A program made the translations under genes and the position numbers. Below, in pieces: positions 1 through 64,000 of a DNA stretch of 64,000 nt. How positions within the stretch are numbered: the stretch's first letter is position 1; the number at the start of each line of letters is the position of its first letter. The stretch is from Candidatus Iainarchaeum sp. (lineage in GTDB: Archaea > Iainarchaeota > Iainarchaeia > Iainarchaeales > CSSED10-239). Location of the stretch: the NCBI GenBank assembly GCA_037441475.1, contig JBBISB010000001.1:524946-588945 (forward strand), read 5' to 3'. Below the pieces are notes generated by a model that was not told where the DNA came from, made no database searches, and was given only the letters and a program-made list of their open reading frames with translations.

Positions 1-191
1 TTAATCTCATTTATTTTTATCCACTTGTAGTTTACTCCTTTCTTAGTAATAGTTTCTTCTAAAGAATCTGTTGTAGCATAATAATACTCGGTATGCATTT
101 TTTTAAAAACATTCTCTTCTTTTTCAAACCAGTTATGACATTCTCCAATCTTTTTTTTAAGCAAGGTAATATTCTTAATACCAGTGCTCAC
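1..191 (-). CDS. hypothetical protein, N-terminal part only (runs off window start)
   Basis: The minus-strand frame is open from a GTG at 191 (GTGA overlap with the stop of the upstream ORF) or an ATG at 98, down to position 1. No recognisable motif. Confidence 0.3.
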   Translation of the reverse strand, partial: MSTGIKNITLLKKKIGECHNWFEKEENVFKKMHTEYYYATTDSLEETITKKGVNYKWIKINEI

Positions 192-736
192 TTCAATTTC
201 TTGGAGATATCTTTACCCTCTACCTTGTCTTTAAGGTTTTTAGGGTATGACCAAAAAGAACAGCTTGCCTTTTCATCTTCAGTTATAAGTAGTTTCTTAG
301 TTTTGGTGTTATAGACAAGTCCCCCTCTAGCGTAACCTAAAATAACCTTTAATTTCTTATTACTCTCATATATCTTCTTAAGATCAGTTTTTTCTAAAAT
401 CTCTTCAAACTTAAGTATCTGATTTAAGATTATTTCTTTATCTATGTTGTTATAGTCTTTTATCTTAAGTAACCTGTCCTCTACTTCCTTTTCATTAACC
501 TTTAATTGCCTAAGTAGCCTTGCATATTTGTAAAGGTTATGATACATTCTATATTTATTATCTTCAAAATAACTTTCTAAAAAATCAATTCTTATTTTTG
601 AAAAAACACTGGTTGTTTCAAAACTAAACTCAAAGTAACTTTTTTTCTTTAAAATTTCTAATAAATCTTCTTCAAGTCTATTTCCATATATAAAAAAACT
701 GTTTAATATAAAGTCATAAAGGTAAGGGTAGAACAT
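188..736 (-). CDS. hypothetical helical protein downstream of the MNT nucleotidyltransferase (possible substrate-binding/HEPN-like partner, or the C-terminal part of a split gene)
   Basis: 182-aa ORF. Its frame stays open for 29 codons upstream of its ATG, up to the A9 tract where the MNT ORF ends. No canonical Rx4-6H HEPN motif was seen. Confidence 0.45.
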   Translation of the reverse strand: MFYPYLYDFILNSFFIYGNRLEEDLLEILKKKSYFEFSFETTSVFSKIRIDFLESYFEDNKYRMYHNLYKYARLLRQLKVNEKEVEDRLLKIKDYNNIDKEIILNQILKFEEILEKTDLKKIYESNKKLKVILGYARGGLVYNTKTKKLLITEDEKASCSFWSYPKNLKDKVEGKDISKKLK

Positions 737-809
737 ATCTGTTGTAATATTTTTAAAGTTGTTTTTCTCAACATTGTTTATCTTAAACTCTATTTTAATG
801 TTGTTTTCC

Positions 810-1052
810 TTAGATATTTTTTTTTATCTTAGAGAGTACTTCTATTTCTTTTTTTAAAATTTCTTTCTTTTTTGTAAACGCCATTATGTTAATATCACTT
901 TCTTTAGGGGTAATCTCTCCTCTAGCAAAGGAACCATGTATGTATACTGCTTTTATAAAAGAGTATTTTCTACTATTAAACTCTTCTTTTAAGTAGTTTG
1001 CAAGCTTATAATAGCTTTCTAAGTTTTTATCTATAATTTCCATGCTCTTCAT
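810..1052 (-). CDS. minimal nucleotidyltransferase (MNT / Pol-beta superfamily) domain protein
   Basis: Signature 'IHGSFARGEITPKESDINIM' matches the GSxxRGx(n)SDxD pattern of the NTase fold. Only 80 aa, ending inside an A9 homopolymer. Confidence 0.7.
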   Translation of the reverse strand: MKSMEIIDKNLESYYKLANYLKEEFNSRKYSFIKAVYIHGSFARGEITPKESDINIMAFTKKKEILKKEIEVLSKIKKNI

Positions 1053-1269
1053 ACCTTTGTTTTAAAGATATGTTGTCTATATATTTTTTAAAGGTTTTGC
1101 TTTTTTTTAACAACCGTTGTTTTGTTTTCCATATATTTCTCTCTTAATTATTTTGTTTTTATCTTAAGTTCTATTTATAAGGTTTTTTTGATAATAAATA
1201 ATATTAATCATATAACTTTTAGAATATTTTCTTATTTTAAAAAACGACGATCTAACTAAGGTGATAAAA

Positions 1270-1473
1270 ATGAATAAAACACATTTACTAATAGGTATAT
1301 TAGTAATTATAGCAGCATCCTTTTTACTTGCAGTACAAGTTGACTTTAAAGCTAGTAAGAAAGAACAAATACAGATGTATATATTTGAGGATAAATTAAT
1401 TGAAGATAATTTTTTGTTTAATGAAGAAAAATGGTTTTTGAACAATCCACCTCTTCTTTTAATCTTTTCTTAA
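1270..1473 (+). CDS. small putative membrane/secreted protein
   Basis: Starts 'MNK' followed by a hydrophobic helix ending in 'LLAVQVDF', resembling the signal region of the next ORF. Confidence 0.35.
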   Translation: MNKTHLLIGILVIIAASFLLAVQVDFKASKKEQIQMYIFEDKLIEDNFLFNEEKWFLNNPPLLLIFS

Positions 1474-1546
1474 ACAATATTGTTTATAAACATTTCTTAA
1501 CATATATTTTTTAAGTTTTAAATTAAATAAAAGGAGCAATACAGAT

Positions 1547-1930
1547 ATGAACAAAAGTATAGTTTTAGTAATGGCTTTAGTTTTAGCTGTTACTTTTTTA
1601 GTTGTAGTTCAAGTTAAAGGTGTTAATTGGGCTGATAAAGGTGCTGTTCAAAGTACAGCAAAGTTTGACGTGGATTGGGTAACAGCTGGAGCAGTTTCAC
1701 TAGAAAAGGACACTAATTCAACAAAAAAAACAAACTCTGTTGATCAAAACATAGAAATTGAAGAATTAAACAATGTTTTCTTAACAGGTGTAGGAATCAC
1801 AATTGATAGTTTTGAACCTTACAATGCTAAATTAAGTGGTGTTGAATCAGAGTACGAAGAATCAGTTGCAGAAGATAGAAGACCTAGACACGGTCTTACA
1901 ACACAAGACGTATACCCTTACAAGTCTTAA
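1547..1930 (+). CDS. small secreted protein, unknown function
   Basis: N-terminal signal-like 'MNKSIVLVMALVLAVTFLVVVQVKG'. An AGGAG box lies upstream (aaaaggagcaatacagatatg). Confidence 0.5.
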   Translation: MNKSIVLVMALVLAVTFLVVVQVKGVNWADKGAVQSTAKFDVDWVTAGAVSLEKDTNSTKKTNSVDQNIEIEELNNVFLTGVGITIDSFEPYNAKLSGVESEYEESVAEDRRPRHGLTTQDVYPYKS

Positions 1931-1958
1931 GTTTAGGTTATATTAAAAAAATAGTTGT

Positions 1959-1998
1959 AAAGGTTTTTTAAAAAAAATCTTAACCTTTCAACTTTTTT
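1959..1998 (+). terminator. hairpin (AAAGGTT...AACCTTT) followed by a T-run
   Basis: Inverted repeat aaaggtt (1959-1965) / aaccttt (1982-1988), then tttttt. It lies just after the stop of the 1547-1930 ORF. Confidence 0.3.
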
Positions 1999-2133
1999 CT
2001 ATTTTTTTTAAAAAATTATACCTTTAAACAGTATTTTTTCTATATATTTCTTAATAACTACATAATTAACATCCCCCTCTAAAGATACCATTTATTAATA
2101 TTTTCCCTCCATAATTATATTTGTGAAGTACAT

Positions 2134-3465
2134 ATGGAACTAAATAATGCAAAAGATATATTTGAAAAGGTAAAACAAGATACTGGTAAAAGTCAAGAAG
2201 AACTTTTAACTATTTTAGAGAAGATAAAAGAAAAATACCAAGGTCTATTATCAGAGGTTGGAGCAAGTATTATGCTTGCAAATCAACTAGGTGTTAATCT
2301 TGATATTAAACATTCAACTTCCTCAATAGTTAAGATAAAAGACTTAGACAATATCCAAGATGCAGCATCTATCTATGCAAGAGTAAAATTTATATCTCCT
2401 CCAAGATACTACACTCAAAAAGACGGTTCTAAAGGAAAGATTTCCTCTCTTTATATCTTTGATGAGACAGGAGAAATAAAGTTAAACCTATGGAATGAAC
2501 ACTCTGACTTTATAAACAATTTAAATCTTTTTAAAAATTCAAAAATATTAATAAAAGATGCATATATAACCACTTACAATGATAAAAAAGAACTTTCTCT
2601 AAGGCAAGGAGCAACACTTTTAAAAGATCCTAAGGACTTTCCATTAATCCCTCCAAAGGAAGAAAATTTAGTAGACGTTTCAAACATCTCAGCAACTGAA
2701 AAACTAATAGATGTTATTGGAAGAATAACAGCTATCTATAATAAAAATACTTTTAAAAACAAAGAAGACAAGGACAGAGGAGTTTTAAACTTTGAAGTTT
2801 CAGACGGTATTAAGTCTTTAAAGTTTGTAGCATGGGATCCTTGGCCTGATTACATTTTAGAAAACTTTACAAAAGGAGATTTAATACATTTAGCAGACCT
2901 TAAGGTTAAAGAGGGTTTATATGAATTAGAGGTTAGCCTTAATTGGTTTTCAACAGTTTTAAAAAATCCACAAACTACTAAAAAAATACCTTCCTTAACA
3001 GAGATCTTAACTCTTACAAAGTCATTAGAGGAAGGAAAGGTTGAGTCTTTAGAGGATGGAAGAAACTATTCTTTAGATGGCTTAATAGTTTCTATTAACA
3101 GAAACAACATTAGATTTTTCAAATGTAAGGAATGTGGAGAAAAGGTACAAATCATAAATGGAGATTTCATTTGTGAAAAATGTTCAAAGGTAGTTGATGT
3201 TAATACAAATCTTTTTGGTTCCATTGATATTGATGATGGAACTGGTATCTTAAAGGTTGTTTTCTTCTCTGACTTAGCTGAAAAGGTATACAAGCTTAAT
3301 AAAGAGGATTTAAAGAAGGACTTAACAGAGGAAGATAAATTAACAATCTTTGATAGACTTGAAAATGAGCTTTTAGGAAAAATGGTTAAAATCTCTGGAA
3401 GAGCAAAATTAAGTAGTTTTTCTTCAAGAATTGAGTTTTTAGCAGATTCTGTTGAGGTTGTTTAG
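2134..3465 (+). CDS. rpa: replication factor A (RPA-like ssDNA-binding protein) with OB folds and zinc ribbon
   Basis: N-terminal helical domain 'EELLTILEKIKEKYQGLLSEVGASIMLANQLGV', repeated OB-like segments, and a C4 zinc ribbon 'CKECGEKV...CEKCSKV', as in euryarchaeal-type RPA. Confidence 0.8.
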   Translation: MELNNAKDIFEKVKQDTGKSQEELLTILEKIKEKYQGLLSEVGASIMLANQLGVNLDIKHSTSSIVKIKDLDNIQDAASIYARVKFISPPRYYTQKDGSKGKISSLYIFDETGEIKLNLWNEHSDFINNLNLFKNSKILIKDAYITTYNDKKELSLRQGATLLKDPKDFPLIPPKEENLVDVSNISATEKLIDVIGRITAIYNKNTFKNKEDKDRGVLNFEVSDGIKSLKFVAWDPWPDYILENFTKGDLIHLADLKVKEGLYELEVSLNWFSTVLKNPQTTKKIPSLTEILTLTKSLEEGKVESLEDGRNYSLDGLIVSINRNNIRFFKCKECGEKVQIINGDFICEKCSKVVDVNTNLFGSIDIDDGTGILKVVFFSDLAEKVYKLNKEDLKKDLTEEDKLTIFDRLENELLGKMVKISGRAKLSSFSSRIEFLADSVEVV

Positions 3466-3604
3466 TTTATTTTTTTTAAAAAAAGGGGTTTATAAAAAAC
3501 ACTTTTTGTTTTTCTATTTTTTATTATAAAAAACCTACTTCTCTGTTTAAAAAGTATTTGTTACATTATTTTTTTAATAAGAAAAATTATTTAGTGTGGT
3601 TGTT

Positions 3605-4549
3605 ATGATGGAAATATTATCTTTTACAAAGAAAGGAATACAAGAAATTAAGGTTGTTAAGAAAAACACCTGGATAAACCTCTACAATCCGTCTGATGCT
3701 GATCTTTTAAAGTTATCAAAAATCTTAAAGTTAAAAGAAAAAGACTTTAAAGATCTTTTAAATGATATAGAGTCTATTTCTGATGATGATGAAATTCCTT
3801 TATTTGAACAAAAGAAATATGGTCTTAATTTCTTTATTATAAAAACACCACAAGAGGCAACAGGTTCCTTTGATCAGGATTACATGACTATTCCTTTAGG
3901 TCTTATTTTAACTAATGATTTATTAATAACTATTTCCTATAGAAAAAACAATGTTATCTCTAGAATGAAACTTAAAAAATTTGATTTTTCTCCACTTTAT
4001 TTTACCTTAAGGTTATTTTTAGTAACCTCAAGATTTTATCTTCATTTTTTAAAATTGATTGATAAGAGATTAAGAAAGCTTGAAGATAAGCTTGAAAATA
4101 AACAAAATAACACTGAAATTTCTTATCTTTTAGATATTCAAAAGTCCTTAGTATATTTTAATACCTCTATCATTAACAATCAGATATTGTTTGAAAAGGT
4201 TTCAAGAGTTGAATATTTTATAAGAGATGAAGTAAATAAAGAGGTTTTACAAGATGTTTTGGATGAAAATAGGCAAGCTATGCAAACCACTCAGATTTAT
4301 TCTGATAACATAAAGCACACTTTAACAGTTATTTCTTCAATGATATCAAATAACTTAAACAGGAATGTTAAGTTTTTAACCTCTGTTTCAATCATTATCG
4401 CCATACCTACTTTGGTTGCAAGTTTTTATGGTATGAATGTAGATCTTCCTTTCCAGGATGATCCTGTTGCCTTTGGTTTAATACTTGCAATCTCTGTTAT
4501 TATTTCAATAGGTATTGGTCTTTTCTTATGGTTTAAGAAGTTGTTTTAA
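3605..4549 (+). CDS. corA: CorA-family magnesium/cobalt transporter
   Basis: Two C-terminal TM helices with the CorA signature 'FYGMNVDLPF' (GMN motif). The track ORF starts at GTG 3596; ATG 3605 or 3608 is more likely. Confidence 0.9.
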   Translation: MMEILSFTKKGIQEIKVVKKNTWINLYNPSDADLLKLSKILKLKEKDFKDLLNDIESISDDDEIPLFEQKKYGLNFFIIKTPQEATGSFDQDYMTIPLGLILTNDLLITISYRKNNVISRMKLKKFDFSPLYFTLRLFLVTSRFYLHFLKLIDKRLRKLEDKLENKQNNTEISYLLDIQKSLVYFNTSIINNQILFEKVSRVEYFIRDEVNKEVLQDVLDENRQAMQTTQIYSDNIKHTLTVISSMISNNLNRNVKFLTSVSIIIAIPTLVASFYGMNVDLPFQDDPVAFGLILAISVIISIGIGLFLWFKKLF

Positions 4550-4552
4550 ATT

Positions 4553-5437
4553 TTATTTTGTAGTTTCAACTCTTTTCCATATCTCTTTTTGAGATTTATT
4601 TTTAATATTTATATCTCTATAAATAACAATCCATAGATATATTCTTGCAAAAATAAGTTGAATAAACCAAAAAGATTCTCTTATGTTTGTAATATATTTT
4701 AATAATCCAAAAACACCAGATCCTTCTGATTTAAATGACCTTACTGTAAAGTTTGTCATTTTTTTAATCTGATTGTAACCTCCAGCACTTCTTTTCTTTT
4801 GAATTATCCAGTCTTTAAAAGTAGTTGGATATTTAACATACACTTTTGCTTCTGGTGCATATTTAATAGTGTATCCTTTTTCATATACTTTAAAAGAGAT
4901 ATATCCATCTTCAGATAAAAGGTTTTCTGGAAGTTTTGGAAATAATTTTTTTCTAATTGCAAATAAATATCCAGTACAAAAAAACTGTTTATTTTTATTT
5001 AATGTTTTTTTCCTTATATCGTGAGCAATGTTTGTTAAAATATATGCCCAGTAACCTAATTTTGTTTTCTTTGAATCTAGGGAAATTACATTTCCAGAAA
5101 CAGCACCAACTTTTTCATCTTTAAATGGTTTGGTTAGTTCAAGGACAGATTTATTATTAACATACACGTCTCCATCTGTAAATATTAAAATATCTCCTTT
5201 TGCTTTTGAGACAACAAGGTTTAAGGCAGCTGGTTTTCCTTCTCCTTTATCTTTAATGATGGTTACTTGTTTATATTTTCTTGCAACAGAGAGTGTTTCT
5301 TCGTCAGGAGCAGTAACAATAAGTTCTAAATCTTTTATTTTTTGATTTAAGATGCTCTCAATTGCTCTTCCAATAGTTTTTGGTTCTTTAAAAGATGTGA
5401 TAATAAAGCTTATTTTCATATTATTATAAGAGCGCAT
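4553..5437 (-). CDS. glycosyltransferase family 2
   Basis: GT-A start 'KISFIITSFKEPKTIGRAIESILNQ', DxD-like 'IFTDGDVY', hydrophobic C-terminal segment. An alternative start at 5419 is possible. Confidence 0.8.
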   Translation of the reverse strand: MRSYNNMKISFIITSFKEPKTIGRAIESILNQKIKDLELIVTAPDEETLSVARKYKQVTIIKDKGEGKPAALNLVVSKAKGDILIFTDGDVYVNNKSVLELTKPFKDEKVGAVSGNVISLDSKKTKLGYWAYILTNIAHDIRKKTLNKNKQFFCTGYLFAIRKKLFPKLPENLLSEDGYISFKVYEKGYTIKYAPEAKVYVKYPTTFKDWIIQKKRSAGGYNQIKKMTNFTVRSFKSEGSGVFGLLKYITNIRESFWFIQLIFARIYLWIVIYRDINIKNKSQKEIWKRVETTK

Positions 5438-5479
5438 ATTCTTATAAACTTTTTGTAATTAGTTTATTTAGTGAAGTTT

Positions 5480-6562
5480 ATGAAAATAGCATTTATTGTG
5501 CCTTATTTTTCTGGATTTGGATCTAACGAATCTGAGGTTGTAAAGGAGTTAATGAGAAGAGGGCATGGTGTGACTATTTTTACTACTAATTTAAGGTCTG
5601 GATCAAGACTTCAAGATATTTCTTTTTCTCAAAATAATAAGTTTAATATAAAGTATGTTAAAGTCCTACATAATTTCACTGGGTGGCCTTTAACAGTTAA
5701 TTTTTCTAGTCAATTAAAAGATTTTGATTTAATTATGGCTCAAGAGGATTATCAATATATGTCTTATATTGGTTTTCTTTCTGCAAAGAAATATAATATT
5801 AAAATTATTGTTTCTAATGAAAGATATTATCTGCCTAGTTTTCCAAAATCTTTATTTTTAAAAGTAATTGAAGCTATATATACTAAGAGATTAAGAAATT
5901 TTATTCCATTTATAACAGTTCATGCAGGTAGTGCGAAAAAATATTTAAGAGAAGTGGGTTTTAAAAAACCAGTTAAAGTTATTTTCACGGCTTTAACTTT
6001 AAATAATTTTAAAGTTAAAAAATCTGGTTACGTTAGGAAAAAATATAATTTACTTAAAAAAGATATAATTGTTTTAACTATTGGAAGGTTAGTTGAATTT
6101 AAAAACTATAGTTTATTAATTGAAAAGTTTTCTAAACTGCCTTTAAATTATAAATTAATAATAGTTGGAAAGGGGTATTTAGAAGATGATTTTAAAAAAT
6201 ATCTTTCTGATAATTCAATTAAGAATGTAATTTTAGAAACAAATTTCATTGAACCTGATTTGATAAAAGAATATATTTTATCTTCTGATATTTATATTCA
6301 ACCAAGCTTAATTGAACCTTTTGGAATTGCTGTAAGAGAAGCCATGGCACTATGTAAGCCTATAATTGTTACAAAAGAGGGGGGTATGATTGAGGCAATT
6401 AATAACAATGGATTTTATATTCCAAAAGACTTGTCTGGGCTAAAAGAAAAAATAGATAGTTGCTATAAAAAGAGAGTTTTGTTTGGAAATAATTCTTTAC
6501 GTTTAGTAAAAGATTATGATGTAAAAAAGATAGTTGATCAATATTTAGATTTAATTAAATAA
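5480..6562 (+). CDS. glycosyltransferase family 1/4 (GT-B)
   Basis: 'MKIAFIVPYF' start and C-terminal 'EPFGIAVREAMALCKPIIVTKEGG', typical of GT4 enzymes. Confidence 0.8.
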   Translation: MKIAFIVPYFSGFGSNESEVVKELMRRGHGVTIFTTNLRSGSRLQDISFSQNNKFNIKYVKVLHNFTGWPLTVNFSSQLKDFDLIMAQEDYQYMSYIGFLSAKKYNIKIIVSNERYYLPSFPKSLFLKVIEAIYTKRLRNFIPFITVHAGSAKKYLREVGFKKPVKVIFTALTLNNFKVKKSGYVRKKYNLLKKDIIVLTIGRLVEFKNYSLLIEKFSKLPLNYKLIIVGKGYLEDDFKKYLSDNSIKNVILETNFIEPDLIKEYILSSDIYIQPSLIEPFGIAVREAMALCKPIIVTKEGGMIEAINNNGFYIPKDLSGLKEKIDSCYKKRVLFGNNSLRLVKDYDVKKIVDQYLDLIK

Positions 6563-7517
6563 AACGTCTTTTAAATTTAAGTACATTATTTATTATTATT
6601 TTTGGTAAAAAACTTATAATGTAATAAATCATTATTTTATTTAAATGTCCAAATAGTTTAAAATATTTTTTAGAATATTTTTTAACTTCTTTAAAATTTT
6701 GTTTGTGGAAATTATAAAATATTTCTGTTTCTAATACATCTTTATTATTTGTTTTTTTAGGATTTATTTTTAATATACTGTTTGGATTAAATATATTATA
6801 CTCGTCGTTTCCATATTTAATTCTTTGATGATAAAATTCAATTGCTTTTTTATAAAATAATAGTTGTTTATTTCTTTTTTCCATTGACGTTTGAGTATCA
6901 TGTACTCTATAGTTAAATAAAATATCTGGAATATTTGTTAATACTTTATTTTCTGAGAGTAATTGTAAAAAAAAATCTACATCTTGAGCATAATATATTT
7001 TTTCACGATATCTAATCTCAGTGTTATTTCTAAACATTATACTTGGGTGGCAAATCCTATTAGTTCCTGAAATTATTTCTTTTTTAATTTTTTCTGAGGT
7101 TGTAAGTGTTTTAATTTTATTTAATATTTTTCCATCTTTGTCAATATAATTATTTCCAGTGCCTATTAAAAACACATCTTTGTGTTTTTCTAAATAATTA
7201 ACTTGTTTTTCAAACCTATCTGGTAAAGATATGTCGTCATGATCCATCATTGCTATATATTTCCCTTTGGCAATATTTAGTCCTTTATTTGATGAAAGAG
7301 ATATTCCTAAATTTTTATCATTATTAATAATTATTATTCTTTTATCTTTTGTTTGGTACTTTTTTATAGTTTCTAGTGTGTTATCTGTTGATGCATCGTT
7401 AATTATTATAAATTCAAAATTAGAGTATGTTTGGTTAAGTATACTTTTTATGGTGGGGTGTATTAATTGTCCTGAATTATATACAGGCATCACAACGCTA
7501 ATAATTATTTTTGTCAT
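6555..7517 (-). CDS. glycosyltransferase family 2
   Basis: 'ISVVMPVYNSGQLIHPTIKSILNQTYSNFEFIIINDASTDNT' and 'MMDHDDIS' (DxD). Confidence 0.85.
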   Translation of the reverse strand: MTKIIISVVMPVYNSGQLIHPTIKSILNQTYSNFEFIIINDASTDNTLETIKKYQTKDKRIIIINNDKNLGISLSSNKGLNIAKGKYIAMMDHDDISLPDRFEKQVNYLEKHKDVFLIGTGNNYIDKDGKILNKIKTLTTSEKIKKEIISGTNRICHPSIMFRNNTEIRYREKIYYAQDVDFFLQLLSENKVLTNIPDILFNYRVHDTQTSMEKRNKQLLFYKKAIEFYHQRIKYGNDEYNIFNPNSILKINPKKTNNKDVLETEIFYNFHKQNFKEVKKYSKKYFKLFGHLNKIMIYYIISFLPKIIINNVLKFKRRFI

Positions 7518-8416
7518 ACTTTAATGTATTGTCCATATTTTTTTAAGTTTTTTAATATATGTTTAGGCCAGTTTTTACCCACTTTTTTTAATTTTAATTT
7601 TTTATTAGATGTAAGGTGTATATTTTTGTTAATTTTATTTAATAGAGTTTGGTAGTTATTATATTCTTTTGTATTATATTCTTGATGTGCATAAGAATTA
7701 AGTTTAATTTGTATTTGGGCTACATTTCCTAAATATGAAAAATGCCAGCCACCATTAATAATTGATTTTGCATTGTCTTTAACATCTCTTATTGTCTGTA
7801 TTTTAGAATTAAATAGGTTTTTTAAATTAAAATAATTAGTTATAGTTGTACCCATCCATTTGCTATCATATAAATTTAAATAGTAAAAAAACATGTCTTG
7901 TCTAAATGTAATATAATTGTTTTTTGAAATAAAGGCAGATACAATTTTGTTGTATGCTTTTTTTAGTGAAAAAAAACTTTTTTTATATTTTTGAATTAAT
8001 TTATCAGAATAGTTAAATATAGTATTTATTTTAAATAATAGTGGTATTATTTTATTTTTATTATTTGTAATAAAACTAAAATTTATTAGTTTAGGAATTT
8101 CGTCTACATCTGATATCATTATTATGTCTTCATCTTTGCAATTTTTAAGTCCTTTTATTATTGCATTTCGTTGAAAATATTCGGCTTCCCAAGCACTATT
8201 AAACTTTGGCAGATTTAATTTAATATATATAATTTGGTTTTTGAATTTTTTATATCTATTTATGTTTTTTTCTATTAAAAATTCTTTTTGTATTCCTGTA
8301 AATGTTTTATCTGCCTCTACAATTACAAAATAATCCACCTTTTCTGAAAGTTCATGTAATCTTATTTCCAACAAGTCCAGTTCATTATAAAATGTGAAAC
8401 AATCGTATATTTTCAT
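7514..8416 (-). CDS. glycosyltransferase family 17-like (bisecting GlcNAc-transferase-like)
   Basis: N-terminus 'MKIYDCFTFYNELDLLEIRLHELSEKVDYFVIVEADKTFTG' matches the characteristic GT17 start, as I recall that family. Confidence 0.65.
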   Translation of the reverse strand: MKIYDCFTFYNELDLLEIRLHELSEKVDYFVIVEADKTFTGIQKEFLIEKNINRYKKFKNQIIYIKLNLPKFNSAWEAEYFQRNAIIKGLKNCKDEDIIMISDVDEIPKLINFSFITNNKNKIIPLLFKINTIFNYSDKLIQKYKKSFFSLKKAYNKIVSAFISKNNYITFRQDMFFYYLNLYDSKWMGTTITNYFNLKNLFNSKIQTIRDVKDNAKSIINGGWHFSYLGNVAQIQIKLNSYAHQEYNTKEYNNYQTLLNKINKNIHLTSNKKLKLKKVGKNWPKHILKNLKKYGQYIKV

Positions 8417-8487
8417 AATAATCTTTTTTATGTGAATTTAGTGGTAATTACATATTAATATTAATTTATAACAAATTAATTAATTTT

Positions 8488-9462
8488 TTACATTTTAATT
8501 AATTCTACACACATAGTATCTGAATTTTTGTAAACTATATGATAAATGCTATTTGATATTTTTCTTATTGGATATACATTTAAAACATTATATATGGTTT
8601 TTTTCCAATCATTTTTAATTATTTGATTTGGAGTTATGTTTTTTTTATGTTTATTATATATTTTTTTAATTAATTCATTTTTATCTGAGGTTAAAACATT
8701 CGTTGTTATAAAATTACATTTAAATTTATTATTTTTAGCTAACTTTTCTATACTTTTTTTACTAAACCAAATAGTGTGTACTGGAGGAAGGTCTGTATGC
8801 CATATCATTTTTTTAGAATAATTATCTTTATTAGGAGTTGATATTAACATTTTTCCATTTTTATTAAGTAAGTTATAACATTTATTAATAAATGAATTGT
8901 AATCTGAAAGATGCTCAATAAGTTCTGTTGCAATAATTAAATCGTATTTTTGATTAATACTATCTATTGTTGTTTTAATATAATTGTTTTGACCGTAATT
9001 TTTTTTTGCATATTTTATTGCATTTTCTGATATGTCTATACCATTCGCATTATAACCTTCTTTGTTAAGAGCATATGTGAAGTACCCGTATCCACAGCCA
9101 ATTTCTAAGATTTTAATGTTTTTATTTAGAGGTATTTTTTTAATTATAGTGTAAGATGGTTCTTGTTTTAATAACCATTTAAGAGGCTTATTTTTTGCTT
9201 TAATTTTTTGGGCATACTTAAAATATCGATCATATCCTGGTGTCTTATTAGTTGAATATATTTTATCGTATATTTGTGTATCTAATTTTGTTGTGTTAAT
9301 AAATTGAATGTCGCATTTTAGGCATTCAAAAATATCATTTTTTATATTATAATATCCTTCTAAATTTGAACATTTTAATTTTGTGTTTTTAGATTTACAA
9401 ATAGGGCAAATACAGTTTAAACGATTTTTTTTTTTCATATATTTATTTCTAAATAAAACCAT
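8488..9462 (-). CDS. class I SAM-dependent methyltransferase with N-terminal zinc-ribbon-like Cys pairs
   Basis: Motif I 'ILEIGCGYGYFT' and Cys pairs 'CPICKS...CLKCD'. An alternative start at 9438 is possible. Confidence 0.75.
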   Translation of the reverse strand: MVLFRNKYMKKKNRLNCICPICKSKNTKLKCSNLEGYYNIKNDIFECLKCDIQFINTTKLDTQIYDKIYSTNKTPGYDRYFKYAQKIKAKNKPLKWLLKQEPSYTIIKKIPLNKNIKILEIGCGYGYFTYALNKEGYNANGIDISENAIKYAKKNYGQNNYIKTTIDSINQKYDLIIATELIEHLSDYNSFINKCYNLLNKNGKMLISTPNKDNYSKKMIWHTDLPPVHTIWFSKKSIEKLAKNNKFKCNFITTNVLTSDKNELIKKIYNKHKKNITPNQIIKNDWKKTIYNVLNVYPIRKISNSIYHIVYKNSDTMCVELIKM

Positions 9463-9730
9463 TTATATACTTTTCTAAACCATAATTATATCATAAATAT
9501 GATGAGTAACTAAAAAGTGAATAGTAAAAAATAAAAAATAATTAAAAAAATGTTTAATAAAAATGAAAACCTTAAATCTCCTATTCTAGAAGCATTTAAC
9601 ATTATTCCTTTCAAATAAAAACTATTTTTAATAAATAAATTTAATTACTTTTTAAAATTCCTTATACCTTGCTTATTATATAAAAAAAGAAAAAATAACA
9701 AAAAAATATAAAAAAAAGAGTGAATAAAAT

Positions 9731-9921
9731 ATGAATGGTACTGTTAAATTCTACAACTTCAAGAAAAATTTTGGCTTATAACTGGAGAAGATGGTAAAGA
9801 TTACTTTGTCCATAGTTCAGGAATAGCTAACAACGAAAGTATAAAGGATGGTATGCCTGTTAAATTCGATGTTACTGAAGATGATAAAGGTCAAAAAGCT
9901 ATAAATGTTAAAAAAGCTTAA
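9731..9921 (+). pseudogene. cold-shock domain protein, frameshifted copy
   Basis: Starts 'MNGTVKFYNFKKNFG' like the intact copy, then hits TAA at 9779. The rest ('ITGEDGKDYFVHSSGIANNESIKDGMPVKFDVTEDDKGQKAINVKKA*') continues in the +2 frame from 9778. The span is 191 nt, against 192 nt in the intact paralogue. Confidence 0.8.
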
Positions 9922-10355
9922 GTTTATTTATAAATTAATACTTAAATAACAAATTTAGTTTTATACTTTACATTAAAACAAAAAATTAATCTTTTTTCCC
10001 TTAAAAAGAAGAAAGCTTAATTTTTTTTCTATTTTTACTGTTCCTTAAATTTTTATTGTTAGTTATCTATTTTTTTCTTAAAACAATTATCTTTATATAC
10101 TTTTCTTAACTATAATATTATTACAAATATAGTAAGATTACGTTTAAAAAAGAAAACATAAATTTAGTTAAAAAAACATTTAATAAAAATAAAAAACCAT
10201 TAAATCTCTTTTATTATTTTAAAAAAAGAAGCATTTAACATCATTCCTTACAAAAAACCCTATTTTTAATAAATAAAATTAAGTTTATACTTCTTCTCTA
10301 AAGGTACTTATTATATAAAAAAACAAAAAAAATATAAAAAAAGAGTGAATAAAAT

Positions 10356-10547
10356 ATGAATGGTACTGTTAAATTCTATAATTTTAAAAAAAACTTTGGT
10401 TTCATAACTGGTGAGGACGGAAAAGATTACTTCGTTCATAGTACAGGAATAGCAAACGACCAAATGATTAAAGACGGAATGCCTGTAACTTTTGATGTTA
10501 CACAAGATGATAAAGGACAAAAAGCTATTAACGTTAAAAAAATGTAA
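10356..10547 (+). CDS. csp: cold-shock protein (CSD, OB fold)
   Basis: 63 aa with 'GTVKFYNFKKNFGFI' (RNP1-like) and 'DYFVHSTGI' (RNP2-like). Confidence 0.9.
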   Translation: MNGTVKFYNFKKNFGFITGEDGKDYFVHSTGIANDQMIKDGMPVTFDVTQDDKGQKAINVKKM

Positions 10548-10572
10548 TTTTTTAATAGAATAATGCTTTTTT

Positions 10573-10588
10573 AAAGCTTTTAAGCTTT
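10573..10588 (+). terminator. palindrome aaagctt-tt-aagcttt after csp
   Basis: Perfect 7-bp inverted repeat 26 nt after the csp stop, in T-rich context. Confidence 0.3.
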
Positions 10589-11067
10589 CCATAATTTTAA
10601 AAAAAGTCTTTCTTTTAAAAAGAGGGCTTTTTTTAACTTTATTTCTACCTTATTTTAAAAATTACTACTTTATTTTTAATTCACGCTCTGTATAATATAC
10701 ATAATTTTTTTGAACAAACATATATATACTTTTCGTTAACTTTAAAAAATTAACCCTCAAAAGCTCGCTTTTAGCTATTTTTTACCACTTTTCCTTCATT
10801 TTCTAAACTAAATCAAATTATAATGGTTTTACCTTATAATTATTTTATAATTTCTGCTTTTTTGATAAAAAACTTTACAGTTATTTTATATAACAAAAAA
10901 GAGGTTAGTGAAAGAAGAAAGAAAAAGTACTCTTAAATTAATAAGAAAAGCTTAATTTCTTTTTTCGGCAACGACCTCTCCCTCCCCTTTATGCTTTATA
11001 TAGGAAAATAAAGCTAATATATATAACATTAATAAATTTTTAAAAAAAACAAAAGTGGAATGATTAA

Positions 11068-13206
11068 ATGGTTGACATAGATCTTGAAAGAGAACTTGAT
11101 AGTTTTGATATAAAAGAAACAAAGAGCATATTAGTTGATGAGTATGTTGATCTCTTTGTAGAATTCTTTGAAGAAATATACAAAAAAGAAATAGAACAGC
11201 TTGCCTCAAACTATCCAACTGAAAAATCCCTAGAAATAGATTACAAAAAATTAGAAGACTTTGATCTAAATCTAGCAGAAAGACTTCTCTCTTCTCCAAA
11301 CATTATCTTTGAAGCATCAAACGCAGCTATTAAAAAAATAGATCTAGGTATCCTGGATTCAGAAGTTGAAGATAACTTTGAACCTATGGTTAGGTTTTTC
11401 AACCTACCAGAAGAATACAGAGTTTCAATAAGAGAAGTAGGTTCTGAACATTTAACAGATCTTGTCTCTGTTGAAGGAACAATAAGAGCAATTACAGAAA
11501 AATTAGAAAAATTAACTCTTTCTCACTTCACATGTAAAAAATGTGGAACCCCAGTTATCTTAATGCAAAAAACACAACAGCTTCTAAAACCAGTAATGTG
11601 TAATGAATGTAAATCAAGAGACTTTGATCTAGACTTAGAACAATCAAAATTCATTGATTATCAAAAAATACAAATACAAGAACCTTTAGAAAACCTAAAA
11701 GGTTCAGAACAAGCAAGTAACATAGATGTCTACCTTTCAGATGACTTAGTTAACAAATGTTCTGCAGGGGATAAAATAATTGTAACTGGTGTCTTAAAGT
11801 TAAGACCTACAAAAGGAGACATGAACATCTTTTCAAGATACTTAGTTGCAAACCACATAGAAAGAGTAGATCAAGAGTATGAAGAGTTAAAAATATCTTT
11901 TGAAGAAGAACAAGAGATTAAAGCTCTTTCAAAAAAAGAAAATATCTATGAAATGCTTTCAAAATCAGTTGCTCCTAATATCTTCGGACATGAAGTTGTA
12001 AAGGAAGCAGTTACCTTACAGATGTTTGGTGGTGTAAAAAAAGAAATTGCAAAACAAAAGTTTAGAGGTAACATACATGTTCTTTTAGTAGGTGATCCTT
12101 CTACTGGTAAGTCCAAGATACTAGAGTATTCAAACCTTTTAGCTCCAAAAAGTATATACGTTGCAGGAAAGACAGTTTCTGGTGCTGGTTTAACAGTCTC
12201 TGCTGTAAAAGATGAATATGGAGAGGGTGGTTGGACATTAAAAGCTGGTGCTATCATTTTAGCAAGCGGTGGAATTGCAATGATTGATGAGTTTGATAAG
12301 ATAGGTGCAGATGATAGGTCTTCTCTTCACGAAGCAATGGCTCAATCCACAGTTTCTGTTTCAAAAGCTGGTCTTTACAGTAAATTCAGAGCCGATACTT
12401 CAGTTCTTGCAGCAGCAAATCCAAAGTACAACAGGTTTGATCCTTATAAAAATCCATTAGAGCAAATAGATCTTCCTTTCTCTCTTCTTTCAAGATTTGA
12501 TTTATACTTTGTAATTCCAGATCTTTTAGATAGACAGATGGACACTGATATTGCAAAACATGTTTTAAAAACACAGGCTCTTGCAGAAAAGCTTTCTGGA
12601 AGAGATAAGACAATAACAAAAGAGGAGCTTTCAAGTATTGAAAAGCAAATCCTTCCAGCAATTGATCCTAATCTTTTTAAAAAGTTTGTAGCTTATGCTC
12701 GTCAGAACATAAAACCTGTTCTTTCTCAAGAGGCTTCAGATATTATCTTAAAATACTATGTTGAATTAAGAGACATGGGAAGAAAGAATAGAAGCTTTAC
12801 TGCAACTCCAAGACAGCTTGAGGGTTTTATAAGACTTTCAGAAGCAAGTGCAAAAATAAAACTTAAAAAAACAATTGAAGCAAGTGATGCTCAAAGAGCA
12901 ATCAGGATCTTTAAGACTTCCTTAGAGCAAGTTGCAATGGATAAAGAGACTGGTAAGATCGATATTGATATTTTGCAGACTGGTCAATCACAGAGTGAGA
13001 GAAACTTTATAAAAATTGTTTTAAAATATTTAAAAGATCTTTCATCAAAAGACCCAATAGCTACAAAAGACTTTATAGAGTTCACAACTAAAGAAGGGCA
13101 TGATAAAGAAAAGGTTATGGAAGCAATCTCTAAGCTTAAGAAGATTGGGGATATCTATGAACCAAGGTCTGGTCTTTTAAAAGCCACTGAACCTGATGCC
13201 TTTTAA
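11068..13206 (+). CDS. mcm: MCM replicative helicase
   Basis: Zn finger 'CKKCGT...CNECKS', Walker A 'GDPSTGKSK', Walker B 'AMIDEFDK', 'SRFDL' arginine-finger region, C-terminal winged-helix tail. No intein. Confidence 0.95.
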   Translation: MVDIDLERELDSFDIKETKSILVDEYVDLFVEFFEEIYKKEIEQLASNYPTEKSLEIDYKKLEDFDLNLAERLLSSPNIIFEASNAAIKKIDLGILDSEVEDNFEPMVRFFNLPEEYRVSIREVGSEHLTDLVSVEGTIRAITEKLEKLTLSHFTCKKCGTPVILMQKTQQLLKPVMCNECKSRDFDLDLEQSKFIDYQKIQIQEPLENLKGSEQASNIDVYLSDDLVNKCSAGDKIIVTGVLKLRPTKGDMNIFSRYLVANHIERVDQEYEELKISFEEEQEIKALSKKENIYEMLSKSVAPNIFGHEVVKEAVTLQMFGGVKKEIAKQKFRGNIHVLLVGDPSTGKSKILEYSNLLAPKSIYVAGKTVSGAGLTVSAVKDEYGEGGWTLKAGAIILASGGIAMIDEFDKIGADDRSSLHEAMAQSTVSVSKAGLYSKFRADTSVLAAANPKYNRFDPYKNPLEQIDLPFSLLSRFDLYFVIPDLLDRQMDTDIAKHVLKTQALAEKLSGRDKTITKEELSSIEKQILPAIDPNLFKKFVAYARQNIKPVLSQEASDIILKYYVELRDMGRKNRSFTATPRQLEGFIRLSEASAKIKLKKTIEASDAQRAIRIFKTSLEQVAMDKETGKIDIDILQTGQSQSERNFIKIVLKYLKDLSSKDPIATKDFIEFTTKEGHDKEKVMEAISKLKKIGDIYEPRSGLLKATEPDAF

Positions 13207-13212
13207 GGTTTT
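13186..13212. repeat. 27-bp direct repeat, copy 1 (last 6 codons plus stop of mcm and 6 nt beyond)
   Basis: actgaacctgatgccttttaaggtttt. It matches 14634-14660 at 26 of 27 positions. Confidence 0.9.
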
Positions 13213-13242
13213 CTTTAAGATTTTAAATTTATTTTTTATTAT

Positions 13243-13290
13243 GGATTCTAAATCCTAATTTAATTGTTTTTATGTGGATTCCAAATCCAC
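13243..13290. promoter_or_regulatory. two adjacent GGATT/AATCC palindromes upstream of the ATPase gene
   Basis: ggattctaaatcc (13243-13255) and gtggattccaaatccac (13274-13290). A third tggatt sits at the ATG (13324). Confidence 0.3.
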
Positions 13291-13323
13291 ATATTTAAAA
13301 ACCTTTTTGTATATATAATTAAT

Positions 13324-14586
13324 ATGGATTATATGTTATTAAAGCAAGTTATTATTAATCAAAATATTTTTTTTAAAATCAAACCAGTAGGTTATATAAG
13401 AGATAAATTACAATTAATTAAAAAAGATATTAATACACCTACAATTATTGTTATTACTGGGCACAGAAGAGTTGGAAAATCAACCTTATTTTTACAAATT
13501 GCAAATTTTTTTTATAAAGATAATTATTATTATTTAGATTTTTCAGATCCTGTTTTAAGAAACATAAATATTGAAGATTTTTTAAAAATTGAAGAAATTT
13601 TTTTACAAGAATTTAAAAAAAGAAAAGCTTTTTTCTTTGATGAGATTCAAGGTGTGCCTGGTTGGAATTTATTTGTAAATCAATTAAGAGAAAAAGGGTA
13701 TAAATGTTATATAACATGGTCTAATGCAGAACTATTATCTAAAGAGATTTCAACCTATCTAACTGGAAGACATAAGGATTATGAATTATATCCGTTTTCT
13801 TTTAAAGAATACTTATCGTTTAATAATATAGTTAAAGAACAGTTTACTACATCTAAAAATGCACAACTGTTATCTTATTTTGATACTTATTTAAATGCAG
13901 GTGGCTTTCCTGAAATTGTTGTTTATAATCAAAATGAATTGTTAAAAGAAATTTATAAAGATATAATATTAAAAGATGTTGCATTAAGATGGGATTTAAA
14001 AAATATATCTGAACTTGAAGATTTATCTTTTTATTTATTATCAAACGCCACTCAAGAATATAATTATAATTCTTTAAAAAAAAAAGTTAATATTAAAGAT
14101 GCAAAAACAATTAAACAATATATTAATTATCTGTGTAAAACATATATGTTTTTTGAAGTATCTCAATTTGATTTTTCATTAAATAAACAAAGAAAACGTA
14201 ATAAAAAGATATATATTTTAGATAATGGATTTTTAACACAAGTAGGTTACTCTTTTTCTATAGGTAAAAGTAGATATTTAGAAAATCTTGTGTTTATGGA
14301 ATTAAAAATGAGAAATTTAGAAGTTTATTTTTATAAAGATAATTCTAATTTAGAATGTGATTTTTTAATTGTTGAAAATAAACAAGTAAAAGATGCTTTT
14401 CAAGTTTGTTTTTCAGTAGATAAAAAAGAAACTGAAGATAGAGAAGTTAATGGTCTTCTTTCTGCTTTAAAAGCTTATAATTTAAAAAAAGGCACTATTA
14501 TTACTTATAATTTTGAAAAAGAAATTAAAATCAATGGATTTATAGTTAATTTTATTCCAGCCTTTAAATGGTTATTAGATAAATGA
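13324..14586 (+). CDS. AAA-family ATPase with C-terminal DUF4143/PD-(D/E)xK-like domain
   Basis: P-loop 'ITGHRRVGKST', Walker B 'FFFDEIQ', C-terminal 'LECDFLIVENK' nuclease-like motif. The track ORF begins at TTG 13264, but that extension covers the palindromes. Confidence 0.7.
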   Translation: MDYMLLKQVIINQNIFFKIKPVGYIRDKLQLIKKDINTPTIIVITGHRRVGKSTLFLQIANFFYKDNYYYLDFSDPVLRNINIEDFLKIEEIFLQEFKKRKAFFFDEIQGVPGWNLFVNQLREKGYKCYITWSNAELLSKEISTYLTGRHKDYELYPFSFKEYLSFNNIVKEQFTTSKNAQLLSYFDTYLNAGGFPEIVVYNQNELLKEIYKDIILKDVALRWDLKNISELEDLSFYLLSNATQEYNYNSLKKKVNIKDAKTIKQYINYLCKTYMFFEVSQFDFSLNKQRKRNKKIYILDNGFLTQVGYSFSIGKSRYLENLVFMELKMRNLEVYFYKDNSNLECDFLIVENKQVKDAFQVCFSVDKKETEDREVNGLLSALKAYNLKKGTIITYNFEKEIKINGFIVNFIPAFKWLLDK

Positions 14587-14633
14587 TCTTAAATTAATAT
14601 TTTTAATTTTTTAAACCTTACTTATTTAAGTAA

Positions 14634-14660
14634 ACTGAACCAGATGCCTTTTAAGGTTTT
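14634..14660. repeat. 27-bp direct repeat, copy 2 (orphan copy of the mcm 3' end)
   Basis: actgaaccagatgccttttaaggtttt. The single mismatch (CCT to CCA) would be synonymous (Pro) in the mcm frame. Confidence 0.9.
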
Positions 14661-14662
14661 AT

Positions 14663-14684
14663 AAAAGGTTTTTTAAAACCTTTT
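14663..14684. terminator. palindrome aaaaggtttt-tt-aaaacctttt followed by a T-run
   Basis: Perfect 10-bp inverted repeat immediately after repeat copy 2. This would be the ancestral mcm terminator position. Confidence 0.4.
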
Positions 14685-14724
14685 AATCTTTTTTTATTGT
14701 ATATAATATAAAAATGATCTGTCT

Positions 14725-15255
14725 ATGATTACCTATAAAAATTATTCTTCAAAAAAACTTTTTGATTTAATACATAATTATTCTTACTTAAAAGAAATTT
14801 ATAAAGTCAAGTTTAATACTAGTAGTGTTCCTGCCATTTATTCTCAAGATATAAAAGATGTTCTTTTTAGAAATTATCCTAACACACATATTTTTTTAGC
14901 CTTAAATGAAAATACTCCTGTTGCTTTTCTTAACGGAAGTTATAATAAAAACAATAATTGTTTTACAATAGAGGCTGTTTTTGCATCTAAGAGATTAAGT
15001 CCAGCTGAGCAAGAATTAATTAAAGGTAAATTAATGTTAAGAGCAATATCTCATGCCAGAGTTAAAGAAAAAACAGTTAATTTTGCCCCTAGTGTTTTTC
15101 TTTCAAAAGAAATAAAAGATATTTTTAAAAAAATACATACCAGAAAAATAGATAGCAAAAGATTAACCTATGTTCCAGATAAAAAATTTCTATCTACAAA
15201 AGAAAGTTTTTCTATTTTTAAAAAAGATAAAGTTAAAACTTTAAAAAAGAAATAA
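14725..15255 (+). CDS. hypothetical protein, weak GNAT-like pattern, basic C-terminal tail
   Basis: Paralogue of the next ORF ('PVAFLNGSYNKNNNCFTIEAVFASK' against 'LVGFLSGYTNLNNFNIQNLFVSK'). Tail 'KKDKVKTLKKK'. Confidence 0.4.
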   Translation: MITYKNYSSKKLFDLIHNYSYLKEIYKVKFNTSSVPAIYSQDIKDVLFRNYPNTHIFLALNENTPVAFLNGSYNKNNNCFTIEAVFASKRLSPAEQELIKGKLMLRAISHARVKEKTVNFAPSVFLSKEIKDIFKKIHTRKIDSKRLTYVPDKKFLSTKESFSIFKKDKVKTLKKK

Positions 15256-15264
15256 TGTGTTTTT

Positions 15265-15777
15265 ATGATTAGATATAAGGTTTTTGATTCTGTTAACATG
15301 TCTGAGTTTATAAATAATGAAAAACTATTTAAAGAAGCTTATTCTATAGTTACACAAGATGTTATTTTGTCAAAAGAATATGAAGAAAGAAGATTAAATT
15401 TTTTTAAAAGAGATTTTAAAAATACTAGTGCCTTTGTTTTTATGGCTTTTTCTGAAAACAAACTAGTTGGTTTTCTATCAGGATATACAAACCTTAATAA
15501 TTTTAATATTCAAAACCTTTTTGTATCTAAAAAAAATCATTCAAAAGCAATTGGTACAAAATTAAAAATATATTCTATAGCTTACCTAAGATCAAAAAAA
15601 GGTACTAGTAATTTTGTGAGCTTAAATGTGGTTAATCCAAAGGTTTATCAAATAAACAAAAGAATTGTTGAAAGAAAAAACATTTCTAAAAATACTACTT
15701 ATTCTTTTGAGAAAACTTCTGCTAATGGGGTTTTTAAAAAAAATTTACATAAAATAATTACTAAAAAAAGAAGATAA
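15265..15777 (+). CDS. hypothetical protein, weak GNAT-like pattern, basic C-terminal tail
   Basis: 'IQNLFVSKKNHSKAIGTKLKIYSIAYL' resembles GNAT motif A. Tail 'KIITKKRR'. Tandem paralogue of 14725-15255. Confidence 0.4.
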   Translation: MIRYKVFDSVNMSEFINNEKLFKEAYSIVTQDVILSKEYEERRLNFFKRDFKNTSAFVFMAFSENKLVGFLSGYTNLNNFNIQNLFVSKKNHSKAIGTKLKIYSIAYLRSKKGTSNFVSLNVVNPKVYQINKRIVERKNISKNTTYSFEKTSANGVFKKNLHKIITKKRR

Positions 15778-15779
15778 TC

Positions 15780-16646
15780 ATGGTCAAAGATAAAAACAAA
15801 GATACCTTTCCATTAAACTTCATATTATTTTTAACAATTATTTTTTTAGTAGTTCAAGTAGTTGGGTTGTTTGTAACCTCCTACTATGCTTCCTTAACAG
15901 ATCTAAGGATAGCCTTAATAACTGATGATCCTAACGATATAATAAATGCTGTTTTCATAATAGTTCAAATCCTAGTTATAACAGGTATTATTCTTCTAAT
16001 AAAAAGGTTTTCAAAAAAAACCGGTTACTTAAGAATCTTTGAGTATCTTGCATTGTTTGTTGGTATGACAGTTGTTTTTGATGTTATTTTTTCAGAAATA
16101 GCTTCAATGTATATATCTGTTCTTTTACTTTTTATCAAATATCTTTTAGAGAAGTATAAATCTGATTATAAAAAGAGCATAATGTGGTATAACAATTTAC
16201 TTCTTTCTCTTTCAATAGCAGGAGCGGGTGCAATAATAGGTCTTTCTCTTTGGCTTATCCCTGTAATTACTTTCTTAATACTTTTATCAATCTATGACAT
16301 TATTGCTGTTTTTTACACAAAACACATGATCATCTTAGCAAAAACATTTTCAAAAACAAAGATGGCTTTAATCTTTTATATTCCAACAAAAGAAAAGACC
16401 TATCAGTTGGGTGGAGGGGACTTAGTTATCCCTTTAGTTGTGTCTTCTTCTTTTTATTTCTATTTAATTAAGTTTTTTTCTTTTACCTTTGCTTTCTTTT
16501 ATGTTTCTTTAGTATGGCTTGCTTCTCTTCTTGGTTTATTTATAACCTTTTACCTTCTTAAGAAATATGAGTTTAAGGCAATGCCTGCTCTTCCTATACA
16601 GGCCTTACTAATGATTGTAGTAATTGTTCTTTCAATTACTTTTTAA
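15780..16646 (+). CDS. presenilin/signal-peptide-peptidase-like intramembrane aspartyl protease (A22 family)
   Basis: Polytopic membrane protein with 'SIYDIIAVF' (YD), 'LGGGDLVIP' (GxGD) and 'AMPALPIQ' (PAL) in the canonical order. Confidence 0.75.
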   Translation: MVKDKNKDTFPLNFILFLTIIFLVVQVVGLFVTSYYASLTDLRIALITDDPNDIINAVFIIVQILVITGIILLIKRFSKKTGYLRIFEYLALFVGMTVVFDVIFSEIASMYISVLLLFIKYLLEKYKSDYKKSIMWYNNLLLSLSIAGAGAIIGLSLWLIPVITFLILLSIYDIIAVFYTKHMIILAKTFSKTKMALIFYIPTKEKTYQLGGGDLVIPLVVSSSFYFYLIKFFSFTFAFFYVSLVWLASLLGLFITFYLLKKYEFKAMPALPIQALLMIVVIVLSITF

Positions 16647-16760
16647 TTTTATTTTTTAAAAAATAAAACAATCTTTATAAATAGTTTGTTCTTTTTTTAT
16701 ATTTGATGGGGGTAGTTACATTTTAAAGAGGTTTTTATATAATGATTAAATTATTAAATA

Positions 16761-17538
16761 TTGGTAAGGGAAAAAAAACCAACCAACCTTAAATTGAACC
16801 CATCTATAAATCCTAATCAATTAACTTATAAGGACACTATACCTTATAGGTATTATGGTAAAAAACTTGTTTATACTAATTTTGCAATAGAGGTTTTAAA
16901 AGAAAACCCTGGTATTATAAAAGCAATAAATTTCTTATCTAAAAATAAAAAAGAAATAAGGTTTGTTGAAGACAAAGGAAGATTTGAAATCCTAAAGGTA
17001 ACAAACCAAATTATTAATAAGAAAAGGACTACATCAGCATACACAAGTGAAGGGTATCTTTTAATAATTAATAAAGCAAAACCAATTAGATTTTTTATAA
17101 AAGAAACAAGCGGTGCAGTTTTCTTTAACAGAAGAGTTGTTGGCTTTACGATTAATTAAAAAAGAAGCTAAAAAATTGGTTTTAAAATAATTAAACCTCA
17201 CTTTGCTTTTGATAATCATGCTAAAATTTCTGGTTTTTTCTTCAATATTCCTGACATGAGATCTTTTATTGTTTATGAACTTTCTTATCTTTTAACTGTA
17301 AGTGATGCTATTAAGAAAAAAATTAACTGCAGTTGAAAAAAAGAACATAGATATAAAATTTTCACAATTAAATCAAACTTTAACCAAGATTGGTTTTTTT
17401 GATCTTGATTTAAATAAAAGAAACTGTTTTATAGATTTTTCTAAAAAGCCAGCAGATTTATATTTATTTGATCCTTTAACCTTTAGTGAAAACTATTCTT
17501 TTTTTACAAAAGAGATTTCTAAAATAGATAAAAAATAG
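16761..17538 (+). pseudogene. disrupted gene of unknown function (weak protein-kinase-like catalytic-loop pattern)
   Basis: The 132-aa ORF ends at TAA 17157, with a second in-frame TAA at 17169. The same frame is then open for 54 codons to 17333. The +1 frame continues from 17302 across an A7 run to 17538 and contains 'FFDLDLNKRNCFIDF...LYLFDP'. Confidence 0.5.
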
Positions 17539-17650
17539 TTTTTTAAAATAAAATATTCCCTTCTTTTTATTTATTGTTTTTATTAACTTTTTTTATAAAC
17601 CCGCCTAAACTTACTAATATTTATAAACACTTCTAAACATATAATATATT

Positions 17651-18091
17651 ATGGCAACTAAACAAAACAATACTAAAAATAATCTTTTAGACTATAAGTC
17701 ACTTTTAGATAGACTATACATGGCTTTGCCTCCAAAAACCCTAGAAAGCACAAGGTTTGAACTTCCTACAGCTGATTCAATGATCCAAGGAAAACAAACT
17801 ATTTGGAAGAACTTTTCAAAAGCTGCAAAGGACCTAAAAAGAGATGAAGCACAGATGTATAAGTTTGTAATGAAGGAAATATCAACTTCCTCTACAATAG
17901 TTAATGGTACCTTAGTCTTAAACGGAATCTTTAATAACTTTAAAATGAACCAAATCTTAGAAAAGTATATTAAGTTCTTTGTACTATGTTCTGCTTGTAA
18001 AAAACCAGACACTGAGATTGTAACTCAAAATAATGTTAAGATACTTAAGTGTACTGCTTGCGGAGCTGTTTCACCACTTCCAAGGTTATAA
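17651..18091 (+). CDS. translation initiation factor aIF2 beta subunit
   Basis: eIF2-beta/eIF5-type C-terminal zinc ribbon 'CSACKKPDT...CTACGA', with the typical length and N-terminal helix. Confidence 0.85.
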   Translation: MATKQNNTKNNLLDYKSLLDRLYMALPPKTLESTRFELPTADSMIQGKQTIWKNFSKAAKDLKRDEAQMYKFVMKEISTSSTIVNGTLVLNGIFNNFKMNQILEKYIKFFVLCSACKKPDTEIVTQNNVKILKCTACGAVSPLPRL

Positions 18092-18122
18092 AAATATAGT
18101 GTTTTAAATAAAAGGTAAACTT

Positions 18123-18413
18123 ATGATTGGTAAAATGCATGATGTAAACGGTCAAAGAATATTTGCATCCTGTGATAAGTCTTTAATTGGTAAAAAAATA
18201 ATTATCGCTGATTTTGAAATATCTTTTTCTAAAGGCTTTTATGGTGAAGAAGAAATGTCAATAGAAGAGATTATTAAAAACATCTCTAAATGTGATTCTG
18301 CAAACATCTTTGGAAAGAAAGTATGTGGTTTACTTTTAGAAAGAAAAATAATTATTGAGGAAACAATCATCTATATAGAAGATATCCCTCATGTGCAAAT
18401 TTATAATATATAA
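18123..18413 (+). CDS. DUF424-like small protein (conserved neighbour of aIF2-beta)
   Basis: 96 aa. The position and the 'ASCDKSLIGKK...FYGEE' pattern fit the archaeal DUF424 family as I remember it. Confidence 0.4.
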   Translation: MIGKMHDVNGQRIFASCDKSLIGKKIIIADFEISFSKGFYGEEEMSIEEIIKNISKCDSANIFGKKVCGLLLERKIIIEETIIYIEDIPHVQIYNI

Positions 18414-18428
18414 GGAAGTGATTAATTT

Positions 18429-18776
18429 TTGGAAGAAAATAATGATCAAGCTAACGTAAGAGTAAGGGCCCCAAACAAAAAAGATTTAGAGCTGTTTGGA
18501 GTAGTTACTCAATTAATGGGTGTTAATAACATCTCAATAATGTGTGAAGATGGAAAAGAAAGAATCTGTAGAATACCAGGTAAAATGTTCAAGCACATCT
18601 GGATAAAGCAAGGTGATCTTGTAATTGTTAAACTATGGGATTTTCAACCTACAAAAGGAGATGTTATATGGAGATACTTAGGCTTTCAAGTTTCTGCTTT
18701 AGAAAGAAAAGGTCTTTTAAATGAAATGAACAAACATGCTCAAAGCACAACAAACAATAGAGTCTCTAGAGAATAA
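18429..18776 (+). CDS. translation initiation factor aIF1A
   Basis: S1-like OB: 'FGVVTQLMGVNNISIMCEDGKERICRIPGKMFKHIWIKQGDLVIV'. TTG start preceded by the SD box aagtgatta. Confidence 0.85.
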   Translation: MEENNDQANVRVRAPNKKDLELFGVVTQLMGVNNISIMCEDGKERICRIPGKMFKHIWIKQGDLVIVKLWDFQPTKGDVIWRYLGFQVSALERKGLLNEMNKHAQSTTNNRVSRE

Positions 18777-18792
18777 AAAAAGGTTTTAAAAA

Positions 18793-19530
18793 ATGATTGA
18801 AAAAAGAAAAGTTGAAAATTATGTGTTTGATAACAGAACACATGAAGCTATTTTTAAGCTTTCTAAAAACAGCATAATTGATACTATAGATGCTCCAATC
18901 TCAAGTGGAAAGGAAGCAATTACTTTTATAGGTTACTTAAAGGACACTCCTCTTGCCTTAAAGATATACAAGGTAGAAACCTCAAGCTTTAAAAACATGG
19001 ATAAATATATCAAAGGTGACTTTAGGTTTAAAAGACTTTCAAACGACAAGCGCGAGTTGTTTTTAATATGGGCTTCCAAGGAATACAAGAACTTAACTTT
19101 AGCCTTAAGAAACGGTGTTAAGGTACCAATAGTTATTGCTAAGGAAAAAAACATTTTAGTCATGTCCTTTATAGGAACAAAAGATGGTGTTGCCTTTCCT
19201 AAACTTTCAGATATTGAGTTTTCCTTTGAAAAAGTATATCCTCAAATAATTGATAATTACGCAAAGATGCTTTATGGTGCAAAGCTTGTGCATGCTGATT
19301 TCTCTGCATTTAATATTTTAATAGATCCTGAAACAGAGGATATAACCATCATTGATATGGGTCAAGCTGTTGTTTATAGTCACCCATTATCCAAGGAATT
19401 TTTAAAAAGAGATATTATGTCAATTACAGATTTCTTAAACAGAAAGTTTAGAGAAAAAAACATTACTTATGAATCTTTTTTAGAAGATTTAAAAACAAAG
19501 AAAGAAGAGTTGTATGGAAGAAATAATTAG
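18793..19530 (+). CDS. RIO-type serine protein kinase
   Basis: 'ISSGKEAITF' P-loop-like, catalytic loop 'VHADFSAFNILI', metal-binding 'IIDMGQAV'. Confidence 0.85.
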   Translation: MIEKRKVENYVFDNRTHEAIFKLSKNSIIDTIDAPISSGKEAITFIGYLKDTPLALKIYKVETSSFKNMDKYIKGDFRFKRLSNDKRELFLIWASKEYKNLTLALRNGVKVPIVIAKEKNILVMSFIGTKDGVAFPKLSDIEFSFEKVYPQIIDNYAKMLYGAKLVHADFSAFNILIDPETEDITIIDMGQAVVYSHPLSKEFLKRDIMSITDFLNRKFREKNITYESFLEDLKTKKEELYGRNN

Positions 19531-20083
19531 AGTTGGTGCAAACAGACTCCCTGTCGTCATAGGACCTAACGGTACTGTTAAAAGAGAGATTCAAAGAAAA
19601 ACAAAGACTAAGCTAGAGATAGATTCTCACTTAGGAGAGGTTACAATCTCTTCTGATCATTCTTTCTTTGAAGTACATACTGCAAAAAAAATTGTTTCAG
19701 CAATAGCAAGAGGTTTTTCTCCATATGATGCTTATAAGCTTTTAAAAGATGATTATAGCTTAGAAGTTATACCTTTAGAGGAGTATGTTAAAAACTCAAG
19801 AAGTAGGCATACACAGATAAAAGGAAGAGTTATTGGTAGAGAGGGAAGAATAAAACAAATTATTGAAAAAAGATATAATTGTTTAATCTCTGTTTATGGT
19901 AAAACTGTTTCAATTATTGGGGATGAAGAAAGAATAAAGGAAGCAAGAGAGGTTATTGAAAAAATACTTTCAGGCTCCAAGCATTCAACCATAATGAAAA
20001 CAATTAAAATAAACTCTATTCTTGATGGTTATAAAGAAGTTAAAGAAGAAGAAAACAAGATTGACGATATTAATTTTGATTAA
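19514..20083 (+). CDS. KH-domain RNA-binding protein (Dim2/Pno1-like)
   Basis: Two KH GxxG loops ('VIGPNGTVK', 'VIGREGRIK'). The position after RIO kinase is the conserved archaeal one. Confidence 0.7.
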   Translation: MEEIIRVGANRLPVVIGPNGTVKREIQRKTKTKLEIDSHLGEVTISSDHSFFEVHTAKKIVSAIARGFSPYDAYKLLKDDYSLEVIPLEEYVKNSRSRHTQIKGRVIGREGRIKQIIEKRYNCLISVYGKTVSIIGDEERIKEAREVIEKILSGSKHSTIMKTIKINSILDGYKEVKEEENKIDDINFD

Positions 20084-20085
20084 AT

Positions 20086-20943
20086 ATGATCTTTAATAAA
20101 GTAACTCCTCAACAGTTCATTAATAATGTTGAGAGTGTAGTAAATCTTGAAAAGAACCAGTTAAACTCTGCTCTTGAAAAAGAAAGCATAAAAAGTAAGG
20201 CAATTAAATTTACATTATCTGCAACTGACGAGCAACTTAAAAAATATTTAAAAAATTTTACTTCAAAAGAACTTCTGCAAGTCTTTAATGATTTTAAGGC
20301 CCTTAACTACAATCAAAAGAATCTTTTTTTAAATGTCTTAAACTACAATTCTCTTTACCACTCAAACAACAAAGAATCTACTTTCTTCATGCATACCTTA
20401 GATAAAGAGATTTGGAGAATTAAAAAAGGTTTATTAAACACCAACATGCTTTTTCAAACACATCGAAAAGAATGTAAACATACTCTGTCTGGTTTTATAA
20501 GAGCCTTTAAAACAAACTCAATTTTCACAACAAAAATAACTATTGATGGAGAGGTAAGAAGAGTTTTTGTAAAAAACGAGATTGGTTCTCTAAAAGAAAA
20601 AGGAAATGTAGGGTACCATCATCTTATCCTTGATCCAAAGGATATGCATATCTATAACCTTAGTATGATATCAGGAATAACACCTACGAGAATGACTTTA
20701 AAGGAAATCTCTAAACTTAAATTAAATAGTAAAGAAAGACTATTAAGTCTTGATTTTAATCATCTTCAAAAACAAATTCCAAACTACTCTATTGTTAAGT
20801 TTAATATTAAAAAAGAAATGCAAGAGTACCTTAAAAGATACTCAAAAGGAATTAAAGATGCTAGAAGAGAGCATCATGAAAATTTATCTATATCAAAAGT
20901 TAAGTCTAGTAAAAAACCATTACTTAAATTTTTTAAAAAATAA
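20086..20943 (+). CDS. hypothetical protein, lineage-specific family (paralogue of 59871-60788)
   Basis: Shares 'IWRIKKGLL...H..SGFIRAF...ITIDGE...FVK.....G.Y.L.LDPK...IY' with the 305-aa ORF at 59871. Basic tail 'KKPLLKFFKK'. Confidence 0.6.
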   Translation: MIFNKVTPQQFINNVESVVNLEKNQLNSALEKESIKSKAIKFTLSATDEQLKKYLKNFTSKELLQVFNDFKALNYNQKNLFLNVLNYNSLYHSNNKESTFFMHTLDKEIWRIKKGLLNTNMLFQTHRKECKHTLSGFIRAFKTNSIFTTKITIDGEVRRVFVKNEIGSLKEKGNVGYHHLILDPKDMHIYNLSMISGITPTRMTLKEISKLKLNSKERLLSLDFNHLQKQIPNYSIVKFNIKKEMQEYLKRYSKGIKDARREHHENLSISKVKSSKKPLLKFFKK

Positions 20944-20944
20944 T

Positions 20945-23050
20945 TTATTTTTCTTCCATCTCTATTTTTAGAATATCCAAGTAACCAGTAAACTCATTTT
21001 CCATTATTGGGTTTGCACTTGTTATCCTTATTTTTTTTTTAAACAAAGGAGCATCCAAAACAATTGTCTCATACTCCCCTCCTTCTCCAGCAACATTTAT
21101 TCCTTTTTTTTTGTTAATTATCTTAAGATCAATTAAGTCCTCTTTAGTAAGTTTTTTTCCAAGCCAGGTGTCGTTTAAACCATACCCTGCAACCTTAACT
21201 ATGATTACTTCAAATTTATTATCTAACATCTCTTGGAAAACACCCTCTTGTGTCTTGTTCCAAAGAGGAGAAAACATTCTTAAGCCAAGTTCATTACATA
21301 TCTCTTGTATCCTCTCTCTTTGATAATTACTTTTAATAGCTCCAGTAATTATTCCTTGAAGGGAGTATTTTTCTTTAGCCTTTAAGATTAGTTTCTTAAG
21401 GTCCTTAAGCTCTTCTTCCTTTATCCCTTTTGTCTTTTGTAAAACAAATGGTACCTCTAAGGCTTGTGATTGAAGAGAGAGTATCTTATCATCTACTTTT
21501 TGAAACATGTAGGAGTCTGGGTTTTCAGTCATCATTGTCATAAGGCAAGATATCTTATAGTTTTGTTTTGCCATTATGTGAAAGGCAAGGTTTGAGTCCT
21601 TTCCTCCTGAGAAAAGACATCCTAGGTTTAGGTTTTCTTTTTTAGATACTTCTTTTAAAAATTCGCTCTTTTTTAATTTTTTTTCTTTAGATATTTTTTC
21701 AATCATTTTATCAAATCCACTTCCATATTGTGCTGCTGTTTTTTTTCTCTGGTAATCTTCTTTTAGAAGATTTATTTTTTTTCCAATTTTTCTTAAAACC
21801 ACTTTATTTTCTTCATTGTTTATTTTTTCTTTTTCTTCAAGTAAAAAAGATTCTTCAATAACCTCTTTATCAAGGTATGGTAATCTTACCTCTATGTTGT
21901 TGTTCGTACAAACAACGTCCTCTCTATAAAGATCATTTTCATGCATTTGGTATAACAGGTTTATGCTGTCTTTTAAAACATCAGTTGATTCTTTAAACCT
22001 CGAGTATCCTGCAAACAACTCATCTGCACCAAGTCCAGAGAATATAACCTTTGCTCCATCCTCTCTTGCTTTTAAAGAGGCAAAGTATATAGGTAAGGAC
22101 ACTCCTATTTTTATAGGGTTTGATGACTCTATTTTTTCAACAAGTAAAGGAATTGTCTCTTCAATTTCTTTTTTATTTACTTTTATTTTTTCAACCTTAA
22201 AGCCATACTCCTTCTCTGTTCTTAAAACATTTGAAAGGTCCTTTGGGTCTATTACATTCCCTGCATATGCAAAATATCCTTTGAAAGGTATGTTGTTGTC
22301 TTTTAATATTTTTGAAATTAAAAGGGAGTCAAGACCTGAACTATAAAGCACAGCAAGCTTTTGTTTTTCAGGAACTCTTAAAAGAACTGCTTGTTTAATC
22401 TTTTCATACATCTTTTCTGTTGTTGTCTTTTTCTTTTCTATTTTATAGAAAGGTATTTTCTTAAAAGTGATTTTGTTTTTTAAAACTTCATAAAAAAGTT
22501 CTTTTCTAGGATCAAGAAACTGAATGTTTTTAAAACCAATTTTTTCTAAAACCTTTTTTTCAGAGGCAAAGCCAAAAGATTTATTTTCTAAGGAAAACCA
22601 TAGTGGCTTAATCCCAAGAAGATCTCTTCTTAGGTATATTTTATTTCCATCATAAAAGCAAACAGCATATGGTCCATTCATCTCTTCAAATATCTTAAAA
22701 CCAATCTTCTCTATTCCCTTAATAATAAAGTCAGAGTCATTTTTAACCTTAATCTTATATTTTAAAGAAAGTTCTTTGTAATTATAGATCTCACAGTTTG
22801 AAACAAGTACTTTTCCTTTATGTACTATTGGTTGAGATACATTTCCTGTTATAGAAAGTAAGTTATGTGCAAAAACAACACCTGTAGATATGTTTTCTTT
22901 ATTAAAGTTGTTAATCTCCTTAGAATAAACACACCTACCATTAAAGTAAACTCCATTATTATCCAAACCTCTTTTTTCTAATATCTTAAGGGAGGCAATA
23001 ATCTTTTCTTTACTTTCAGGGACATTAACCAGTCCAATTATTGAGCACAT
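20945..23050 (-). CDS. fusion protein: asparagine-synthase-like glutamine amidotransferase/PP-loop synthetase plus Dph6-like diphthamide synthetase (DUF71) domain
   Basis: N-terminus 'MCSIIG' (Ntn Cys2), 'AVLYSSGLDS' PP-loop, 'FSGLGADELFAGY'. From about residue 474: 'LGCLFSGGKDSNLAFH', 'SPLWNK', 'AGEGGEYETIVLDAPLF', typical of the MJ0570/Dph6 N-domain. Confidence 0.8.
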   Translation of the reverse strand: MCSIIGLVNVPESKEKIIASLKILEKRGLDNNGVYFNGRCVYSKEINNFNKENISTGVVFAHNLLSITGNVSQPIVHKGKVLVSNCEIYNYKELSLKYKIKVKNDSDFIIKGIEKIGFKIFEEMNGPYAVCFYDGNKIYLRRDLLGIKPLWFSLENKSFGFASEKKVLEKIGFKNIQFLDPRKELFYEVLKNKITFKKIPFYKIEKKKTTTEKMYEKIKQAVLLRVPEKQKLAVLYSSGLDSLLISKILKDNNIPFKGYFAYAGNVIDPKDLSNVLRTEKEYGFKVEKIKVNKKEIEETIPLLVEKIESSNPIKIGVSLPIYFASLKAREDGAKVIFSGLGADELFAGYSRFKESTDVLKDSINLLYQMHENDLYREDVVCTNNNIEVRLPYLDKEVIEESFLLEEKEKINNEENKVVLRKIGKKINLLKEDYQRKKTAAQYGSGFDKMIEKISKEKKLKKSEFLKEVSKKENLNLGCLFSGGKDSNLAFHIMAKQNYKISCLMTMMTENPDSYMFQKVDDKILSLQSQALEVPFVLQKTKGIKEEELKDLKKLILKAKEKYSLQGIITGAIKSNYQRERIQEICNELGLRMFSPLWNKTQEGVFQEMLDNKFEVIIVKVAGYGLNDTWLGKKLTKEDLIDLKIINKKKGINVAGEGGEYETIVLDAPLFKKKIRITSANPIMENEFTGYLDILKIEMEEK

Positions 23051-23066
23051 GTTTTAATGATTAGTT

Positions 23067-23173
23067 TTTTAATATTTATTTTAATATAATATATTTTAAT
23101 ATAATATATTTTAATATTTATTTTAATATAATATATTTTAATATTTATTTTAATATAATATATTTTAATATAA
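23067..23173. repeat. AT-only tandem repeat (27-bp unit ttttaatatttattttaatataatata x3, plus 16-bp sub-units)
   Basis: Read directly. It lies in the 255-bp divergent intergenic region between the asnB-dph6 fusion (-) and top6B (+). Confidence 0.85.
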
Positions 23174-23305
23174 CAAGTAAGGTATATATACTTATTGTTA
23201 CAAATATACTTTAATACTTCTTATTTTTAAAAAAAGAATAAGCAGGTAAGCTTTTTAAATCTTTTTAACTATATTACATATATAAATATATTTTAGTGAT
23301 ACTTT

Positions 23306-25036
23306 ATGAGTGATGAAAAACAAACAAAACAAGAAACTCAAGTTTCAAAAGACGGAATTGATGCAAATGTTCTTTTCTCTGAGTTTAAGGAACATTCAGT
23401 AGCTGATTTTTTTAAAAAAAATAGACAGATGTTAGGTCTTTATGGAAAACAAAGAACCTTAACCACAATAATACATGAACTTGTAACAAACTCCTTAGAT
23501 GCTTGTGAAGAAGCAGGTATCTTACCTGAAATTGAAGTTAAGATATCAGAGATTGGAGAGGAATACTATGAAATCTCTGTTATGGACAATGGTCCTGGTA
23601 TACCAGAAAGCAAAATTGGTTCTGCTTTAGGTAAATTACTTGCAGGTACAAAGTTTCATAGGCTTGTTCAAACAAGAGGACAACAGGGTATCGGTGTTTC
23701 TGGAATTATTTTATTTTCACAAATAACAACTGGTAAACCTACAAAAGTAATATCAGGTACCTCAAAAGAAAAAGCAGTTTTCTTAGAAATAACCATTGAC
23801 TCTAAAACAAACTCTCCAAAAATGACAAATAAAGTATATTTAGAAAAGAAGTTTAGAGGAACAGCAATAAAAGCTAAGTTTAAAGAGATCCAGTATAAGA
23901 AAGGGCAAGGCTCTGTTGATGAATACTTAAGAAGAACAGCAATCTCAAACCCACATGCAACCATACTTTTTGAAGACCCTTTCCAAGAGGTTACAAAGTA
24001 TGAAAGAATAATTAAAAATTTACCAAAAATACCTCAACAAGTAAAACCACATCCAAGAGGAGTTACAGTTGATGAAATGTTATCTCTTGCAAGATACACT
24101 CCAGCAAGAAAAGTATCCTCTTACCTAATGCTTGCCTTTGATAGGTTTGGTCAAACAGCAGTTGATTCTATCTCAAAGATGATACATTTTGATATTAATA
24201 AAGATCCTAAAAAATTAACCTGGGAGGAAGCTGAAGAAATTGTTGCTGCTATAAAGCAAACAAAATTTATAGCTCCAAACACAAACAATCTTGTTCCTAT
24301 AGGTGAAGATTTTGTTGAAAAGTCCTTAAGAACAATTGTTGAACCTGAGTTTTGTTTTGTATACACAAGAAAACCAGCTGTCTATAAAGGAGGGTATGCC
24401 TTCCAAGTAGAGGTTGCTGTTGCTTTCGGTGGAAATGCAGGACGTTTAGTAAGTGTCTCTTCTCCAAAGGCAAAGAACAGAAAAGATGATGTTGATCAAA
24501 CTGATGAAACAAAGGAAGTTAGAGTCTCTGAAATCATAAGATATGCAAACAAATCCCCTCTTCTTTTTGATGCAGGTGGATGTGCGATTACTAAAACTGT
24601 ACAATCAGTTGATTGGAAGAGATATGGTATCCAAAACTTTGAGTCAGCACCAGTAACTGTTTTTGTAAACCTAATCTCTGTACATATTCCATACACCTCT
24701 GCAGGTAAATCTGCAATAGCTGATGAAGAGGAAATTTTAGCTGAAATAAAATTAGCTTTAATGGATGTTTCAAGAAGACTTGGAAAATATATTGTTGATA
24801 AAAAGAAAGAAGCAGAAAAGTTAGAGAAAAGAAAGGTCTTTGCAAAGTATGCTCCTGAGATTGTAAATGCTCTTTCAAGAATAACAGGTGCAAATGCTCC
24901 TCTTTTACAAAAGAAATTAGATAAAATGGTTCTTGAAAAATTAAAGATGGATGACTTAGAGGAAGAAGAAGTTCCTGTTAAGGGAAAAAAGAAAATTAAA
25001 GAAGAGGATTTTGAGGATGATTTTTCTGAGGAATGA
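23306..25036 (+). CDS. top6B: DNA topoisomerase VI subunit B
   Basis: GHKL fold: 'ELVTNSLDA', 'MDNGPGI', 'GQQGIGVSG'. Transducer domain and acidic/basic tail. Confidence 0.95.
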   Translation: MSDEKQTKQETQVSKDGIDANVLFSEFKEHSVADFFKKNRQMLGLYGKQRTLTTIIHELVTNSLDACEEAGILPEIEVKISEIGEEYYEISVMDNGPGIPESKIGSALGKLLAGTKFHRLVQTRGQQGIGVSGIILFSQITTGKPTKVISGTSKEKAVFLEITIDSKTNSPKMTNKVYLEKKFRGTAIKAKFKEIQYKKGQGSVDEYLRRTAISNPHATILFEDPFQEVTKYERIIKNLPKIPQQVKPHPRGVTVDEMLSLARYTPARKVSSYLMLAFDRFGQTAVDSISKMIHFDINKDPKKLTWEEAEEIVAAIKQTKFIAPNTNNLVPIGEDFVEKSLRTIVEPEFCFVYTRKPAVYKGGYAFQVEVAVAFGGNAGRLVSVSSPKAKNRKDDVDQTDETKEVRVSEIIRYANKSPLLFDAGGCAITKTVQSVDWKRYGIQNFESAPVTVFVNLISVHIPYTSAGKSAIADEEEILAEIKLALMDVSRRLGKYIVDKKKEAEKLEKRKVFAKYAPEIVNALSRITGANAPLLQKKLDKMVLEKLKMDDLEEEEVPVKGKKKIKEEDFEDDFSEE

Positions 25037-25092
25037 TCTTTCTTTTTAACAAACTTTTTTAAAAAAAATATTTAAAAAAAAGTGATTAAATT

Positions 25093-26232
25093 ATGGTAAA
25101 TCAAAAACCAATTAAAAGAGAACTTGAAAAACACGAAACCGAAACTTCAAAAGAAATTGGAGGCAGAGTTTACGATATTGCAAAAAATATTGTTCACCAA
25201 ATAGAGAATGAACACTCTCCAACCTTTTCAACAAGGGTAAGAGGTTTATCAAATGTTTATTTTGATGATAAAAAAGGTTTCATACAGTTAGGGGATAAAA
25301 CAGTTACAAGACCTTTCTTAAACTTAGGTGCAGCAAGAAAGTTTATGCAAACCATTTTAGTTACTGAAAAATGTAATGAATACTTAAAGCATTCAAAGAC
25401 AGCCTCAATAAGAGAAATCTATTATGAGCTTAAACACACTATTGCAAAGACTAATGAAAATACTTTTGATGCTCAAGAGGAATCTAATGATGTAATTGTT
25501 GATATTGAACACTCAGTTTCAACCATAAGAGAAAAGCTTGGTCTTCAAGCAGACCCAAAGGGTGCTCTTTATGGGGATATAACCTTGGTTGATAGAAAAC
25601 ACTATAACGATGAGTTTAATTGTAGTAATCTTGGAAGAGGGGGATGGTCTATTATGTCAAGACTTGAGCCTGATGAAATTGAAATAAAAGAAGTAAATGC
25701 AGATTTTGTTTTAGTTATTGAGACATCTGCGATGTATGGTAGATTGATTGAAGAAAACTATGCAAAGAAACATAGAGCTATCTTAGTTGGAACCTCGGGT
25801 CAAGCAGCAAGAGGGGCAAGAAGACTTATTCATCGTCTAAGATATGAGTTTAATTTACCTGTTATTGTCTTCACTGATGGAGACCCTTACGGATGGTATA
25901 TCTACTCAGTTATTAAGAGTGGATCAATGGCCTTAGCTGCTCACTCTAAGTTTTTAGCAGTTCCTGATGCAAAGTATGTTGGTATGACCTTAACTGATGT
26001 TGAAACATACGGCCTTCAAAATGTTACTGAAAAAATGAAGGAAGGGGATGTTAAAAGAGCAAAGGAGCTTATGTCCTATGATTGGTTTAGATCTCCAGAA
26101 TGGCAAAAAGAACTAAAGCTTGCAATTGATAAGAAGATAAGGATAGAGCAGCAAGCTCTTGCAAACAAATCCTTAGACTTTGTTGCTAAAAAATATCTTC
26201 CTGAGAAGATAGAAAAACAAATTTTCTTATAG
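25093..26232 (+). CDS. top6A: DNA topoisomerase VI subunit A (Spo11 family)
   Basis: 5Y-CAP region 'SIREIYYELKH', Toprim 'VIETSAMY' and 'FTDGDPYGWYIY'. Confidence 0.95.
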   Translation: MVNQKPIKRELEKHETETSKEIGGRVYDIAKNIVHQIENEHSPTFSTRVRGLSNVYFDDKKGFIQLGDKTVTRPFLNLGAARKFMQTILVTEKCNEYLKHSKTASIREIYYELKHTIAKTNENTFDAQEESNDVIVDIEHSVSTIREKLGLQADPKGALYGDITLVDRKHYNDEFNCSNLGRGGWSIMSRLEPDEIEIKEVNADFVLVIETSAMYGRLIEENYAKKHRAILVGTSGQAARGARRLIHRLRYEFNLPVIVFTDGDPYGWYIYSVIKSGSMALAAHSKFLAVPDAKYVGMTLTDVETYGLQNVTEKMKEGDVKRAKELMSYDWFRSPEWQKELKLAIDKKIRIEQQALANKSLDFVAKKYLPEKIEKQIFL

Positions 26233-26270
26233 TTTTTTTAAAAATAAAAAGATTATAGATTGAGAAATTT

Positions 26271-26843
26271 ATGGATAGAGATTTACTAAGAAGGGCTTTA
26301 TTTATTTTAAGTGTTTCTTCTATAGCATCTTTTTCATCTTTTAAAATTGATCAAAAGGTAAAGAGAGAAAATGTTAAAAAATATCTTTTTGAAAATCAAG
26401 TTAATTTTCTAACTAAAAATTATAAATTAACAAAAGAAGATAGTATCTTTGTTGTTAAAGAAATATCTTCTATTCTTAAGGATTCAACTGTTTCTTTTAA
26501 TGCAAAAAGTTTAGCTGAGCATGTAGATTATTATAGGAAATGCACACTTACAAGAAAAGCCTGCTTTCCTGCCTTTAATAGGTTTTATGAAAGCTTTACA
26601 AGTTCTTTATCTAAACAAAAGTTAGATTCTCTTTATCCTGTTTTAAGAAAATATTCTTCTTTTGAGACCTTTCAAAAAGAAAGAGGGACAACTGAGCTTA
26701 TTTTTAAAAGTAAATTTAGGGATTATTTTTTTAAAAAGTTTGTAGATCCTACCCCAATTGATCCAAAACTTCCAAAGTACGATACTAGGGTTCCAAAAAT
26801 TTATTTTACAAAAGCAGAAAGTACTAAAAAAAACTTTAGTTAA
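26271..26843 (+). CDS. hypothetical protein co-directional with top6BA
   Basis: 190-aa ORF 38 nt after top6A. No recognisable motif. Confidence 0.4.
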   Translation: MDRDLLRRALFILSVSSIASFSSFKIDQKVKRENVKKYLFENQVNFLTKNYKLTKEDSIFVVKEISSILKDSTVSFNAKSLAEHVDYYRKCTLTRKACFPAFNRFYESFTSSLSKQKLDSLYPVLRKYSSFETFQKERGTTELIFKSKFRDYFFKKFVDPTPIDPKLPKYDTRVPKIYFTKAESTKKNFS

Positions 26844-26921
26844 AAGAAAAGCATAAAAACATATAAATATCTTTTCATCTACTCTCTTATTATCTAAAAA
26901 TATTTATTAAGTGATATAAAC

Positions 26922-28853
26922 ATGAGTGAAAAACTATATTCTCCATCAAAGGAGTTTCAAGAAAAGGCCTACATTAAATCCATGGAAGAGTATCAAAAGA
27001 TATATGAAGCATCCATAAAAGATCCAGAAAGTTTCTGGGCAGCAGCTGCAAAAGATATTACTTGGTTTAAACCTTTTACATCTGTCTTTGAGTGGGAGGA
27101 TAAAGAAAAATATCTTTACTCATGGTTTAAGAACGGAAAATTAAATGTCTCCTACAACTGTTTAGATAGACATTTAGAAAAGAATGCAGAAAAAATAGCT
27201 TTAATCTTTCAAGGGGAAGAAGAAAATAATGTAAAAAAATATACTTACAGACAATTACATTTAGAAGTTTCAAGATTTGCAAATGTTTTAAAAAAACATG
27301 GTATAAAGAAAGGAGATAAGGTATCTATATACACGCCAATGATACCTGAGTTTTTAATTTCTATTTTAGCATGTGCAAGGATAGGTGCAATCCACTCTGT
27401 TGTCTTTGCAGGTTACAGTACACAGACAACAAAAGAAAGAATTGAGTTTGCACAATCAAAGATGCTTATAACTGCTGATGGTTCTTTAAGATCTGGAAAG
27501 AAGATTAATTTCAAAGAAGAGGTTGACAAAGCAATCGCTGATATAAAAGGTATTGAAAAAGTAATCATTGTTAGAAATATAGGCGTTCCTTTAACTTTAA
27601 AAGAAAATGAATTTATTTATCAAGATGAAATTAAAATGAAAGATATCTTGGACGAATGTCCTGCTGAGGAAATGGACTCTGAAGATCCTTTATTTATTTT
27701 ATTTAATTCAGGCACTGTTGAAAAACCAAAAGGTACACTCCACACAAATGCTGGTTATTTAGTATACACAAAAGAGACTTTTAAGTACATATTTGATTAT
27801 CATGGTGATGAGGTTTATTGGTGTACAGCAGACATAGGGTGGATAACTGGTCACTCCTATTTAGTTTACGGTCCACTTGCAAATGCAGCAACAGTTTTAA
27901 TGTATGAAGGAATACCAACATTTCCAGATAATGAAACATACTGGAGAATTATTGAAAAACATAAAGTTAATATTTTTTATACAGCTCCAACAGTTATAAG
28001 GTCTTTAATGAGATATGGAATTGATCCTGTAAAAAAGCATAATCTCTCTTCCTTAAGATTATTAGGTTCTGTTGGAGAGCCTATAAACCATGAAGCATGG
28101 GTCTGGTATTATGAAAACATAGGCAATAGTAAATGCCCAATAGTTGATACCTGGTGGCAAACAGAGTCTGGTGGCTTTCTAATAGCACCATTTCCTGGCG
28201 CCTTTCCTTTAAAACCAGGCTTTGCAACAAAACCTTTCTTTGGTATTGATGCTGATGTCTTAAGAGAGGATGGTTCAAAAGCAGATGTTAATGAACCAGG
28301 TTCAGTGGTTATTAAAAAACCATGGCCTGGGATGATGCGAACAATATACGGTGAACATCAAAAGTATCTTGACATATATATCTCAAAATACCCTGGCTAT
28401 TACTTCTGTGGGGATAGAGGAAAGATTGATGAGAATGGTTATTTTTTCATAATTGGAAGAATGGATGATGTTATAAAAGTTTCAGGTCATCGTTTAGGTT
28501 CTGCAGAGATTGAGTCTGCCTTAGTTTCAAACAAGAATGTTGGTGAAGCGGCTGTTGTTCCTTTCCCTCATGAGATAAAGGGCCAAGCTCTTTATGCTTT
28601 TGTTATTTTAAGAGCAGGCATAAGCCCTAGTGAAGAACTTGTAAAAGAACTAAGAGAGCATGTTTCAAAAGAAATAGGCCCGATTGCAAAACCTGATAAG
28701 ATACAGTTTGTAGATGCTCTTCCAAAGACAAGTAGTGGTAAGATAATAAGAAGGATAGTACGTGCAATTGCTTATGATTCAGAGGACTATGGTGATCTTT
28801 CAACTTTGTTTAACCCAGAAGTTATTGATCAAATAAAAAGTAAAAAGATTTAA
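26922..28853 (+). CDS. acs: acetyl-CoA synthetase (AMP-forming)
   Basis: 'YSWFKNGKLNVSYNCLDRH', 'DIGWITGHSY', 'GRMDDVIKVSGHRLG', 'PKTSSGKIIRR'. Confidence 0.9.
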   Translation: MSEKLYSPSKEFQEKAYIKSMEEYQKIYEASIKDPESFWAAAAKDITWFKPFTSVFEWEDKEKYLYSWFKNGKLNVSYNCLDRHLEKNAEKIALIFQGEEENNVKKYTYRQLHLEVSRFANVLKKHGIKKGDKVSIYTPMIPEFLISILACARIGAIHSVVFAGYSTQTTKERIEFAQSKMLITADGSLRSGKKINFKEEVDKAIADIKGIEKVIIVRNIGVPLTLKENEFIYQDEIKMKDILDECPAEEMDSEDPLFILFNSGTVEKPKGTLHTNAGYLVYTKETFKYIFDYHGDEVYWCTADIGWITGHSYLVYGPLANAATVLMYEGIPTFPDNETYWRIIEKHKVNIFYTAPTVIRSLMRYGIDPVKKHNLSSLRLLGSVGEPINHEAWVWYYENIGNSKCPIVDTWWQTESGGFLIAPFPGAFPLKPGFATKPFFGIDADVLREDGSKADVNEPGSVVIKKPWPGMMRTIYGEHQKYLDIYISKYPGYYFCGDRGKIDENGYFFIIGRMDDVIKVSGHRLGSAEIESALVSNKNVGEAAVVPFPHEIKGQALYAFVILRAGISPSEELVKELREHVSKEIGPIAKPDKIQFVDALPKTSSGKIIRRIVRAIAYDSEDYGDLSTLFNPEVIDQIKSKKI

Positions 28854-28876
28854 TCTTTTTTTAAAATAAATTTTTA

Positions 28877-28902
28877 TAATGGTGGTTATAATAACCACTA
28901 TT
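28877..28902. terminator. palindrome between convergent acs and porB
   Basis: taatggtggttataataaccactatta, core gtggttat/ataaccac. Could act as a bidirectional terminator hairpin. Confidence 0.4.
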
Positions 28903-28908
28903 ATATGT

Positions 28909-30942
28909 TTACTTTAAAGGAAATGCTTCTTCCATTTTAAGAAGTTCTTTAAAGTCATTATCAATTTCTTCTTGTATCTTTTTAATTTCTTCTTTATTCT
29001 TTAAAACTTCCTTAAACTTAGTTTGCATTTTTAAAAATTCTTCAATTGGTTTTTTATTTGCAGGCTTATAGTTTACCTTATATTTTCCATCTTCAACTTC
29101 ATAAAGAGGCCAAAAGTTAGTTTCAGTTGCAAGTTTTGAAATATCAATGGTTAAATCTTCAGGGGCCTTCATGTTTGTAGGGCAAGCAGCGTAAACAATA
29201 ATAACAGCAGGTCCTTTCTTTTCAAAAGCCTTTCTAAACTTTTCATGCATGTCTAAAAGGTTTCCTGGGTTTGCAGTTGCAACATATGGTATTTTATGAG
29301 CAATAGCTATCTTTGCAAGATCTTTTTGAAATTCTTTTTTCTCTCCTGGTGTTGTAGTTGTTTGTGCTCCATAAGGTGTTGCAGAGGATCTTTGCGCTCC
29401 TGTATTGTGAACCACAATTCCATCAGCAATAAAGTTGTGTTCTCCATCAACTCTTAAATCTAAAGTTTGTTCAATTCCTCTAGGAATGATATTTTTTATT
29501 TTTCTTGTTTCAAAATATTCATTTCCAATAAAATAATTTTGATATTTGTATTGAGAAGGATATTTTCCAACATCCCATTTATCTTTTTTACTAAAACAGA
29601 TACTATAGTATTCTCCATTACTTAACATCTCTCTATACACTACAAAAGTTCCTTTTGGTTTTTTCTGAACAGTTATTTTTCCAACTCTGTAATCCATTGT
29701 TTGTAGTAATAATCTTAATCTCATAATTAAATCTTTACTTGCTGATAAATATCTACAACTATCTTTTTTCTTTTTATGAATATATCCATCAGACATTAAT
29801 AAACCTTTTACAAACTCTTCTTTTTGATCTATTGGTAAAGTAAAAACCCAAGAAGGTATTGTTTTATTTTTAGCACCTTGCATAAATCCTAAAGAATTAA
29901 TAAATTTTGAAATGTTTACAGAATTATAGTAGATGTAATATTTATCTTTAGATTTATTTTCTTGTCCAAATATTTTTTTATGTATTTTTAAAAGTTCTTT
30001 TCTCTCATTTGTATTTTCTGGAAGAGCAAATCCAATTTCTCCTCTATCTTCTCTAATCCATCCATCTCCAACATAAAATCCTAACCATAACATTAATTCT
30101 TTTGAAGATTCATTAGGAAGTTTAACATCATTAATAATGTTTACTTTATAATCTCCTTTTTTAGTAAGCTTTATTTTATTAAACTGATATGGTTTTCCTT
30201 TATCATATAATTTTCTCATAGTTACAATTTCATCATTTACTTTTAATTGAGAAACTGTTTTCCAAATTAGCTCGTTTTCTTTTCCTCTACCATTCCTTTT
30301 TAAAGTTAAGAAAGGGTGATTTGATGTTGCTTTTATATTTTGGTGTATAGTTTCTATTTCATATACTTTTTTCCTTCCGTTATCAAAAACACCTGTGCAT
30401 TCTTTTAGTACTGGCAAATGTTTTTTTTGATCAAAAGCCCAGACTTTTTCTCCTTTTATAATTTCTGTTATTTTTTTAAGACCTGTTTCTGTCATTATTA
30501 ATGAATCTGTTGATAAACAGTTTTGGTAACCTTCATTATCATAACAAACAAAAACAAAATCATGTCCTCTTTCAAGTGCTCCAGAAAGGCTCTGAAGTCC
30601 AATATCAAAGGCTCCACCATCACCAGCAAATGACATAAATTTAATTTCTTCCTTTATCTTTCCTTTCTTCTTTAAGGCCCTGTAAGCTGTTTCAACACCA
30701 GATATGGTTGCTGCAGAGTTTGCAAAAACAGAGTGGATGAATGGTTCGTTCCAAGATGTATAAGGGTAGATTGTTGTTGTAACTTCAGCACATGATGTGG
30801 CAGATGAAGTTATTATCTTCTTATCAGTTGCAGCATATGCTGTCCTTAAGATAATAGCTATAGGGCACCCAGGACAAGTACGGTGTCCAGGAATAATAGC
30901 TTTTCTTTCATTAATTCTATTTGCAAGTTCAATGTAGTTCAT
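28909..30942 (-). CDS. porB: pyruvate/2-oxoacid:ferredoxin oxidoreductase beta subunit (TPP-binding), intein-containing precursor
   Basis: Exteins: 'PGHRTCPGCP', 'FAGDGGAFDIG', 'VCYDNEGYQN' | intein | 'TGAQRSSATPYGA'. The precursor is 677 aa; after removing 372 aa it is 305 aa, a normal PorB size. Confidence 0.9.
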   Translation of the reverse strand: MNYIELANRINERKAIIPGHRTCPGCPIAIILRTAYAATDKKIITSSATSCAEVTTTIYPYTSWNEPFIHSVFANSAATISGVETAYRALKKKGKIKEEIKFMSFAGDGGAFDIGLQSLSGALERGHDFVFVCYDNEGYQNCLSTDSLIMTETGLKKITEIIKGEKVWAFDQKKHLPVLKECTGVFDNGRKKVYEIETIHQNIKATSNHPFLTLKRNGRGKENELIWKTVSQLKVNDEIVTMRKLYDKGKPYQFNKIKLTKKGDYKVNIINDVKLPNESSKELMLWLGFYVGDGWIREDRGEIGFALPENTNERKELLKIHKKIFGQENKSKDKYYIYYNSVNISKFINSLGFMQGAKNKTIPSWVFTLPIDQKEEFVKGLLMSDGYIHKKKKDSCRYLSASKDLIMRLRLLLQTMDYRVGKITVQKKPKGTFVVYREMLSNGEYYSICFSKKDKWDVGKYPSQYKYQNYFIGNEYFETRKIKNIIPRGIEQTLDLRVDGEHNFIADGIVVHNTGAQRSSATPYGAQTTTTPGEKKEFQKDLAKIAIAHKIPYVATANPGNLLDMHEKFRKAFEKKGPAVIIVYAACPTNMKAPEDLTIDISKLATETNFWPLYEVEDGKYKVNYKPANKKPIEEFLKMQTKFKEVLKNKEEIKKIQEEIDNDFKELLKMEEAFPLK
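29404..30519 (-). mobile_element. intein (372 aa) with LAGLIDADG homing-endonuclease domain inside porB
   Basis: Block A 'CLSTDSLIM' (Cys1), block B 'ATSNHPFLT', LAGLIDADG motifs 'LWLGFYVGDGWI' and 'FVKGLLMSDGYI', blocks F/G 'LDLRVDGEHNFIADGIVVHN' followed by the +1 Thr. Confidence 0.9.
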
Positions 30943-30953
30943 TTATTTTCACT

Positions 30954-32114
30954 TTATTTTTTAAGTCCTAAATATTTTTCTTTATTTGGTTTTCCTTTTA
31001 AAAAACCATTTAATAAATCTTCAATGTCTTTTTCAAAAATATCTCTTCCTCCAAGACCAAAGACATAAGAGGTAACATTTATTTTCTTATCATTATCACA
31101 AACAGAAAGTTTAATTTCTTTATAAAGTGGAGAAGAGGATCCAGGACTTTGAGCTCTATCAAGAACAATTACTTCTTTTGCTTTTTTTAAGGCCTTAAGA
31201 TACTCTGAATAAATAAAAGGTCTAAAAAGCACTGGTCTTAAAAGCCCAACCTTTTTTCCTTCTTTTCTAAGTTTGTCAATAACATTTTTAGTTGTCTGTG
31301 CAGTTGAGGACATTACAACAATAACAACCTCAGCATCTTTTAAAAAATAATCTTCATAAATTTCTATTTTCTTTCCAAAGGTTTTTTCAAACTCTTTTGA
31401 AACTTCTAAAAATTTCTTTTCAGCCTCTTCCATGGCTTTAAAAAGTTCAACCCTAATCTCAAAGAAGGTGTTTGGAAGTGAAAGGGCACCTATGGAGATT
31501 GGTTTTTTAGTATCTAAAAGATTATATGTTGTCTTATATTCTCCTACAAATTTCTTAACAACCTTATCTTCATACACTTCTAAATTCTCTAAGTTATGAG
31601 AGGTATAAAAACCATCAATACAAACCATGATAGGAAGAGATACACTTTCAGCAAACTTAAAAGCAAAGAGAGTCATGTCATATGCTTCTTGCGCACTTTC
31701 ACAAAAAACCATCATCCATCCTTGATCAAGACATGCCATGGCGTCTGAATGATCACAGTGTATGTTAATAGGTGCAGATACAGCTCTGTTTGCAACAGGC
31801 ATAACCACAGGAAGTCTTAAACCAGAAGTTACTGATAACATTTCATACATGTACATTAAACCTTGTGAGGCTGTTGCTGTAACGCTTCTTGCACCTGATG
31901 CTGCTGCACCTACAACTGCTGAAAGTGCAGAGTGTTCTGATTCAACTAAGATAAGCTCTGTTGTAACTTTTCCATTACTATGGTGGTTTGCATAACTTTC
32001 AATGATTGGTGTTTGTGGGGTTATAGGATACATTGCAAACACATCAACATCCACTTGTTTTATTGCATAGGAGATTGCTTCTCCTCCATTAAGTGCTATT
32101 TTTTTATTTTTCAT
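30954..32114 (-). CDS. porA: pyruvate/2-oxoacid:ferredoxin oxidoreductase alpha subunit
   Basis: 'GGEAISYAIKQVDVDVFAMYPITPQTPIIE' and size are typical of PorA. Confidence 0.9.
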   Translation of the reverse strand: MKNKKIALNGGEAISYAIKQVDVDVFAMYPITPQTPIIESYANHHSNGKVTTELILVESEHSALSAVVGAAASGARSVTATASQGLMYMYEMLSVTSGLRLPVVMPVANRAVSAPINIHCDHSDAMACLDQGWMMVFCESAQEAYDMTLFAFKFAESVSLPIMVCIDGFYTSHNLENLEVYEDKVVKKFVGEYKTTYNLLDTKKPISIGALSLPNTFFEIRVELFKAMEEAEKKFLEVSKEFEKTFGKKIEIYEDYFLKDAEVVIVVMSSTAQTTKNVIDKLRKEGKKVGLLRPVLFRPFIYSEYLKALKKAKEVIVLDRAQSPGSSSPLYKEIKLSVCDNDKKINVTSYVFGLGGRDIFEKDIEDLLNGFLKGKPNKEKYLGLKK

Positions 32115-32136
32115 TTTCTATTCACATTAAAATTAT

Positions 32137-32418
32137 TTACTCTTCTTCCATCTTTATACATTTAACAGGGCATACCTTCTCACAGATCCCACACCCTTTA
32201 CAAAACTCTAAGTCTGTTTCTGTTCTTACAAGCTTACCATCTTTATTCTTCTTAGCTAAGATACAGTTATCAGGACAATAAACATAGCATATCATACACT
32301 GCACACATCTCTTTGAGTCCCAAATAGGTTTTTTATGTCTCCAGTTTCCTGTACTATACTGTTTAGAGGTTCCTCCTTCTAGGACCCCACCAATAATTTT
32401 TTTATTTTTTTCACTCAT
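32137..32418 (-). CDS. porD: pyruvate/2-oxoacid:ferredoxin oxidoreductase delta subunit (2x[4Fe-4S])
   Basis: Two CxxCxxCxxxCP motifs: 'CVQCMICYVYCP' and 'CKGCGICEKVCP'. Confidence 0.9.
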   Translation of the reverse strand: MSEKNKKIIGGVLEGGTSKQYSTGNWRHKKPIWDSKRCVQCMICYVYCPDNCILAKKNKDGKLVRTETDLEFCKGCGICEKVCPVKCIKMEEE

Positions 32419-32424
32419 AACAAA

Positions 32425-32994
32425 TCATTTCTTATAAATTTTAATATCCTCAAACCCTCTTTTAAGGCAATTGAGGTTTGGTAAAATAAAATGTTCTTTT
32501 CTTTTTTTTGTAAATGTTTCTTTAATAACTTTTTCAACATCTTTATATCTTAAGATATCTATTTTCTTTTCTTTAAAAACCTTTAAAAGTCCGCCAATTA
32601 AAACAATGTTTGGGTTGTTTGCTTTTATTTCTTCTAAGGATATCTTAGTTCCATCTGTTGTATATATCTCTTTACTAATAATCTCTTTATTAATCTCTTT
32701 ATTAGTGTTTATAATAACAGGGGAGGTAAATCTCTTTATTTCCTCTAAAACATTAACTAAGTTCCCGTCAATAACTATAACAAAATCAGGTTTAATAACA
32801 GGCTCATGTGTCCTTATAGGGTTATTTGATAACCTTACAAATGCCTTAACAGGAGCTCCTCTTCTCTCAGGCCCATACTCAGGAAAGGCTTGAACATACC
32901 TACCTGCTTCAACACCAGCTTCAGCGATTATCTGAGCACAGGTTTTAGCACCTTGCCCTCCTCTTCCATAAACAGCAATACTTATTGTTTCCAT
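32425..32994 (-). CDS. porG: pyruvate/2-oxoacid:ferredoxin oxidoreductase gamma subunit
   Basis: 'IAVYGRGGQGAKTCAQIIAEA' and 'YGPERRGAPV'. Confidence 0.9.
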   Translation of the reverse strand: METISIAVYGRGGQGAKTCAQIIAEAGVEAGRYVQAFPEYGPERRGAPVKAFVRLSNNPIRTHEPVIKPDFVIVIDGNLVNVLEEIKRFTSPVIINTNKEINKEIISKEIYTTDGTKISLEEIKANNPNIVLIGGLLKVFKEKKIDILRYKDVEKVIKETFTKKRKEHFILPNLNCLKRGFEDIKIYKK

Positions 32995-33193
32995 ATTTAC
33001 TCTTTCTTTTATAATATATATTATAGTTATTAATCAATAATATTTTAAAGGAGTAGTTCTTAAAAATGGTTTTAAAAGTATATTTTAAGATGCTTTTTTG
33101 TAAGTTTTTAATATCCATATAATATAAATATCCTTCTTATGTATTATATTAGTACAAATATGTTATTTTTTTAAAAAAAGGTGTGAACAAAGT

Positions 33194-33520
33194 ATGGTTA
33201 ATATAAAATCAAAAGATAGTTTTTCCTGGACAAACAATTCAAGTAGTTCTTATGGTCAAAGAGGAAGCGATGCTCCAGCCTCTCTTTCAAAAATAGTTAC
33301 AGATATTAGAAAGTTACAAAGACTTTTATCAATCTCTTTATCTGCCTTAGATAGAGACGACTTAAATGCTTTAAAGAAAGATATTTCTTATCTTCAACAC
33401 TCAATTTCTGAAAACATTTCAAAGAAAGACGCTCCTTCAAACATCATAAGAGATTATGAACGTTTAAATGAAGATGTTAGAGACAAAATCTCTGAAATAG
33501 ATAAAAGAATCATGAAATGA
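33194..33520 (+). CDS. hypothetical small coiled-coil protein
   Basis: 108-aa ORF with an SD-like aaaggtgtgaac upstream. No motif recognised. Confidence 0.4.
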   Translation: MVNIKSKDSFSWTNNSSSSYGQRGSDAPASLSKIVTDIRKLQRLLSISLSALDRDDLNALKKDISYLQHSISENISKKDAPSNIIRDYERLNEDVRDKISEIDKRIMK

Positions 33521-33528
33521 TTCTTTTT

Positions 33529-35253
33529 TTACTTCTTTTTATATTTAGTGTATACTTTATTTATTATCCATGTTAAAAGTACACATCCAATAGTTAACAA
33601 AAGTATACCTAGTAAACCTTGCATAAACTTATCAGCAACTGCAAAGGATACACCAATACCAAAGATTAAAAGTCCACTAAACAGTTTCAAAACTTTTCCA
33701 TGTTTTTCATCCATCTTAGATATTTTTAAAGTAAATATAGCTATTGCAAATAAAATTATTTCATCAAGAAGATAGATTAGCATATATATTCCTAAAAGAG
33801 TATAGTAACCTGCACTTGAGATTGTACTATTTGCTATCATGTTAGCCCATAGTAAAGGTAGGCCAGCTGTACAAGGTATCTCTAAAATAGTAACCCCTGC
33901 CGCTAAAATAATAGTTCCAAGCATAACTGCAAAGAGACTATTTTTAGGATTCATTATGTTCCTTATTCTATCATATATTTTTGGTTTTTCTTTATCAGAG
34001 ATTGTTAATGAAATTCCTTTCTTATACCAGAAATAATCTTTTATGTTAATAAGACCAAAGATAACTGCTATTAAGACAATGGTTATCTTAATTATTGGAC
34101 TGTAAAAGAATATCATGGCATTCAAGATACTTGTAATAAACAGACCAAAGATAACAGCTGTAACTGCTAAGAAGGTAATACCTATTAAGAATATTTTCTT
34201 TCTAGACCCAGAGTATACAACAATACTTAATAAGAATAATAGTACCCATAAAGAACATGGGTTTAAACCATCTACAAAAGAAATAATTAAGGTGTTTAAA
34301 AATAAAGATTTATGTCCTAGATCAATCTCCTTTTCAAAAAGCTTAATAGTTTTATTATCTTCTCCAGAAACATAGTTTGTTGAAGAAGGTATTTTATTTG
34401 TTTTTGAAAGTATTGCTTTTTCAGGGCATGAACAGTTGATGTTTGTTTTATAACATCTATCAATTTCCTTATCAAGATTATTCTTAATGTTTACTTCTCC
34501 GGTTAGATATGTTTCTCCAATAAAGGCTATTGGAAACACTTCTACTTTAAGAGAATAAAGTTCCTTATATTCTGCAAAGATGACTTTGTTTTCTTCTATT
34601 GAAAGATCGTGTGTTTCTAAAATAAGGTCAGGATATTTGCTTATAAGGTAGTTTGTGTGTTCTAAAGTATTTTTACATTGTGAGCAGTCAGGGACATAAA
34701 ACAAATGAACATAAACATCTTTTACTTTTGTTTTTTCAATAGTTATTGGTTTTTTATCAGACTGTATGATATTAACATAACTTTGATCTGTTGTGTAAAG
34801 TTGCCATATCTTTGGTTTATTTAAATAATCTATACTGTCCTTACATTCTTCTTCAAGGCAAGAATCTACTTTTTCAATAATCTCTTGCTTTATACTTTCT
34901 GAAAAACCAATCCATGATTTATTAGAAATAAAAGTTATTGGAACACTTGTTGTTCTTTGAGAGAATGTTTTTCCAAACTCTAAGAGAAGTTTTGAGGCTT
35001 CTTTTTGAGTATCAAGCTCATAGTAATGGACAGTGACATTTATATTTTCATTTACATAGTCCTTTAAAAAAGCCTTTTCTTGTGCGCAGTAAGGGCATGT
35101 AGAGGTTCCAAAGAAATAGATGTTTACTTCTTTTTGCTCTTGTGCATAGAAGATTCCTGTAATTAATGTTAAAAAAATTAATATTAAAAATATGTTTTTA
35201 TAGTTCATTGTGTATTTCATCTCTTTAAATAATATATATATATTAATAAACAT
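33529..35253 (-). CDS. membrane thiol:disulfide oxidoreductase: two extracytoplasmic thioredoxin-like domains fused to a CcdA/DsbD-type transmembrane core
   Basis: Signal/TM, then 'FFGTSTCPYCAQEKAF' (CxxC), a second 'YVPDCSQCKN' (CxxC), then a polytopic domain with 'DGLNPCSLWV' and 'LEIPCTAGLP' (the two membrane-embedded Cys of DsbD-beta/CcdA). The start may be at the internal Met at 35220. Confidence 0.7.
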   Translation of the reverse strand: MFINIYILFKEMKYTMNYKNIFLILIFLTLITGIFYAQEQKEVNIYFFGTSTCPYCAQEKAFLKDYVNENINVTVHYYELDTQKEASKLLLEFGKTFSQRTTSVPITFISNKSWIGFSESIKQEIIEKVDSCLEEECKDSIDYLNKPKIWQLYTTDQSYVNIIQSDKKPITIEKTKVKDVYVHLFYVPDCSQCKNTLEHTNYLISKYPDLILETHDLSIEENKVIFAEYKELYSLKVEVFPIAFIGETYLTGEVNIKNNLDKEIDRCYKTNINCSCPEKAILSKTNKIPSSTNYVSGEDNKTIKLFEKEIDLGHKSLFLNTLIISFVDGLNPCSLWVLLFLLSIVVYSGSRKKIFLIGITFLAVTAVIFGLFITSILNAMIFFYSPIIKITIVLIAVIFGLINIKDYFWYKKGISLTISDKEKPKIYDRIRNIMNPKNSLFAVMLGTIILAAGVTILEIPCTAGLPLLWANMIANSTISSAGYYTLLGIYMLIYLLDEIILFAIAIFTLKISKMDEKHGKVLKLFSGLLIFGIGVSFAVADKFMQGLLGILLLTIGCVLLTWIINKVYTKYKKK

Positions 35254-35324
35254 TAATTTAAAGATATTTATTTTTACACAAACAGTTTTAAAAATGTTTT
35301 TTAAAAGGAAAAAAGAATTTATTT

Positions 35325-35882
35325 TTAAAATAAATTCTTAAAGAAGTTAGCTATTCTTTTAAAGAAGCCAATCTTTTCTTTTTTAATTTCTTCCTGTCCT
35401 AATATCTTAAAGTATTTATCATCTGTAAGATATTTTTCATTACCCTCTTGATTCTCTAAATAACTAAAAGAGTCCTTACATTCATCCTCTCTACAAAAAT
35501 CAATAATACCAATCATCTGGTTTTGTATGCTTTCAGAAAAACCAATCCATACTTTATCAGATATAAAAGTTATTGGAACGCTTGTGCTTCTTTCTTCAAA
35601 AGCCTTTGAAAATTCTAAAAGAAATTTTGAGTTGTCTCTAATAGTGTCAAGTTGAAAGTAATAGCTCTTAACATCAAGGTTTGTTTTTGCATACTCTGTA
35701 AAAAAAGCCTTTTCATCTTGGCAGTAAGGGCATGTTGAGGTTCCAAAGAAGTATACATTTATTGTTTCTTTTGTTGTTTGATTTAATTCATCTCCCATTA
35801 CATTAACACCTTCTCCAGCGTAAAGTGTGCTTGAGAAAAGGAAAACAAGTAAAATCATAAATATAAAATTTATTTTTTTCAT
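35325..35882 (-). CDS. secreted thioredoxin-like protein (paralogue of the first domain of 33529-35253)
   Basis: Signal peptide, 'FFGTSTCPYCQDEKAFF', 'STSVPITFISDKVWIGFSESI', nearly identical in pattern to the fusion protein. Confidence 0.7.
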   Translation of the reverse strand: MKKINFIFMILLVFLFSSTLYAGEGVNVMGDELNQTTKETINVYFFGTSTCPYCQDEKAFFTEYAKTNLDVKSYYFQLDTIRDNSKFLLEFSKAFEERSTSVPITFISDKVWIGFSESIQNQMIGIIDFCREDECKDSFSYLENQEGNEKYLTDDKYFKILGQEEIKKEKIGFFKRIANFFKNLF

Positions 35883-36103
35883 TTTTTAATCACCTTTTTT
35901 CTTTCAAGAAAATCATTTAATTCTTCTAGAAGGTCAATCTCATTAATACCATACATTTCACAAACAGCACCAACTTCTAAAAAATCCATCTCCATTCTTG
36001 CCATAGGACAGGTTACACATGGAAAGCCATGTGCCATTAATATCTCAAAGATATCTGGTCTTTCTAAAAGTTCTTTTAGTTTTGTGTTTGAGGTTACCTT
36101 CAT
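35879..36103 (-). CDS. DUF1858-type small redox-disulfide protein
   Basis: 'ILMAHGFPCVTCPMARMEM' matches the hybrid-cluster-associated redox disulfide/DUF1858 pattern. ATGA overlaps on both sides. Confidence 0.6.
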   Translation of the reverse strand: MKVTSNTKLKELLERPDIFEILMAHGFPCVTCPMARMEMDFLEVGAVCEMYGINEIDLLEELNDFLERKKVIKK

Positions 36104-37233
36104 ATTTTCTCAAATTTTTTATTTATTAATATTATTTCTTTAACAATTTCTTTTGCTTTCTCAAGAGTTGTTTCTTTTCCTAAGGAAAGACGAAGCATTC
36201 CATTTTTTTTATTATGATCAACTTTCAAGGCTTTTAAAACATGGCTTTTCTCTTTATTGTTTGAAAGACATGCAGATCCAGTGGATACCTTAAAACCCTT
36301 TAAATCAAGCTGCATTAAAAGGGACTCAGGTTCAATCTCTTCAAAAAGCAAAGATACATTGTTTACTAGTCTTTTTTCAAGTGAGCCTAAAACCTTAACA
36401 TTTGGTGCTTTTTCTTTAATCTCCTTAATAATAAAATCTCTAATTTCTTTCATTCTTAAGAGATCTTCTTTCTTTAAAACCTTAACTGCTTCCTTAAAAC
36501 CAATTATTCCAGGAACATTTAAAGTTCCACTTCTCAAATTACTTTCATGCCCTCCTCCATGGAAGAGTGGAGTTATCTTAATATCTTTTCTAATGATTAA
36601 GGCTCCAATTCCTTTAGGTCCATACATCTTATGTGCATTTATTGTAATTAAATCAACATTATCTTTTATTAAATTAATTTCAGTTTTACAAAAACTTTGA
36701 CATGCATCTGTGTGGAAAAAAACTTTTCTTTCCTTACAAATTTTTCCAATTTCAAAAAGTGGTTGTAAAGTTCCTATCTCGTTGTTTCCATGTATGATGG
36801 AGACTAGAATAGTGTCCTTTCTAATCTTCTTCTTTAAGTCCTCTAAATCAATTACCCCTTCTTTATTGTTATTAACATACTCAATCTCAAAGCCCTTACT
36901 TGAAAGATACTTTGCAGTGTTTAAAACTGAGTCATGCTCTATCTTACTGATTATTATATGTCTTCCTTTCTTTTCATAACTTTCAGAAATTCCTTTAAGT
37001 GCTAAATTATTACTCTCAGTTCCTCCTGATGTAAATATCAAGAGATGTTCTTTACCATTTACTTTCTCTAAAATACTTTCCCTTGCTTTATTAACCTCTT
37101 CTAAAACCATTTCTCCAAAGGAATGCATGCTTGAGGTGTTTGCAAAAATTTCTGAAAAATAAGGTTTCATTTTTTCAAGAACTTTAGAGTCAACAGGGCA
37201 TGTCGCTGCATAATCAAAATAGTTTGTTTTCAT
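36100..37233 (-). CDS. cysteine desulfurase (NifS/IscS class V aminotransferase)
   Basis: PLP-Lys 'INAHKMYGPKGIG', 'HGGGHE', active-site 'STGSACLS'. Confidence 0.9.
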   Translation of the reverse strand: MKTNYFDYAATCPVDSKVLEKMKPYFSEIFANTSSMHSFGEMVLEEVNKARESILEKVNGKEHLLIFTSGGTESNNLALKGISESYEKKGRHIIISKIEHDSVLNTAKYLSSKGFEIEYVNNNKEGVIDLEDLKKKIRKDTILVSIIHGNNEIGTLQPLFEIGKICKERKVFFHTDACQSFCKTEINLIKDNVDLITINAHKMYGPKGIGALIIRKDIKITPLFHGGGHESNLRSGTLNVPGIIGFKEAVKVLKKEDLLRMKEIRDFIIKEIKEKAPNVKVLGSLEKRLVNNVSLLFEEIEPESLLMQLDLKGFKVSTGSACLSNNKEKSHVLKALKVDHNKKNGMLRLSLGKETTLEKAKEIVKEIILINKKFEKI

Positions 37234-37487
37234 TTGTTATCTTGTGAAGTAATTTTGCATTTTCCACCACAAAACTCTTTCATGTGTTCATTAAGTATTT
37301 TAATAAGTGGTTTAATGGTTTTTTTATTTAAGGAATATTTAATAAATTTACCTTGTCTTTCAGAAAAGACCACCTTACATTCAAGAAGAATCTTAAGGTT
37401 ATGGCTAACCTTTGATTGTTCTTCATTTATGTCGTTACAGACGTCTGTTACAAACTTGTCTGAAGCATAAAGTGAGTTTATTATTTT
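37230..37487 (-). pseudogene. ArsR/SmtB-family winged-helix regulator remnant lacking a start codon
   Basis: 85-codon open frame bounded by TAG (37488-37490) and by a TGA that overlaps the nifS ATG. It contains 'DVCNDINEEQSKVSHNLKILLECKVVFSERQGKFIKYSLN'. There is no ATG/GTG/TTG in the first 67 codons, and an 'MISLLYCNLKRD*' fragment lies upstream in another frame. Confidence 0.55.
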
Positions 37488-37580
37488 CTATCTAGTCTCG
37501 TTTGAGATTACAGTAAAGAAGTGATATCATGCGCAGTTCATATTAATATTATATAGAAAATAGTTTTTAAATATGTTGCT

Positions 37581-38783
37581 TTATTTCTTTTCTAAAATAA
37601 ATTCTTTTGCCTTTTCAATATCCTGGTTATAAAGAATATCAAAAAACCTCTGATAATCAAAATCCTCTGATATGTTTGTCTGAGCAATCTGTTCAAAGAA
37701 AATACTTTTTGAAATTTCAAAAAGATTTCCTTTATTCTGTTCAATACTTTTAAGCCTTTCAACACTTTCCTTAAGCTTCTGTTCCTGAACCTTGTTTGAA
37801 AAGGAGATGTAAAAATAATCTTGATATTTTTCTTCAATCTTTTTTAAATTAATGTCTTTTAAAAAATAACCTTTCAAAAGCTCTCCTTTAAACCTTACCC
37901 TTAAAAGAGGTTTTTTCTCTTCTTCTTTTTCTTTTACTTTTTCAATCTCTTCTGTTATCTTTTCAATTATTTTCTCAGGAGTTGTTTGTTTTAAATCAAG
38001 GTCTATATAGTAAACCTTTCTAGTGTTTCTAATAGCCTTAAAATCAAGATTATTTGTAGCAGTGTCTAAAACAAAGAACCCCTTTTCAGTATCAGCTTCA
38101 ATCTTTTTATTCTGTGTTGAAACAGTTGAGCCTGGCATTATAAATCTTGTTTTTTCATCTATTTTTTCAACAACTCTCCAGTGAAGGTGTCCGTTTGCTA
38201 TAATATCAAAGCCCTTAGGAAGATTACTCAAAGATAGCATCTCTTCATTTTCAAAAGGCAAGTATTCCTTAAAAGATTGATGTACTAAAAGAATATTATA
38301 ATGTCCCTCTTTAGGTGTTGGCTTCCATTTCTCTAAAATATCTTTTGCAAATCTATCAGGAACACCGGAAAGTCCAAAGATAGTTATTTTTTTATTCTCT
38401 TTTTCAACAGTTATAGAGTCTGCATGTACAACTCTTAAAAAGTTCATAACCTCTAATAGTTCAACAGTTGATTTAAAGTCCTTTCCCCTATATTCATGGT
38501 TTCCAATAATTCCTATCATTGGTATTTTTAGTTTTCTATTCTGTCTTGAAGAAAGATTTATTTTATTTTCAATATCTACGTTGTTAAGAACATGTATAGC
38601 CTCATAATAAACTTCATGAGAGGGGATGGTTTTATCAAACAAGTCTCCACAAGTAATTATTAAATCAACATTTTCTTCCTTAATCTGAAAAAAGGCCTCT
38701 GATAGCTGAAGAAAGGAATCCATTTCAAGGTCTGTTCCAAAGTTAAGACCTAAATGCCAATCACTAAATATTGCTATCTTCAT
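37581..38783 (-). CDS. mre11: Mre11-type DNA repair nuclease (calcineurin-like phosphoesterase)
   Basis: Motifs 'IFSDWHLG', 'CGDLFD', 'GNHE', 'LVHQ', 'GHLH'. Confidence 0.75.
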   Translation of the reverse strand: MKIAIFSDWHLGLNFGTDLEMDSFLQLSEAFFQIKEENVDLIITCGDLFDKTIPSHEVYYEAIHVLNNVDIENKINLSSRQNRKLKIPMIGIIGNHEYRGKDFKSTVELLEVMNFLRVVHADSITVEKENKKITIFGLSGVPDRFAKDILEKWKPTPKEGHYNILLVHQSFKEYLPFENEEMLSLSNLPKGFDIIANGHLHWRVVEKIDEKTRFIMPGSTVSTQNKKIEADTEKGFFVLDTATNNLDFKAIRNTRKVYYIDLDLKQTTPEKIIEKITEEIEKVKEKEEEKKPLLRVRFKGELLKGYFLKDINLKKIEEKYQDYFYISFSNKVQEQKLKESVERLKSIEQNKGNLFEISKSIFFEQIAQTNISEDFDYQRFFDILYNQDIEKAKEFILEKK

Positions 38784-38871
38784 TTTATATAACCTAATAT
38801 TTATAAACTATTCTAAGTATAAAATATATACTTATAAAACATTATTTATAGGTTTTGTAAATGTTTACAAG

Positions 38872-38942
38872 GCCTCGATGGCAGAACGGTCATGCATCCG
38901 CCTGCAGAGTGGAAGAATAGGGTTCGACTCCCTATCGAGGCT
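38872..38942 (+). tRNA. tRNA-Cys (GCA)
   Basis: Hand-folded cloverleaf: acceptor gcctcga/tcgaggc, anticodon stem tccgc/gtgga, loop ctGCAga, T-arm taggg-ttcgact-cccta. No encoded CCA. Confidence 0.9.
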
Positions 38943-38979
38943 TGTTTTATATATAAAAAAATAAGGAGATTTTTAATAT

Positions 38980-39189
38980 ATGGTTGTAAAAAGAAGAAAA
39001 CCTTTTGTTGCCGAAGGCACACTTCCAAAAATATCTCAAGCAAAACAAATATCTATTAGCTCAGTAAAAACAAATTACAAGCACATTATAGCAGAAGTTG
39101 ACAAAGTATATCCACATGGTCTTTCAAAAGTACAAAAAGAACATTTAAAGAAAATGTTTTTAGAAAACCCAAGAGTTTCTCCTAGTTAA
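38980..39189 (+). CDS. small basic hypothetical protein
   Basis: 69-aa ORF with an AAGGAG box 8 nt upstream. Confidence 0.4.
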   Translation: MVVKRRKPFVAEGTLPKISQAKQISISSVKTNYKHIIAEVDKVYPHGLSKVQKEHLKKMFLENPRVSPS

Positions 39190-39257
39190 GTTTTAAGAGA
39201 TATGGGCTACTTATCAGGTGTAGGTAAAGGAAAAGAAATTCCTCCTAAAAAATAAAA

Positions 39258-41408
39258 TTAAACAGAAAGAAGATTTTTTAAAAGATCTCTTTCTTCTCTA
39301 TACACACTATCCTTATACTCTAATTGTTCTTTATTAATAATTATTGCATTGATATTTGAATTTACAAAAGACTTAATATCAGCAGCTGTATTTTTAGAGT
39401 TAATCTCTGCGATTCTCATAATCTTGTTTTCTTTACAAACCTTAATAACTTCTTTAACCTTTGTAAAATCAATATCTTCAAGGTTTAAGGTAAGATATTC
39501 AATTCCTCTTGAAAGATACTCTAAGATAAGTCCTTCCTTTAAAGATTCAACTATTACTCCAAGCCTTGAGTCTGTGTTTTCTTTAATAGGGGTAATTTCG
39601 TCTGCTGATTTAATATTCTCTAAAAGAATATTTACCTTTCCTCCCATCTCAATAATTGCTTCAAGTTCATAGCTTGATACATTTTCTGTCATTAAGTTTC
39701 TTGTATGTGTGTTTATTTTATAAAATATTTCCTTGCCTTCAAATATTTTTGTAATTTCTAGAAGTTTATTTTTTATGTTAGGCACCAATAGGTTAAGATT
39801 TTCAAGCATGCTTCCTTTCTCATAACTTGTAAACAGTGAGTCTATTGTTAAGACAATACCATCTATATCAGGAAGATTTATTTTTTTAATTTCATCTAAA
39901 CCATTTATTCTAATATATGTTTTTGTAATTGTTTTAGGGTAAATTGGTTCCCTGTTTTGTGCTCTTTCAATAACAACTTCATTCTCTCTCTTTGTTTCAA
40001 CAACTTGTTTTACCTTAGGAGGCGCCACATACCCTGAAACACTGTACACTTTACCGTTAAAACCATTAACTAAAACAGATTGTCCATCTCTTAATATTTC
40101 TGTAGCTCTTTCTGTATGCACTACACAAGGAACATCATATTTTTTAGCAATCAAGGCAGCATGACAGATAGCACTTCCAGCATCAGTTACAATCCCTTTT
40201 GCTTTTCTTAAAACTTGTGACATTTCAAGAGTTGTCATTTTAGTAACAAAGATTGTGTTTTCATCAATATTTTTAAGATCTTCTTTATCATTAACTATTT
40301 TTACTGTACCAATGGAGATTCCACTAGACACTCCAATTCCTTCAAGAAGTAAACTTTTTTTATATGTGTCTAGTTTTTCTTGATAGGTGGTTGCATCTAT
40401 TTTCTTTTTTTGTTTTATTTTCTTTAAATCAGGGTTAATTGGATTAACACTAACTATCATTATCTCTTCATTAGCATCTATTACCCAGTTAACTTCTAAA
40501 GCTGTGCCGTAGATAAGTTCAAGCTTGTTTGCTATCTGTGCAAGTTCATTTAAGTCTCTTTGATCTAACTTTTGTTTATCATTATCTTTTTGATCAACTG
40601 GTGCTTTGCTGGTTTTTCCAACAATTCTTTTAAGCATCCATTCTTGATTTGATTTTGTTTTTTTAATAATAGAGAATGTTTTCTTATGTATCTCATAATG
40701 ATCAGGAGTTACTTCTTTAATTAAGCTTTTTCCTCCAAACCCATATATTGCTTCTATTATTGCAACATCTTTCGAATCTTCTTTTGAGGTTATCATTATT
40801 CCTGATTTTTTACCAGGTATCATTTTTTGAATAATTATTGATAAATGTATTTTATTTTCTTCAAAACCTTTTCTATATTTATATTCTAAAATTTCAGGAG
40901 AGTAAAGATCTGCCCAGCATTCCTTTACGCTATTAAGTATCTCATCTCTTCCTTTAATATTTAAAAAACCAGTATGTCTTTCAATAAAGTCAAGTTCCTT
41001 TAAAGGGTATTCTTCACTTGACACTGAGGCTCTAATAGCTACAAACTCATCCACTTTTGTGTTCATGAAACCAACTTTAGCTTCTCCTATCTTAATATAC
41101 ATTTTTAGAACTTCTGAAGCAAAGTCTTCATCTATTTTCTGTTTTAAGAAAAGCTCTCTTATTTGGTTTGATTTATTTTGAATATCTTCTTTCTTTGTAT
41201 AATCTATTGTTTCTAGAATTTGGTTTATTTTTTCTCTAAGTTGGTTTTTTTGTATAAAGTTAAAGAAGTTTTTATAGTTTATGACAAAACCTCTAGGAAG
41301 CGGTAGGTTTGCTTTTGCAATTTCTGAGAGTATATGTGCTTTATAACCCACTTCTAGGACCTCATGGTCTGATATTTCTTTTATCCATTTAATATTTGTT
41401 TCAAGCAT
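39258..41408 (-). CDS. phosphoenolpyruvate synthase-like (pyruvate, water dikinase family) protein with divergent C-terminal domain
   Basis: N-terminal PEP/pyruvate-binding ATP-grasp ('VGYKAHILSEIAKANLPLPRGFVI') and phospho-His swivel domain ('GIVTDAGSAICHAALIAKKYDVPCVV'). The C-terminal TIM-barrel region lacks the usual GSNDLTQ-type motif. Confidence 0.7.
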   Translation of the reverse strand: MLETNIKWIKEISDHEVLEVGYKAHILSEIAKANLPLPRGFVINYKNFFNFIQKNQLREKINQILETIDYTKKEDIQNKSNQIRELFLKQKIDEDFASEVLKMYIKIGEAKVGFMNTKVDEFVAIRASVSSEEYPLKELDFIERHTGFLNIKGRDEILNSVKECWADLYSPEILEYKYRKGFEENKIHLSIIIQKMIPGKKSGIMITSKEDSKDVAIIEAIYGFGGKSLIKEVTPDHYEIHKKTFSIIKKTKSNQEWMLKRIVGKTSKAPVDQKDNDKQKLDQRDLNELAQIANKLELIYGTALEVNWVIDANEEIMIVSVNPINPDLKKIKQKKKIDATTYQEKLDTYKKSLLLEGIGVSSGISIGTVKIVNDKEDLKNIDENTIFVTKMTTLEMSQVLRKAKGIVTDAGSAICHAALIAKKYDVPCVVHTERATEILRDGQSVLVNGFNGKVYSVSGYVAPPKVKQVVETKRENEVVIERAQNREPIYPKTITKTYIRINGLDEIKKINLPDIDGIVLTIDSLFTSYEKGSMLENLNLLVPNIKNKLLEITKIFEGKEIFYKINTHTRNLMTENVSSYELEAIIEMGGKVNILLENIKSADEITPIKENTDSRLGVIVESLKEGLILEYLSRGIEYLTLNLEDIDFTKVKEVIKVCKENKIMRIAEINSKNTAADIKSFVNSNINAIIINKEQLEYKDSVYREERDLLKNLLSV

Positions 41409-41653
41409 GTTTAATCATTTATTTGTGTGGTTTTTATCTAAATTATAAGTTTATCTATCATATATTTTATTTAGCTATGTTAATAGTAGATAGAAAACTA
41501 TTTATTTGTTTTTCTTACATATATAGTGGTAAATTGGTTTTTTTAGTTTGGATTTAGGTTTCTTTCTCGGCCAGCTACCCTACCAAAAAACATATATTCC
41601 TTTAATCTCATAATATTATTGTTTAATAGAAAAATATAAAGTGTGATTAATAT

Positions 41654-42706
41654 ATGAAAAAAGGAAAGATAATGGATAAAGAAACTTATAATAATGAAGA
41701 GATGGATGAATCTTCTCTTGAAGATGACTTTATAGTCTCAAAAGAAGTAGACCCTATAAAAGAAAAAATTAAACCAAAGGATATTACTGATCTTCCTGGT
41801 ATTGGTCCAACCTCTGCAGAAAAATTAAAAGCAGCTGGTTTTGATTCCTATGAAGCTATAGCTGTTGCCTCTCCAATGGAGCTTGTTGCTATTGCTGGTT
41901 TAGGGGAAGGGACTGCCATTAAATGTATAAAAGCAGCAAGAGATTCTCTTGACATGGGCTTTGAAAGTGCTGATGTTCTTTTAGAAAAAAGAAAAATGAT
42001 TGATAAGATATCTACTGGCTCTTCAAGTATTGATGAACTTTTAGCAGGTGGTATAGAGAGTCAATCGATAACAGAGGTATATGGAATGTTTGCTTCTGGT
42101 AAATCTCAATGGTGCTTTCAACTTTGTGTAATGGCTCAACTTCCTAAAGAAAAAGGTGGTCTTTCAGGTTCTGTTCTTTACATTGATACAGAAAACTCTT
42201 TCAGGCCAGAGAGAGTAAGCCAGATGGCAATAAATAAAGGTCTTAACCCAGATGAAGTTATGAAAAACATCTATGTTGCAAGAGCATATAACAGTGATCA
42301 CCAAATGCTTTTAGCAGAAAAGGCAATTGATTTAATAAAGGAAAAAAACATTAAACTTTTAATAGTTGATTCCTTAACCAGTCAGTTCAGGTCTGAGTTT
42401 ACAGGAAGAGGACAATTATCAGATAGACAACAAAAATTAAATAAGCACATGAGACTTTTACAAAAGGTTGCTGAACTTTATAATGTAGTTGTCTTTGTAA
42501 CAAACCAAGTAATGTCTAGACCAGATGTTTTATTTGGGGACCCTACAGACGCTATTGGTGGTAATGTTGTAAAGCACGCGTCCAAGACAAGGATATACTT
42601 AAGAAAAAGTTCAGGTACAAAAAGAATTGCAAAATTAGTTGATTCTCCTTCTCTTCCAGATGGAGAGGTTGCATACAATGTTACTGAAAGAGGTATTGAA
42701 GATTAA
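41654..42706 (+). CDS. radA: RadA recombinase
   Basis: HhH '[17 protein letters not shown]', Walker A 'GMFASGKSQ', Walker B 'LLIVDSL', 'VFVTNQV'. Confidence 0.9.
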
Positions 42707-42752
42707 ACCTTTTTCTTATCACTTCTTCTTTTTAAAATAAAAAAAGTAAAAA

Positions 42753-42772
42753 AAGGTTTTTAAAAAAACCTT
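42753..42772. terminator. palindrome aaggttttt-aa-aaaaacctt between convergent genes
   Basis: Inverted repeat directly between the radA stop (42706) and the stop of the small minus-strand gene (42776). Confidence 0.4.
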
Positions 42773-42775
42773 ATT

Positions 42776-42950
42776 TTATTTCATCTTATATACAAAATAG
42801 TAAACAATTGCTGTTATTATGTTAAAGAAAACTGCACAAACTATCCATATAACTTGTGCCTGTTGATAGTCTTTTATTATTTTCTAAAACATCATAGATT
42901 ACCCAGATTGCAAGTAATACAGCTACTATCCATAATATTGTTGTAATCAT
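42776..42950 (-). pseudogene. small two-TM membrane protein (PLDc_N-like pattern) split by a 1-nt frameshift
   Basis: Frame a gives 'MITTILWIVAVLLAIWVIYDVLENNK' followed by junk and a stop at 42822. Frame b gives 'DYQQAQVIWIVCAVFFNIITAIVYYFVYKMK*' ending at 42776. The two join at an A4 run (42872-42875). The span is 175 nt, i.e. 58 codons plus 1 nt. Confidence 0.45.
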
Positions 42951-43098
42951 ATTTTTTCATATCCCCCTTTATATCTTTTTGTAAATGTGCTTTGATTAAA
43001 GATATTAAATAAAAAACATTATAAATAACTTGCCTTTTTAAATTCTTTTATATACCATATATATAAATGAAACTAAATTCATTTATTTGTGATTAAAT

Positions 43099-43869
43099 AT
43101 GATAAATTACTTACTTACCATTAAAAACCTAAACGTTAGTGTTGAGGATAAAAAAATATTAAATAACTTTAATATTGATATTAAAAACCAAGAGATACAT
43201 GCAATCATGGGTCCAAACGGTTCAGGAAAATCCACTCTAGCCTATACTCTAATGGGTCACCCTAAATACAATGTAATTTCAGGTAAAATCACTTTTAATA
43301 AAAAGAACTTATTTTCTCTTTCTGTTGATAAAAGAACAAAGGAAGGGATATTTTTATCTTTTCAAACACCTTTAGAGATATCTGGTCTTAATTATTTTTC
43401 TTTTTTAAAAAATTCTTTCAATTCCATGCATAAAGAAAAATTATCTCCTCTAAAGTTTAACACCTTAGTTAAAGAAAAAATGAAACTATTAAATATGCCA
43501 GAAAACTTTTTATCTCGTGACCTAAACTCAGGTTTTTCAGGTGGAGAAAAGAAGAGAGCAGAGATTTTACAACTTATCTTAATGAACCCTAAGCTCGCTA
43601 TCTTAGATGAAACAGATTCAGGGCTTGACATTGATTCCCTAAAATTAGTATGTAGTTCAGTTAATAATTTAAAGAAAGAAAATAAAGAATTTTCTGCAAT
43701 AGTTATCACCCACTATAAAAAAATACTTGACTTTTTAAAACCTGATTTCGTGCATGTAATGTATGATGGCAGAATAATAAAAAGTGGAGATAAGTCTTTT
43801 GCAACATACATAGAAAAAAATGGTTTTACAAAAATAATTGATGATTATAAAAAAAAGAATAATTTATGA
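43099..43869 (+). CDS. sufC: Fe-S cluster assembly ATPase SufC
   Basis: Walker A 'GPNGSGKST', ABC signature 'FSGGEKKR', Walker B 'LAILDETDSGLD', 'ITHY'. Confidence 0.9.
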   Translation: MINYLLTIKNLNVSVEDKKILNNFNIDIKNQEIHAIMGPNGSGKSTLAYTLMGHPKYNVISGKITFNKKNLFSLSVDKRTKEGIFLSFQTPLEISGLNYFSFLKNSFNSMHKEKLSPLKFNTLVKEKMKLLNMPENFLSRDLNSGFSGGEKKRAEILQLILMNPKLAILDETDSGLDIDSLKLVCSSVNNLKKENKEFSAIVITHYKKILDFLKPDFVHVMYDGRIIKSGDKSFATYIEKNGFTKIIDDYKKKNNL

Positions 43870-45311
43870 ACAGAAATAAACTTGATGGAAAAGCAAAACT
43901 TTCATCTTTAAAAAAAGCTAAAAAAGCTACAGAAATTGAAAAATATAATTTTTCCTATTCAACAAAGGATTATAAAATCAAGTTTAATAAAGGTCTTGAT
44001 ACTAATGTTATTAGAAAAATATCTGCTATTAAAAGAGAACCTAAATGGATGCTTGACTTTCGTCTTAAGGCCTATAATGTCTTTAAAGAAAAAAAACTTC
44101 CTACCTGGGGAATAATGCCATTAAATGAAATTGATTTTAAAAACATAACCTACTTTGCATCAGTTGGAAGTGATGAAAAAAAAAGCTGGAAGGATGTTCC
44201 GAAAAATGTTAAAAAAACATTTGAAAGGATTGGTGTTCCAAAAGCAGAAAGAGATTTTCTTGCAGGTGTAGGTGCACAGTATGATTCAGAGGTAATCTAC
44301 CACAAAACAAAAAAAGAATTTGAAGATAAGGGTGTAGTTTTTCTATCAATGGATGAAGGCTTAAAACAATACCCTGACTTGGTTAAAAAATATTTTGGAA
44401 CTGTTGTGCCAATTGAAGATAATAAATTTTCTGCTCTTAACTCTGCTGTTTGGTCAGGAGGTTCCTTTGTGTATGTTCCAGAGGGCGTAAAGGTTGATAC
44501 TCCTCTTCAAGCATACTTTAGAATTAATTCTGCTAATATGGGACAGTTTGAAAGAACATTGATTATCGCTGATAAAAACAGCAAAATCCATTATGTTGAA
44601 GGATGTACAGCCCCTAGGTTTTCCACTCAATCTCTTCATGCAGCAGTTGTAGAGGTTATAGCCTTAGAGGGTGCTAGTATAAGGTATACCACCATACAAA
44701 ACTGGGCAAACAACATCTATAACCTTGTTACAAAAAGAGCATTTGCTTACAAAGATGCAACCGTTGAATGGGTGGATGGTAACCTAGGCTCAAAATTAAC
44801 AATGAAGTATCCTGCTATTCACTTAAAAGGAGAAAATGCAAGAGGAGAGGTTCTATCTATTGCCATAGCTTCTAAAAACCAAAAGCAAGATGCAGGTGCA
44901 AAGATTATTCATGAGGCAAATAACACCACAGGAACAATAATTTCAAAATCAATATCAAAGGATGGTGGAGAATCATCTTACAGAGGTCTTGTTAAGATAA
45001 ACAAGGGTTTAAAGAATATTAAATCAAATGTAAGATGTGATGCCATATTAATTGATTCAAAAAGTAAAACTGATACATATCCTGTAATAATTGTAAACGA
45101 ACCAACAGCAGAAGTTTCTCATGAAGCAACTGTTGGAAGGATAGGGGAAGAGCAGTTATTTTATTTAATGTCAAGAGGTATTGAAGAATCAAAGGCAATC
45201 ACCTTAATTATTTTAGGTTTTATAAGTGAGTTTTCAAAACAACTTCCCTTGGAGTATGCAGTTGAGCTTAATAGGTTAATTGAGATGGAGTTTGAAAATT
45301 CAGTTGGTTAG
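43866..45311 (+). CDS. sufB: Fe-S cluster assembly protein SufB
   Basis: 481 aa with 'HYVEGCTAP', 'HEATVGRIGEEQLFYLMSRGI'. ATGA overlap with sufC. Confidence 0.9.
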   Translation: MNRNKLDGKAKLSSLKKAKKATEIEKYNFSYSTKDYKIKFNKGLDTNVIRKISAIKREPKWMLDFRLKAYNVFKEKKLPTWGIMPLNEIDFKNITYFASVGSDEKKSWKDVPKNVKKTFERIGVPKAERDFLAGVGAQYDSEVIYHKTKKEFEDKGVVFLSMDEGLKQYPDLVKKYFGTVVPIEDNKFSALNSAVWSGGSFVYVPEGVKVDTPLQAYFRINSANMGQFERTLIIADKNSKIHYVEGCTAPRFSTQSLHAAVVEVIALEGASIRYTTIQNWANNIYNLVTKRAFAYKDATVEWVDGNLGSKLTMKYPAIHLKGENARGEVLSIAIASKNQKQDAGAKIIHEANNTTGTIISKSISKDGGESSYRGLVKINKGLKNIKSNVRCDAILIDSKSKTDTYPVIIVNEPTAEVSHEATVGRIGEEQLFYLMSRGIEESKAITLIILGFISEFSKQLPLEYAVELNRLIEMEFENSVG

Positions 45312-45321
45312 GTTTTTTAAT

Positions 45322-46200
45322 ATGCAAAGAATAGATCTTAAAAGTTATAAAGTAAAAGAAGTATCTAAATCTTTAGCTGTAAGCTTAAATAAATTTAATC
45401 TTTCTTCAAACAAAAATACTGCTGTCTTTCTTTTTAACGGCTTCCTTCCCTCAGATATACTTTTAGATATCTCTTCAACTTCTAAAAAAATAATTTTAAT
45501 TTTTTCAAACATTAAAAATAAAAACTTTCTTGAAGTCTCTGACCTTTCAAAAATAAAAGAAAAAGAAATTATCTATATTTTTAAAAACTGCGCTGAACTC
45601 TTTTATTTAAAGGACTTTAAGGGAAAAAATCTTTCCTTTAACAATAAGGTTTTTTTAGATAATTCCACTATTAATTTTTCAAATGTTTTCTTTGATGTAA
45701 CAAACCTTAATTTCTTACAGGAAAACAATTTATATAAAGACTCACAAATAAACCAAAACGATGTTTTACTTCTCTCTTCAAACCAGAAAAATAAAATAAA
45801 CGTCATTAACAACCATCTATACAAGGAAACAGTTTCAAACACCATAATAAAGAATGTTTTAAAAGAAAATTCTTTTTCAAGATATGACGGGATGATAAAC
45901 ATCATAGGTAAGGGAGATTTTTCAAAAGCCTATCTTGAAACAAACACTATGCTTCTTTCAAAAGATGCAACATCTATAAGCATACCAATGCTTGAGATTG
46001 TTCCAAAGAACATAAAGGCAACTCATGCTGCAACTGTTGAACATGTAACAGAAGAGCAACTTTTCTATCTTTCCTCAAGAGCTTTATCAAGAGAAGAGGC
46101 TTATAACCTAATGGTTTCTTCTTTCTTAAAAGCAAATCTTGAAAGTTTACCTGATACTTTTAAAGAGCACATAAATAAAAAAATAAAAGATAAGTTATGA
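45322..46200 (+). CDS. sufD: SufD-like Fe-S assembly protein
   Basis: C-terminal 'ATHAATVEHVTEEQLFYLSSRALS' is paralogous to the SufB tail, and the gene sits in the suf operon position. ATG 45322 is preferred over the track start at 45280. Confidence 0.7.
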   Translation: MQRIDLKSYKVKEVSKSLAVSLNKFNLSSNKNTAVFLFNGFLPSDILLDISSTSKKIILIFSNIKNKNFLEVSDLSKIKEKEIIYIFKNCAELFYLKDFKGKNLSFNNKVFLDNSTINFSNVFFDVTNLNFLQENNLYKDSQINQNDVLLLSSNQKNKINVINNHLYKETVSNTIIKNVLKENSFSRYDGMINIIGKGDFSKAYLETNTMLLSKDATSISIPMLEIVPKNIKATHAATVEHVTEEQLFYLSSRALSREEAYNLMVSSFLKANLESLPDTFKEHINKKIKDKL

Positions 46201-46610
46201 GTGATGACTACATTCCCTCTCAAATAATCTTAGACTACTATTCAGACCCTGTTAACTATGGCCCTTTATCAAAACCTGATATAAAGATAACTGGGCATAA
46301 CAAAGGATGTACTGACACAGTTACCATTTATCTTCAGCTTAATAAAGATAAAATAAAAAAAATAACTTTCCAACATTCAGGTTGTGTTATCTCAAAAGCA
46401 GGTGGATGTATAGCCACAGAGGTTGTTATGGGTAAAACAATAAAAGAAGTTCTTTTGCTAAAACCAGAAACTATTATTGAAAATCTAGGTGGGGTCTTAA
46501 AAACCAGAGTAAGTTGTGCTTATCTTACTATAAACTTAATAAAAAAAGCACTTCTTGATTTTTCTAAAAATAAAAAAACTTTTCCTGTAACCTACGTCTT
46601 TGAAATTTAA
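46197..46610 (+). CDS. SufU/IscU-family Fe-S scaffold/sulfur acceptor
   Basis: 'ILDYYSDPVNYG', 'GHNKGCTD', 'HSGCVISKAGG', 'RVSCAYLTINLIKKA' (three conserved Cys). Confidence 0.75.
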   Translation: MSDDYIPSQIILDYYSDPVNYGPLSKPDIKITGHNKGCTDTVTIYLQLNKDKIKKITFQHSGCVISKAGGCIATEVVMGKTIKEVLLLKPETIIENLGGVLKTRVSCAYLTINLIKKALLDFSKNKKTFPVTYVFEI

Positions 46611-47506
46611 TTTTTAACTCTCCTTAAGTTAAGGTTTTCTGCATACTTTGCTTTTCCAAAGTTCTTTCCAAGTTTTTCGTTTCTAGATTTATCTCTATAA
46701 TGTATAACTCTATCCTCTCTTTCTTGTAAACTTTCTTGAGAGATAATCCCTGGTCCACCTACACATCCCCCTTTACAAAAAAGCATATCTAAAAACCTAA
46801 TTTCTTTATTTTCCTTAAACTTTAATATTGCTTTGTCAATTTCTTGTATACCATCAGCAATAACAATCTCTTCTTGTTTTAATATCTGTCTATTGTTAAT
46901 AGTTTCAGCAACAGCTCCAGAAAGAGGATATATCTTTGTATAGTCATTATAGAATTTATCAAAACTTTTACTTTCATTTTCTTTCTTTGTATAGTATCCA
47001 TTTTTTTTAGCATACAAAAACATGTCATTAACTTCTTTAAAGGTAAGTGCAAAGTCAACCTCTTTATTTTCCTTAGCCTCTTGTTTCTTTGAAAAGCATG
47101 GTCCTACAAAAGCAATTAAGTGGTTAGGATACTTTTCTTTCATAAACCTTGCCATAACCACCATTGGTGAGGCTATATCCATAATATCTTTTTTAATCTC
47201 TGGATATTTATTTTCAATATACTTAACAACACTAGGACAGTTGCCACAGATATGTTGTTTTTTTTTATTTTTTGTGATTTGTGCATGTATCTCTTTGTTT
47301 ATTATTTTTGCAGAGTAGGTAAGTTCAACTATTTTGTTAAACCCTATCCTTCTAAGCTCAACTATAACTTTAGGATACTTAAAGTCCACAACAAAGCTTG
47401 GTGCAAGAAGACAAATAACTTTCTTTTTATTAATTATTTTTAATGTTTCTAAAAGTTCATTATTAATTTCCATTTTTTTCTTCACATCCTTATTTAATAA
47501 AATCAA
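46607..47506 (-). CDS. [FeFe]-hydrogenase H-cluster domain protein (stand-alone, ~300 aa)
   Basis: Collinear with the HydA catalytic domain: 'ICLLAPSFVV', 'LRRIGFNKIVELTYSAKI', 'CGNCPSVVKYIENKYPE' (L1-like), 'VGPCFSKKQEA' (L2), 'MLFCKGGCVGGPG' (L3). No N-terminal ferredoxin domain. The start may be Met12 (47473). Confidence 0.75.
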   Translation of the reverse strand: MILLNKDVKKKMEINNELLETLKIINKKKVICLLAPSFVVDFKYPKVIVELRRIGFNKIVELTYSAKIINKEIHAQITKNKKKQHICGNCPSVVKYIENKYPEIKKDIMDIASPMVVMARFMKEKYPNHLIAFVGPCFSKKQEAKENKEVDFALTFKEVNDMFLYAKKNGYYTKKENESKSFDKFYNDYTKIYPLSGAVAETINNRQILKQEEIVIADGIQEIDKAILKFKENKEIRFLDMLFCKGGCVGGPGIISQESLQEREDRVIHYRDKSRNEKLGKNFGKAKYAENLNLRRVKN

Positions 47507-48518
47507 TCACTTTACTTTTTTTATTTTTCAAAAGAATAATTCTTGATTCTTTCTGTTCATTATGTATCTTAAACAATTTAGATCTTTTTTCAATTTCTTT
47601 TGAAAACTCCACAACATCATTATGTGTTGGCATATTTTCAGCAGTTAAGTTATCTCTTGATGAACCTAAATGCATGTATGATTTTATCTCAAGATAATCT
47701 GTATTACTTCTTTCAAACATTTCAATAAACTTATCTAAATACTCTAAGGAGTCATTAAGCCCATTAATCAAAGTAAACCTAACCACTTTTCTACATTTAA
47801 GGCTTGGATAAATATCAATAGTTTTGTTCAGTCTTTGCCAACTATCTTTAATCTTCGTCTTATTTATTTTATGATGCATCTTTTCATCACATGCAACAAT
47901 AGATAAATAAAGTTGTGTAGGTAGAGATTTATTTTTATTCATCTCTAAGAGCCTATCTGGTTCCATTCCATTAGTTACAATAAAGATACTTCTCATTTCT
48001 TTTTTCTTCTTTAAGTAAAGCACCATCTCTCCAAGTTTAGGATATATGGTAGGTTCACCTGCAAGCGAGATTGCAACATGCGTTGGAACAATTGCTTCAT
48101 CATACTTTTTCTTTAAAACCTTAGGGTTTCCCTTAAAGCCTGTAAGTAACTTTATTCTTTCTTCAAAAAGTCCATCAATAATTTCTTTAGCATCATCAAG
48201 TTGTTTTTCATCCATCTTCCATTCTTTCATGTACTCTGCAGGTCTCCAGCAAAAACTACAGTTAAGGTGACAGTTAACAACAGTAGGTGTTATTTGTGCA
48301 CATCTATGACAATCAACATTATAAAATTTTTCTTTATAGCAAACTCCTTGACCTCTAAATGCCTTTTTATTCCATCCACAAATCTCCACTGCCGAGTGTT
48401 TACCATAAATTCCATAATGCTTATGTCTTAAATCTTTAAAAATTTCTTCTTTTGTTTTATTCTCTTTTGTCATAGAAATATTATTTTTAATAGTCTTTTT
48501 AAACATTTTTGTTTTCAA
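47490..48518 (-). CDS. taw1: 4-demethylwyosine synthase Taw1/TYW1 (radical SAM)
   Basis: 'HSAVEICGWNKKAFRGQGVCYKEKFY', radical-SAM cluster 'CHLNCSFCWRP', 'SLAGEPTIYP'. Confidence 0.8.
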   Translation of the reverse strand: MKTKMFKKTIKNNISMTKENKTKEEIFKDLRHKHYGIYGKHSAVEICGWNKKAFRGQGVCYKEKFYNVDCHRCAQITPTVVNCHLNCSFCWRPAEYMKEWKMDEKQLDDAKEIIDGLFEERIKLLTGFKGNPKVLKKKYDEAIVPTHVAISLAGEPTIYPKLGEMVLYLKKKKEMRSIFIVTNGMEPDRLLEMNKNKSLPTQLYLSIVACDEKMHHKINKTKIKDSWQRLNKTIDIYPSLKCRKVVRFTLINGLNDSLEYLDKFIEMFERSNTDYLEIKSYMHLGSSRDNLTAENMPTHNDVVEFSKEIEKRSKLFKIHNEQKESRIILLKNKKSKVIDFIK

Positions 48519-48551
48519 TATATATTATAATTTTATAAAAGGTGATTATTT

Positions 48552-50123
48552 TTGGCAGCTAAAAAAACAAAAAGTAAATTTTCAACAAAAGCTCCTAAGA
48601 AAATAGAAGTTGTTTTTGAAGATTCAAACAAAGTTATTAAAAAAGAAAAACCTGTTTTTAATAAAAAATCTAACAAACAAAAAGTTTCTTTTGAAAAATC
48701 TCCACCAAAGAGTGTTTCTAAAGCACATAAACATAATGAAGAACATAAACACCATGAAACTCATAAACATGTTACTAAAGAAACTAAAAAAAATAAAACT
48801 AAAGATTACATAATTATTGGTATTTTAGCTTTATTAATAATAGGTATAGTTGTCATCGCCTTTTTAGTTCCAGTGGACTTTAATAAAGATGATGTGGTAA
48901 TAGATAAAAATGCTCCTGTAATTGACAAAAATCAAAATTTAGATTTAAATATAGAAAACTTTGAAAAAAGATCATTAGCAGTTACAATGAACATCTTAAA
49001 AGACATGAGAGAGTATCAAAAGAATATCTTAGAAGAAAACTATGAAAGCTTATCTATAAATAAAGAAGAGATGGATACTTGTCTTTTAGAAAATAATTTC
49101 CTTTTAGAAGATACAAATTTATTTGATTATCCTAAAGTTAAATTAATTCAGAATGACTTTATGGAAGCTCAAGAGAGATTTGTTTTATCTACACCAACCA
49201 TGTATGTTAATGGTTATTATTTAACAGGTGTTAAGGATTACAATACTTTTACAAACTTTATAGATGATGTAAAAGACTCAGAGAGTTTAACCTTAGATTA
49301 CAATAACAAATCTTTCAGTTATACTAATGATTCTTTAAAAGTATATTATGTTTACGACAAGGAATCAGAGTTAATAAAAGAATCAAACTTAGCATTCATT
49401 GACTATTTAAAAACATCTGAACTTTTAATATCAAATGTCAATTCCGTTTTTACAACCATCTTTGATATTAACAATATAGAGTATGTTCAATATAATACAG
49501 AGAAAGGAAAAGAAATTCTACAAACAATTGATGCAGAAGCTTTACCAGCAATCTATATTTTAGGAGATGTTTCTTCCCTTGATTTCAATGGACAAGATAA
49601 CACCGAGATTTTCAATGTCATTTTTGAAAAAGAAACTATAAACAACGGTTATATATTTAAGAAAGAAGTTTTACCTCAATTAATAATAGGTAGTTCTTTT
49701 GATGGCGTTTATAGAGTCTTGGACTATAAAACTTTAGTAAAAGAAGATGACAAGGTTTTAGGTTCTCTTGATGCAGAAACAACAATAATTCTTTTCACAG
49801 ACTATGATTGTCCTTTCTGTAGACAACTTGAAACAGATACCTTAACAGATATTTTTTCTGAAAATTACATGGATACAGGAAAGGCAAACCTTGTAATCAA
49901 ACCAATGGTTACAAACGATATCTTTTCAATCTTCCCTATACTTTTCTTAAAATGTTCTGAAAATCAAGATGCTTCTCTTGCAGTTCATAAAAAAATATTT
50001 GAACTTAATCCTGTTATTGGGGTTCAACCAGTTTATGATCTTGTAAGTTTAAAGTATGCTGAGGAAATGGCAGCTTTAGAGGTAGAATATTCTTTGATAA
50101 TGTCTTCAATGGAAGGAAATTAA
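48552..50123 (+). CDS. membrane-anchored protein with C-terminal DsbA/thioredoxin-like domain and Lys/His-rich N-terminal tail
   Basis: TTG start with SD aaaggtgatta, tail 'KAHKHNEEHKHHETHKH', one TM helix ('YIIIGILALLIIGIVVIAFLV'), C-terminal 'ILFTDYDCPFCRQLE' (CxxC). Confidence 0.6.
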   Translation: MAAKKTKSKFSTKAPKKIEVVFEDSNKVIKKEKPVFNKKSNKQKVSFEKSPPKSVSKAHKHNEEHKHHETHKHVTKETKKNKTKDYIIIGILALLIIGIVVIAFLVPVDFNKDDVVIDKNAPVIDKNQNLDLNIENFEKRSLAVTMNILKDMREYQKNILEENYESLSINKEEMDTCLLENNFLLEDTNLFDYPKVKLIQNDFMEAQERFVLSTPTMYVNGYYLTGVKDYNTFTNFIDDVKDSESLTLDYNNKSFSYTNDSLKVYYVYDKESELIKESNLAFIDYLKTSELLISNVNSVFTTIFDINNIEYVQYNTEKGKEILQTIDAEALPAIYILGDVSSLDFNGQDNTEIFNVIFEKETINNGYIFKKEVLPQLIIGSSFDGVYRVLDYKTLVKEDDKVLGSLDAETTIILFTDYDCPFCRQLETDTLTDIFSENYMDTGKANLVIKPMVTNDIFSIFPILFLKCSENQDASLAVHKKIFELNPVIGVQPVYDLVSLKYAEEMAALEVEYSLIMSSMEGN

Positions 50124-50201
50124 TTATTTTCCTTTCTATTTTCTATTTTTTCTAAAATAGATTTCCTTTATATATTTATTTATTCATAATATATATATCG
50201 T

Positions 50202-50274
50202 GGGTCCGTGGCCTAGTGGATAGGGCAACAGCCTTCTAAGCTGTGGGTCGAGGGTTCAAATCCCTCCGGACTCG
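50202..50274 (+). tRNA. tRNA-Arg (TCT)
   Basis: Cloverleaf: acceptor gggtccg/cggactc (one G-U), D-arm gcct-agtggata-gggc, anticodon arm acagc-ctTCTaa-gctgt, T-arm gaggg-ttcaaat-ccctc. Confidence 0.9.
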
Positions 50275-50305
50275 CTTTTCTACTTTAAAAAAAAGGTTAT
50301 AAAAA

Positions 50306-52012
50306 ATGTATTATAAAAAAGATTTTGCAAAAATAATTCATGATATCTTAGATGACTCTAATTTTACACTTAAAGATATTGAAAACATAATTTTAGTTCC
50401 ACCTTCAAGAGATTTAGGAGACTTATCCTTTCCAGTTTTCCAATTTTCAAAAATTTATAAAAAATCTCCTTTAGAGATATCTAAATCCTTATTTTCAAAA
50501 CTTCCAAAAAGTAAAATTTTTATTTTCTCTGAAGTTAATGGTTACATTAATGCAAGGATAGATGATTCCTTTTTATTAAAGGAAACAATATCAGAAGTTA
50601 TTAATAAAAAAGAAAAATATGGTTCCTTAACTATTGATAATAAACAGTATGTTGTTGATACCTTTAATGCAAATCCTTTAAAGACCTTACACATAGGGCA
50701 TGTAAGAAACATTGTCACTGGAGATTTTGTTTCTAGAATTTTAAAAAAAGTTGGAGCTGATCCAAAACCAGTTTCTTATGGTGGAGATATAGGCACACAT
50801 GTTGCTAAATGGTATTGGTATTATAAAAAACTACCAAATGAAAAAAAAATAATTCCTTCAAAAGACGTTTCTAAATGGTTTGGAAACATCTATATAAAAG
50901 CAGGTCTTTTACTTGAAACAAATAAAGAGGTCTATAAGCAAGAGATAGATGACTTGCAAGTAGAGATTATGAATAATCCTTCTCTTCAACAAGAGATTAA
51001 AGAGCTTGCTATGAAGAGCCATCAAGCCTACATGAATATAGGTCAAGAGCTTAACTGTTTAGTAGATAGTAGCTTTTTTGAATCTGATACTGAAAAAAGA
51101 TTTTTTGAAATTAAAGAAGATGTCTTTTCAAAACATAAAGATGTTTTTATAGAAAGTGAAGGTGCAATTGTTGCTGATTTAAAGGACGAAAGTTTAGGCA
51201 ATTTTATTTTAATAAAACAAAATGGTGCTGCTCTTTATGGAGCAAAAGACCTTGGTCTTGTTTCTTTAAAGAAAAAAAGATACCCTTCTTGTAATGATTT
51301 TTTATATGTAGTTGCTTCAGAACAGGATTTTTATTTTAAACAATTATTTAAGTTATTTACATTTATCTATCCTTCAACAAATCATGTTCACATAAACCAT
51401 GGTTTAATAAATACTTCAGAAGGTAAAATGAAATCAAGAGAGGGAGAGAGCTTTTTATACGAGGACTTTAGAGACTCTTTATTTGAAGGTGTTAAAGCAA
51501 AACTTATAGAGAATGCCTTAGAGATTGACGATACAATCATTAGAGATATTTCTTTTGGTGTAATTAAGTTTGAGATGCTTAAAACAAACTTAAACAAAAC
51601 AATAGTTTTTGATATTTCATCAGCCTTAGACTTTCAAGGAGACTCTTCTCCATACGTCCAGTATAGTGGAGTGAGAGCAAAAAGTATTTTAAAAAAATCT
51701 AACTCCGAAAATATATCTTTAGAAAAATTAAATCCCTCTTATCTTTTAGAAAAAGAAGAAGTCTTACTTGCCTTGAAAATAAATGATTATAAAGAAAAAG
51801 TTTTCTTAGCATACACTGGTTTTAAATCACATGTTATTGTAAACTATGTTTTAGAACTTTCACATATCTTCAATAAATTTTACACCGCTTGTCCAGTCTT
51901 GGTTGGAGATGAAAACACAAAGAACACAAGACTTTTTTTAATAAAGGCTTTCTTAATAACTTTAGAAAACTCCTTAGATCTTCTAGGTATAAAGGTTCCT
52001 GAGAAAATGTGA
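50306..52012 (+). CDS. argS: arginyl-tRNA synthetase
   Basis: Class I 'NANPLKTLHIGHVRN' (HIGH), 'GKMKSREG' (KMSK-like), C-terminal anticodon-binding (DALR-type) region. Confidence 0.9.
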   Translation: MYYKKDFAKIIHDILDDSNFTLKDIENIILVPPSRDLGDLSFPVFQFSKIYKKSPLEISKSLFSKLPKSKIFIFSEVNGYINARIDDSFLLKETISEVINKKEKYGSLTIDNKQYVVDTFNANPLKTLHIGHVRNIVTGDFVSRILKKVGADPKPVSYGGDIGTHVAKWYWYYKKLPNEKKIIPSKDVSKWFGNIYIKAGLLLETNKEVYKQEIDDLQVEIMNNPSLQQEIKELAMKSHQAYMNIGQELNCLVDSSFFESDTEKRFFEIKEDVFSKHKDVFIESEGAIVADLKDESLGNFILIKQNGAALYGAKDLGLVSLKKKRYPSCNDFLYVVASEQDFYFKQLFKLFTFIYPSTNHVHINHGLINTSEGKMKSREGESFLYEDFRDSLFEGVKAKLIENALEIDDTIIRDISFGVIKFEMLKTNLNKTIVFDISSALDFQGDSSPYVQYSGVRAKSILKKSNSENISLEKLNPSYLLEKEEVLLALKINDYKEKVFLAYTGFKSHVIVNYVLELSHIFNKFYTACPVLVGDENTKNTRLFLIKAFLITLENSLDLLGIKVPEKM

Positions 52013-52016
52013 TTTC

Positions 52017-52634
52017 ATGAAAAAGAACTCTTTTGATATTGTAATGGATGATTTAATAGAGAACAATAGCTTAGCTGATTTAGAATCAATCTTTTCAAAA
52101 CTAAATATAAAGACTGTTTATGTCTTAAGAGAGGTTTCTAAAAAAGAAGATTTTAAGGCACCTTTTGAAATCCATAAATCTCATCAAGTGACTTTTAAAA
52201 AAGCCTATCTTCTAAAAGACCTTTCTCTCTTACATTTCTATAAAGGAGATGATCTTCTTTTAGTTGAGTCTGGTTCTTTAAAGAATAATACTTTAATTTC
52301 AACTAACAAAAATGTGGATTTTTTAAAAGACCCATTATCAGATAAACTTAGCTTTGATGAACAGAATGCAAGATCTTGTAGTCAGAATAAAATAAAGGTT
52401 GTTTTTGATATTAATAAACTAAGGGGTAAGGATAAAAATCAAGCTATTAAACAATCTTCCTTTATTATTAACCTTTTAAAGATACATTCAGTGGATATGT
52501 TTTTTGTAACTTTTGCAAAAACAAAAGAAGACTTAGTTTCAATTAAACCAATACTTTCAAATCTTTTAAAAAACTTTAATCTAGAAGAGGCCACCATTAA
52601 TAGGTTCTTATCAAAGGACATCTTAAAGAAATAA
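52017..52634 (+). CDS. RNase P protein component 3 (Rpp30-like), putative
   Basis: Size, weak TIM-barrel-like pattern, and the conserved position just upstream of Pop5 and psmA in the archaeal exosome superoperon. Confidence 0.5.
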   Translation: MKKNSFDIVMDDLIENNSLADLESIFSKLNIKTVYVLREVSKKEDFKAPFEIHKSHQVTFKKAYLLKDLSLLHFYKGDDLLLVESGSLKNNTLISTNKNVDFLKDPLSDKLSFDEQNARSCSQNKIKVVFDINKLRGKDKNQAIKQSSFIINLLKIHSVDMFFVTFAKTKEDLVSIKPILSNLLKNFNLEEATINRFLSKDILKK

Positions 52635-52650
52635 TAAAAAATAGATTTTC

Positions 52651-52974
52651 ATGAGTAAACTTAAAAAAAAATTAAATGTTATAAGGCCAACTTTAAGGCA
52701 TAAGAAACTTTATCTTAAGCTTGAGTATACAAAGGAATACTCCTCTAACCTTTATACCCTTCTTTTAAAAAACTATGAAAAAATAAATGGTTTATTTTCT
52801 TCTTTAGAATGTAATCTAACAGTCATGGAAAACGACTATACAACTAAAACAATGGTCGTAAGATTAAACAAAGCATATAAAGAAAGCTTTTTAAGTAGTT
52901 TATTCTTTTTAAAGCAAGATTTAGGGCTTATCTTTGTTTTAAAAGAAGCATCTACCCTTAATTCTTTAAAATAA
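52651..52974 (+). CDS. RNase P protein component 2 (Pop5-like)
   Basis: 'IRPTLRHKKLYLKLEY' matches the Pop5 'LPPxLRxKxRYIxFE' start. 107 aa, in superoperon context. Confidence 0.65.
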   Translation: MSKLKKKLNVIRPTLRHKKLYLKLEYTKEYSSNLYTLLLKNYEKINGLFSSLECNLTVMENDYTTKTMVVRLNKAYKESFLSSLFFLKQDLGLIFVLKEASTLNSLK

Positions 52975-53208
52975 ACTCTTCTTTTACTAATCATAATGTT
53001 TTTATATCTGTTGCTATAATATATATATTATACAAGGATACAGAGATAGGAGAAAATACTATATTTAAGGTTAATTTCTTTAAAAGTAGTTTTTTTAAAT
53101 AGTAAGTTCGTTTTAATTTCTATAAAAAGAAATGCTTACAAGTAAAACTCTTTTAATAACAAAAAATTATTTTTATAATTTAGATATACAAAAATAAAAG
53201 GTGAAAAT

Positions 53209-53931
53209 ATGTTCCCAATTTCTAATAACAATGCAACAGCACAAGCTTACGATAGATCAATTACAGTTTTTAGTCCTGAAGGACATTTATACCAAGTTGA
53301 CTATGCCTCTAAGATAATTGAAAAAGGAAGTCCAGCAGTAGCTATAACTTACAAAGACGGAATAATCTTAGTTGCTGATAAAAAAATATTCTCTTCATTA
53401 ATAATTCCAGAGTCTGTAGAAAAAGTTTTCAAAGTTGATAAACATGTATGGGTTGCATGTTCTGGTCTTATAGGAGACGGAAGAAGACTTGTTGATTATG
53501 CAAGACAAATTTCTCAAGAAAATAAAATTTATTATGATGACCCAATAGAGATAGATACCTTAGTTAAGAAAATAGGTAATGTTGTTCAATATTTCACACA
53601 GTACGGTGGAGCAAGACCATTTGGGGTTTCTTTAATTGTTGCTGGAATTGATACTTTAGGAAAACACATCTATGAGATTGAACCAAGTGGCGCTACAACA
53701 GCTTACAAGGCAATAGCAATTGGTCAAAATAAACCTAAGCTTATGGCAAACTTAGAAAAAACTTATAAAGATAATTTAAGTTTTGATGATGCTTTAAAGC
53801 TTGCTTTCAAAACCTTAGCTTTAAATCTTGATGTTAAACAAAAACTTGATGTTAAAAATATTGAAGTTTTAAACATTACAGAGAAAAATGATGCAATTGT
53901 TCCTGTGGAGAAATATTCTAAACTTTTATAA
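53209..53931 (+). CDS. psmA: proteasome alpha subunit
   Basis: 'YDRSITVFSPEGHLYQVDYA' alpha-subunit signature. Confidence 0.95.
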   Translation: MFPISNNNATAQAYDRSITVFSPEGHLYQVDYASKIIEKGSPAVAITYKDGIILVADKKIFSSLIIPESVEKVFKVDKHVWVACSGLIGDGRRLVDYARQISQENKIYYDDPIEIDTLVKKIGNVVQYFTQYGGARPFGVSLIVAGIDTLGKHIYEIEPSGATTAYKAIAIGQNKPKLMANLEKTYKDNLSFDDALKLAFKTLALNLDVKQKLDVKNIEVLNITEKNDAIVPVEKYSKLL

Positions 53932-53946
53932 ATTTAAAAAAGGAAG

Positions 53947-54366
53947 ATGAAAATAAATATGCCTCAAGTAAAAAACCCTGCTCTTAAAAAAAATCCTTTA
54001 ATGCAAGATGTTAAAAAAGATTTATCTGTTAAAATGTATGCTCAACAAGCAAGGCTTTTAAAAAAAGTAAATCCTGCTATAAAGGGTAGGTTACTAAATG
54101 ATCAAAAAATTCTTGCAAATCATAGAATTTTAGGCTCAATGGTTAGTTATAAAGTGAGCAATCTTTCTTCTGTTGAAAGAAAAAATGCAGATAAATTATT
54201 TCAAGACATGTATGCTAAAATAATTTTAAGATCTTCAAATAATCCTGCATATGCAGAAAAATCAGTTACTTTTCTTAAACATTTTTCAGCAGCCTTATAC
54301 CGAAAAGAAGGAAAAGAAATTTTAGAAATTTTAAAAAAAGCATCAGAAGCTGTTAACAAAATATAA
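53947..54366 (+). CDS. hypothetical protein inserted between psmA and SBDS
   Basis: 139-aa basic helical ORF with 15-nt and 17-nt gaps to its neighbours. No motif recognised. Confidence 0.45.
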   Translation: MKINMPQVKNPALKKNPLMQDVKKDLSVKMYAQQARLLKKVNPAIKGRLLNDQKILANHRILGSMVSYKVSNLSSVERKNADKLFQDMYAKIILRSSNNPAYAEKSVTFLKHFSAALYRKEGKEILEILKKASEAVNKI

Positions 54367-54383
54367 ATCAAAGGTGATAAATT

Positions 54384-55109
54384 ATGTTTTACAAAGGAGA
54401 AAAGAACAAAGGAAATCTAGAAAACACTGTTGTTGCAAAGATTAAAAAAGGAGAACATACCTTTGAAATTTTAGTGTATCCTTTCCAAGCATGGGATTAC
54501 AAACATAATTTGCCAAATATAACTATTGAACAAGTAATAGCTTATGAAGAAGTCTATTCAGATATTCAAAAATCAAACTTAGCTTCAAAAGAAGTTATTT
54601 TAGAAGTTTTTGAAACAGAAGATATCTTTAAGATAGCTGATAAGATAATAAGAGACGGCGAAGTACAATTAACAACAGCCCAAAAACAACAGATGGCTGA
54701 GAGAAGAGAAAAAGAAATTATAACATACATCTCAAAGTACGCTCACGATCCTAAAAACAAAACCCCAATTCCTGAACAAAGAATAATCAATGCTTTTGCT
54801 GAATTAAAAATAAAAATAAACTTAAACAAACAAAAAGAAAAAGAAATAGAAGAAATTGTAGATAAACTAAAAAGAATAATGCCAATTTCTTTTGAAAAAA
54901 TTACTTTGCTTGTAGAGATCCCTGCAAGCTATGCAGGAAAAGTTTCATCAGTAATCTATAAGCAAGAGTTAGTTGATCAAAAATGGCTTTCCAGTGGAGC
55001 ATTAGTTGCAAAAATAAAAATTCCAGCTGGTTTAAAGCAACAGTTAGTTTCTGATTTAAATAACTTAACTCATGGTAATTTAGTGGTTAGCGTTAGTGAT
55101 GAAAATTAA
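54384..55109 (+). CDS. SBDS-family ribosome maturation protein
   Basis: 'VVAKIKKGEHTFEILVYPFQAWDYKHN' FYSH-domain start. Conserved superoperon position. Confidence 0.85.
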   Translation: MFYKGEKNKGNLENTVVAKIKKGEHTFEILVYPFQAWDYKHNLPNITIEQVIAYEEVYSDIQKSNLASKEVILEVFETEDIFKIADKIIRDGEVQLTTAQKQQMAERREKEIITYISKYAHDPKNKTPIPEQRIINAFAELKIKINLNKQKEKEIEEIVDKLKRIMPISFEKITLLVEIPASYAGKVSSVIYKQELVDQKWLSSGALVAKIKIPAGLKQQLVSDLNNLTHGNLVVSVSDEN

Positions 55110-55130
55110 ATATAAAATGTGAAAAAAAAT

Positions 55131-55751
55131 ATGAATACAGAAAAAAAAATAGTAATTCCTGGAGAAGTTATAACAAACCAGGTAAAAAAGTTAGGTACTA
55201 ATGTTTTTCTTGAGAATGGAAAAATATTTAGTTCTGTTGTAGGAATAGTTTCTGAAACAAGTGACTTTGTATCAGTAATTCCTTTAAACGGCCATTACTC
55301 ACCAATTGAAGGTGATGGAATAATAGCTGTTGTTAAAGATGAGGTTTTAAATGGTTACATCTTAGAGTACAATTCCTTTGATGATTCCTTTTTATTAAAA
55401 TCAATTCTTAAAAAAGAACTTTCAAAAGGAACAATCATTTTCCTAAGAATAAAAAACATTGCAGACAATGGTTCTTTAGAGTATGATAATATAAATATCT
55501 TACCAAAGGGTAGAGTTTTTCAAACCTCTCCAGTTAAGATTCCAAGACTTATTGGAAAAAACGAATCTATGTTAAATCTATTTAAAGAATATTTAGGTGG
55601 AAATATAGTTATTGGTAAAAACGGATGGGTATGGTATAACTGTGAGAATGTAAATCTTTCAGAACGTGCATTTTCATTAGTTGTAAACAATTCTCAAAAA
55701 TCAAATCTTACAAATAGTATGAAAGATTTTTTTGAAAAAAATAAAAATTAA
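55131..55751 (+). CDS. rrp4: exosome RNA-binding subunit Rrp4 (S1 plus KH)
   Basis: 'IVIPGEVI', 'VIPLNGHYSPIEGDGIIAVV', C-terminal KH 'IPRLIGKNESML'. Confidence 0.85.
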   Translation: MNTEKKIVIPGEVITNQVKKLGTNVFLENGKIFSSVVGIVSETSDFVSVIPLNGHYSPIEGDGIIAVVKDEVLNGYILEYNSFDDSFLLKSILKKELSKGTIIFLRIKNIADNGSLEYDNINILPKGRVFQTSPVKIPRLIGKNESMLNLFKEYLGGNIVIGKNGWVWYNCENVNLSERAFSLVVNNSQKSNLTNSMKDFFEKNKN

Positions 55752-55762
55752 AGTGATAAATT

Positions 55763-56467
55763 ATGAGTACAAGACTAGATGGTAGAAAAAATGATGAATT
55801 AAGACCAATCAATATTAAACTTGGAGTTGTAAAGAGTGCTGCAGGTTCATGTTATCTTGAATGGGGTAAAAACACTGTTATTGCAACAGTACACGGTCCT
55901 AGACCAATGTTTCCAAAACACTTATCAGATTCAACAAAAGCTGTTATTGATTATAAATACAGAATGGCACCTTTCTCTGTTTCAGAAAGGAAGTCACCAG
56001 TTCCTGGAAAGAGAGATAAAGAAATTTCTTTAGTTTCTGGTTTTGCTTTAGAGTCTGTAATTATGACTGAAAAGTTTCCAAACACAGTTATTGATATAAA
56101 TGCATTAATACTTTCAGCAGATGCAGGTACAAGAGCTGCAGCATTAACAGCTGCGTCTTTAGCTTGTGCTGATGCTGGTCTTCCAATGAAAGGTATTCTT
56201 GCAGCAGTTTCAACAGGAAGAGCTAATGGAGAATACATTTTTGATTTAACAAAAGAAGAAGAGGATGCTCAAGACGCTGTTGATACAGCTATTGCTATTT
56301 CAATGCCACAAAAAGAAATTGCACTTCTTCAAATGGATGGTTTTGTAAATAAAGAAGATTGGAAAAAAATAGTTTCAATGGGTTTTTTAGCAGCAGAAAA
56401 AGTTTTTGACCTTCAAAAGAAAGCTTTGCTTGAAAAGTACCCAATAAATGGTGATATTAATGAGTGA
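55763..56467 (+). CDS. rrp41: exosome subunit Rrp41 (RNase PH domain)
   Basis: 'RLDGRKNDELRPINIKLGVVKSAAGSCYLEWGKNTVIATVHGPR'. Confidence 0.9.
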   Translation: MSTRLDGRKNDELRPINIKLGVVKSAAGSCYLEWGKNTVIATVHGPRPMFPKHLSDSTKAVIDYKYRMAPFSVSERKSPVPGKRDKEISLVSGFALESVIMTEKFPNTVIDINALILSADAGTRAAALTAASLACADAGLPMKGILAAVSTGRANGEYIFDLTKEEEDAQDAVDTAIAISMPQKEIALLQMDGFVNKEDWKKIVSMGFLAAEKVFDLQKKALLEKYPINGDINE

Positions 56468-57254
56468 TATATTAAACCTTATAAATGCAAACAGCATTAA
56501 AGAAAACATAAAAAAAGGAATAAGAGAAGATAAAAGAGCTCTTGAAGACTTTAGAGATCTTGAGATTAAAACTTCTGTTTTATCTTCAGCAGATGGTTCT
56601 GCTTGGGTAAAGCTTGGTAATACTGAAGTTATTGCTGGTATTAAGTTTTCAGTTGGAACACCATACCCTGATTCTCCTGATGAAGGGAGTATGTCCTTAA
56701 ATTTAGAACTTACAGGAATTTCTTCTCCTGATTTTTCAACAGGTCCTCCACAAATAGATGCTTTAGAGTATGGTAGAGTTGCTGATAGAGCTATAAGGTC
56801 TGCAGACTGTATTGACTTTAAGAAATTATGTGTTGTTCCTGGGGAAAAAGTTTTAGTAATGTTTATTGATTGTGTTGCAATAAACGCTGATGGTAATTTA
56901 ATAGATGCAACTGAGCTTGCTGCTTTAGCTGCAATAAAGAATGTTAGAATGCCAAAGCTTGATGAAAAAAATAACATAATTGCTAAAGAATATTCTGACG
57001 AAAAAATAGAACTTTTAAACATACCTTTAAGTTTTACTTTTGAAAAGATAGAAGGTAAAATAATAGTTGACGCAACAGAGAATGAAGAGTTTGCATCTAA
57101 TGCAAGATTTAGTATAGGCCTTGTTAAAGACACTGTTGTTTCATGTCAAAAAAGTAAAGGTGGAACTTTTATTGAAGAGGAAATTTTTAAAATGATCGAT
57201 ATATCAACTAAAAAATACAATGAAATCTACAAAAAAATTGAGGCTTTAAAATAA
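56460..57254 (+). CDS. rrp42: exosome subunit Rrp42 (RNase PH domain)
   Basis: 'IREDKRALEDFRDLEIKTSVLSSADGSAWVKLGNTEVIAGIK'. Overlaps the rrp41 end by 8 nt. Confidence 0.85.
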   Translation: MSDILNLINANSIKENIKKGIREDKRALEDFRDLEIKTSVLSSADGSAWVKLGNTEVIAGIKFSVGTPYPDSPDEGSMSLNLELTGISSPDFSTGPPQIDALEYGRVADRAIRSADCIDFKKLCVVPGEKVLVMFIDCVAINADGNLIDATELAALAAIKNVRMPKLDEKNNIIAKEYSDEKIELLNIPLSFTFEKIEGKIIVDATENEEFASNARFSIGLVKDTVVSCQKSKGGTFIEEEIFKMIDISTKKYNEIYKKIEALK

Positions 57255-57271
57255 AAGAAAAGTGATGGAAA

Positions 57272-57499
57272 ATGGCAACTAAAAAAGTAAAAGAAACAGG
57301 TAAGTATGGTGTTAGAGGCGGAAGAGGTATTAGACAAAAATATCTTCTTGCAACAAAGACAGATAAATCCTCTTATGTTTGTCCAAATTGTGGATATAAG
57401 GGGAAAATAACAAAGAAAGATTCTGCTATATTCAAATGTTCAAAATGTAAAACAGAAATTGCAGGTGCAGCATATAAACTTTCTTCATTAAAAAAATAA
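57272..57499 (+). CDS. rpl37ae: ribosomal protein eL43 (L37Ae)
   Basis: 'GKYGVRGGRGIRQK' and zinc ribbon 'CPNCGY...CSKCK...AGAAY'. Confidence 0.85.
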   Translation: MATKKVKETGKYGVRGGRGIRQKYLLATKTDKSSYVCPNCGYKGKITKKDSAIFKCSKCKTEIAGAAYKLSSLKK

Positions 57500-57511
57500 A
57501 GGTGAAAAATA

Positions 57512-57640
57512 ATGTATTATTGTGCAAGATGTAAAACTGAGTATGATGCAATTCCTGAGAATGATAAGTGTGGAGTATGCGGTTCAAGAATCTTTTATAA
57601 AAAAAGAGAACCAGTTTTAAAGAAAATAAAGGCATATTAA
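57512..57640 (+). CDS. rpoP: RNA polymerase subunit P (Rpo12/RPABC4)
   Basis: 42 aa, not in the ORF track: 'MYYCARCKTEYDAIPENDKCGVCGSRIFYKKREPVLKKIKAY'. C4 zinc ribbon, with a tail like Rpb12 'CGYRIMYKKR'. SD aaaggtga upstream. Confidence 0.75.
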   Translation: MYYCARCKTEYDAIPENDKCGVCGSRIFYKKREPVLKKIKAY

Positions 57641-57642
57641 GT

Positions 57643-58116
57643 ATGTTTGTTACAACTTCCAGAAAAGCAAATCTTTTAGAAAAAAGATTTTCAAAATACC
57701 TTACAAAATACCTTCCTGGGCTTGTATATCTTCCAAGAGGCAAAACTCCTCTTTTAAAAATCTTTAAGAAAGCAACATATCTTGGTCATAAGTATTTTCT
57801 AAAAGTATCTTCAATAAATGAAAATATTTTATTCTCCATATATGTTTCTAAGGAAAACAGTTTTTTTCTTGAAAGAGAATATCTTTTAGAGGTTCTAGAC
57901 TTAAGGCACTTAAAGCCTTTCTCTTACATCTCTTCAATAAACCAATCCTTTCAAGATGTTAAAGATGTTTTTTATTTTCTTTCAAAGAAAAATAAATCTT
58001 TAAAAAGCACTTATGGTGTTTTTTTAACTTCTCAAGAAGATGTTTTTGATTTTTTAGAAGAGGGAAAATACTTAGGTTTTAGATTTAAAATTTTGAATGT
58101 GAAAACTATTGATTGA
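57643..58116 (+). CDS. Brix-domain (Imp4-like) ribosome biogenesis protein
   Basis: 'MFVTTSRKANLLEKRFSKYL' is a typical archaeal Brix start. Superoperon position. Confidence 0.7.
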   Translation: MFVTTSRKANLLEKRFSKYLTKYLPGLVYLPRGKTPLLKIFKKATYLGHKYFLKVSSINENILFSIYVSKENSFFLEREYLLEVLDLRHLKPFSYISSINQSFQDVKDVFYFLSKKNKSLKSTYGVFLTSQEDVFDFLEEGKYLGFRFKILNVKTID

Positions 58117-58354
58117 AAATATCTTATCCATTAAGCTTGAAATTAAAGCAAAAGATCCTAATAACTTAAAGAAGCTCTTAGATCTTGAAATGGATAGAAA
58201 GAAGTACAATCGTTCAGATTCAAAAGTATATATAGAAAAAAAGATTTTAATCATAGAGATTTATGCAAAAGATGTTATTGCTTTTAAAGCAACCATTAAC
58301 AATTACATAAATATTCTAGAGTTAATATCTAAAGTTTATGAGGTGGAACTATGA
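58109..58354 (+). CDS. KEOPS subunit Pcc1-like protein
   Basis: 81 aa with 'LIIEIYAKDVIAFKATINNYINILELISKV', resembling the Pcc1 'AxDxxALRAxxNSxLR' helix. TTG start. Sits next to prefoldin-beta. Confidence 0.5.
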   Translation: MIENILSIKLEIKAKDPNNLKKLLDLEMDRKKYNRSDSKVYIEKKILIIEIYAKDVIAFKATINNYINILELISKVYEVEL

Positions 58355-58716
58355 GTGAAAAAAATGCAAATATGATTAATACATATAGACAACAATTAAT
58401 GTTTTTATCCCAACAAAAACAACAATTACAACTTCAAGCAAATGTTTTAGAAAACACTATTAAAGAGCTTGAAATTACTAAAGAAACAAAAGTTTACAAA
58501 GGTGTAGGTAATGTTTTTATTTTAAAGGATAAAGTAGATGTTGTAAAAGAAACTAAGGATACAAAAGAAACAGTTGACTTAAGACTTAAGACTGTTGAGA
58601 AACAAGAAGCAGATGCTTTAAAAAAATTAAGTGAACTTACAAAAGAAAGTCAACAAGAAAAAGCAAAAGAACCTGCTCCTGTTTTAAAGGATAAAGCCTC
58701 TGATGGAATTGCTTAA
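58351..58716 (+). CDS. pfdB: prefoldin beta subunit
   Basis: Two coiled-coil arms flanking 'KVYKGVGNVFILKDK'. Conserved superoperon end. Confidence 0.7.
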   Translation: MSEKNANMINTYRQQLMFLSQQKQQLQLQANVLENTIKELEITKETKVYKGVGNVFILKDKVDVVKETKDTKETVDLRLKTVEKQEADALKKLSELTKESQQEKAKEPAPVLKDKASDGIA

Positions 58717-58749
58717 ATTTCTTTTTTTAAAAAAGATAATAAAAAAAGA

Positions 58750-59163
58750 TTATTTTAAATAGATAATCTTTTTTCCATCCTTTAATTTCTTTTTCTTTGA
58801 TTTTTTAATTAGATAATGAATAGTGCTTTTAGGTACCTTTAACTTTTCTTCAAGTTCTCTGTATGAGAAGTCCTTGTGCATCTCAATAATCTTCTTTAAT
58901 TTAGCAGCAGGAATATCAATAGGTCTTCCTTGTTCGTTCTTAATAACCAAAGATATTTTTTTCTTTTTGAAAAATTCCTTTGTTTTTTCTCCAATCCTGG
59001 ATTTAGTGGTTTTAGAAAGTGTAATTATTTTAAGTCTTTTACATCTTGCAACTATCTTTTCCATTAACTTTATAGAAAAGGCTTTTGTTACATGAAGTTC
59101 TTCACAAGAAGAATCAATTTTTGAAATATTCTTAAAATCATTAAGTGAGTCTTTAATACCCAT
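58750..59163 (-). CDS. small DNA-binding protein with C-terminal resolvase-like HTH
   Basis: 'FSYRELEEKLKVPKSTIHYLIKKSKK' (HTH_7-like). The N-terminal domain is unknown. Confidence 0.5.
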   Translation of the reverse strand: MGIKDSLNDFKNISKIDSSCEELHVTKAFSIKLMEKIVARCKRLKIITLSKTTKSRIGEKTKEFFKKKKISLVIKNEQGRPIDIPAAKLKKIIEMHKDFSYRELEEKLKVPKSTIHYLIKKSKKKKLKDGKKIIYLK

Positions 59164-59286
59164 ATCTTTTTACCCTCTTTTAAATTTCTTGGTTTTACTT
59201 AAAATAAAAAACCGTCCAATATTATTAGTGACTATAACTATTTATAAATATATTTGTTTATAAATCTTTTCCTCCAATATATATTT

Positions 59287-59859
59287 ATGATAATCTTAAT
59301 ATGTGGGTACACCTCTTCAGGTAAAAGTGTTGTTGCAGATCATATCGGTAAGCAATTAAAATATCTTGTTATCCATACCTCTGACATTTTAAAAAAAATG
59401 CTTACAAACCAAGAGATTGATCTTAGTAAAACAGAAATGCAGACTGGGTGGTATGAAAAATCAACTGCTTCTTATGATACAAGAAAAAAAGATCTTTCCT
59501 TTGATAAAAAATTAGATAAATATCTTCTCTCACTTGTAAAGGAGAATGAAAACCTTGTTTTAGATTCTTCAACTCTTCCATATCTTTTAAAAAGAAAAAA
59601 AGGTGTCTTAAGGATATGGCTTAAATGTTCTCAAAAGGTAAGAGCAGAGAGGATGGCTAAAAGAAACAACATGGTTTTTACAGACACCATTAAGATATTA
59701 AAAAAGAAAGATAAGTTCAATATTGATCATTATAAATCTCTATACGGTTATGATTTTGGAAAAGATCTTTCAATCTTTGATTATGTTTTAGATACCAGTA
59801 AAATAGGTCTTGATGAGGTTTTTAAAAGAACACTTTCTTTTGTTAAAGATAATCTATAA
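59287..59859 (+). CDS. P-loop nucleotide kinase, archaeal cytidylate-kinase-like
   Basis: 'MIILICGYTSSGKSVVADHIG' P-loop and 'RIWLKCSQKVRAERMAKRNN', as in archaeal Cmk. Confidence 0.55.
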   Translation: MIILICGYTSSGKSVVADHIGKQLKYLVIHTSDILKKMLTNQEIDLSKTEMQTGWYEKSTASYDTRKKDLSFDKKLDKYLLSLVKENENLVLDSSTLPYLLKRKKGVLRIWLKCSQKVRAERMAKRNNMVFTDTIKILKKKDKFNIDHYKSLYGYDFGKDLSIFDYVLDTSKIGLDEVFKRTLSFVKDNL

Positions 59860-59870
59860 GGATATTTAAT

Positions 59871-60788
59871 ATGAATAAACTATACTCCTTTACTTTTGAA
59901 GAAAACTTAAAGGAACCTTCAGCAAAACATTATGCAAATAAAATGCACTTTAGTATACCTACAAAAGATGCACATTATTTTAAAGAAAACATTCCTTCTT
60001 TTTTAGATATTGTCTTTTATAAAGGTTCTAAAAATCCTGGTTTTAAAGGCTTTCCAGAAATATACTTTGATTCTTTAATAAAAACCACTCTTAATTATTC
60101 TCCTGAATTTATTTCAAGATTAAAAAAAGAACTTTTCACTTTATCTCCCTCACAAGTGGAGTTATTTCTAGAGTATAATAGATATAACCAGTTGTTTGTT
60201 AAAAAAGCAAATCCTCTCTTTGATATTCAAAGAATAAAGAAGGGCTTGCTTACAAAAAAAATAATCTCAACCCATACAAACTCAGCTTGTCTTGAAACCT
60301 ATCATGGTTTTATAAGGGTTTTAGAGAGTGGTAATGCAAAAATAATAACTCTAAAAGTAGATGGCAAAAACAAAACTCTTCTTGTTAAAAGTTTCTCTGG
60401 TATTGGAAAAAATAATATAAGGGAGGGAACATACACCTTAGCCCTTGATCCTAAAAACTTTAAAATCTATTCTTTTAATAATTTTCCTGACTATAAAGAA
60501 AGAGTGTATGTCCCAGAAGCAAAGAGAGTAGGTAATAATAAAATATTAAATGATAGCTTTACTGATCATGAGTTTGCAAAAAAATTATTATTCGACCCAG
60601 CTTCTAGCCCTAATGTAAAAGAAATTTCAAAAGATATCCTTAATCAAGTTTCAAAAATTAAAGAACTTCTAAAAAACTATGTTCCTTCAAAACAAAAACC
60701 AAAAATAGCTTCTTTTAAAACTTCTGTTAAAAAGATGTTAAAAGATAAGGAAACTAGGGACTTAATAAAAAAAAGATTTAGAAGATAA
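59871..60788 (+). CDS. hypothetical protein, lineage-specific family (paralogue of 20086-20943)
   Basis: 'IQRIKKGLLTKKIISTH...ETYHGFIRVLESGNAKIITLKVDGKNKTLLVKSF...GTYTLALDPKNFKIYSF' aligns with the 285-aa ORF at 20086. Basic tail 'LIKKRFRR'. Confidence 0.6.
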   Translation: MNKLYSFTFEENLKEPSAKHYANKMHFSIPTKDAHYFKENIPSFLDIVFYKGSKNPGFKGFPEIYFDSLIKTTLNYSPEFISRLKKELFTLSPSQVELFLEYNRYNQLFVKKANPLFDIQRIKKGLLTKKIISTHTNSACLETYHGFIRVLESGNAKIITLKVDGKNKTLLVKSFSGIGKNNIREGTYTLALDPKNFKIYSFNNFPDYKERVYVPEAKRVGNNKILNDSFTDHEFAKKLLFDPASSPNVKEISKDILNQVSKIKELLKNYVPSKQKPKIASFKTSVKKMLKDKETRDLIKKRFRR

Positions 60789-61625
60789 TTATTTTCTTAA
60801 AAGGTCAATTGTTTTTTTAACTACTTTATACTTTCCTAAAATATTATTTTTATGAGCAGTATTTCCATGAAAATCAGAACCAGCAGTCTCTATTAACTTA
60901 TATTTCTTACAAAGCTCTTTTACTTCAAGCATAAACTCCTTGTTTTTAAACATTATAAGTTCTTCTGGAATATATCCCTTTGTCTCAATACCAGAAACTC
61001 CTTCTTTTACAAGGTTTATAACAAAAGACTCCATCTCTGCTTTTTGAAAGTCCTTTAAATACCATGGATGTGGAAGCACTGCTTTTCCTCCAGCATCATT
61101 AATTATCTGAATTACTCTCTTTGTTCTTGTTGGTGGAACTTCAAGCCTAACAGGTATGTTTCTTAAATATTCTTTAAAGGCATCATCTGCTGTCTTACTA
61201 TACCCTCTTTCAACCATTATCTGTGCTATGTTATATGCATTTGGGTTTTGCCCAACACCTGATTTTTCTAAAACCTCTTTAAAGCTAATCTCCACTCCAT
61301 AGCTTTCAAGACCCTCAAGCTTTTTTTGAATATACCTTTTTCTTTGTTTTCTATGTTTTTCAAGTAGCATGTTAAGCATATTATCTTCTTTATTAAAAAA
61401 ATATCCTAAAATCTCAGTTTCAAGAGCTTGAATCTCAACACCAGGTATAATCTCTAAACCTCTTTTCTTAGCTTCCTTTTCTGCTTCTAAAAAACCATCT
61501 ATACTATCATGATCAGTTACAGCTAAGCCTTTTAAGTTTATTTTTGAGGCCATGGCTACAAGCTTTGAAGGGCTTAGCATTCCATCTGAGTAATGGGTGT
61601 GTGTATGTAGGTCATATCCAGGCAT
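60789..61625 (-). CDS. PHP-domain metal-dependent phosphoesterase
   Basis: 'YDLHTHTHYSDG', 'AVTDHDS', 'SDFHG'. Confidence 0.8.
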   Translation of the reverse strand: MPGYDLHTHTHYSDGMLSPSKLVAMASKINLKGLAVTDHDSIDGFLEAEKEAKKRGLEIIPGVEIQALETEILGYFFNKEDNMLNMLLEKHRKQRKRYIQKKLEGLESYGVEISFKEVLEKSGVGQNPNAYNIAQIMVERGYSKTADDAFKEYLRNIPVRLEVPPTRTKRVIQIINDAGGKAVLPHPWYLKDFQKAEMESFVINLVKEGVSGIETKGYIPEELIMFKNKEFMLEVKELCKKYKLIETAGSDFHGNTAHKNNILGKYKVVKKTIDLLRK

Positions 61626-61661
61626 ATCTTCTAACTTTCTTATTTTAAATTAATAAAAAGA

Positions 61662-61871
61662 CTACTGCATTGTCTTTGTTGCAAGCTTAATGTCCTCTGA
61701 TGTTACTGTTTTTCTTTTTGCATGTTTTGCAAGTTCAATTGCTTGTTTTGAGATATCAATTGCAACCTCTGATAATATTTTTCCAAGTTCTTCAGCTGCA
61801 TCTTCAGAGACCCTTTCTGCCCCTGCTTTTCTAATAAGTCTATCTATTGCCGCTATTGGTAATTCTGACAT
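61662..61871 (-). CDS. archaeal histone (HMf family)
   Basis: 69 aa with 'ELPIAAIDRLIRKAGAERVSEDAAEEL...AKHAKRKTVTSEDIKLA'. Confidence 0.9.
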   Translation of the reverse strand: MSELPIAAIDRLIRKAGAERVSEDAAEELGKILSEVAIDISKQAIELAKHAKRKTVTSEDIKLATKTMQ

Positions 61872-62036
61872 TGTTTTTCCCCCTTTTTTTAAAAATCAAC
61901 CTTAATATATATGTATTTCTCTAAAGCCTTTTTAAACTATTCTTTTTTTACTTAACAGTTAAGTGTTAACGATTAAAGATGTTAACGGTTTATATATTTT
62001 TCCCTTTACTATATATCTATACACTAATGATTAAAT

Positions 62037-62897
62037 ATGGCTCTCTCAGATTCAATTCTTTTACAGATAAGTCAAAAGAAAACAAACTATAATGATCTTT
62101 TAACAAAGATGGTTTCAAACTATTCATCAGTCAATTCAGCTAAAGCAGCTCTTTCAAGAGCTTTAAAAAACCTAGTTGCTTTTGGAGAAGTTGAAAAAAA
62201 CAAAGATGATTATTTTTTAACAGATAAGGGAAGACTTACAATTGAGTCAAAGCTTAAAAATAAACTTGTAATTAATATAAACGAGCTTTTAGAAAAATCA
62301 AAAAAAAAAAGTTCTTTAGAGCATGTAGATGAGATTGTTAAGAACCTACAAATTTTCTTAGAAAGAAGTAAACAAGATCCTAGTCTTTTAAAAACAGGAA
62401 AAACAAGTTCTAACTTTTATATAAAGGATTTAGAGATTTTAAAAAAAGAAATTGATTCAAGTGTTTCTCATTACACATACATTTCCACAGTCTTAACAAA
62501 CCATATAAAGATACTGCAGGATGAAAACTTTGAGGATTACTTAATACTTAACCTTGATAATAATCTTTTTTTAACTTTTAATTTTTTAATAGAGATGTAT
62601 AACCTAGATGAAATAACAATTGATTGTTCAAACCAGTATCCACAAACAATAAGCTTCTTTGAGGAAAGTACTATCTTTATTAAAAAAAATGATTTTTCCT
62701 TTAAACTAAGTTTAACAGAGTATGATTCTTTTAAGGAGCTTCTTTTAAAGGACTTTGAAAGAAGTATTAATATAAGGTTTAAGATCTACTTAAACGATGT
62801 CTTAGTAAGGTTTAGTTTTGGAAAAGTATATTTCTTTGGTCCCTTTAATATTATTAAAAAAATATCTGAAAAAAATGAGGAGTTGAAGTCTTTATGA
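62037..62897 (+). CDS. hypothetical protein with N-terminal winged-helix-like region
   Basis: 'AKAALSRALKNLVAFGEVEKNKDDYFLTDKGR'. ATGA overlap with the downstream MBL gene. Confidence 0.45.
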   Translation: MALSDSILLQISQKKTNYNDLLTKMVSNYSSVNSAKAALSRALKNLVAFGEVEKNKDDYFLTDKGRLTIESKLKNKLVININELLEKSKKKSSLEHVDEIVKNLQIFLERSKQDPSLLKTGKTSSNFYIKDLEILKKEIDSSVSHYTYISTVLTNHIKILQDENFEDYLILNLDNNLFLTFNFLIEMYNLDEITIDCSNQYPQTISFFEESTIFIKKNDFSFKLSLTEYDSFKELLLKDFERSINIRFKIYLNDVLVRFSFGKVYFFGPFNIIKKISEKNEELKSL

Positions 62898-63555
62898 AGT
62901 TTAAATATTTAGGCCACTCTTGTTTTATGCTTGAGTATAAGGGAATAAAAATATTACTTGATCCTTTTATAAAAAATAACCCTTTATCTAAGATTGGTAT
63001 TTTAGATGTTAGACCAGTGTTATTCTTTTAACACACGATCATCATGATCATCTTGGAGATGCAATTGAGATATCTAAACATTCTGGTGCTCATATAATAG
63101 CTATCTTTGATTTAACACAAGAGTTAAACAAGTTCCATGTTCCTACAATTGGTGGTAACTTAGGTGGAACTGTTGAATATAAGGGCATTAAGTTTACGTT
63201 TGTAAAAGCAGAGCATTCTTCAAGTAAAGGTGTTGCGGTTGGTTTTATAATAACCACTGAAGAGAGTGTAGTTTATTTTGCAGGAGATACCAATGTCTTT
63301 ATGGATATGAAAATAATAAAGGACATCTATAAACCCTCTGTTGTAATGTTACCTATAGATGGAAGGTTTAATATGGGTCCTAAAGAGGTTTGTTATGCCT
63401 TAACTTTATTAGAGCCTGAGGTTGTAATACCAATGCATTATGGAACCTTTGAGGCTTTAAAAAATACTCCCCTTGATTTAGAAAAGGAAATTTCAAAGCA
63501 AGGCTTAAAATATAAGTTAACTATTTTTAATATCTTTGAAGAAAAAGAAATTTAA
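62894..63555 (+). pseudogene. UPF0173-type metallo-beta-lactamase-fold hydrolase, frameshifted
   Basis: 'MKFKYLGHSCFMLEYKGIKILLDPF...LDVRP' stops at 63028. The +2 frame is open from 63013 with 'VILLTHDHHDHLGDA...' (HxHxDH) to 63555, but has no start codon for 96 codons. This is consistent with 1 nt missing near 63017. Confidence 0.8.
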
Positions 63556-63573
63556 TTTTTTCTTTTTAAAAAA

Positions 63574-63646
63574 AGGGGTCGGTGGGATTTGAACCCACGA
63601 CCGGTTGGTCCGAAGCCAACTGCACTATCCACTATGCTACGACCCC
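63574..63646 (-). tRNA. tRNA-Arg (TCG)
   Basis: The reverse complement folds as acceptor ggggtcg/cgacccc, D-arm gcat-agtggata-gtgc, anticodon arm gttgg-ctTCGga-ccaac, T-arm gtggg-ttcaaat-cccac. Confidence 0.9.
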
Positions 63647-63735
63647 ACCCTTTAAAAATGATTTGTTTATTAAATATATATAGTTTTATTATATTATATA
63701 ATTATTCTTTTTAAAAATTAAGAGGTGCATTACTA

Positions 63736-63891
63736 ATGGATAGATGCAGTAGCTGTAATATTGAAGTTACAAATGATTTTACAAAGTTCAAGTGCCCAAG
63801 TTGTGGTAAAGTTGAAATCATAAGATGTAACAGATGTAAGTCTATATCAAAGAAATATAAATGTCCAAGTTGTTCATTTATCGGACCTTAG
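63736..63891 (+). CDS. small zinc-ribbon protein (conserved neighbour of aEF-1beta)
   Basis: 51 aa, not in the ORF track: 'MDRCSSCNIEVTNDFTKFKCPSCGKVEIIRCNRCKSISKKYKCPSCSFIGP', four CxxC pairs. SD agaggtg upstream. Confidence 0.6.
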   Translation: MDRCSSCNIEVTNDFTKFKCPSCGKVEIIRCNRCKSISKKYKCPSCSFIGP

Positions 63892-63951
63892 ACGGTCTAC
63901 TTTTTTTAGATGTAAATTTTATTTAATAAAAATATAAAGGTGGAAATATTT

Positions 63952-64000
63952 ATGGGTGACATTCTTTCAGTCTATAAGGTTTATCCTGAAGAGATAGAGG
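63952..64000 (+). CDS. elongation factor 1-beta (aEF-1beta), first 16 codons only
   Basis: 'MGDILSVYKVYPEEIE' resembles the aEF-1beta start ('...KV.PE'). SD aaaggtgga upstream. Truncated by the window end. Confidence 0.5.
   Translation, partial: MGDILSVYKVYPEEIE

Follow-up and report, generated by a model that had tools for sequence, protein, structure and literature searches.

A probable long-form diphthine-ammonia ligase (Dph6) with an asparagine synthetase B-like amidotransferase module in an Iainarchaeota archaeon

In this study, we analyzed a 64-kb stretch of DNA from an Iainarchaeota archaeon (the window), in which positions 20945 to 23050 are filled by an open reading frame (ORF) of 701 codons without an internal stop, as seen in the ORF list and its translation. 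The gene is encoded on the minus strand, a point left unstated in the initial annotation. In one polypeptide it joins, in this order, a class-II glutaminase (GAT-II), a short AsnB-like PP-loop domain, and a Dph6 domain. On its 3′ side lie an unknown 285-aa ORF, which is the immediate convergent neighbor, a Rio1 kinase, and a KH protein; on its 5′ side, divergently transcribed, lie topoisomerase VI B and A. None of these neighbors on either side has a visible link to diphthamide. The features of the gene are as follows.

20945..23050, minus strand: whole gene, predicted long-form Dph6, 701 codons plus stop (stop at 20945-20947)
22466..23050, minus strand: predicted class-II (Ntn) glutaminase, residues 1-195 (GATase_7 and GATase_6 matches)
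23045-23047, minus strand: codon of the predicted catalytic Cys2
21695..22408, minus strand: short AsnB-like PP-loop (ATP pyrophosphatase) domain, residues 215-452 (Asn_synthase match)
22325-22342, minus strand: PP-loop SSGLDS of the AsnB-like domain
22031-22033, minus strand: codon of Leu340, at the position of the catalytic Glu in true asparagine synthetases
21626..21694, minus strand: Lys-rich linker, residues 453-475, predicted as two helices
20963..21625, minus strand: Dph6 (diphthine-ammonia ligase, DUF71) domain, residues 476-696 (TIGR03679 and PF01902 matches)
21593-21610, minus strand: PP-loop SGGKDS of the Dph6 domain, residues 481-486
Residue 1: motif MCSIIG
Residue 236: motif YSSGLDS
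Residue 338: motif SGLGADELFAGY
Residue 480: motif FSGGKDS
Residue 594: motif SPLWNK
Residue 655: motif GEGGEYET

Pfam and NCBIfam matches bear out the domain reading given in the initial annotation, a glutaminase/AsnB-like part followed by Dph6, and the motifs quoted there are all found in the translation. In Pfam, GATase_7 matches residues 72-169 (E 3e-18), Asn_synthase matches residues 215-355 plus a second stretch (E 4e-33), and Diphthami_syn_2 (PF01902) matches residues 478-696 (E 5e-61). An AlphaFold2 model of all 701 residues, with a mean pLDDT of 93.9 and a pTM of 0.88 (both expressing model confidence rather than measurement), predicts a compact arrangement of the domains. That adjacent asnB-like and dph6 genes were merged by an assembly or frameshift error is so improbable that it can practically be disregarded; other genomes of the phylum do include split arrangements of AsnB-like and Dph6, which is the only point in its favor. 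The frame runs through 701 codons without a stop; over 100 independent homologues, the most distant with 41% identity, are full-length proteins that share the same junction; and the best 120 of more than 1,000 database matches, which come from many independent assemblies, are nearly all full-length proteins of ~700 aa with the same three domains. The homologue alignment shows invariant residues in all three domains and in the helical linker, where K461, L465, and N473 each reach 90% conservation or more, and the model stays confident across the junction, placing linker helices at residues 446-456 and 461-468 with a pLDDT of ~90 or more.

Dph6 catalyzes the last step in making diphthamide, a modification of elongation factor 2 (EF-2) that archaea and eukaryotes share and on which diphtheria-type toxins act. 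There is little doubt that the 701-aa protein is the Dph6 of this organism. Its C-terminal domain exceeds the curated cut-off of the archaeal Dph6 family (TIGR03679, 247.3 bits versus 197.3, residues 478-694), aligns to PF0828 (3rjz) and PH1257 (2d13) with an E value of 5e-51, and resembles both in fold (TM 0.93-0.95, rmsd 1.4-1.6). Like the stand-alone proteins PF0828 (3rjz/3rk0/3rk1), PH1257, and yeast Dph6, it combines the PP-loop SGGKDS with an EGGE.E motif. All of the Dph6-specific residues described for PF0828 (S44, Y45, E78, Y103, Q104, E183, E186, and E188; PMC3541065) are present (S513, Y514, E547, Y576, Q577, E656, E659, and E661) and, except for Y514, at least 90% conserved in the family; the alignment of PF0828 A149, beside A621/G622, is ambiguous. 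The domain is the sole PF01902 locus of the 0.77-Mb genome, and the partners whose presence the initial annotation had proposed to check are all encoded there: Dph2 (221.9 bits), Dph5 (182.4 bits versus a cut-off of 114.3), and aEF-2 (974 bits), which carries HEDAIHRGPAQ with the target His (IHRG). The predicted reaction is that of stand-alone Dph6, namely, diphthine + ATP + NH3 to diphthamide. What distinguishes the protein from stand-alone Dph6 is its 475 extra N-terminal residues, whereas yeast Dph6 carries C-terminal RidA-like domains instead (PMC3541065). Taken as a whole, the gene very likely encodes the archaeon's only diphthine-ammonia ligase, in the known long form that is preceded by an AsnB-like amidotransferase module.

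The initial annotation regarded this architecture as undescribed, which is incorrect: both the architecture and the ammonia-supply hypothesis are found in a 2012 paper. There, de Crecy-Lagard et al. (2012, Biol Direct 7:32; PMC3541065) named AsnB(GAT-II plus Asn_synthase PP-loop)-DUF71 fusions in Methanohalophilus, Methanosalsum, and Ca. Nanosalinarum and proposed the same supply of ammonia from glutamine, and one reviewer raised the question of whether the ammonia goes to the first or the second PP-loop domain. The gene is an ordinary member of a known enzyme type. Compared to the fusions of Methanohalophilus mahii, Methanosalsum zhilinae, and “Ca. Nanosalinarum sp. J07AB56,” it has the identical three-domain order in one polypeptide, and the DUF71 part of the 2012 fusions likewise belongs to the Dph6 subfamily; identity to the methanogen fusions, among them the orthologue of the cultured Methanolobus bombayensis DSM 7082, is ~40%, with no difference in kind, and the host is an Iainarchaeota DPANN archaeon, from a lineage not sampled in 2012. 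The fusion is widespread in archaea, with full-length examples in hundreds of species, spanning DPANN phyla, Methanosarcinales, and other euryarchaeal lineages, with at least 573 relatives in species-representative genomes. In a FastTree phylogeny of the PP-loop domain, 34 fused sequences form one clade with moderate SH-like support (0.74), in which the protein studied here falls together with fused proteins of Methanolobus, Methanophagales, Halobacteria, Nanosalina, Altiarchaeota, and Woesearchaeota. The literature that we searched held no biochemical or structural study of any fusion member, only the 2012 comparative paper and general work on Dph6. Since the idea of glutamine-dependent amidation has stood in print as an open suggestion from 2012 onward, the locus adds no new question; the ammonia source of the last step of diphthamide synthesis is only partly understood, and the fused form provides a natural test of glutamine-dependent amidation.

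The glutaminase domain retains the residues expected of an active enzyme, in keeping with the functional-residue check proposed for it. Across 119 homologues, conservation of C2, R27, G28, D30, N85, E87, and D105 is 97% or higher, and the Cys/Arg/Asn/Glu/Asp glutaminase network (C2, R27, N85, E87, and D105, following the residue list for human ASNS in PMC6748925) is kept in at least 117 of the 119. As in AsnB (1ct9) and human ASNS (6gq3), an Ntn-Cys glutaminase packs on a PP-loop synthetase domain (target-normalized TM 0.77-0.81); the value is 0.81 for E. coli AsnB 1ct9, which the glutaminase resembles in fold and in domain packing. All 119 three-domain proteins have R389, and all six relatives that lost the glutaminase have another residue there. 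This pattern, together with the conservation of the catalytic residues, predicts that the glutaminase is active and that the AsnB-like domain is coupled to it.

The AsnB-like domain, in turn, keeps much of what defines AsnB and ASNS, that is, the PP-loop, the D/E-E pair (D343/E344), D373, R376, the Lys at K437, and the interface Glu/Arg. The PP-loop is 100% conserved in the 119 homologues, with S237, G239, D241, S242, and K437 invariant; the equivalence of K437 to K449/K466 comes from motif comparison, the printed 1ct9 alignment stopping at residue 421. The domain is as conserved as the Dph6 domain, with 28% of its columns at least 90% conserved. Unlike AsnB and ASNS, it has Leu in place of the catalytic Glu348/364: in the alignment to 1ct9, L340 lies opposite E348 of E. 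coli AsnB (human E364), the local motif being SGLGADE instead of SGEGSDE. Of the 119 homologues, 113 have Leu at this position, 5 have Ser, 1 has Ile, and none has Glu, and the E364A and E364Q variants of human ASNS are inactive (PMC6748925). The module is also ~100 residues shorter than AsnB, a ~60-residue insertion being among the missing parts, and scores below the cut-offs of both AsnB (EC 6.3.5.4) equivalog families in NCBIfam (TIGR01536, 233 bits versus 267.1; PRK09431, 181.9 bits versus 499). Because of the substituted Glu, the shorter module, and the scores below the family cut-offs, its substrate is probably not aspartate. Leu340 and the Dph6-level conservation suggest that the middle domain is functional yet not a true asparagine synthetase, an identity that we consider improbable; that it has a non-aspartate substrate of its own is a serious possibility, although not one that we favor. 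For metabolic reconstructions of DPANN genomes, it is relevant that the middle domain should not be annotated as an asparagine synthetase.

Of 215 genomes of the phylum, 195 encode the short Glu-less domain, which comes in four architectures, namely, GAT+PP+Dph6, PP+Dph6, GAT+PP (~470 aa), and PP alone (~270 aa). The statement that archaeal Dph6 is normally a stand-alone protein is only half true here: among the best 150 Dph6 matches in the phylum, 82 have stand-alone size, whereas 43 have three-domain and 18 two-domain size. The unfused short AsnB-like proteins share the compact PP-loop domain with a C-terminal A.QYGS motif and likewise lack Glu at the catalytic position, but have Gln or Ser there instead of the Leu, Met, Ile, or Cys of fused proteins. 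NCBIfam has no name for them, giving only sub-threshold AsnB matches, and a PDB search with them returned only AsnB, ASNS, and CarA. Three small families, without Pfam matches and without homologues in the window, turn up repeatedly near the unfused genes (at 16, 12, and 10 of 22 loci); as many of those genomes are related, this may simply reflect synteny. Relatives in the sister genus keep PP+Dph6 after loss of the glutaminase. Each of five glutaminase-less genomes has one GATase_7 frame (466 to 622 aa), which in the one examined is GlmS with SIS domains and the sole GATase left; the retention of PP+Dph6 beside only a GlmS-type GATase indicates that glutamine is dispensable for the core.

How might the three domains work together? 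The glutaminase would split glutamine and, as in AsnB, pass the ammonia into the adjoining AsnB-like domain. This domain would bind ATP and be catalytically or structurally necessary but make no asparagine; it may relay or locally supply ammonia to the tethered Dph6 site or amidate another carboxylate. The Dph6 domain would adenylate the diphthine carboxylate on EF-2 and then amidate it. We consider such a glutamine-dependent, ammonia-channeling mechanism plausible, and whether the Dph6 site actually uses glutamine-derived ammonia is a nearly balanced question that tips slightly toward no. By homology, the ammonia tunnel would be expected to end in the AsnB-like site and not in Dph6, which counts against channeling to the latter. 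The need for the module is further questioned by Dph6 functioning elsewhere without an AsnB-like partner, both in one order-level group of the same class (f34), which has Dph6 and almost no Asn_synthase match, and in a Sulfolobus control genome. Docking of residues 1-458 against 472-701 (both as alignments), run without controls, scored 0.01, a value to which we attach no weight in either direction.

On one hand, the protein could harbor two independent activities, with GAT-II and the AsnB-like module forming a complete glutamine-dependent amidotransferase for a non-aspartate carboxylate and Dph6 taking up free or leaked ammonia, so that the fusion would reflect co-expression or a historical accident. 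GAT+PP and PP alone indeed exist in genomes with stand-alone Dph6, where gene coordinates show that the AsnB-like gene and dph6 are not neighbors; the unfused forms make up a well-supported sister clade of the fused ones (SH-like 0.98); fused and unfused copies occur together in some genomes (e.g., G137, G079, and G171); and the PP-loop and catalytic Lys are invariant, as an activity of its own would have it. Yet the persistence of the fusion within a single clade that spans very distant archaea points to a benefit of linkage, the linker shows conservation and is modeled as rigid, and the conserved neighbors of the unfused genes, none with a Pfam match, offer no candidate substrate. This leaves separate activities as a credible reading that we hold to be the less likely one. 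On the other hand, the N-terminal two domains could be a genuine glutamine-dependent asparagine synthetase, the enzyme making free Asn as well as diphthamide, a bifunctionality also allowed by the 2012 paper (PMC3541065). The genome does appear to need free Asn, since it has an AsnRS scoring above its cut-off, no GatB (only a GatE-like frame), and no further Asn_synthase locus, and most AsnB-type motifs are retained. This reading is nevertheless very unlikely, given that Leu340 replaces a Glu found in no family member and present in a bona fide 595-aa AsnB of the same phylum, that the domain falls below both equivalog cut-offs, and that ~100 AsnB residues, including the ~60-residue insertion, are missing. 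DPANN archaea, moreover, generally scavenge amino acids. For the bifunctional enzyme envisaged as an alternative in the initial annotation, a version with asparagine synthesis is weakened by the absence of the catalytic Glu from the AsnB-like site.

Returning to a module that cooperates with Dph6, we speculate that the short Glu-less AsnB-like domain may be an amidoligase family of its own that, in the fused clade, works with Dph6 on EF-2, an idea that we rate as rather unlikely. The AsnB-like site could then be, for example, the meeting point of glutamine-derived ammonia and activated diphthine, where a hydrophobic Leu in place of Glu might make room for the trimethylammonium group. If true, long-form Dph6 would be a two-site, glutamine-dependent diphthamide synthetase instead of a Dph6 with an accessory module.

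The gene at window positions 20945-23050 (minus strand) is one stop-free open reading frame of 701 codons by ORF list and translation, confirming the single polypeptide claimed by the initial annotation. The motifs quoted there are each present at the residue positions given, and its reading of the protein as an AsnB-type part joined to a Dph6 domain agrees with the Pfam matches:

Residues about 54-169, minus-strand gene: GATase_7/GATase_6
Residues 215-355 and a second stretch, minus-strand gene: Asn_synthase
Residues 478-696, minus-strand gene: Diphthami_syn_2 (E 5e-61)

Among NCBIfam models, the C-terminal domain scores above the curated Dph6_archaeal cut-off (247.3 versus 197.3 bits), and in alignment it carries SGGKDS, EGGE.E and Dph6-specific residues. 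The host genome (0.77 Mb, 2 contigs, 89.5% complete), which the names given to close homologues place in the DPANN lineage Iainarchaeota, also encodes Dph2, Dph5 and an aEF-2 with the target histidine, all three of the partners to which the initial annotation had pointed. Because the fusion gene is the sole PF01902 locus there, it must supply the Dph6 step, and its assignment as the organism's Dph6 is well supported.

The architecture had been supposed undescribed, which is not the case: AsnB-DUF71 fusions were published in 2012 for Methanohalophilus, Methanosalsum and Ca. Nanosalinarum (de Crecy-Lagard et al., PMC3541065). That study treated the AsnB part as two units, GAT-II and a PP-loop domain of the Asn_synthase type, and proposed the glutaminase as NH3 source, and a reviewer asked which PP-loop domain consumes the NH3. 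The fusion is also widespread across archaea, with at least 573 relatives in species-representative genomes. The full-length fusions among them carry the names Iainarchaeum, Woesearchaeota, Nanoarchaeota, Nanohaloarchaea, Altiarchaeota, Methanolobus (one of them the cultured M. bombayensis), Methanomethylovorans, ANME-3, Methanophagales, Syntrophoarchaeum and Halobacteria MAGs. The best 120 of more than 1000 protein database matches are nearly all full-length fusions of ~700 aa, several already annotated as diphthine-ammonia ligase; our literature search found no biochemical study of an AsnB-Dph6 fusion, and the enzyme activity is a predicted one.

In the AlphaFold2 model (104 homologues as input), the protein is confidently folded over its full length (mean pLDDT 93.9, pTM 0.88, every segment at least 70), with a helical linker ahead of Dph6. 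The glutaminase and middle domains overlay E. coli AsnB and human ASNS at TM 0.77-0.81 (normalised to the target), and the last domain overlays the Dph6 proteins PF0828 and PH1257 at TM 0.93-0.95; no solved chain among the structure matches spans all three. The glutaminase residues, whose loss of function would have counted against the initial annotation, are intact by sequence, with C2, R27, G28, D30, N85, E87 and D105 at least 97% conserved across 119 homologues. Conserved residues match the glutaminase network of human ASNS (PMC6748925), with a conserved Cys86 in place of its Gly75. R389 corresponds to ASNS R416, which lies where the glutaminase and synthetase domains meet; R389 never varies among three-domain proteins and is substituted in six of six glutaminase-less relatives, a pattern that fits AsnB-like docking of the glutaminase onto the middle domain. 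Some homologues have a glutaminase-sized N-terminal domain without the nucleophile Cys2 (loci L025:944-2275, minus strand; L110, a 439-aa ORF; L093:854-3007), starting MAS..., MNA... or, in a fused Halobacteria MAG protein, MYRITG; these look like dead glutaminases.

Within the same 119 homologues, the middle-domain PP-loop residues S237, G239, D241 and S242 are invariant, as are E344, R376, D378, R389, D394, K437 and the QYGS motif. Columns at least 90% conserved make up 28% of the middle domain versus 27% of Dph6, so the middle domain is under selection. Nevertheless, E348 of E. coli AsnB aligns to Leu340, a position that is Leu in 113 homologues and otherwise Ser (5) or Ile (1); human E364A and E364Q, at the equivalent position, are inactive (PMC6748925). 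A bona fide AsnB of the same phylum (595 aa) has Glu there, together with a ~60-residue insertion absent from the short family.

Among the 215 genomes of the phylum set, PF01902 occurs in 200 and PF00733 in 195. Of the best 150 Dph6 matches, classed by open-frame size with examples of each translated, 82 have the size of a stand-alone protein, 43 that of three domains and 18 that of two, while 7 fall outside these classes. Besides the three-domain form, the short PP-loop domain was found in these arrangements:

PP-loop domain plus Dph6, no glutaminase: 495-523 aa, including the sister genus; 45% identity over residues 233-701
Glutaminase plus PP-loop domain: ~470 aa, in genomes with a stand-alone, unlinked Dph6
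PP-loop domain alone: ~270 aa, in genomes with a stand-alone, unlinked Dph6

None of the examples examined has Glu at the catalytic position, which is L, M, I or C in fused forms (two other lineages have S or N) and Q or S in unfused ones. In a FastTree phylogeny of the PP-loop domain rooted on true AsnB, all 34 fused tips group in a single clade (SH-like 0.74), sister to the unfused short forms (21 tips, 0.98), the two joined at 0.99.

It is plausible that glutamine-derived ammonia feeds Dph6. A simple version, in which the glutaminase does no more than supply ammonia, sits uneasily with the full ATP site retained by the middle domain, with a PP-loop-Dph6 core that outlives glutaminase loss, with unfused PP-loop domains, and with lineages whose Dph6 occurs without any AsnB-like gene. 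That the two N-terminal domains instead make asparagine seems improbable, given the missing catalytic Glu and AsnB equivalog scores under both NCBIfam cut-offs (233 versus 267.1 and 181.9 versus 499 bits), although the host requires free Asn: AsnRS is present, and profile searches of the genome found neither GatB nor another AsnB, the fusion gene being its sole PF00733 locus and hence its only AsnB-family gene. Two congeners, G028 (C1:50709-51545) and G029 (C14:7154-8197), have an extra strong Asn_synthase match (E about 1e-80) absent from the host genome; judged from score and size (open frames of 375 and 593 aa), these look like bona fide AsnB.

Two ORFs immediately upstream of the PP-loop-Dph6 genes of one genus (L012 and L013, in G068 and G065) look by eye, from translations, like PurL/PurQ-type FGAM synthase. 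Unfused short AsnB-like genes lie tail to tail with three small protein families (~172, 112 and 100 aa, at 16, 12 and 10 of 22 such loci), which have no Pfam match and no homologue within the 64-kb window; their recurrence may be plain synteny between relatives. Examples are:

L017:1614-2129, small-family protein
L016:2770-3105, small-family protein
L016:3101-3400, small-family protein

The fusion gene itself is monocistronic, its neighbours being convergent on one side and divergent on the other (Rio1 kinase, a KH protein, an unknown ORF and topoisomerase VI B/A). The convergent 285-aa ORF (window 20086-20943, plus strand), which has no Pfam match, ends one base short of the fusion-gene stop codon. 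The divergent intergenic region, from the fusion-gene start to the topoisomerase VI B gene, is occupied by an AT-rich tandem repeat array (window 23052-23173) with periods of 15, 27 and 42, in roughly 3-7 copies with 86-92% matches.

What the first reader, a model, noticed from the sequence alone, without database searches (positions are those of the whole stretch)
29404..30519. LAGLIDADG intein inserted in the TPP-binding motif of PorB, a central-metabolism host gene
- The porB ORF is 677 aa instead of about 300 aa.
- A 372-aa insert starts with Cys ('CLSTDSLIM') and ends 'GIVVHN' followed by Thr.
- It carries block B 'TSNHPF' and two LAGLIDADG motifs ('LGFYVGDGWI', 'LLMSDGYI').
- It interrupts the highly conserved 'YDNEGYQN|TGAQRS' segment (canonical YxNTGGQxS) next to the GDG TPP-binding motif.
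- Inteins overwhelmingly sit in replication, repair or nucleotide-metabolism proteins. A 2-oxoacid:ferredoxin oxidoreductase host is, to my knowledge, unusual.
- MCM, Topo VI, RadA and RPA in this window are all intein-free.
- POR activity, and so acetyl-CoA and ferredoxin supply, would depend on protein splicing. The Cys1 nucleophile could make that splicing redox-sensitive.
Basis: partly seen in the sequence, partly recalled or inferred. Interest (0 to 1): 0.7.

Follow-up and report, generated by a model that had tools for sequence, protein, structure and literature searches.

The report
Mobile intein inside pyruvate oxidoreductase PorB
The beta subunit gene of a pyruvate:ferredoxin oxidoreductase in this small DPANN archaeon is interrupted at its active site by a self-splicing, self-spreading protein element (an intein with a homing endonuclease); this is a textbook intein in an uncommon host gene, and it turns out to be widespread in uncultured anaerobes.

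Summary
ORF 28909..30942 (-) encodes a 677-aa PorB precursor, and residues 142-513 (window 29404..30519) form a 372-aa class-1 intein with a two-motif LAGLIDADG homing endonuclease. Removing it gives a 305-aa PorB that aligns without a gap to solved OFOR/PFOR beta subunits. It also matches intein-free alleles of exactly 305 aa (84-89% identical) with the same junction, ...YDNEGYQN|TGAQ.... The insertion lies between the residues equivalent to Asn996 and Thr997 of D. africanus PFOR, five residues after the Mg2+/TPP-motif Asn, so the precursor must splice to be active.

It is not unique. At least 120 protein clusters and 185 species-representative genomes carry an intein at this same site, in DPANN and other archaea and in MAGs labelled bacterial. 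PorB has at least three intein sites around the TPP motif. Catalytic residues are conserved, dN/dS is low, presence/absence is patchy, and inteins are more alike than their exteins; all this indicates active homing.

I found no paper describing a PorB intein, although JGI's annotation already labels such proteins. The closest genome is Candidatus Forterrea multitransposorum. Redox-controlled splicing remains speculation. Verdict: a real but mechanistically ordinary new member of a known kind.

The parts
28909..30942 (-). porB precursor ORF (677 aa): N-extein + intein + C-extein
   Evidence: The ORF is listed. Pfam finds TPP_enzyme_C, Intein_splicing and LAGLIDADG_3. The best NCBIfam match is PorB.
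30520..30942 (-). N-extein (residues 1-141). It carries three Cys of the [4Fe-4S] site (C23, C26, C51), the GDG motif (107-109), the Mg-motif Asn136, and the -1 residue Asn141.
   Evidence: Coordinates are. In the alignment to D. africanus PFOR (7plm numbering), D108 = Asp963, N136 = Thr991 and N141 = Asn996.
30616..30624 (-). GDG of the TPP/Mg2+-binding motif (residues 107-109)
   Evidence: Read directly from the sequence. It aligns to the GDG of 5c4i_C, 9bt4_C and 1b0p.
29404..30519 (-). 372-aa class-1 intein (precursor residues 142-513)
   Evidence: The structure model has pLDDT 87. Fold matches to HEN-containing inteins reach TM 0.74.
30502..30519 (-). Splicing block A, 'CLSTDS'; Cys1 is the first nucleophile
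   Evidence: Cys1 is invariant in 119/119 homologous inteins.
30310..30327 (-). Splicing block B, 'TSNHPF' (TxxH: Thr65 and His68 of the intein)
   Evidence: T65, N67, H68 and P69 are invariant in 119/119.
29533..30156 (-). LAGLIDADG homing-endonuclease domain (about intein residues 122-329)
   Evidence: It aligns to PI-PkoII over residues 122-278. Pfam LAGLIDADG_3 covers 232-305. The model shows an alpha/beta region at 124-287. dN/dS against Forterrea is 0.17.
30055..30084 (-). LAGLIDADG motif 1, 'LGFYVGDGWI'; catalytic Asp152 of the intein
   Evidence: Asp is kept in 116/119 homologues.
29779..29808 (-). LAGLIDADG motif 2, 'KGLLMSDGYI'; catalytic Asp244 of the intein
   Evidence: Asp is kept in 116/119 homologues.
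29404..29463 (-). Splicing blocks F/G, 'LDLRVDGEHNFIADGIVVHN'; Asp354, penultimate His371, terminal Asn372
   Evidence: D354, H371 and N372 are invariant in 119/119. NCBIfam intein_Cterm is above its cutoff.
28909..29403 (-). C-extein (precursor residues 514-677 plus stop). It starts with the +1 nucleophile Thr (codon 29401..29403) and contains the fourth cluster Cys ('AACPT').
   Evidence: All 120 homologues start the C-extein with TGxQxS. It aligns to DaPFOR from Thr997, and the Cys of 'AACPT' aligns to Cys1071.
30954..32114 (-). porA (alpha subunit, 386 aa)
   Evidence: Pfam POR_N and PFOR_II.
32137..32418 (-). porD (delta subunit, 93 aa, 2x[4Fe-4S] ferredoxin-like)
   Evidence: Pfam Fer4 and Fer4_21.
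32425..32994 (-). porG (gamma subunit, 189 aa)
   Evidence: Pfam POR, PF01558.
26922..28853 (+). Convergent neighbour: AMP-forming acetyl-CoA synthetase (643 aa). It provides metabolic context (pyruvate -> acetyl-CoA -> acetate) and is not part of the intein.
   Evidence: Pfam ACAS_N, AMP-binding and AMP-binding_C. Ca. Forterrea has the same layout.

Best explanation
**What it is.** A canonical class-1 intein carrying an intact two-motif LAGLIDADG homing endonuclease. It sits in-frame in porB, the TPP- and [4Fe-4S]-binding beta subunit of a four-subunit (porGDAB) pyruvate/2-oxoacid:ferredoxin oxidoreductase. The organism is a close relative of the DPANN archaeon Candidatus Forterrea multitransposorum.

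**Splicing (inferred from conserved residues, not assayed).**
1. The 677-aa precursor is translated.
2. Cys1 makes an N-S acyl shift, assisted by block B Thr65/His68.
3. The +1 Thr attacks the thioester and forms a branched ester.
4. Asn372, assisted by His371 and block F Asp354, cyclises and releases the intein.
5. An O-N shift leaves a native Asn141-Thr peptide bond in a 305-aa PorB.

**Why splicing is needed.** The intein separates the GDG...N Mg2+/TPP loop, the pocket Asn (= DaPFOR Asn996) and three cluster cysteines from the rest of the TPP fold and the fourth cysteine. The unspliced precursor therefore cannot be an active subunit, and POR activity requires splicing.

**Mobility.** The freed endonuclease is predicted to cut intein-less porB alleles at the conserved ...TAYCARAAY|ACAGGNGCNCAR... 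site. Double-strand-break repair then copies the intein in (homing). This explains its patchy but wide spread. It is best seen as a selfish mobile element that persists by occupying an indispensable, highly conserved active-site sequence, not as a regulator.
For: **Shown here**
- Exact boundaries and all splicing residues are present.
- Profile matches exceed the curated cutoffs.
- The predicted HINT + LAGLIDADG fold is confident and best matches the TliVMA, PhoVMA, PI-PkoII and PI-SceI inteins.
- The excised sequence matches NCBIfam PorB in one stretch (E=1.5e-101). It aligns without a gap across the junction to 5c4i_C, 9bt4_C and 1b0p/7plm.
- Intein-free alleles of exactly 305 aa are 84-89% identical, with the same junction peptide VFVCYDNEGYQN|TGAQ[RK]SSATP. 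Their empty-site DNA is 59-62/72 nt identical to the window's joined flanks.
- All 119 full-length homologous inteins that could be extracted, and all 80 genome loci, occupy the same site.
- C1, T65, H68, D354, H371 and N372 are invariant. The two endonuclease Asp residues are kept in 116/119 each.
- dN/dS against Ca. Forterrea is 0.12 for the intein (0.17 for the endonuclease domain) and 0.057 for the exteins.

**Evidence for mobility**
- Intein-bearing and intein-free exteins interleave on an extein tree, with at least 30 parsimony changes among 238 sequences.
- Mean intein identity exceeds mean extein identity, 63.7% against 59.3%.
- Pairs labelled archaeal and bacterial share up to 81% intein identity but only 45% C-extein identity.
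- Mini-intein (P0127) and endonuclease-degenerate (P0124) forms exist at the same site.
- One bacterial locus, an Omnitrophota single-cell genome, has RecR and Fur genes flanking the operon.

**Role of the -1 Asn.** DaPFOR Asn996 lines the pyruvate pocket and rotates when pyruvate binds (PMC5020499).
Against: - No experiment shows splicing or endonuclease activity; both are inferred from conserved residues and comparative patterns.
- The NCBIfam PorB equivalog score of the spliced protein (339.6 bits) is below the curated cutoff of 405, and VOR-type models score close behind. Pyruvate specificity is therefore likely but not proven.
- The bacterial and archaeal labels come from MAG records. Apart from one locus, I did not check them.
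- Some comparisons are biased. The C-extein includes a variable tail, and both homologue sets are top-hit samples.
Confidence: 0.93

Rival explanations
1. Domesticated regulatory intein. Splicing is conditional (for example inhibited by oxidation of Cys1), so that POR, the central energy-yielding step in this reduced genome, matures only under reducing conditions.
For: - Cys1 is the nucleophile and is invariant.
- The host enzyme is oxygen-sensitive and central to metabolism. The Ca. [quoted passage not shown]
- Intein Cys41 is invariant and Cys308 nearly so.
- Redox-controlled inteins exist elsewhere (own knowledge: Pab MoaA, Mma PolII).
Against: - The +1 residue is Thr, not Cys, and the nearest N-extein Cys is at -9. 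The Cys pairs used by known redox-trapped inteins are therefore absent.
- Cys41 aligns with a buried Val of the Ssp DnaB intein, so it is probably structural.
- Very close relatives do well without the intein.
- The endonuclease is conserved, which is the signature of a selfish element rather than a domesticated switch.
- Nothing here tests conditionality.
Confidence: 0.08
2. Splicing-competent intein whose endonuclease no longer homes. It would be inherited only vertically, and the patchy distribution would come from repeated precise loss.
For: - The window and Ca. Forterrea share the intein at 94% identity alongside 95% extein identity, which is compatible with vertical descent over that distance.
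- A few homologues have lost a catalytic Asp, and mini-inteins exist.
Against: - Both catalytic Asp residues are present here and in 116/119 homologues.
- The endonuclease domain has dN/dS 0.17.
- Intein identity exceeds extein identity in 1240 of 7021 pairs by more than 10 points.
- One pair reaches 81% intein identity against 45% C-extein identity across the domain labels.
- Precise loss of an intein is itself rare without a homing or recombination partner.
Confidence: 0.1
3. Non-functional insertion or assembly artefact: porB is a pseudogene or a chimeric contig.
For: The intein has a lower GC content than its exteins (25.7% against 32-37%).
Against: - The reading frame is uninterrupted over 677 codons.
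- The identical protein occurs on four contigs.
- The same architecture is present in the complete Ca. Forterrea genome and in 185 species genomes.
- Both exteins and intein are under purifying selection.
- All catalytic residues are intact.
Confidence: 0.01

Closest known systems
Homing-endonuclease-containing archaeal inteins with solved structures (TliVMA 7qsu/7qss, PhoVMA 7qst, PI-PkoII 2cw7, PI-PfuI 1dq3, PI-SceI 1vde)
   Same: - The architecture is the same: a HINT splicing domain split by a two-motif LAGLIDADG endonuclease.
- Foldseek gives TM 0.74/0.75 to 7qsu at E=3.6e-20.
- PI-PkoII is the best PDB sequence hit, E=2.8e-10.
- It shares the class-1 residue set (Cys1, TxxH, HN, +1 nucleophile).
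   Different: - Sequence identity is only 14-18%.
- The host genes differ (V-ATPase A subunit, DNA polymerase, RNR).
- This intein is smaller than PI-PkoII and PI-SceI (372 aa against 454-537). Whether it has an extra DNA-recognition region was not examined.
- The +1 residue is Thr, not Cys as in PI-SceI (own knowledge; the +1 residues of the other listed inteins were not checked).
SufB (Pps1), T4-like portal protein and ClpP inteins from metagenomes
   Same: These are the closest sequence relatives of this intein outside PorB. They show about 30-34% identity over the whole 372 aa, endonuclease included (P0132, P0191, P0209, P0242, P0166, P0170, P0241, P0249).
   Different: The host proteins and insertion sites differ. 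The SufB gene in this window (43866..45311) is itself intein-free.
Inteins in metabolic enzymes of Methanocaldococcus jannaschii (PEP synthase, glutamine-fructose-6-phosphate transaminase, UDP-glucose dehydrogenase) as listed in InBase (own knowledge, not checked here)
   Same: They are precedents for inteins in central or biosynthetic metabolism rather than in information processing, inserted at conserved catalytic or cofactor motifs.
   Different: The host enzyme differs. I found no TPP-dependent or 2-oxoacid:ferredoxin oxidoreductase host in the papers I could search.
Multi-site intein hosts such as haloarchaeal MCM (four sites close together; PMC10643990)
   Same: PorB also has several insertion sites packed into about 35 residues of its most conserved region. 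These are GDG[GA]|x, F[VI]|CYDN and YxN|TG. Double-intein alleles exist (P0007, L007, L065).
   Different: The host is an oxidoreductase, not a replicative helicase. Interference between neighbouring PorB inteins has not been studied.

Membership tests
Class-1 intein (HINT protein-splicing domain) | Nucleophile (Cys/Ser) as first residue (block A) | tested here: met
   Cys142 of the precursor is Cys1 of the intein. It is invariant in 119/119 homologues.
Class-1 intein (HINT protein-splicing domain) | Block B TxxH motif | tested here: met
   In 'TSNHPF', T65 and H68 are invariant in 119/119. NCBIfam intein_Nterm scores 33.1 bits against a cutoff of 24.5.
Class-1 intein (HINT protein-splicing domain) | Blocks F/G ending in His-Asn, followed by a Cys/Ser/Thr +1 extein residue | tested here: met
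   The sequence is '...LDLRVDGEHNFIADGIVVHN|T'. D354, H371 and N372 are invariant, and the +1 Thr is present in 120/120. NCBIfam intein_Cterm scores 25.6 bits against a cutoff of 15.6.
Class-1 intein (HINT protein-splicing domain) | In-frame insertion whose removal restores a contiguous conserved host protein; intein-less alleles exist | tested here: met
   The 305-aa spliced product aligns without a gap to 5c4i_C, 9bt4_C and 1b0p. Intein-free alleles of 305 aa have an identical junction.
Class-1 intein (HINT protein-splicing domain) | HINT fold | tested here: met
   The AlphaFold2 model has pLDDT 87. Foldseek matches full inteins at TM 0.65-0.74 and mini-inteins (Ssp/Npu DnaB, RecA) at rmsd about 2.3 A. 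Pfam Intein_splicing scores 60.9 bits against a cutoff of 35.8.
Class-1 intein (HINT protein-splicing domain) | Demonstrated autocatalytic protein splicing | not testable with these tools
   This requires expressing the precursor and detecting the ligated exteins and the free intein.
LAGLIDADG (DOD) homing endonuclease, intein-embedded, two-motif monomer | Two LAGLIDADG motifs, each ending in a catalytic acidic residue | tested here: met
   'LGFYVGDGW' carries D152 and 'GLLMSDGY' carries D244. Each Asp is kept in 116/119 homologues. Pfam LAGLIDADG_3 scores 40.6 bits against a cutoff of 22.5.
LAGLIDADG (DOD) homing endonuclease, intein-embedded, two-motif monomer | Alpha/beta endonuclease fold inserted between the N- and C-terminal splicing halves | tested here: met
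   The model shows a helix/strand region at 124-287 between the beta-rich halves. The whole model superposes on TliVMA, PI-PkoII and PI-PfuI.
LAGLIDADG (DOD) homing endonuclease, intein-embedded, two-motif monomer | Site-specific cleavage of the intein-less allele, and homing | not testable with these tools
   Support is indirect only: patchy presence/absence, intein identity above extein identity, and dN/dS 0.17 for the endonuclease domain.
PorB, beta subunit of four-subunit pyruvate:ferredoxin oxidoreductase (OFOR family) | TPP-binding domain with the GDG-X(~26)-N Mg2+/diphosphate motif and the YxNTGxQxS segment | tested here: met
   Pfam TPP_enzyme_C gives E=2.5e-22 as a single stretch after excision. 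GDG is at 107-109, Asn136 is present, and 'YQN|TGAQRS' aligns to DaPFOR 994-1002.
PorB, beta subunit of four-subunit pyruvate:ferredoxin oxidoreductase (OFOR family) | Score above the curated NCBIfam PorB equivalog cutoff (which implies pyruvate specificity) | tested here: inconclusive
   NF008819 PorB is the best match (339.6 bits, E=1.5e-101) but falls below the cutoff of 405. The VOR-type model NF008818 scores 312.9.
PorB, beta subunit of four-subunit pyruvate:ferredoxin oxidoreductase (OFOR family) | Encoded in an operon with gamma, delta and alpha subunits | tested here: met
   porG (PF01558), porD (Fer4 dicluster) and porA (POR_N, PFOR_II) lie immediately upstream on the same strand.
PorB, beta subunit of four-subunit pyruvate:ferredoxin oxidoreductase (OFOR family) | Four Cys ligands of the TPP-proximal [4Fe-4S] cluster | tested here: inconclusive
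   CxxC (C23, C26), C51 and the Cys of 'AACPT' are present. The last aligns with DaPFOR Cys1071. The first three fall outside the part aligned to DaPFOR, and the ligand assignment rests on my memory of the DaPFOR structure.

The most novel reading that the evidence does not exclude
The PorB intein family is more than a parasite in two ways. (i) Its splicing is conditional (on redox state or cofactor), so it gates maturation of the only identified ATP-yielding pathway in ultra-small anaerobic symbionts. (ii) It moves repeatedly between archaea (DPANN, methanogen relatives) and bacteria (Omnitrophota, Patescibacteria, Aerophobetes) that share anoxic habitats, which would make it a traceable marker of inter-domain DNA exchange. 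Part (ii) has some support here: 81% intein identity against 45% C-extein identity across domain labels. Part (i) has none. The probability given is for both parts being true together.
Probability: 0.07. Interest if true: 0.7.

Novelty: new member of a known kind. Interest (0 to 1): 0.35.

Why it matters
- **Annotation.** PorB genes of about 675 aa in DPANN and other uncultured anaerobes are intact, not fused or broken. NCBI records call many of them 'hypothetical protein' or 'LAGLIDADG family homing endonuclease'. Metabolic reconstructions should count them as functional POR.
- **Intein biology.**
  - It adds a TPP-dependent, iron-sulfur, central-carbon enzyme to a host list dominated by replication and repair ATPases.
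  - PorB has at least three insertion sites clustered at the cofactor and substrate site.
  - All stages of the homing cycle are visible: empty site, full intein, degenerate endonuclease and mini-intein.
  - The intein occurs in genomes labelled as both archaeal and bacterial. This gives a good natural system for studying homing and inter-domain transfer in organisms that cannot be cultured.
- **Protein engineering.** It offers a family of more than 100 natural Cys1/Thr+1 inteins, including mini-inteins of about 160-170 aa.
- **Limits.** It does not reveal a new mechanism.

Tried and rejected
- **Literature.** Searches for a described PorB/POR/OFOR intein found nothing relevant. The terms were intein + ferredoxin oxidoreductase; inteins + DPANN; intein + PorB / pyruvate synthase / TPP-binding; intein + the DPANN phylum names; and inteins + insertion site + metagenom + ferredoxin. 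The main text of Novikova 2016 has no 'pyruvate' or 'ferredoxin', and its supplements are not held. The Ca. Forterrea genome paper discusses PFOR but never mentions an intein. InBase itself could not be queried.
- **Pseudogene or assembly artefact.** Rejected, because the frame is intact, the architecture is replicated on other contigs and the gene is under purifying selection.
- **Bacterial intein-like (BIL) or Hedgehog-type Hint domain.** Rejected. The element has HN plus a +1 nucleophile, a LAGLIDADG insert and seamless extein restoration. BIL and Hog structures are only weak partial fold matches.
- **Redox switch through a Cys pair.** No suitably placed partner Cys was found (+1 is Thr; the nearest extein Cys is at -9).
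- **Other inteins in the window.** None were found in the 20 ORFs tested: the 19 of at least 330 aa plus porD.
- **Opposite strand.** No ORF of at least 80 aa lies on the + strand within the intein.
Full report
**1.

The minus-strand ORF 28909..30942 encodes 677 aa. 'CLSTDSLIM' begins at residue 142 and 'GIVVHN' ends at residue 513.

Several independent lines show this is an intein and not a chance resemblance:
- Pfam finds Intein_splicing (E=1.7e-16; 60.9 bits, cutoff 35.8) and LAGLIDADG_3 (E=3.2e-10; 40.6 bits, cutoff 22.5) in the insert.
- The NCBIfam intein N- and C-terminal models are both above their cutoffs.
- The best matches among solved structures are PI-PkoII and the Ssp DnaB intein.
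- An AlphaFold2 model built on 14 homologues is confident (pLDDT 87, pTM 0.87). Its best PDB matches are endonuclease-containing inteins: TliVMA (TM 0.74/0.75), PhoVMA, PI-PkoII, PI-SceI and PI-PfuI. Mini-inteins follow.

No intein domain was found in any of the 20 window ORFs tested (the 19 of at least 330 aa plus porD), apart from porB itself. These include RPA, MCM, Topo VI A and B, RadA, PEP synthase/PPDK, SufB and ArgRS.

**2. The host gene and the exact insertion point**

The host gene is the last gene of a porG-porD-porA-porB operon. After in-silico excision the 305-aa product behaves as a normal PorB:
- It matches NCBIfam PorB in a single stretch (E=1.5e-101). The score of 339.6 bits is below the curated equivalog cutoff of 405, so pyruvate specificity is likely but not formally assigned.
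- The Pfam TPP_enzyme_C match changes from two pieces to one.
- It aligns without any gap across the junction to oxalate oxidoreductase beta (5c4i_C), a PFOR beta subunit (9bt4_C) and D. africanus PFOR (1b0p/7plm).

Counting along the 7plm alignment gives these equivalences:

| Window PorB | D. africanus PFOR |
|---|---|
| Asp108 (GDG) | Asp963 |
| Asn136 | Thr991 |
| Asn141 (-1 residue) | Asn996 |
| +1 Thr | Thr997 |

Yan et al. 2016 (PMC5020499) describe Asn996 as lining the pyruvate pocket and rotating when pyruvate binds. The intein therefore sits directly after a substrate-pocket residue, five residues after the Mg2+-motif Asn. It also separates three candidate [4Fe-4S] cysteines (C23, C26, C51) from the fourth, in 'AACPT', which aligns with DaPFOR Cys1071. 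The ligand assignment comes from my memory of the DaPFOR structure. By inference, an unspliced precursor cannot form the cofactor site.

**3. Seamless restoration is confirmed by natural intein-less alleles**

A search with the spliced extein returned PorB proteins of 303-307 aa at 84-89% identity (P0271-P0274). Their junction peptide, VFVCYDNEGYQN|TGAQ[RK]SSATP, is identical to the window's. The corresponding DNA (L002-L004) is 59-62/72 nt identical to the window's joined flanks. These intein-free exteins are closer to the window's extein than some intein-bearing ones, for example P0003 at 83.6%.

**4. The site is widely occupied**

All 120 best clusters (90% identity) found with the full precursor are PorB proteins with an intein at this site. 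The 119 full-length ones carry an intein of 366-372 aa at exactly ...Y.N|C[LI][SAT]...HN|TG.Q.S; the 120th is an N-terminally truncated record. JGI's pipeline already names several of them 'pyruvate/2-oxoacid:ferredoxin oxidoreductase beta subunit/intein/homing endonuclease'. NCBI records mostly say 'hypothetical protein'.

A scan of 185,579 species-representative genomes with an intein-only alignment found 185 genomes. All 80 retrieved loci have the intein at the same PorB site. The best hit, at 94% intein identity, is the complete genome of Candidatus Forterrea multitransposorum (CP045477.1). That genome has the same porGDAB-acs layout and is 87.5% identical in DNA to the window over this region.

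The record titles span many lineages:
- DPANN archaea: Woese-, Nano-, Aenigmat- and Micrarchaeota, and 'ainarchaeum'.
- Other archaea: Altiarchaeales, Bathyarchaeia, Hadesarchaea, and Methanosarcinales/Methanophagales.
- Bacteria: Omnitrophota, Aerophobetes, Planctomycetia, Clostridia, Cloacimonadota, Patescibacteria and Vermiphilus.

I checked only one bacterial locus. L016, from an Omnitrophota single-cell genome, has RecR and Fur genes beside the operon. The other labels come from MAG records and are unverified.

**5. PorB has at least three insertion sites**

The library of 50%-identity representatives and inspection of the sequences show three sites within about 35 residues:

| Site | Junction | Examples |
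|---|---|---|
| a | GDG[GA]\|C... | P0123, P0128, P0129, P0205, P0246, and the double-intein P0007 |
| b | F[VI]\|CL...N\|CYDN, with inteins of about 540 aa | P0144, P0150, P0152, P0168, P0179, P0195 |
| c | YxN\|TG | this window |

Pfam confirms intein and LAGLIDADG domains in the representatives tested. Site c also carries a mini-intein of about 170 aa (P0127) and a form without a recognisable LAGLIDADG domain (P0124).

Outside PorB, the nearest relatives of this intein (about 30-34% identity) sit in SufB, T4-like portal proteins and ClpP.

**6. Evidence that both activities are maintained and the element is mobile**

- Across 119 homologous inteins, C1, T65, H68, D354, H371, N372 and the +1 Thr are invariant. 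The two LAGLIDADG catalytic Asp residues are kept in 116/119 each.
- Against Ca. Forterrea, dN/dS is 0.057 for the exteins, 0.12 for the intein and 0.17 for the endonuclease domain. Synonymous divergence is lower in the intein (0.30) than in the exteins (0.44).
- On an extein NJ tree of 119 intein-bearing and 119 intein-free PorBs, presence/absence needs at least 30 changes.
- Mean pairwise intein identity (63.7%) exceeds mean extein identity (59.3%).
- Among genome loci, pairs labelled archaeal and bacterial reach 81% intein identity with only 45% C-extein identity.

Two caveats apply. The samples are top-hit sets, and the C-extein includes a variable tail. Taken together with the empty, full, degenerate and mini forms, the data fit the classical homing cycle.

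**7. Mechanism**

This is a class-1 intein. The steps below are inferred, not shown:
1. N-S acyl shift at Cys1.
2. Trans-esterification to the +1 Thr.
3. Cyclisation of Asn372.
4. O-N shift to a native Asn141-Thr bond.

The released LAGLIDADG enzyme should cleave intein-less porB at the conserved YxN|TG coding sequence and home by double-strand-break repair.

The intein occupies an indispensable site in an enzyme that the Ca. [quoted passage not shown] That paper could identify only one energy-generating route, the one running through pyruvate and acetyl-CoA to acetate. Imprecise loss of the intein would therefore be lethal, which is the usual explanation for intein persistence.

**8. What is not supported**

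Nothing here supports redox-regulated splicing:
- The +1 residue is Thr.
- The nearest N-extein Cys is at -9.
- The invariant intein Cys41 aligns with a core Val of the Ssp DnaB intein.
- Close relatives lack the intein altogether.

**9. Novelty**

I found no paper describing an intein in PorB or any 2-oxoacid:ferredoxin oxidoreductase. The large survey of Novikova et al. 2016 reports 66.9% of archaeal intein hosts in COG category L and 8.3% in F, and it does not mention pyruvate or ferredoxin in its main text. The Forterrea genome paper does not mention the intein. InBase could not be queried.

The element is mechanistically ordinary and is already labelled by at least one automated pipeline. 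I therefore rate it a new member of a known kind, with moderate interest. That interest lies in the three clustered sites, the apparent cross-domain spread and the reduced-genome context.

Noticed in passing
window 1-64000; L005 (CP045477.1 673186-680301): The window comes from a close relative of the DPANN archaeon Candidatus Forterrea multitransposorum. It shows 87.5% DNA identity over 5.7 kb and the same porGDAB-acs gene order. The identical PorB protein occurs in Logan assembly SRR11582162 and on contigs up to 671 kb.
   Followed up: partly
window 43866..45311 (+): The SufB gene (481 aa) is intein-free, although SufB inteins from metagenomes are the closest non-PorB sequence relatives of the PorB intein (about 30% identity).
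   Followed up: partly
L002 986-1714; L003 2268-2996; L004 2160-2888: The closest intein-free relatives have a 242-aa ORF between porA and porB. It gives a weak Methyltransf_31 match and has a 'VLEIGSGSGRFADFLL' SAM-binding-like motif. No porD lies between the 192-aa ORF upstream of porA (presumed porG) and porA. The operon architecture therefore differs from the window even though PorB is 84-89% identical.
   Followed up: partly
P0007; L007; L065; L025: Some PorB genes carry two inteins, at sites a and c, giving proteins of about 1020 aa. The ORF in L025 is 1231 aa, which could mean a further insertion or a fusion. In P0007 the first LAGLIDADG Asp of the site-c intein is replaced by Asn ('LYLENGW').
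   Followed up: partly
window 29404..30519 (-), intein residues 41 and 308: Intein Cys41 is invariant (119/119) and Cys308 nearly so (114/119), although neither belongs to a known splicing block. Cys41 aligns with a buried Val of the Ssp DnaB intein. Their role is untested.
   Followed up: partly
window 20945..23050 (-): A 701-aa ORF fuses glutamine amidotransferase and asparagine-synthase domains to a C-terminal Diphthami_syn_2 (diphthamide synthase-like ATP-pyrophosphatase) domain.
   Followed up: no
window 33529..35253 (-) and 48552..50123 (+): Two large ORFs (574 and 523 aa) have only a short glutaredoxin-like or Thioredoxin_4 domain and are otherwise unannotated. They may be membrane or extracellular redox proteins.
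   Followed up: no
window 28909..30942 (-) vs L005 2578-4611: Between the window and Ca. Forterrea, synonymous divergence is lower in the intein (dS 0.30) than in the flanking exteins (dS 0.44). This could reflect more recent exchange of the intein, or the codon bias of its AT-rich sequence.
   Followed up: no
window 39258..41408 (-): A PEP synthase/PPDK-like gene (716 aa; PPDK_N + PEP-utilizers) lies 8 kb from the por operon. It is intein-free, although PEP synthase hosts an intein in M. jannaschii (own knowledge).
   Followed up: no

Follow-up and report, generated by a model that had tools for sequence, protein, structure and literature searches.

Group E comprises ultraminimal [FeFe]-hydrogenases with a mean length of 286 aa, found in the DPANN archaea Iainarchaeota, Micrarchaeota and Nanoarchaeota; the group is sister to group C and has different residues for proton transfer (Greening et al., Cell 2024; PMC11216029). 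Its type enzyme, "Fm", has been purified with about 4 Fe per protein, and its H-cluster was assembled with synthetic [2Fe]adt in a well-defined pocket; the enzyme evolves H2 and is bidirectional in protein-film electrochemistry, with a clear bias to proton reduction (PMC11216029). The closed Forterrea genome is devoid of HydE, HydF and HydG, and in Nanoarchaeota and Micrarchaeota the genes for pyruvate:ferredoxin oxidoreductase (POR) are adjacent to hydA (PMC11216029). Literature searches found no follow-up work on group E maturation or on members from CPR bacteria.

Here we describe a hydA gene in a 64-kb stretch of DNA from Candidatus Iainarchaeum sp. (the window), which a first-pass annotation had proposed to encode an ultraminimal [FeFe]-hydrogenase of a DPANN archaeon, with mention of a recent report on such minimal forms that is evidently the 2024 study (PMC11216029). 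The product, HydA, shares 84% identity over 95% of its length with the HydA-like protein of Ca. Forterrea multitransposorum (CP045477.1), and judging from the organism and the genome, the latter protein is almost certainly Fm itself. We consider HydA likely to be a group E ultraminimal [FeFe]-hydrogenase, an H-domain-only monomer that releases H2. Since an archaeal enzyme of 84% identity was already purified and shown to make H2 in 2024, HydA extends a known family by one member and is not a discovery.

The hydA gene and its product

The 299-aa open reading frame reported earlier is present at 46607..47506 on the reverse strand, but the protein itself appears to be 288 aa long and almost certainly starts at the ATG at 47473 (Table 1). 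The MEINxEL start is common to all hydA orthologues and to the database gene call, a Shine-Dalgarno-like GGATGTGA is located 9-16 nt 5′ of this ATG, and the extension to the TTG falls within the 3′ end of TYW1, the next gene upstream. The gene is under purifying selection and is not a chance reading frame, with a dN/dS of 0.085 against the Forterrea orthologue and a range of 0.06-0.10 against the orthologues.

Table 1 Features of the hydA locus and of other genes in the window.
Feature	Position	Strand	Description
hydA	46607..47473	-	288 aa; mechanical ORF reaches TTG at 47506
LLAPSFVVDF, residues 22-31	47381..47410	-	Aligned to TmHydA "IAPA"
Motif L1, HICGNCPSV..., residues 74-92	47198..47254	-	C79 = CpI C300, [4Fe-4S]H ligand; N78 = C299 position
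Motif L2, VGPCFSKKQEA, residues 123-133	47075..47107	-	C126 = C355, K129 = K358, E132 = E361; G124 for M353
Motif L3, FLDMLFCKGGCVGGPG, residues 227-242	46748..46795	-	C233 = C499; C237 = C503, bridging Cys to [2Fe]H; L231 for M497
TYW1, radical-SAM 4-demethylwyosine synthase	47490..48518	-	TIGR03972, 345 bits (cut-off 318)
sufC-sufB-sufD-sufU, Fe-S assembly operon	43099..46610	+	Convergent with hydA
NifS/IscS-type cysteine desulfurase	36100..37233	-	Aminotran_5, E=1e-75; S donor for Fe-S assembly
porG-porD-porA-porB, pyruvate:ferredoxin oxidoreductase	28909..32994	-	Pfam POR, Fer4, POR_N/PFOR_II, TPP_enzyme_C
Acs, AMP-forming acetyl-CoA synthetase	26922..28853	+	ACAS_N, AMP-binding, AMP-binding_C; adjoins POR

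The Pfam Fe_hyd_lg_C profile, the family anticipated for the protein, matches it over its full length (profile positions 1-245 of 245, E=5.1e-41, 141 bits against a cut-off of 22), and this is the only Pfam domain found. HydA has six cysteines in all, with no ferredoxin-type Cys motif, N-terminal or otherwise; the protein therefore has no F-cluster domain, as had been noted before. Its sequence matches in the PDB are exclusively [FeFe]-hydrogenases. NCBIfam, which has no model for group E [FeFe]-hydrogenases, yields no more than a match below threshold to the group B1 model, in its C-terminal half. The AlphaFold2 model (pLDDT 87.5, pTM 0.87) has the H-domain fold: the 50 PDB matches listed by Foldseek are all [FeFe]-hydrogenases with a TMq of 0.67-0.76, a measure of the global fold, the best being CbA5H, TkHydA, TmHydA and CpI (TMq 0.71-0.76). 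As a stand-alone H-domain of 288 aa with one Pfam domain and no accessory Fe-S motif, HydA conforms to group E.

The likeness to Fm extends beyond overall identity. Both proteins consist of a single H-domain (286 aa in Fm) and share the substitutions N for C299, I for E279, G for M353 and L for M497 (CpI numbering), and neither has maturase genes nearby. The gene order ArgRS-Trx-TYW1-HydA / SufU-D-B-C in this six-gene neighbourhood is the same in Forterrea. The two come from distinct species and diverge by about 16% in amino acids, with a dS of about 1.1, and while activity has been assayed for Fm, the window HydA is known from its sequence. In a neighbour-joining tree of family members with CpI as the sole outgroup, HydA clusters with the Forterrea protein (locus L003) and loci L004-L006 in a clade of 100% bootstrap support. 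The nearest loci are from MAGs labelled Forterrea, Iainarchaeum or Diapherotrites, and archaeal genes for MCM, RadA and TYW1 are present in the window; these bear out the proposed assignment to a DPANN archaeon.

Cofactor ligands, pocket and proton path

Residue conservation was scored over 79 family members with CpI as the numbering reference, and the register of the cysteines was established from three independent alignments. All four motifs quoted in the first-pass annotation are found in register with the hydrogenase H-domain, and so are the four cysteines that it assigned to the H-cluster, C90, C137, C244 and C248 of the 299-aa frame, which become C79, C126, C233 and C237 in the 288-aa protein. 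These align with C300, C355, C499 and C503 of CpI and are invariant in all 79 members. The same is true of C79 together with P80 in motif L1, of the P, C, K and E of motif L2 and of both cysteines of motif L3; altogether, the equivalents of C300, P301, S323, P324, P354, C355, K358, E361, C499 and C503 are invariant (79/79).

The surroundings of the [2Fe]H subcluster are likewise conserved. A24-P25-S26, invariant in 77-78 of the 79 members, corresponds to A230-P231-S232 of CpI, which touches a CN ligand of [2Fe]H. S102-P103 is the counterpart of S323-P324, and the position of F417 is occupied by Y182, a tyrosine in 74 and a phenylalanine in 5 of the members. Judged from the alignments, the residues of the [2Fe]H pocket (K358, APS, S323-P324 and the F417 position) are thus present in HydA. 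Among the pocket residues singled out earlier, the lysine of L2 is kept as K129, but the methionines M353 and M497 are replaced by G124 and L231. The invariance of the [2Fe] pocket argues that the cofactor is really made in vivo.

The canonical proton relay has been replaced: N78 is found in place of C299, I62 in place of E279, M98 in place of S319 and Q65 in place of E282, whereas R286 is deleted. The loss of the relay cysteine of the CC pair, already suspected in the first-pass annotation, is a family trait, as none of the 79 members has Cys at position 78, which is occupied by N, V, P, A or T. A missing canonical relay is typical of groups C-E, and membership of group E does not require it. 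The combined loss of the proton pathway, M353 and M497 resembles the situation in sensory and low-activity hydrogenases.

Gene neighbourhood and maturation

In agreement with the first-pass annotation, no hydE, hydF or hydG was found in the window. A CxxxCxxC scan of the 64 kb for HydE and HydG returned TYW1 as the sole protein with the motif, and no HydF-like GTPase was recognised among the five P-loop ORFs in the window, these being MCM, an AAA_14 ATPase, RadA, SufC and an unannotated 201-aa ORF at 59254-59859 of half the length of HydF. TYW1 was also considered as a disguised HydG or HydE and rejected, as its score exceeds the TYW1 equivalog cut-off and the alignment with solved TYW1 structures spans the whole protein, with 261 bits against the P. 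horikoshii protein (2YX0).

For comparison, 78 related loci were examined, with neighbours picked by a greedy gene selection that avoids antisense shadow ORFs; none of them has an additional radical-SAM candidate within 10 kb. TYW1 is located directly upstream of hydA in the same orientation, a 16-nt spacer separating the two genes, which are probably co-transcribed; the adjacency recurs in 17 of 18 Iainarchaeota-type loci. The family occurs just as often in code-25 CPR bacteria, where hydA adjoins genes for RimO and/or HemW-like radical-SAM proteins in 28 of 35 loci, and the enzymes of these bacteria group with those of Iainarchaeota with 88% bootstrap support (neighbour-joining, CpI outgroup). 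As the same family is abundant in CPR bacteria, a DPANN host does not define the clade, and that the family is so well represented in code-25 CPR suggests that ultrasmall archaea and ultrasmall bacteria have exchanged it. Nanoarchaeota-type loci have no such radical-SAM neighbours (0/25), and their hydA is found next to genes for RNase Z, an Sm-like protein and a protein of about 560 aa.

On its other side hydA meets the suf operon tail to tail. The arrangement described in the first-pass annotation, a complete sufCBD-sufU operon with a 4-nt overlap of the hydA and sufU stop codons (46607-46610), is correct, but the adjacency is specific to one lineage: SUF linkage was considered as a family trait and rejected, being confined to loci with a HydA identity of at least 76% (the Forterrea clade).

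These surroundings allow for a different reading, in which HydA never receives the [2Fe] subcluster in vivo and functions as a plain [4Fe-4S] redox protein, for example by passing electrons to its radical-SAM neighbour, or in Fe-S handling like Nar1/NARF. The lack of HydE, HydF and HydG in both the window and the closed Forterrea genome would be readily accommodated, as would the operon-like pairing with TYW1, the RimO and/or HemW-like neighbours in CPR, the convergent SUF operon and the loss of C299, M353 and M497. However, residues whose sole known role is in holding [2Fe] are kept family-wide and in two domains of life, the equivalents of K358, S323-P324 and C503 in 79/79 and APS in 77-78/79 members, and Fm, with its 84% identity, incorporates [2Fe]adt and turns over H2 (PMC11216029). 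The SUF adjacency is moreover confined to one clade and the radical-SAM neighbours are missing from the Nanoarchaeota-type members, which makes this reading rather unlikely.

A functional coupling of HydA to the neighbouring housekeeping radical-SAM enzymes, TYW1 in Iainarchaeota and RimO/MiaB-type and HemW-like proteins in code-25 CPR, is a related proposal that we regard as decidedly unlikely. It is based on conserved adjacency in two lineages only, whose HydA sequences are sister clades. The sole property common to the three unrelated radical-SAM families is a [4Fe-4S] cluster that is reduced at very low potential, so the simplest coupling would have HydA as a redox partner, a one-cluster electron donor or valve, linked to H2 or to ferredoxin, for organisms whose genomes leave no room for a dedicated flavodoxin or ferredoxin-reductase system. 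A less likely version is that the radical-SAM neighbour, together with SUF, replaces HydG or HydE in H-cluster synthesis.

Proposed function and comparison with known systems

As a group E hydrogenase, HydA would bind one [4Fe-4S] cubane via Cys79, Cys126, Cys233 and Cys237, with Cys237 bridging the cubane to the [2Fe] subcluster and no accessory clusters. The [2Fe] subcluster would be assembled without HydE, HydF or HydG. Reduced ferredoxin would transfer its electrons directly to the solvent-exposed [4Fe-4S]H, and the electrons would leave the enzyme as H2, the protons presumably reaching the cofactor by a non-canonical route, since the whole CpI relay (C299, E279, S319, E282 and R286) is replaced.

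The metabolic genes in the window are consistent with such a role. The POR that the first-pass annotation placed about 14 kb away is indeed encoded 13.6 kb from hydA, by porG, porD, porA and an intein-interrupted porB (Intein_splicing and LAGLIDADG_3 with TPP_enzyme_C); it is the likely source of low-potential electrons and may be the enzyme that reduces the ferredoxin. With the POR subunits of the window as queries, the family loci yielded only distant matches near hydA, in L027 and L037. A ferredoxin motif is found only in PorD, as there is no stand-alone ferredoxin gene in the 64-kb window. The adjoining Acs would, by analogy with the scheme of the 2024 study, belong to a pyruvate-to-acetate fermentation module, and the same ferredoxin-to-H2 role has been proposed for group E (PMC11216029). 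Release of H2 by HydA would thereby allow a genome-reduced fermenter to oxidise pyruvate to acetate. PPDK is also encoded in the window, as is a cysteine desulfurase that scores 413 bits against TIGR03402 (NifS), under the equivalog cut-off.

Operation in the opposite direction, with HydA oxidising H2 from a host or neighbour and delivering the electrons to ferredoxin or directly to radical-SAM clusters, is conceivable in so far as Fm is bidirectional in protein-film electrochemistry (PMC11216029), the neighbours are radical-SAM enzymes in need of a low-potential one-electron donor and the organism may live as a symbiont in H2-containing groundwater. Nevertheless, Fm is clearly biased to proton reduction (PMC11216029), POR and Acs point to a need for electron disposal, and by textbook thermodynamics the H2/H+ couple poorly reduces radical-SAM clusters when the partial pressure of H2 is low, so that physiological H2 uptake appears very unlikely.

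Many genome-reduced DPANN symbionts have the group E enzyme as their only H2 enzyme. With the present locus, the only characterised organism gains a second, long-contig relative that has the same substitutions, the same neighbourhood and no HydEFG in the 64-kb window, and this sharpens the question of how the H-cluster can be assembled when these proteins are missing; the TYW1 or RimO/HemW-like genes, whose pairing with hydA is conserved, are candidates for study.

Among the known systems, the nearest multidomain relatives of HydA, with about 30-35% identity over the H-domain, consist of Fer4, the H-domain and PF04060, followed by PAS, sigma-54 activator or MCP domains. This is the sensory architecture of group C, for example Thermotoga maritima HydS, in which, according to the literature, the canonical proton pathway is not conserved, as in HydA; however, group C proteins have an N-terminal 2x[4Fe-4S] domain, the C-terminal PF04060 Fe-S motif and PAS, sigma-54 or MCP outputs, and HydA has none of these. 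A role as an H2 sensor akin to groups C and D, to which this architecture, the sister relation of groups E and C (PMC11216029), the unconserved proton pathway and the "NtrC family sensor kinase" label of some homologous database entries might point, is highly improbable for a protein with one Pfam domain and no output, PAS or signalling domain, with no conserved signalling genes nearby in 78 loci and with an orthologue that prefers proton reduction, unlike TmHydS, which is biased to oxidation (PMC11216029). By domain content, HydA would accordingly not be classed with the sensory types of groups C and D.

Nar1 and NARF, hydrogenase-like proteins of Fe-S assembly in eukaryotes, share the Fe_hyd_lg_C fold, retain the cluster cysteines and work without HydEFG; Nar1 is about 450-500 aa long and has an extra N-terminal cluster motif. 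HydA is set apart from this description by its archaeal host, the lack of an N-terminal Cys motif and an orthologue that binds [2Fe]adt, and is unlikely to be a Nar1/NARF protein. The HydA1 of Chlamydomonas reinhardtii, an M1-type group A enzyme and formerly the smallest characterised [FeFe]-hydrogenase, is similar in being an H-domain only, without accessory clusters and with electrons supplied straight from ferredoxin. In contrast to HydA, CrHydA1 has about 450 residues and the full C169/E141/S189/E144/R148 relay and depends on HydEFG, and the HydA family profile matches it weakly (E ~1e-13). HydA is about 160 residues shorter, the alignment gaps indicating condensed loops, and at about 33 kDa, with one cubane and a [2Fe] site, the group E enzymes are smaller than any other known hydrogenase and attractive as minimal scaffolds for biohydrogen catalysis.

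Gene, fold and orthology of HydA

The first-pass annotation had proposed a stand-alone H-domain of 299 aa as a candidate ultraminimal archaeal [FeFe]-hydrogenase. The open reading frame exists, but translation almost certainly starts at the ATG at 47473 (288 aa) and not at the more distal TTG, since the database gene call and all orthologues begin with MEINxEL, a GGATGTGA element lies 9-16 nt 5′ of this ATG, and the TTG extension runs into the 3′ end of the gene lying upstream. As anticipated, the profile of the Pfam family Fe_hyd_lg_C is matched over its full length (positions 1-245/245, E=5.1e-41, 141 bits), and PDB sequence searches hit [FeFe]-hydrogenases only, whether the query was the protein alone or a profile of 16 family members. 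The AlphaFold2 model from the family alignment (pLDDT 87.5, pTM 0.87) has the expected fold: all 50 Foldseek matches listed from the PDB are [FeFe]-hydrogenase H-domains, including CbA5H, TkHydA, TmHydA, CpI and DdH, with a TMq of 0.70-0.76 for the best 44 of these 50. The dN/dS against the closest orthologue is 0.085, and strong purifying selection acts on the gene.

Among public proteins the nearest, at 84% identity, is P0002, the HydA of Ca. Forterrea multitransposorum, whose closed chromosome is CP045477.1 (839,632 bp), and both genomes share the order ArgRS, thioredoxin-like protein, TYW1 (radical-SAM 4-demethylwyosine synthase), HydA, then convergent SufU-D-B-C, RadA and PPDK. The phylogenetic placement called for earlier, here a bootstrapped NJ tree, puts the window HydA in a 100% clade with the Forterrea and three other MAG sequences. 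Identity, synteny and clade together make it a species-level orthologue of the characterised enzyme, Fm, and the ultraminimal hydrogenase reading is thereby supported. Fm belongs to 'group E', a set of [FeFe] hydrogenases that Greening et al. (Cell 2024, PMC11216029) defined from DPANN archaea and that average 286 residues; when purified it contained 4.2 ± 0.4 Fe per protein, its [2Fe]adt-loaded form gave H-cluster FTIR signatures, its catalysis was bidirectional with a bias towards proton reduction, and the proton-transferring residues of the group differ (PMC11216029). P0002 is presumably the exact Fm construct expressed. Biochemical work published in 2024 already covers this class of enzyme and an orthologue that is nearly identical, and the remaining interest lies in HydEFG-independent maturation, the non-canonical proton path, and the radical-SAM and CPR associations.

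Active site, proton path and maturation

The residues were mapped onto CpI, the Clostridium pasteurianum enzyme, by three consistent alignments: a phmmer alignment with TkHydA, one of the family profile with CpI, and a MAFFT alignment of 79 family members with CpI residues 245-537, which also supplied the conservation counts. The four motifs, the four cysteines and the G-N-C-P replacement of the CC pair had all been read correctly, and the ligands and pocket of the H-cluster are in place.

Active-site residues of the window HydA and their CpI counterparts
HydA residue	CpI residue	Role	Conservation
A24-P25-S26	A230-P231-S232	contacts CN ligand	77-78/79
C79	C300	[4Fe-4S]H ligand	79/79
P80	P301	pocket	79/79
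S102-P103	S323-P324	pocket	79/79
P125-C126	P354-C355	C355 = [4Fe-4S]H ligand	79/79
K129	K358	contacts CN ligand	79/79
E132	E361	pocket	79/79
Y182	F417	pocket	Y 74, F 5 (n=79)
C233	C499	[4Fe-4S]H ligand	79/79
C237	C503	bridges to [2Fe]H	79/79

Gly is found at CpI M353, Leu at M497 and Met at Q325. With six Cys in total and no ferredoxin-type motif found in its sequence, HydA carries a single cubane. That it is a [4Fe-4S]-only protein in vivo is unlikely, as the [2Fe]-specific residues are invariant across archaea and bacteria.

At CpI C299 the window protein has N78, and the family N, V, P, A or T, with Cys in 0/79. I62 stands at CpI E279, where 74/79 members have Tyr and only the window HydA and four Forterrea-clade members have Ile; M98 replaces S319, Q65 replaces E282, and R286 is deleted. 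Judged from the alignments, the canonical CpI proton relay is gone. The conserved Tyr could contribute to a different proton route, one that the Forterrea clade and the window protein would lack.

The window was likewise said to hold no hydE/F/G. HydE and HydG are absent and no HydF candidate was found, since TYW1 is the only CxxxCxxC protein across the whole window and, of its five P-loop ORFs, four encode MCM, an AAA_14 ATPase, RadA and SufC and the fifth, which is unannotated, is half the length of a HydF. HydEFG are also missing from the closed Forterrea genome, which implies an alternative maturation route (PMC11216029).

Gene neighbourhood and distribution

Features of the window
Feature	Coordinates	Strand	Remarks
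AMP-forming acetyl-CoA synthetase and four-subunit POR	26922-32994		adjoining each other
porB (POR beta, TPP-binding subunit)	28909-30942	-	intein-interrupted
Intein in porB	29404-30519	-	372 residues, LAGLIDADG homing-endonuclease domain
PPDK/PEP-synthase-like gene	39258-41408		between POR and hydA
hydA	46607-47473	-	288 aa; mechanical ORF 46607..47506
I62 codon of hydA	47288-47290	-
TYW1	47490-48518	-	directly upstream of hydA, same strand, 16-nt spacer
523-aa protein	48552-50123	+	divergent from TYW1-hydA
Fifth P-loop ORF	59254-59859		201 aa

hydA and sufU overlap at their stop codons, as in the tail-to-tail arrangement described earlier, and sufC, sufB, sufD and sufU are all present; this SUF adjacency is real in the window but confined to the Forterrea clade. 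The POR noted nearby has four subunits and lies 13.6 kb from hydA, with a NifS/IscS-type cysteine desulfurase also in between. The acetyl-CoA synthetase, POR and PPDK/PEP-synthase-like gene, all <20 kb from hydA, resemble a compact pyruvate-to-acetate fermentation module. The porB intein sits in the conserved GYQN/TGAQ motif, with junctions Cys1 (CLSTDS...) and ...VVHN/T (slashes mark the splice points). The gene upstream of hydA is an orthodox TYW1, to judge by its matches to TIGR03972 (345 bits, above cut-off) and to PDB 2YX0 (261 bits). The divergent 523-aa protein is rich in Lys and His at its N-terminus, is predicted to have a membrane helix, and carries a DsbA-like Thioredoxin_4 domain at its C-terminus; 16-18 Iainarchaeota-type loci keep it at the same position.

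Scanning species-representative genomes gave 80 family loci. Archaeal carriers include Iainarchaeota-type and Nanoarchaeota/Woese/Pacearchaeota MAGs, and CPR bacterial loci (within L018-L082) are at least as many, from Absconditabacterales/SR1, Gracilibacteria, MAGs labelled 'Peribacteria', Saccharibacteria and Staskawiczbacteria. Genetic code 25 is needed for many CPR sequences. In many database translations (P0074, P0082, P0100, P0106 and P0110 among them) the invariant Gly of CxxGCxGGPG appears as Trp because UGA, here Gly, was read as Trp. Iainarchaeota-type and code-25 CPR HydA form an 88%-bootstrap clade that leaves out the Nanoarchaeota-type sequences, so that archaeal group E is non-monophyletic in this simple NJ tree once CPR are included, which suggests transfer between DPANN and CPR; searches of the available literature found no description of group E in CPR or of its non-monophyly. 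In an exhaustive library of 1.84 billion proteins, 2,094 representatives match with E≤1e-3, and 39 of them reach E≤1e-30; the ~30 best are stand-alone proteins of 250-310 aa. One representative, P0145 (4,122 residues), has 14 separate H-domain-like stretches (33% identity to the query); it could be a giant hydrogenase-like protein built of tandem repeats, or else an artefact of assembly or gene calling. Public records label the stand-alone homologues P0091 and P0057 'NtrC family signal transduction histidine kinase' or sensor kinase, names probably transferred from the sensory hydrogenases of group C, which are multidomain proteins.

TYW1 lies immediately upstream of hydA on the same strand (gap -4 to 45 nt) in 17/18 Iainarchaeota-type loci (besides the window itself, L003-L017, L023, L027 and L037), down to ~50% HydA identity. 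Among the CPR loci (L018-L080), 28/35 with code 25 have a same-strand RimO/MiaB-family methylthiotransferase and/or HemW-like radical-SAM gene within two genes of hydA, in at least two gene orders; 0/25 Nanoarchaeota-type loci have a TYW1 or RimO/HemW-like neighbour. Across all family loci, 68/70 CxxxCxxC genes are such TYW1 or RimO/MiaB/HemW-like neighbours. Radical-SAM adjacency, not mentioned in the Cell 2024 paper (PMC11216029), is the sole recurrent contextual signal, and may reflect lineage synteny, since Iainarchaeota also keep ArgRS and the thioredoxin-like gene alongside, and the HydA tree joins the two lineages as sisters.

Proposed working and relation to known hydrogenases

For the electron donor and in-vivo direction of HydA we infer that POR would reduce ferredoxin, which would dock on the solvent-exposed [4Fe-4S]H; protons would be converted to H2 at the [2Fe]H site, and the regenerated oxidised ferredoxin would allow pyruvate to proceed to acetate. 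Within the 64-kb window no stand-alone ferredoxin gene was found, and the 2x[4Fe-4S] motif occurs in PorD only. The opposite direction, with HydA as an H2-uptake enzyme, appears quite improbable, and a role as an H2 sensor can largely be dismissed, for although the closest multidomain relatives have group C sensory architecture, HydA has no output domain.

Those group C-type relatives combine Fer4, the H-domain and PF04060 with PAS, sigma-54 activator or MCP domains. The nearest known system to the H2-evolving HydA proposed here is Fm, a near-identical orthologue in the same gene neighbourhood; the H2 chemistry has been shown for Fm, whereas the window protein is known from its sequence and model.
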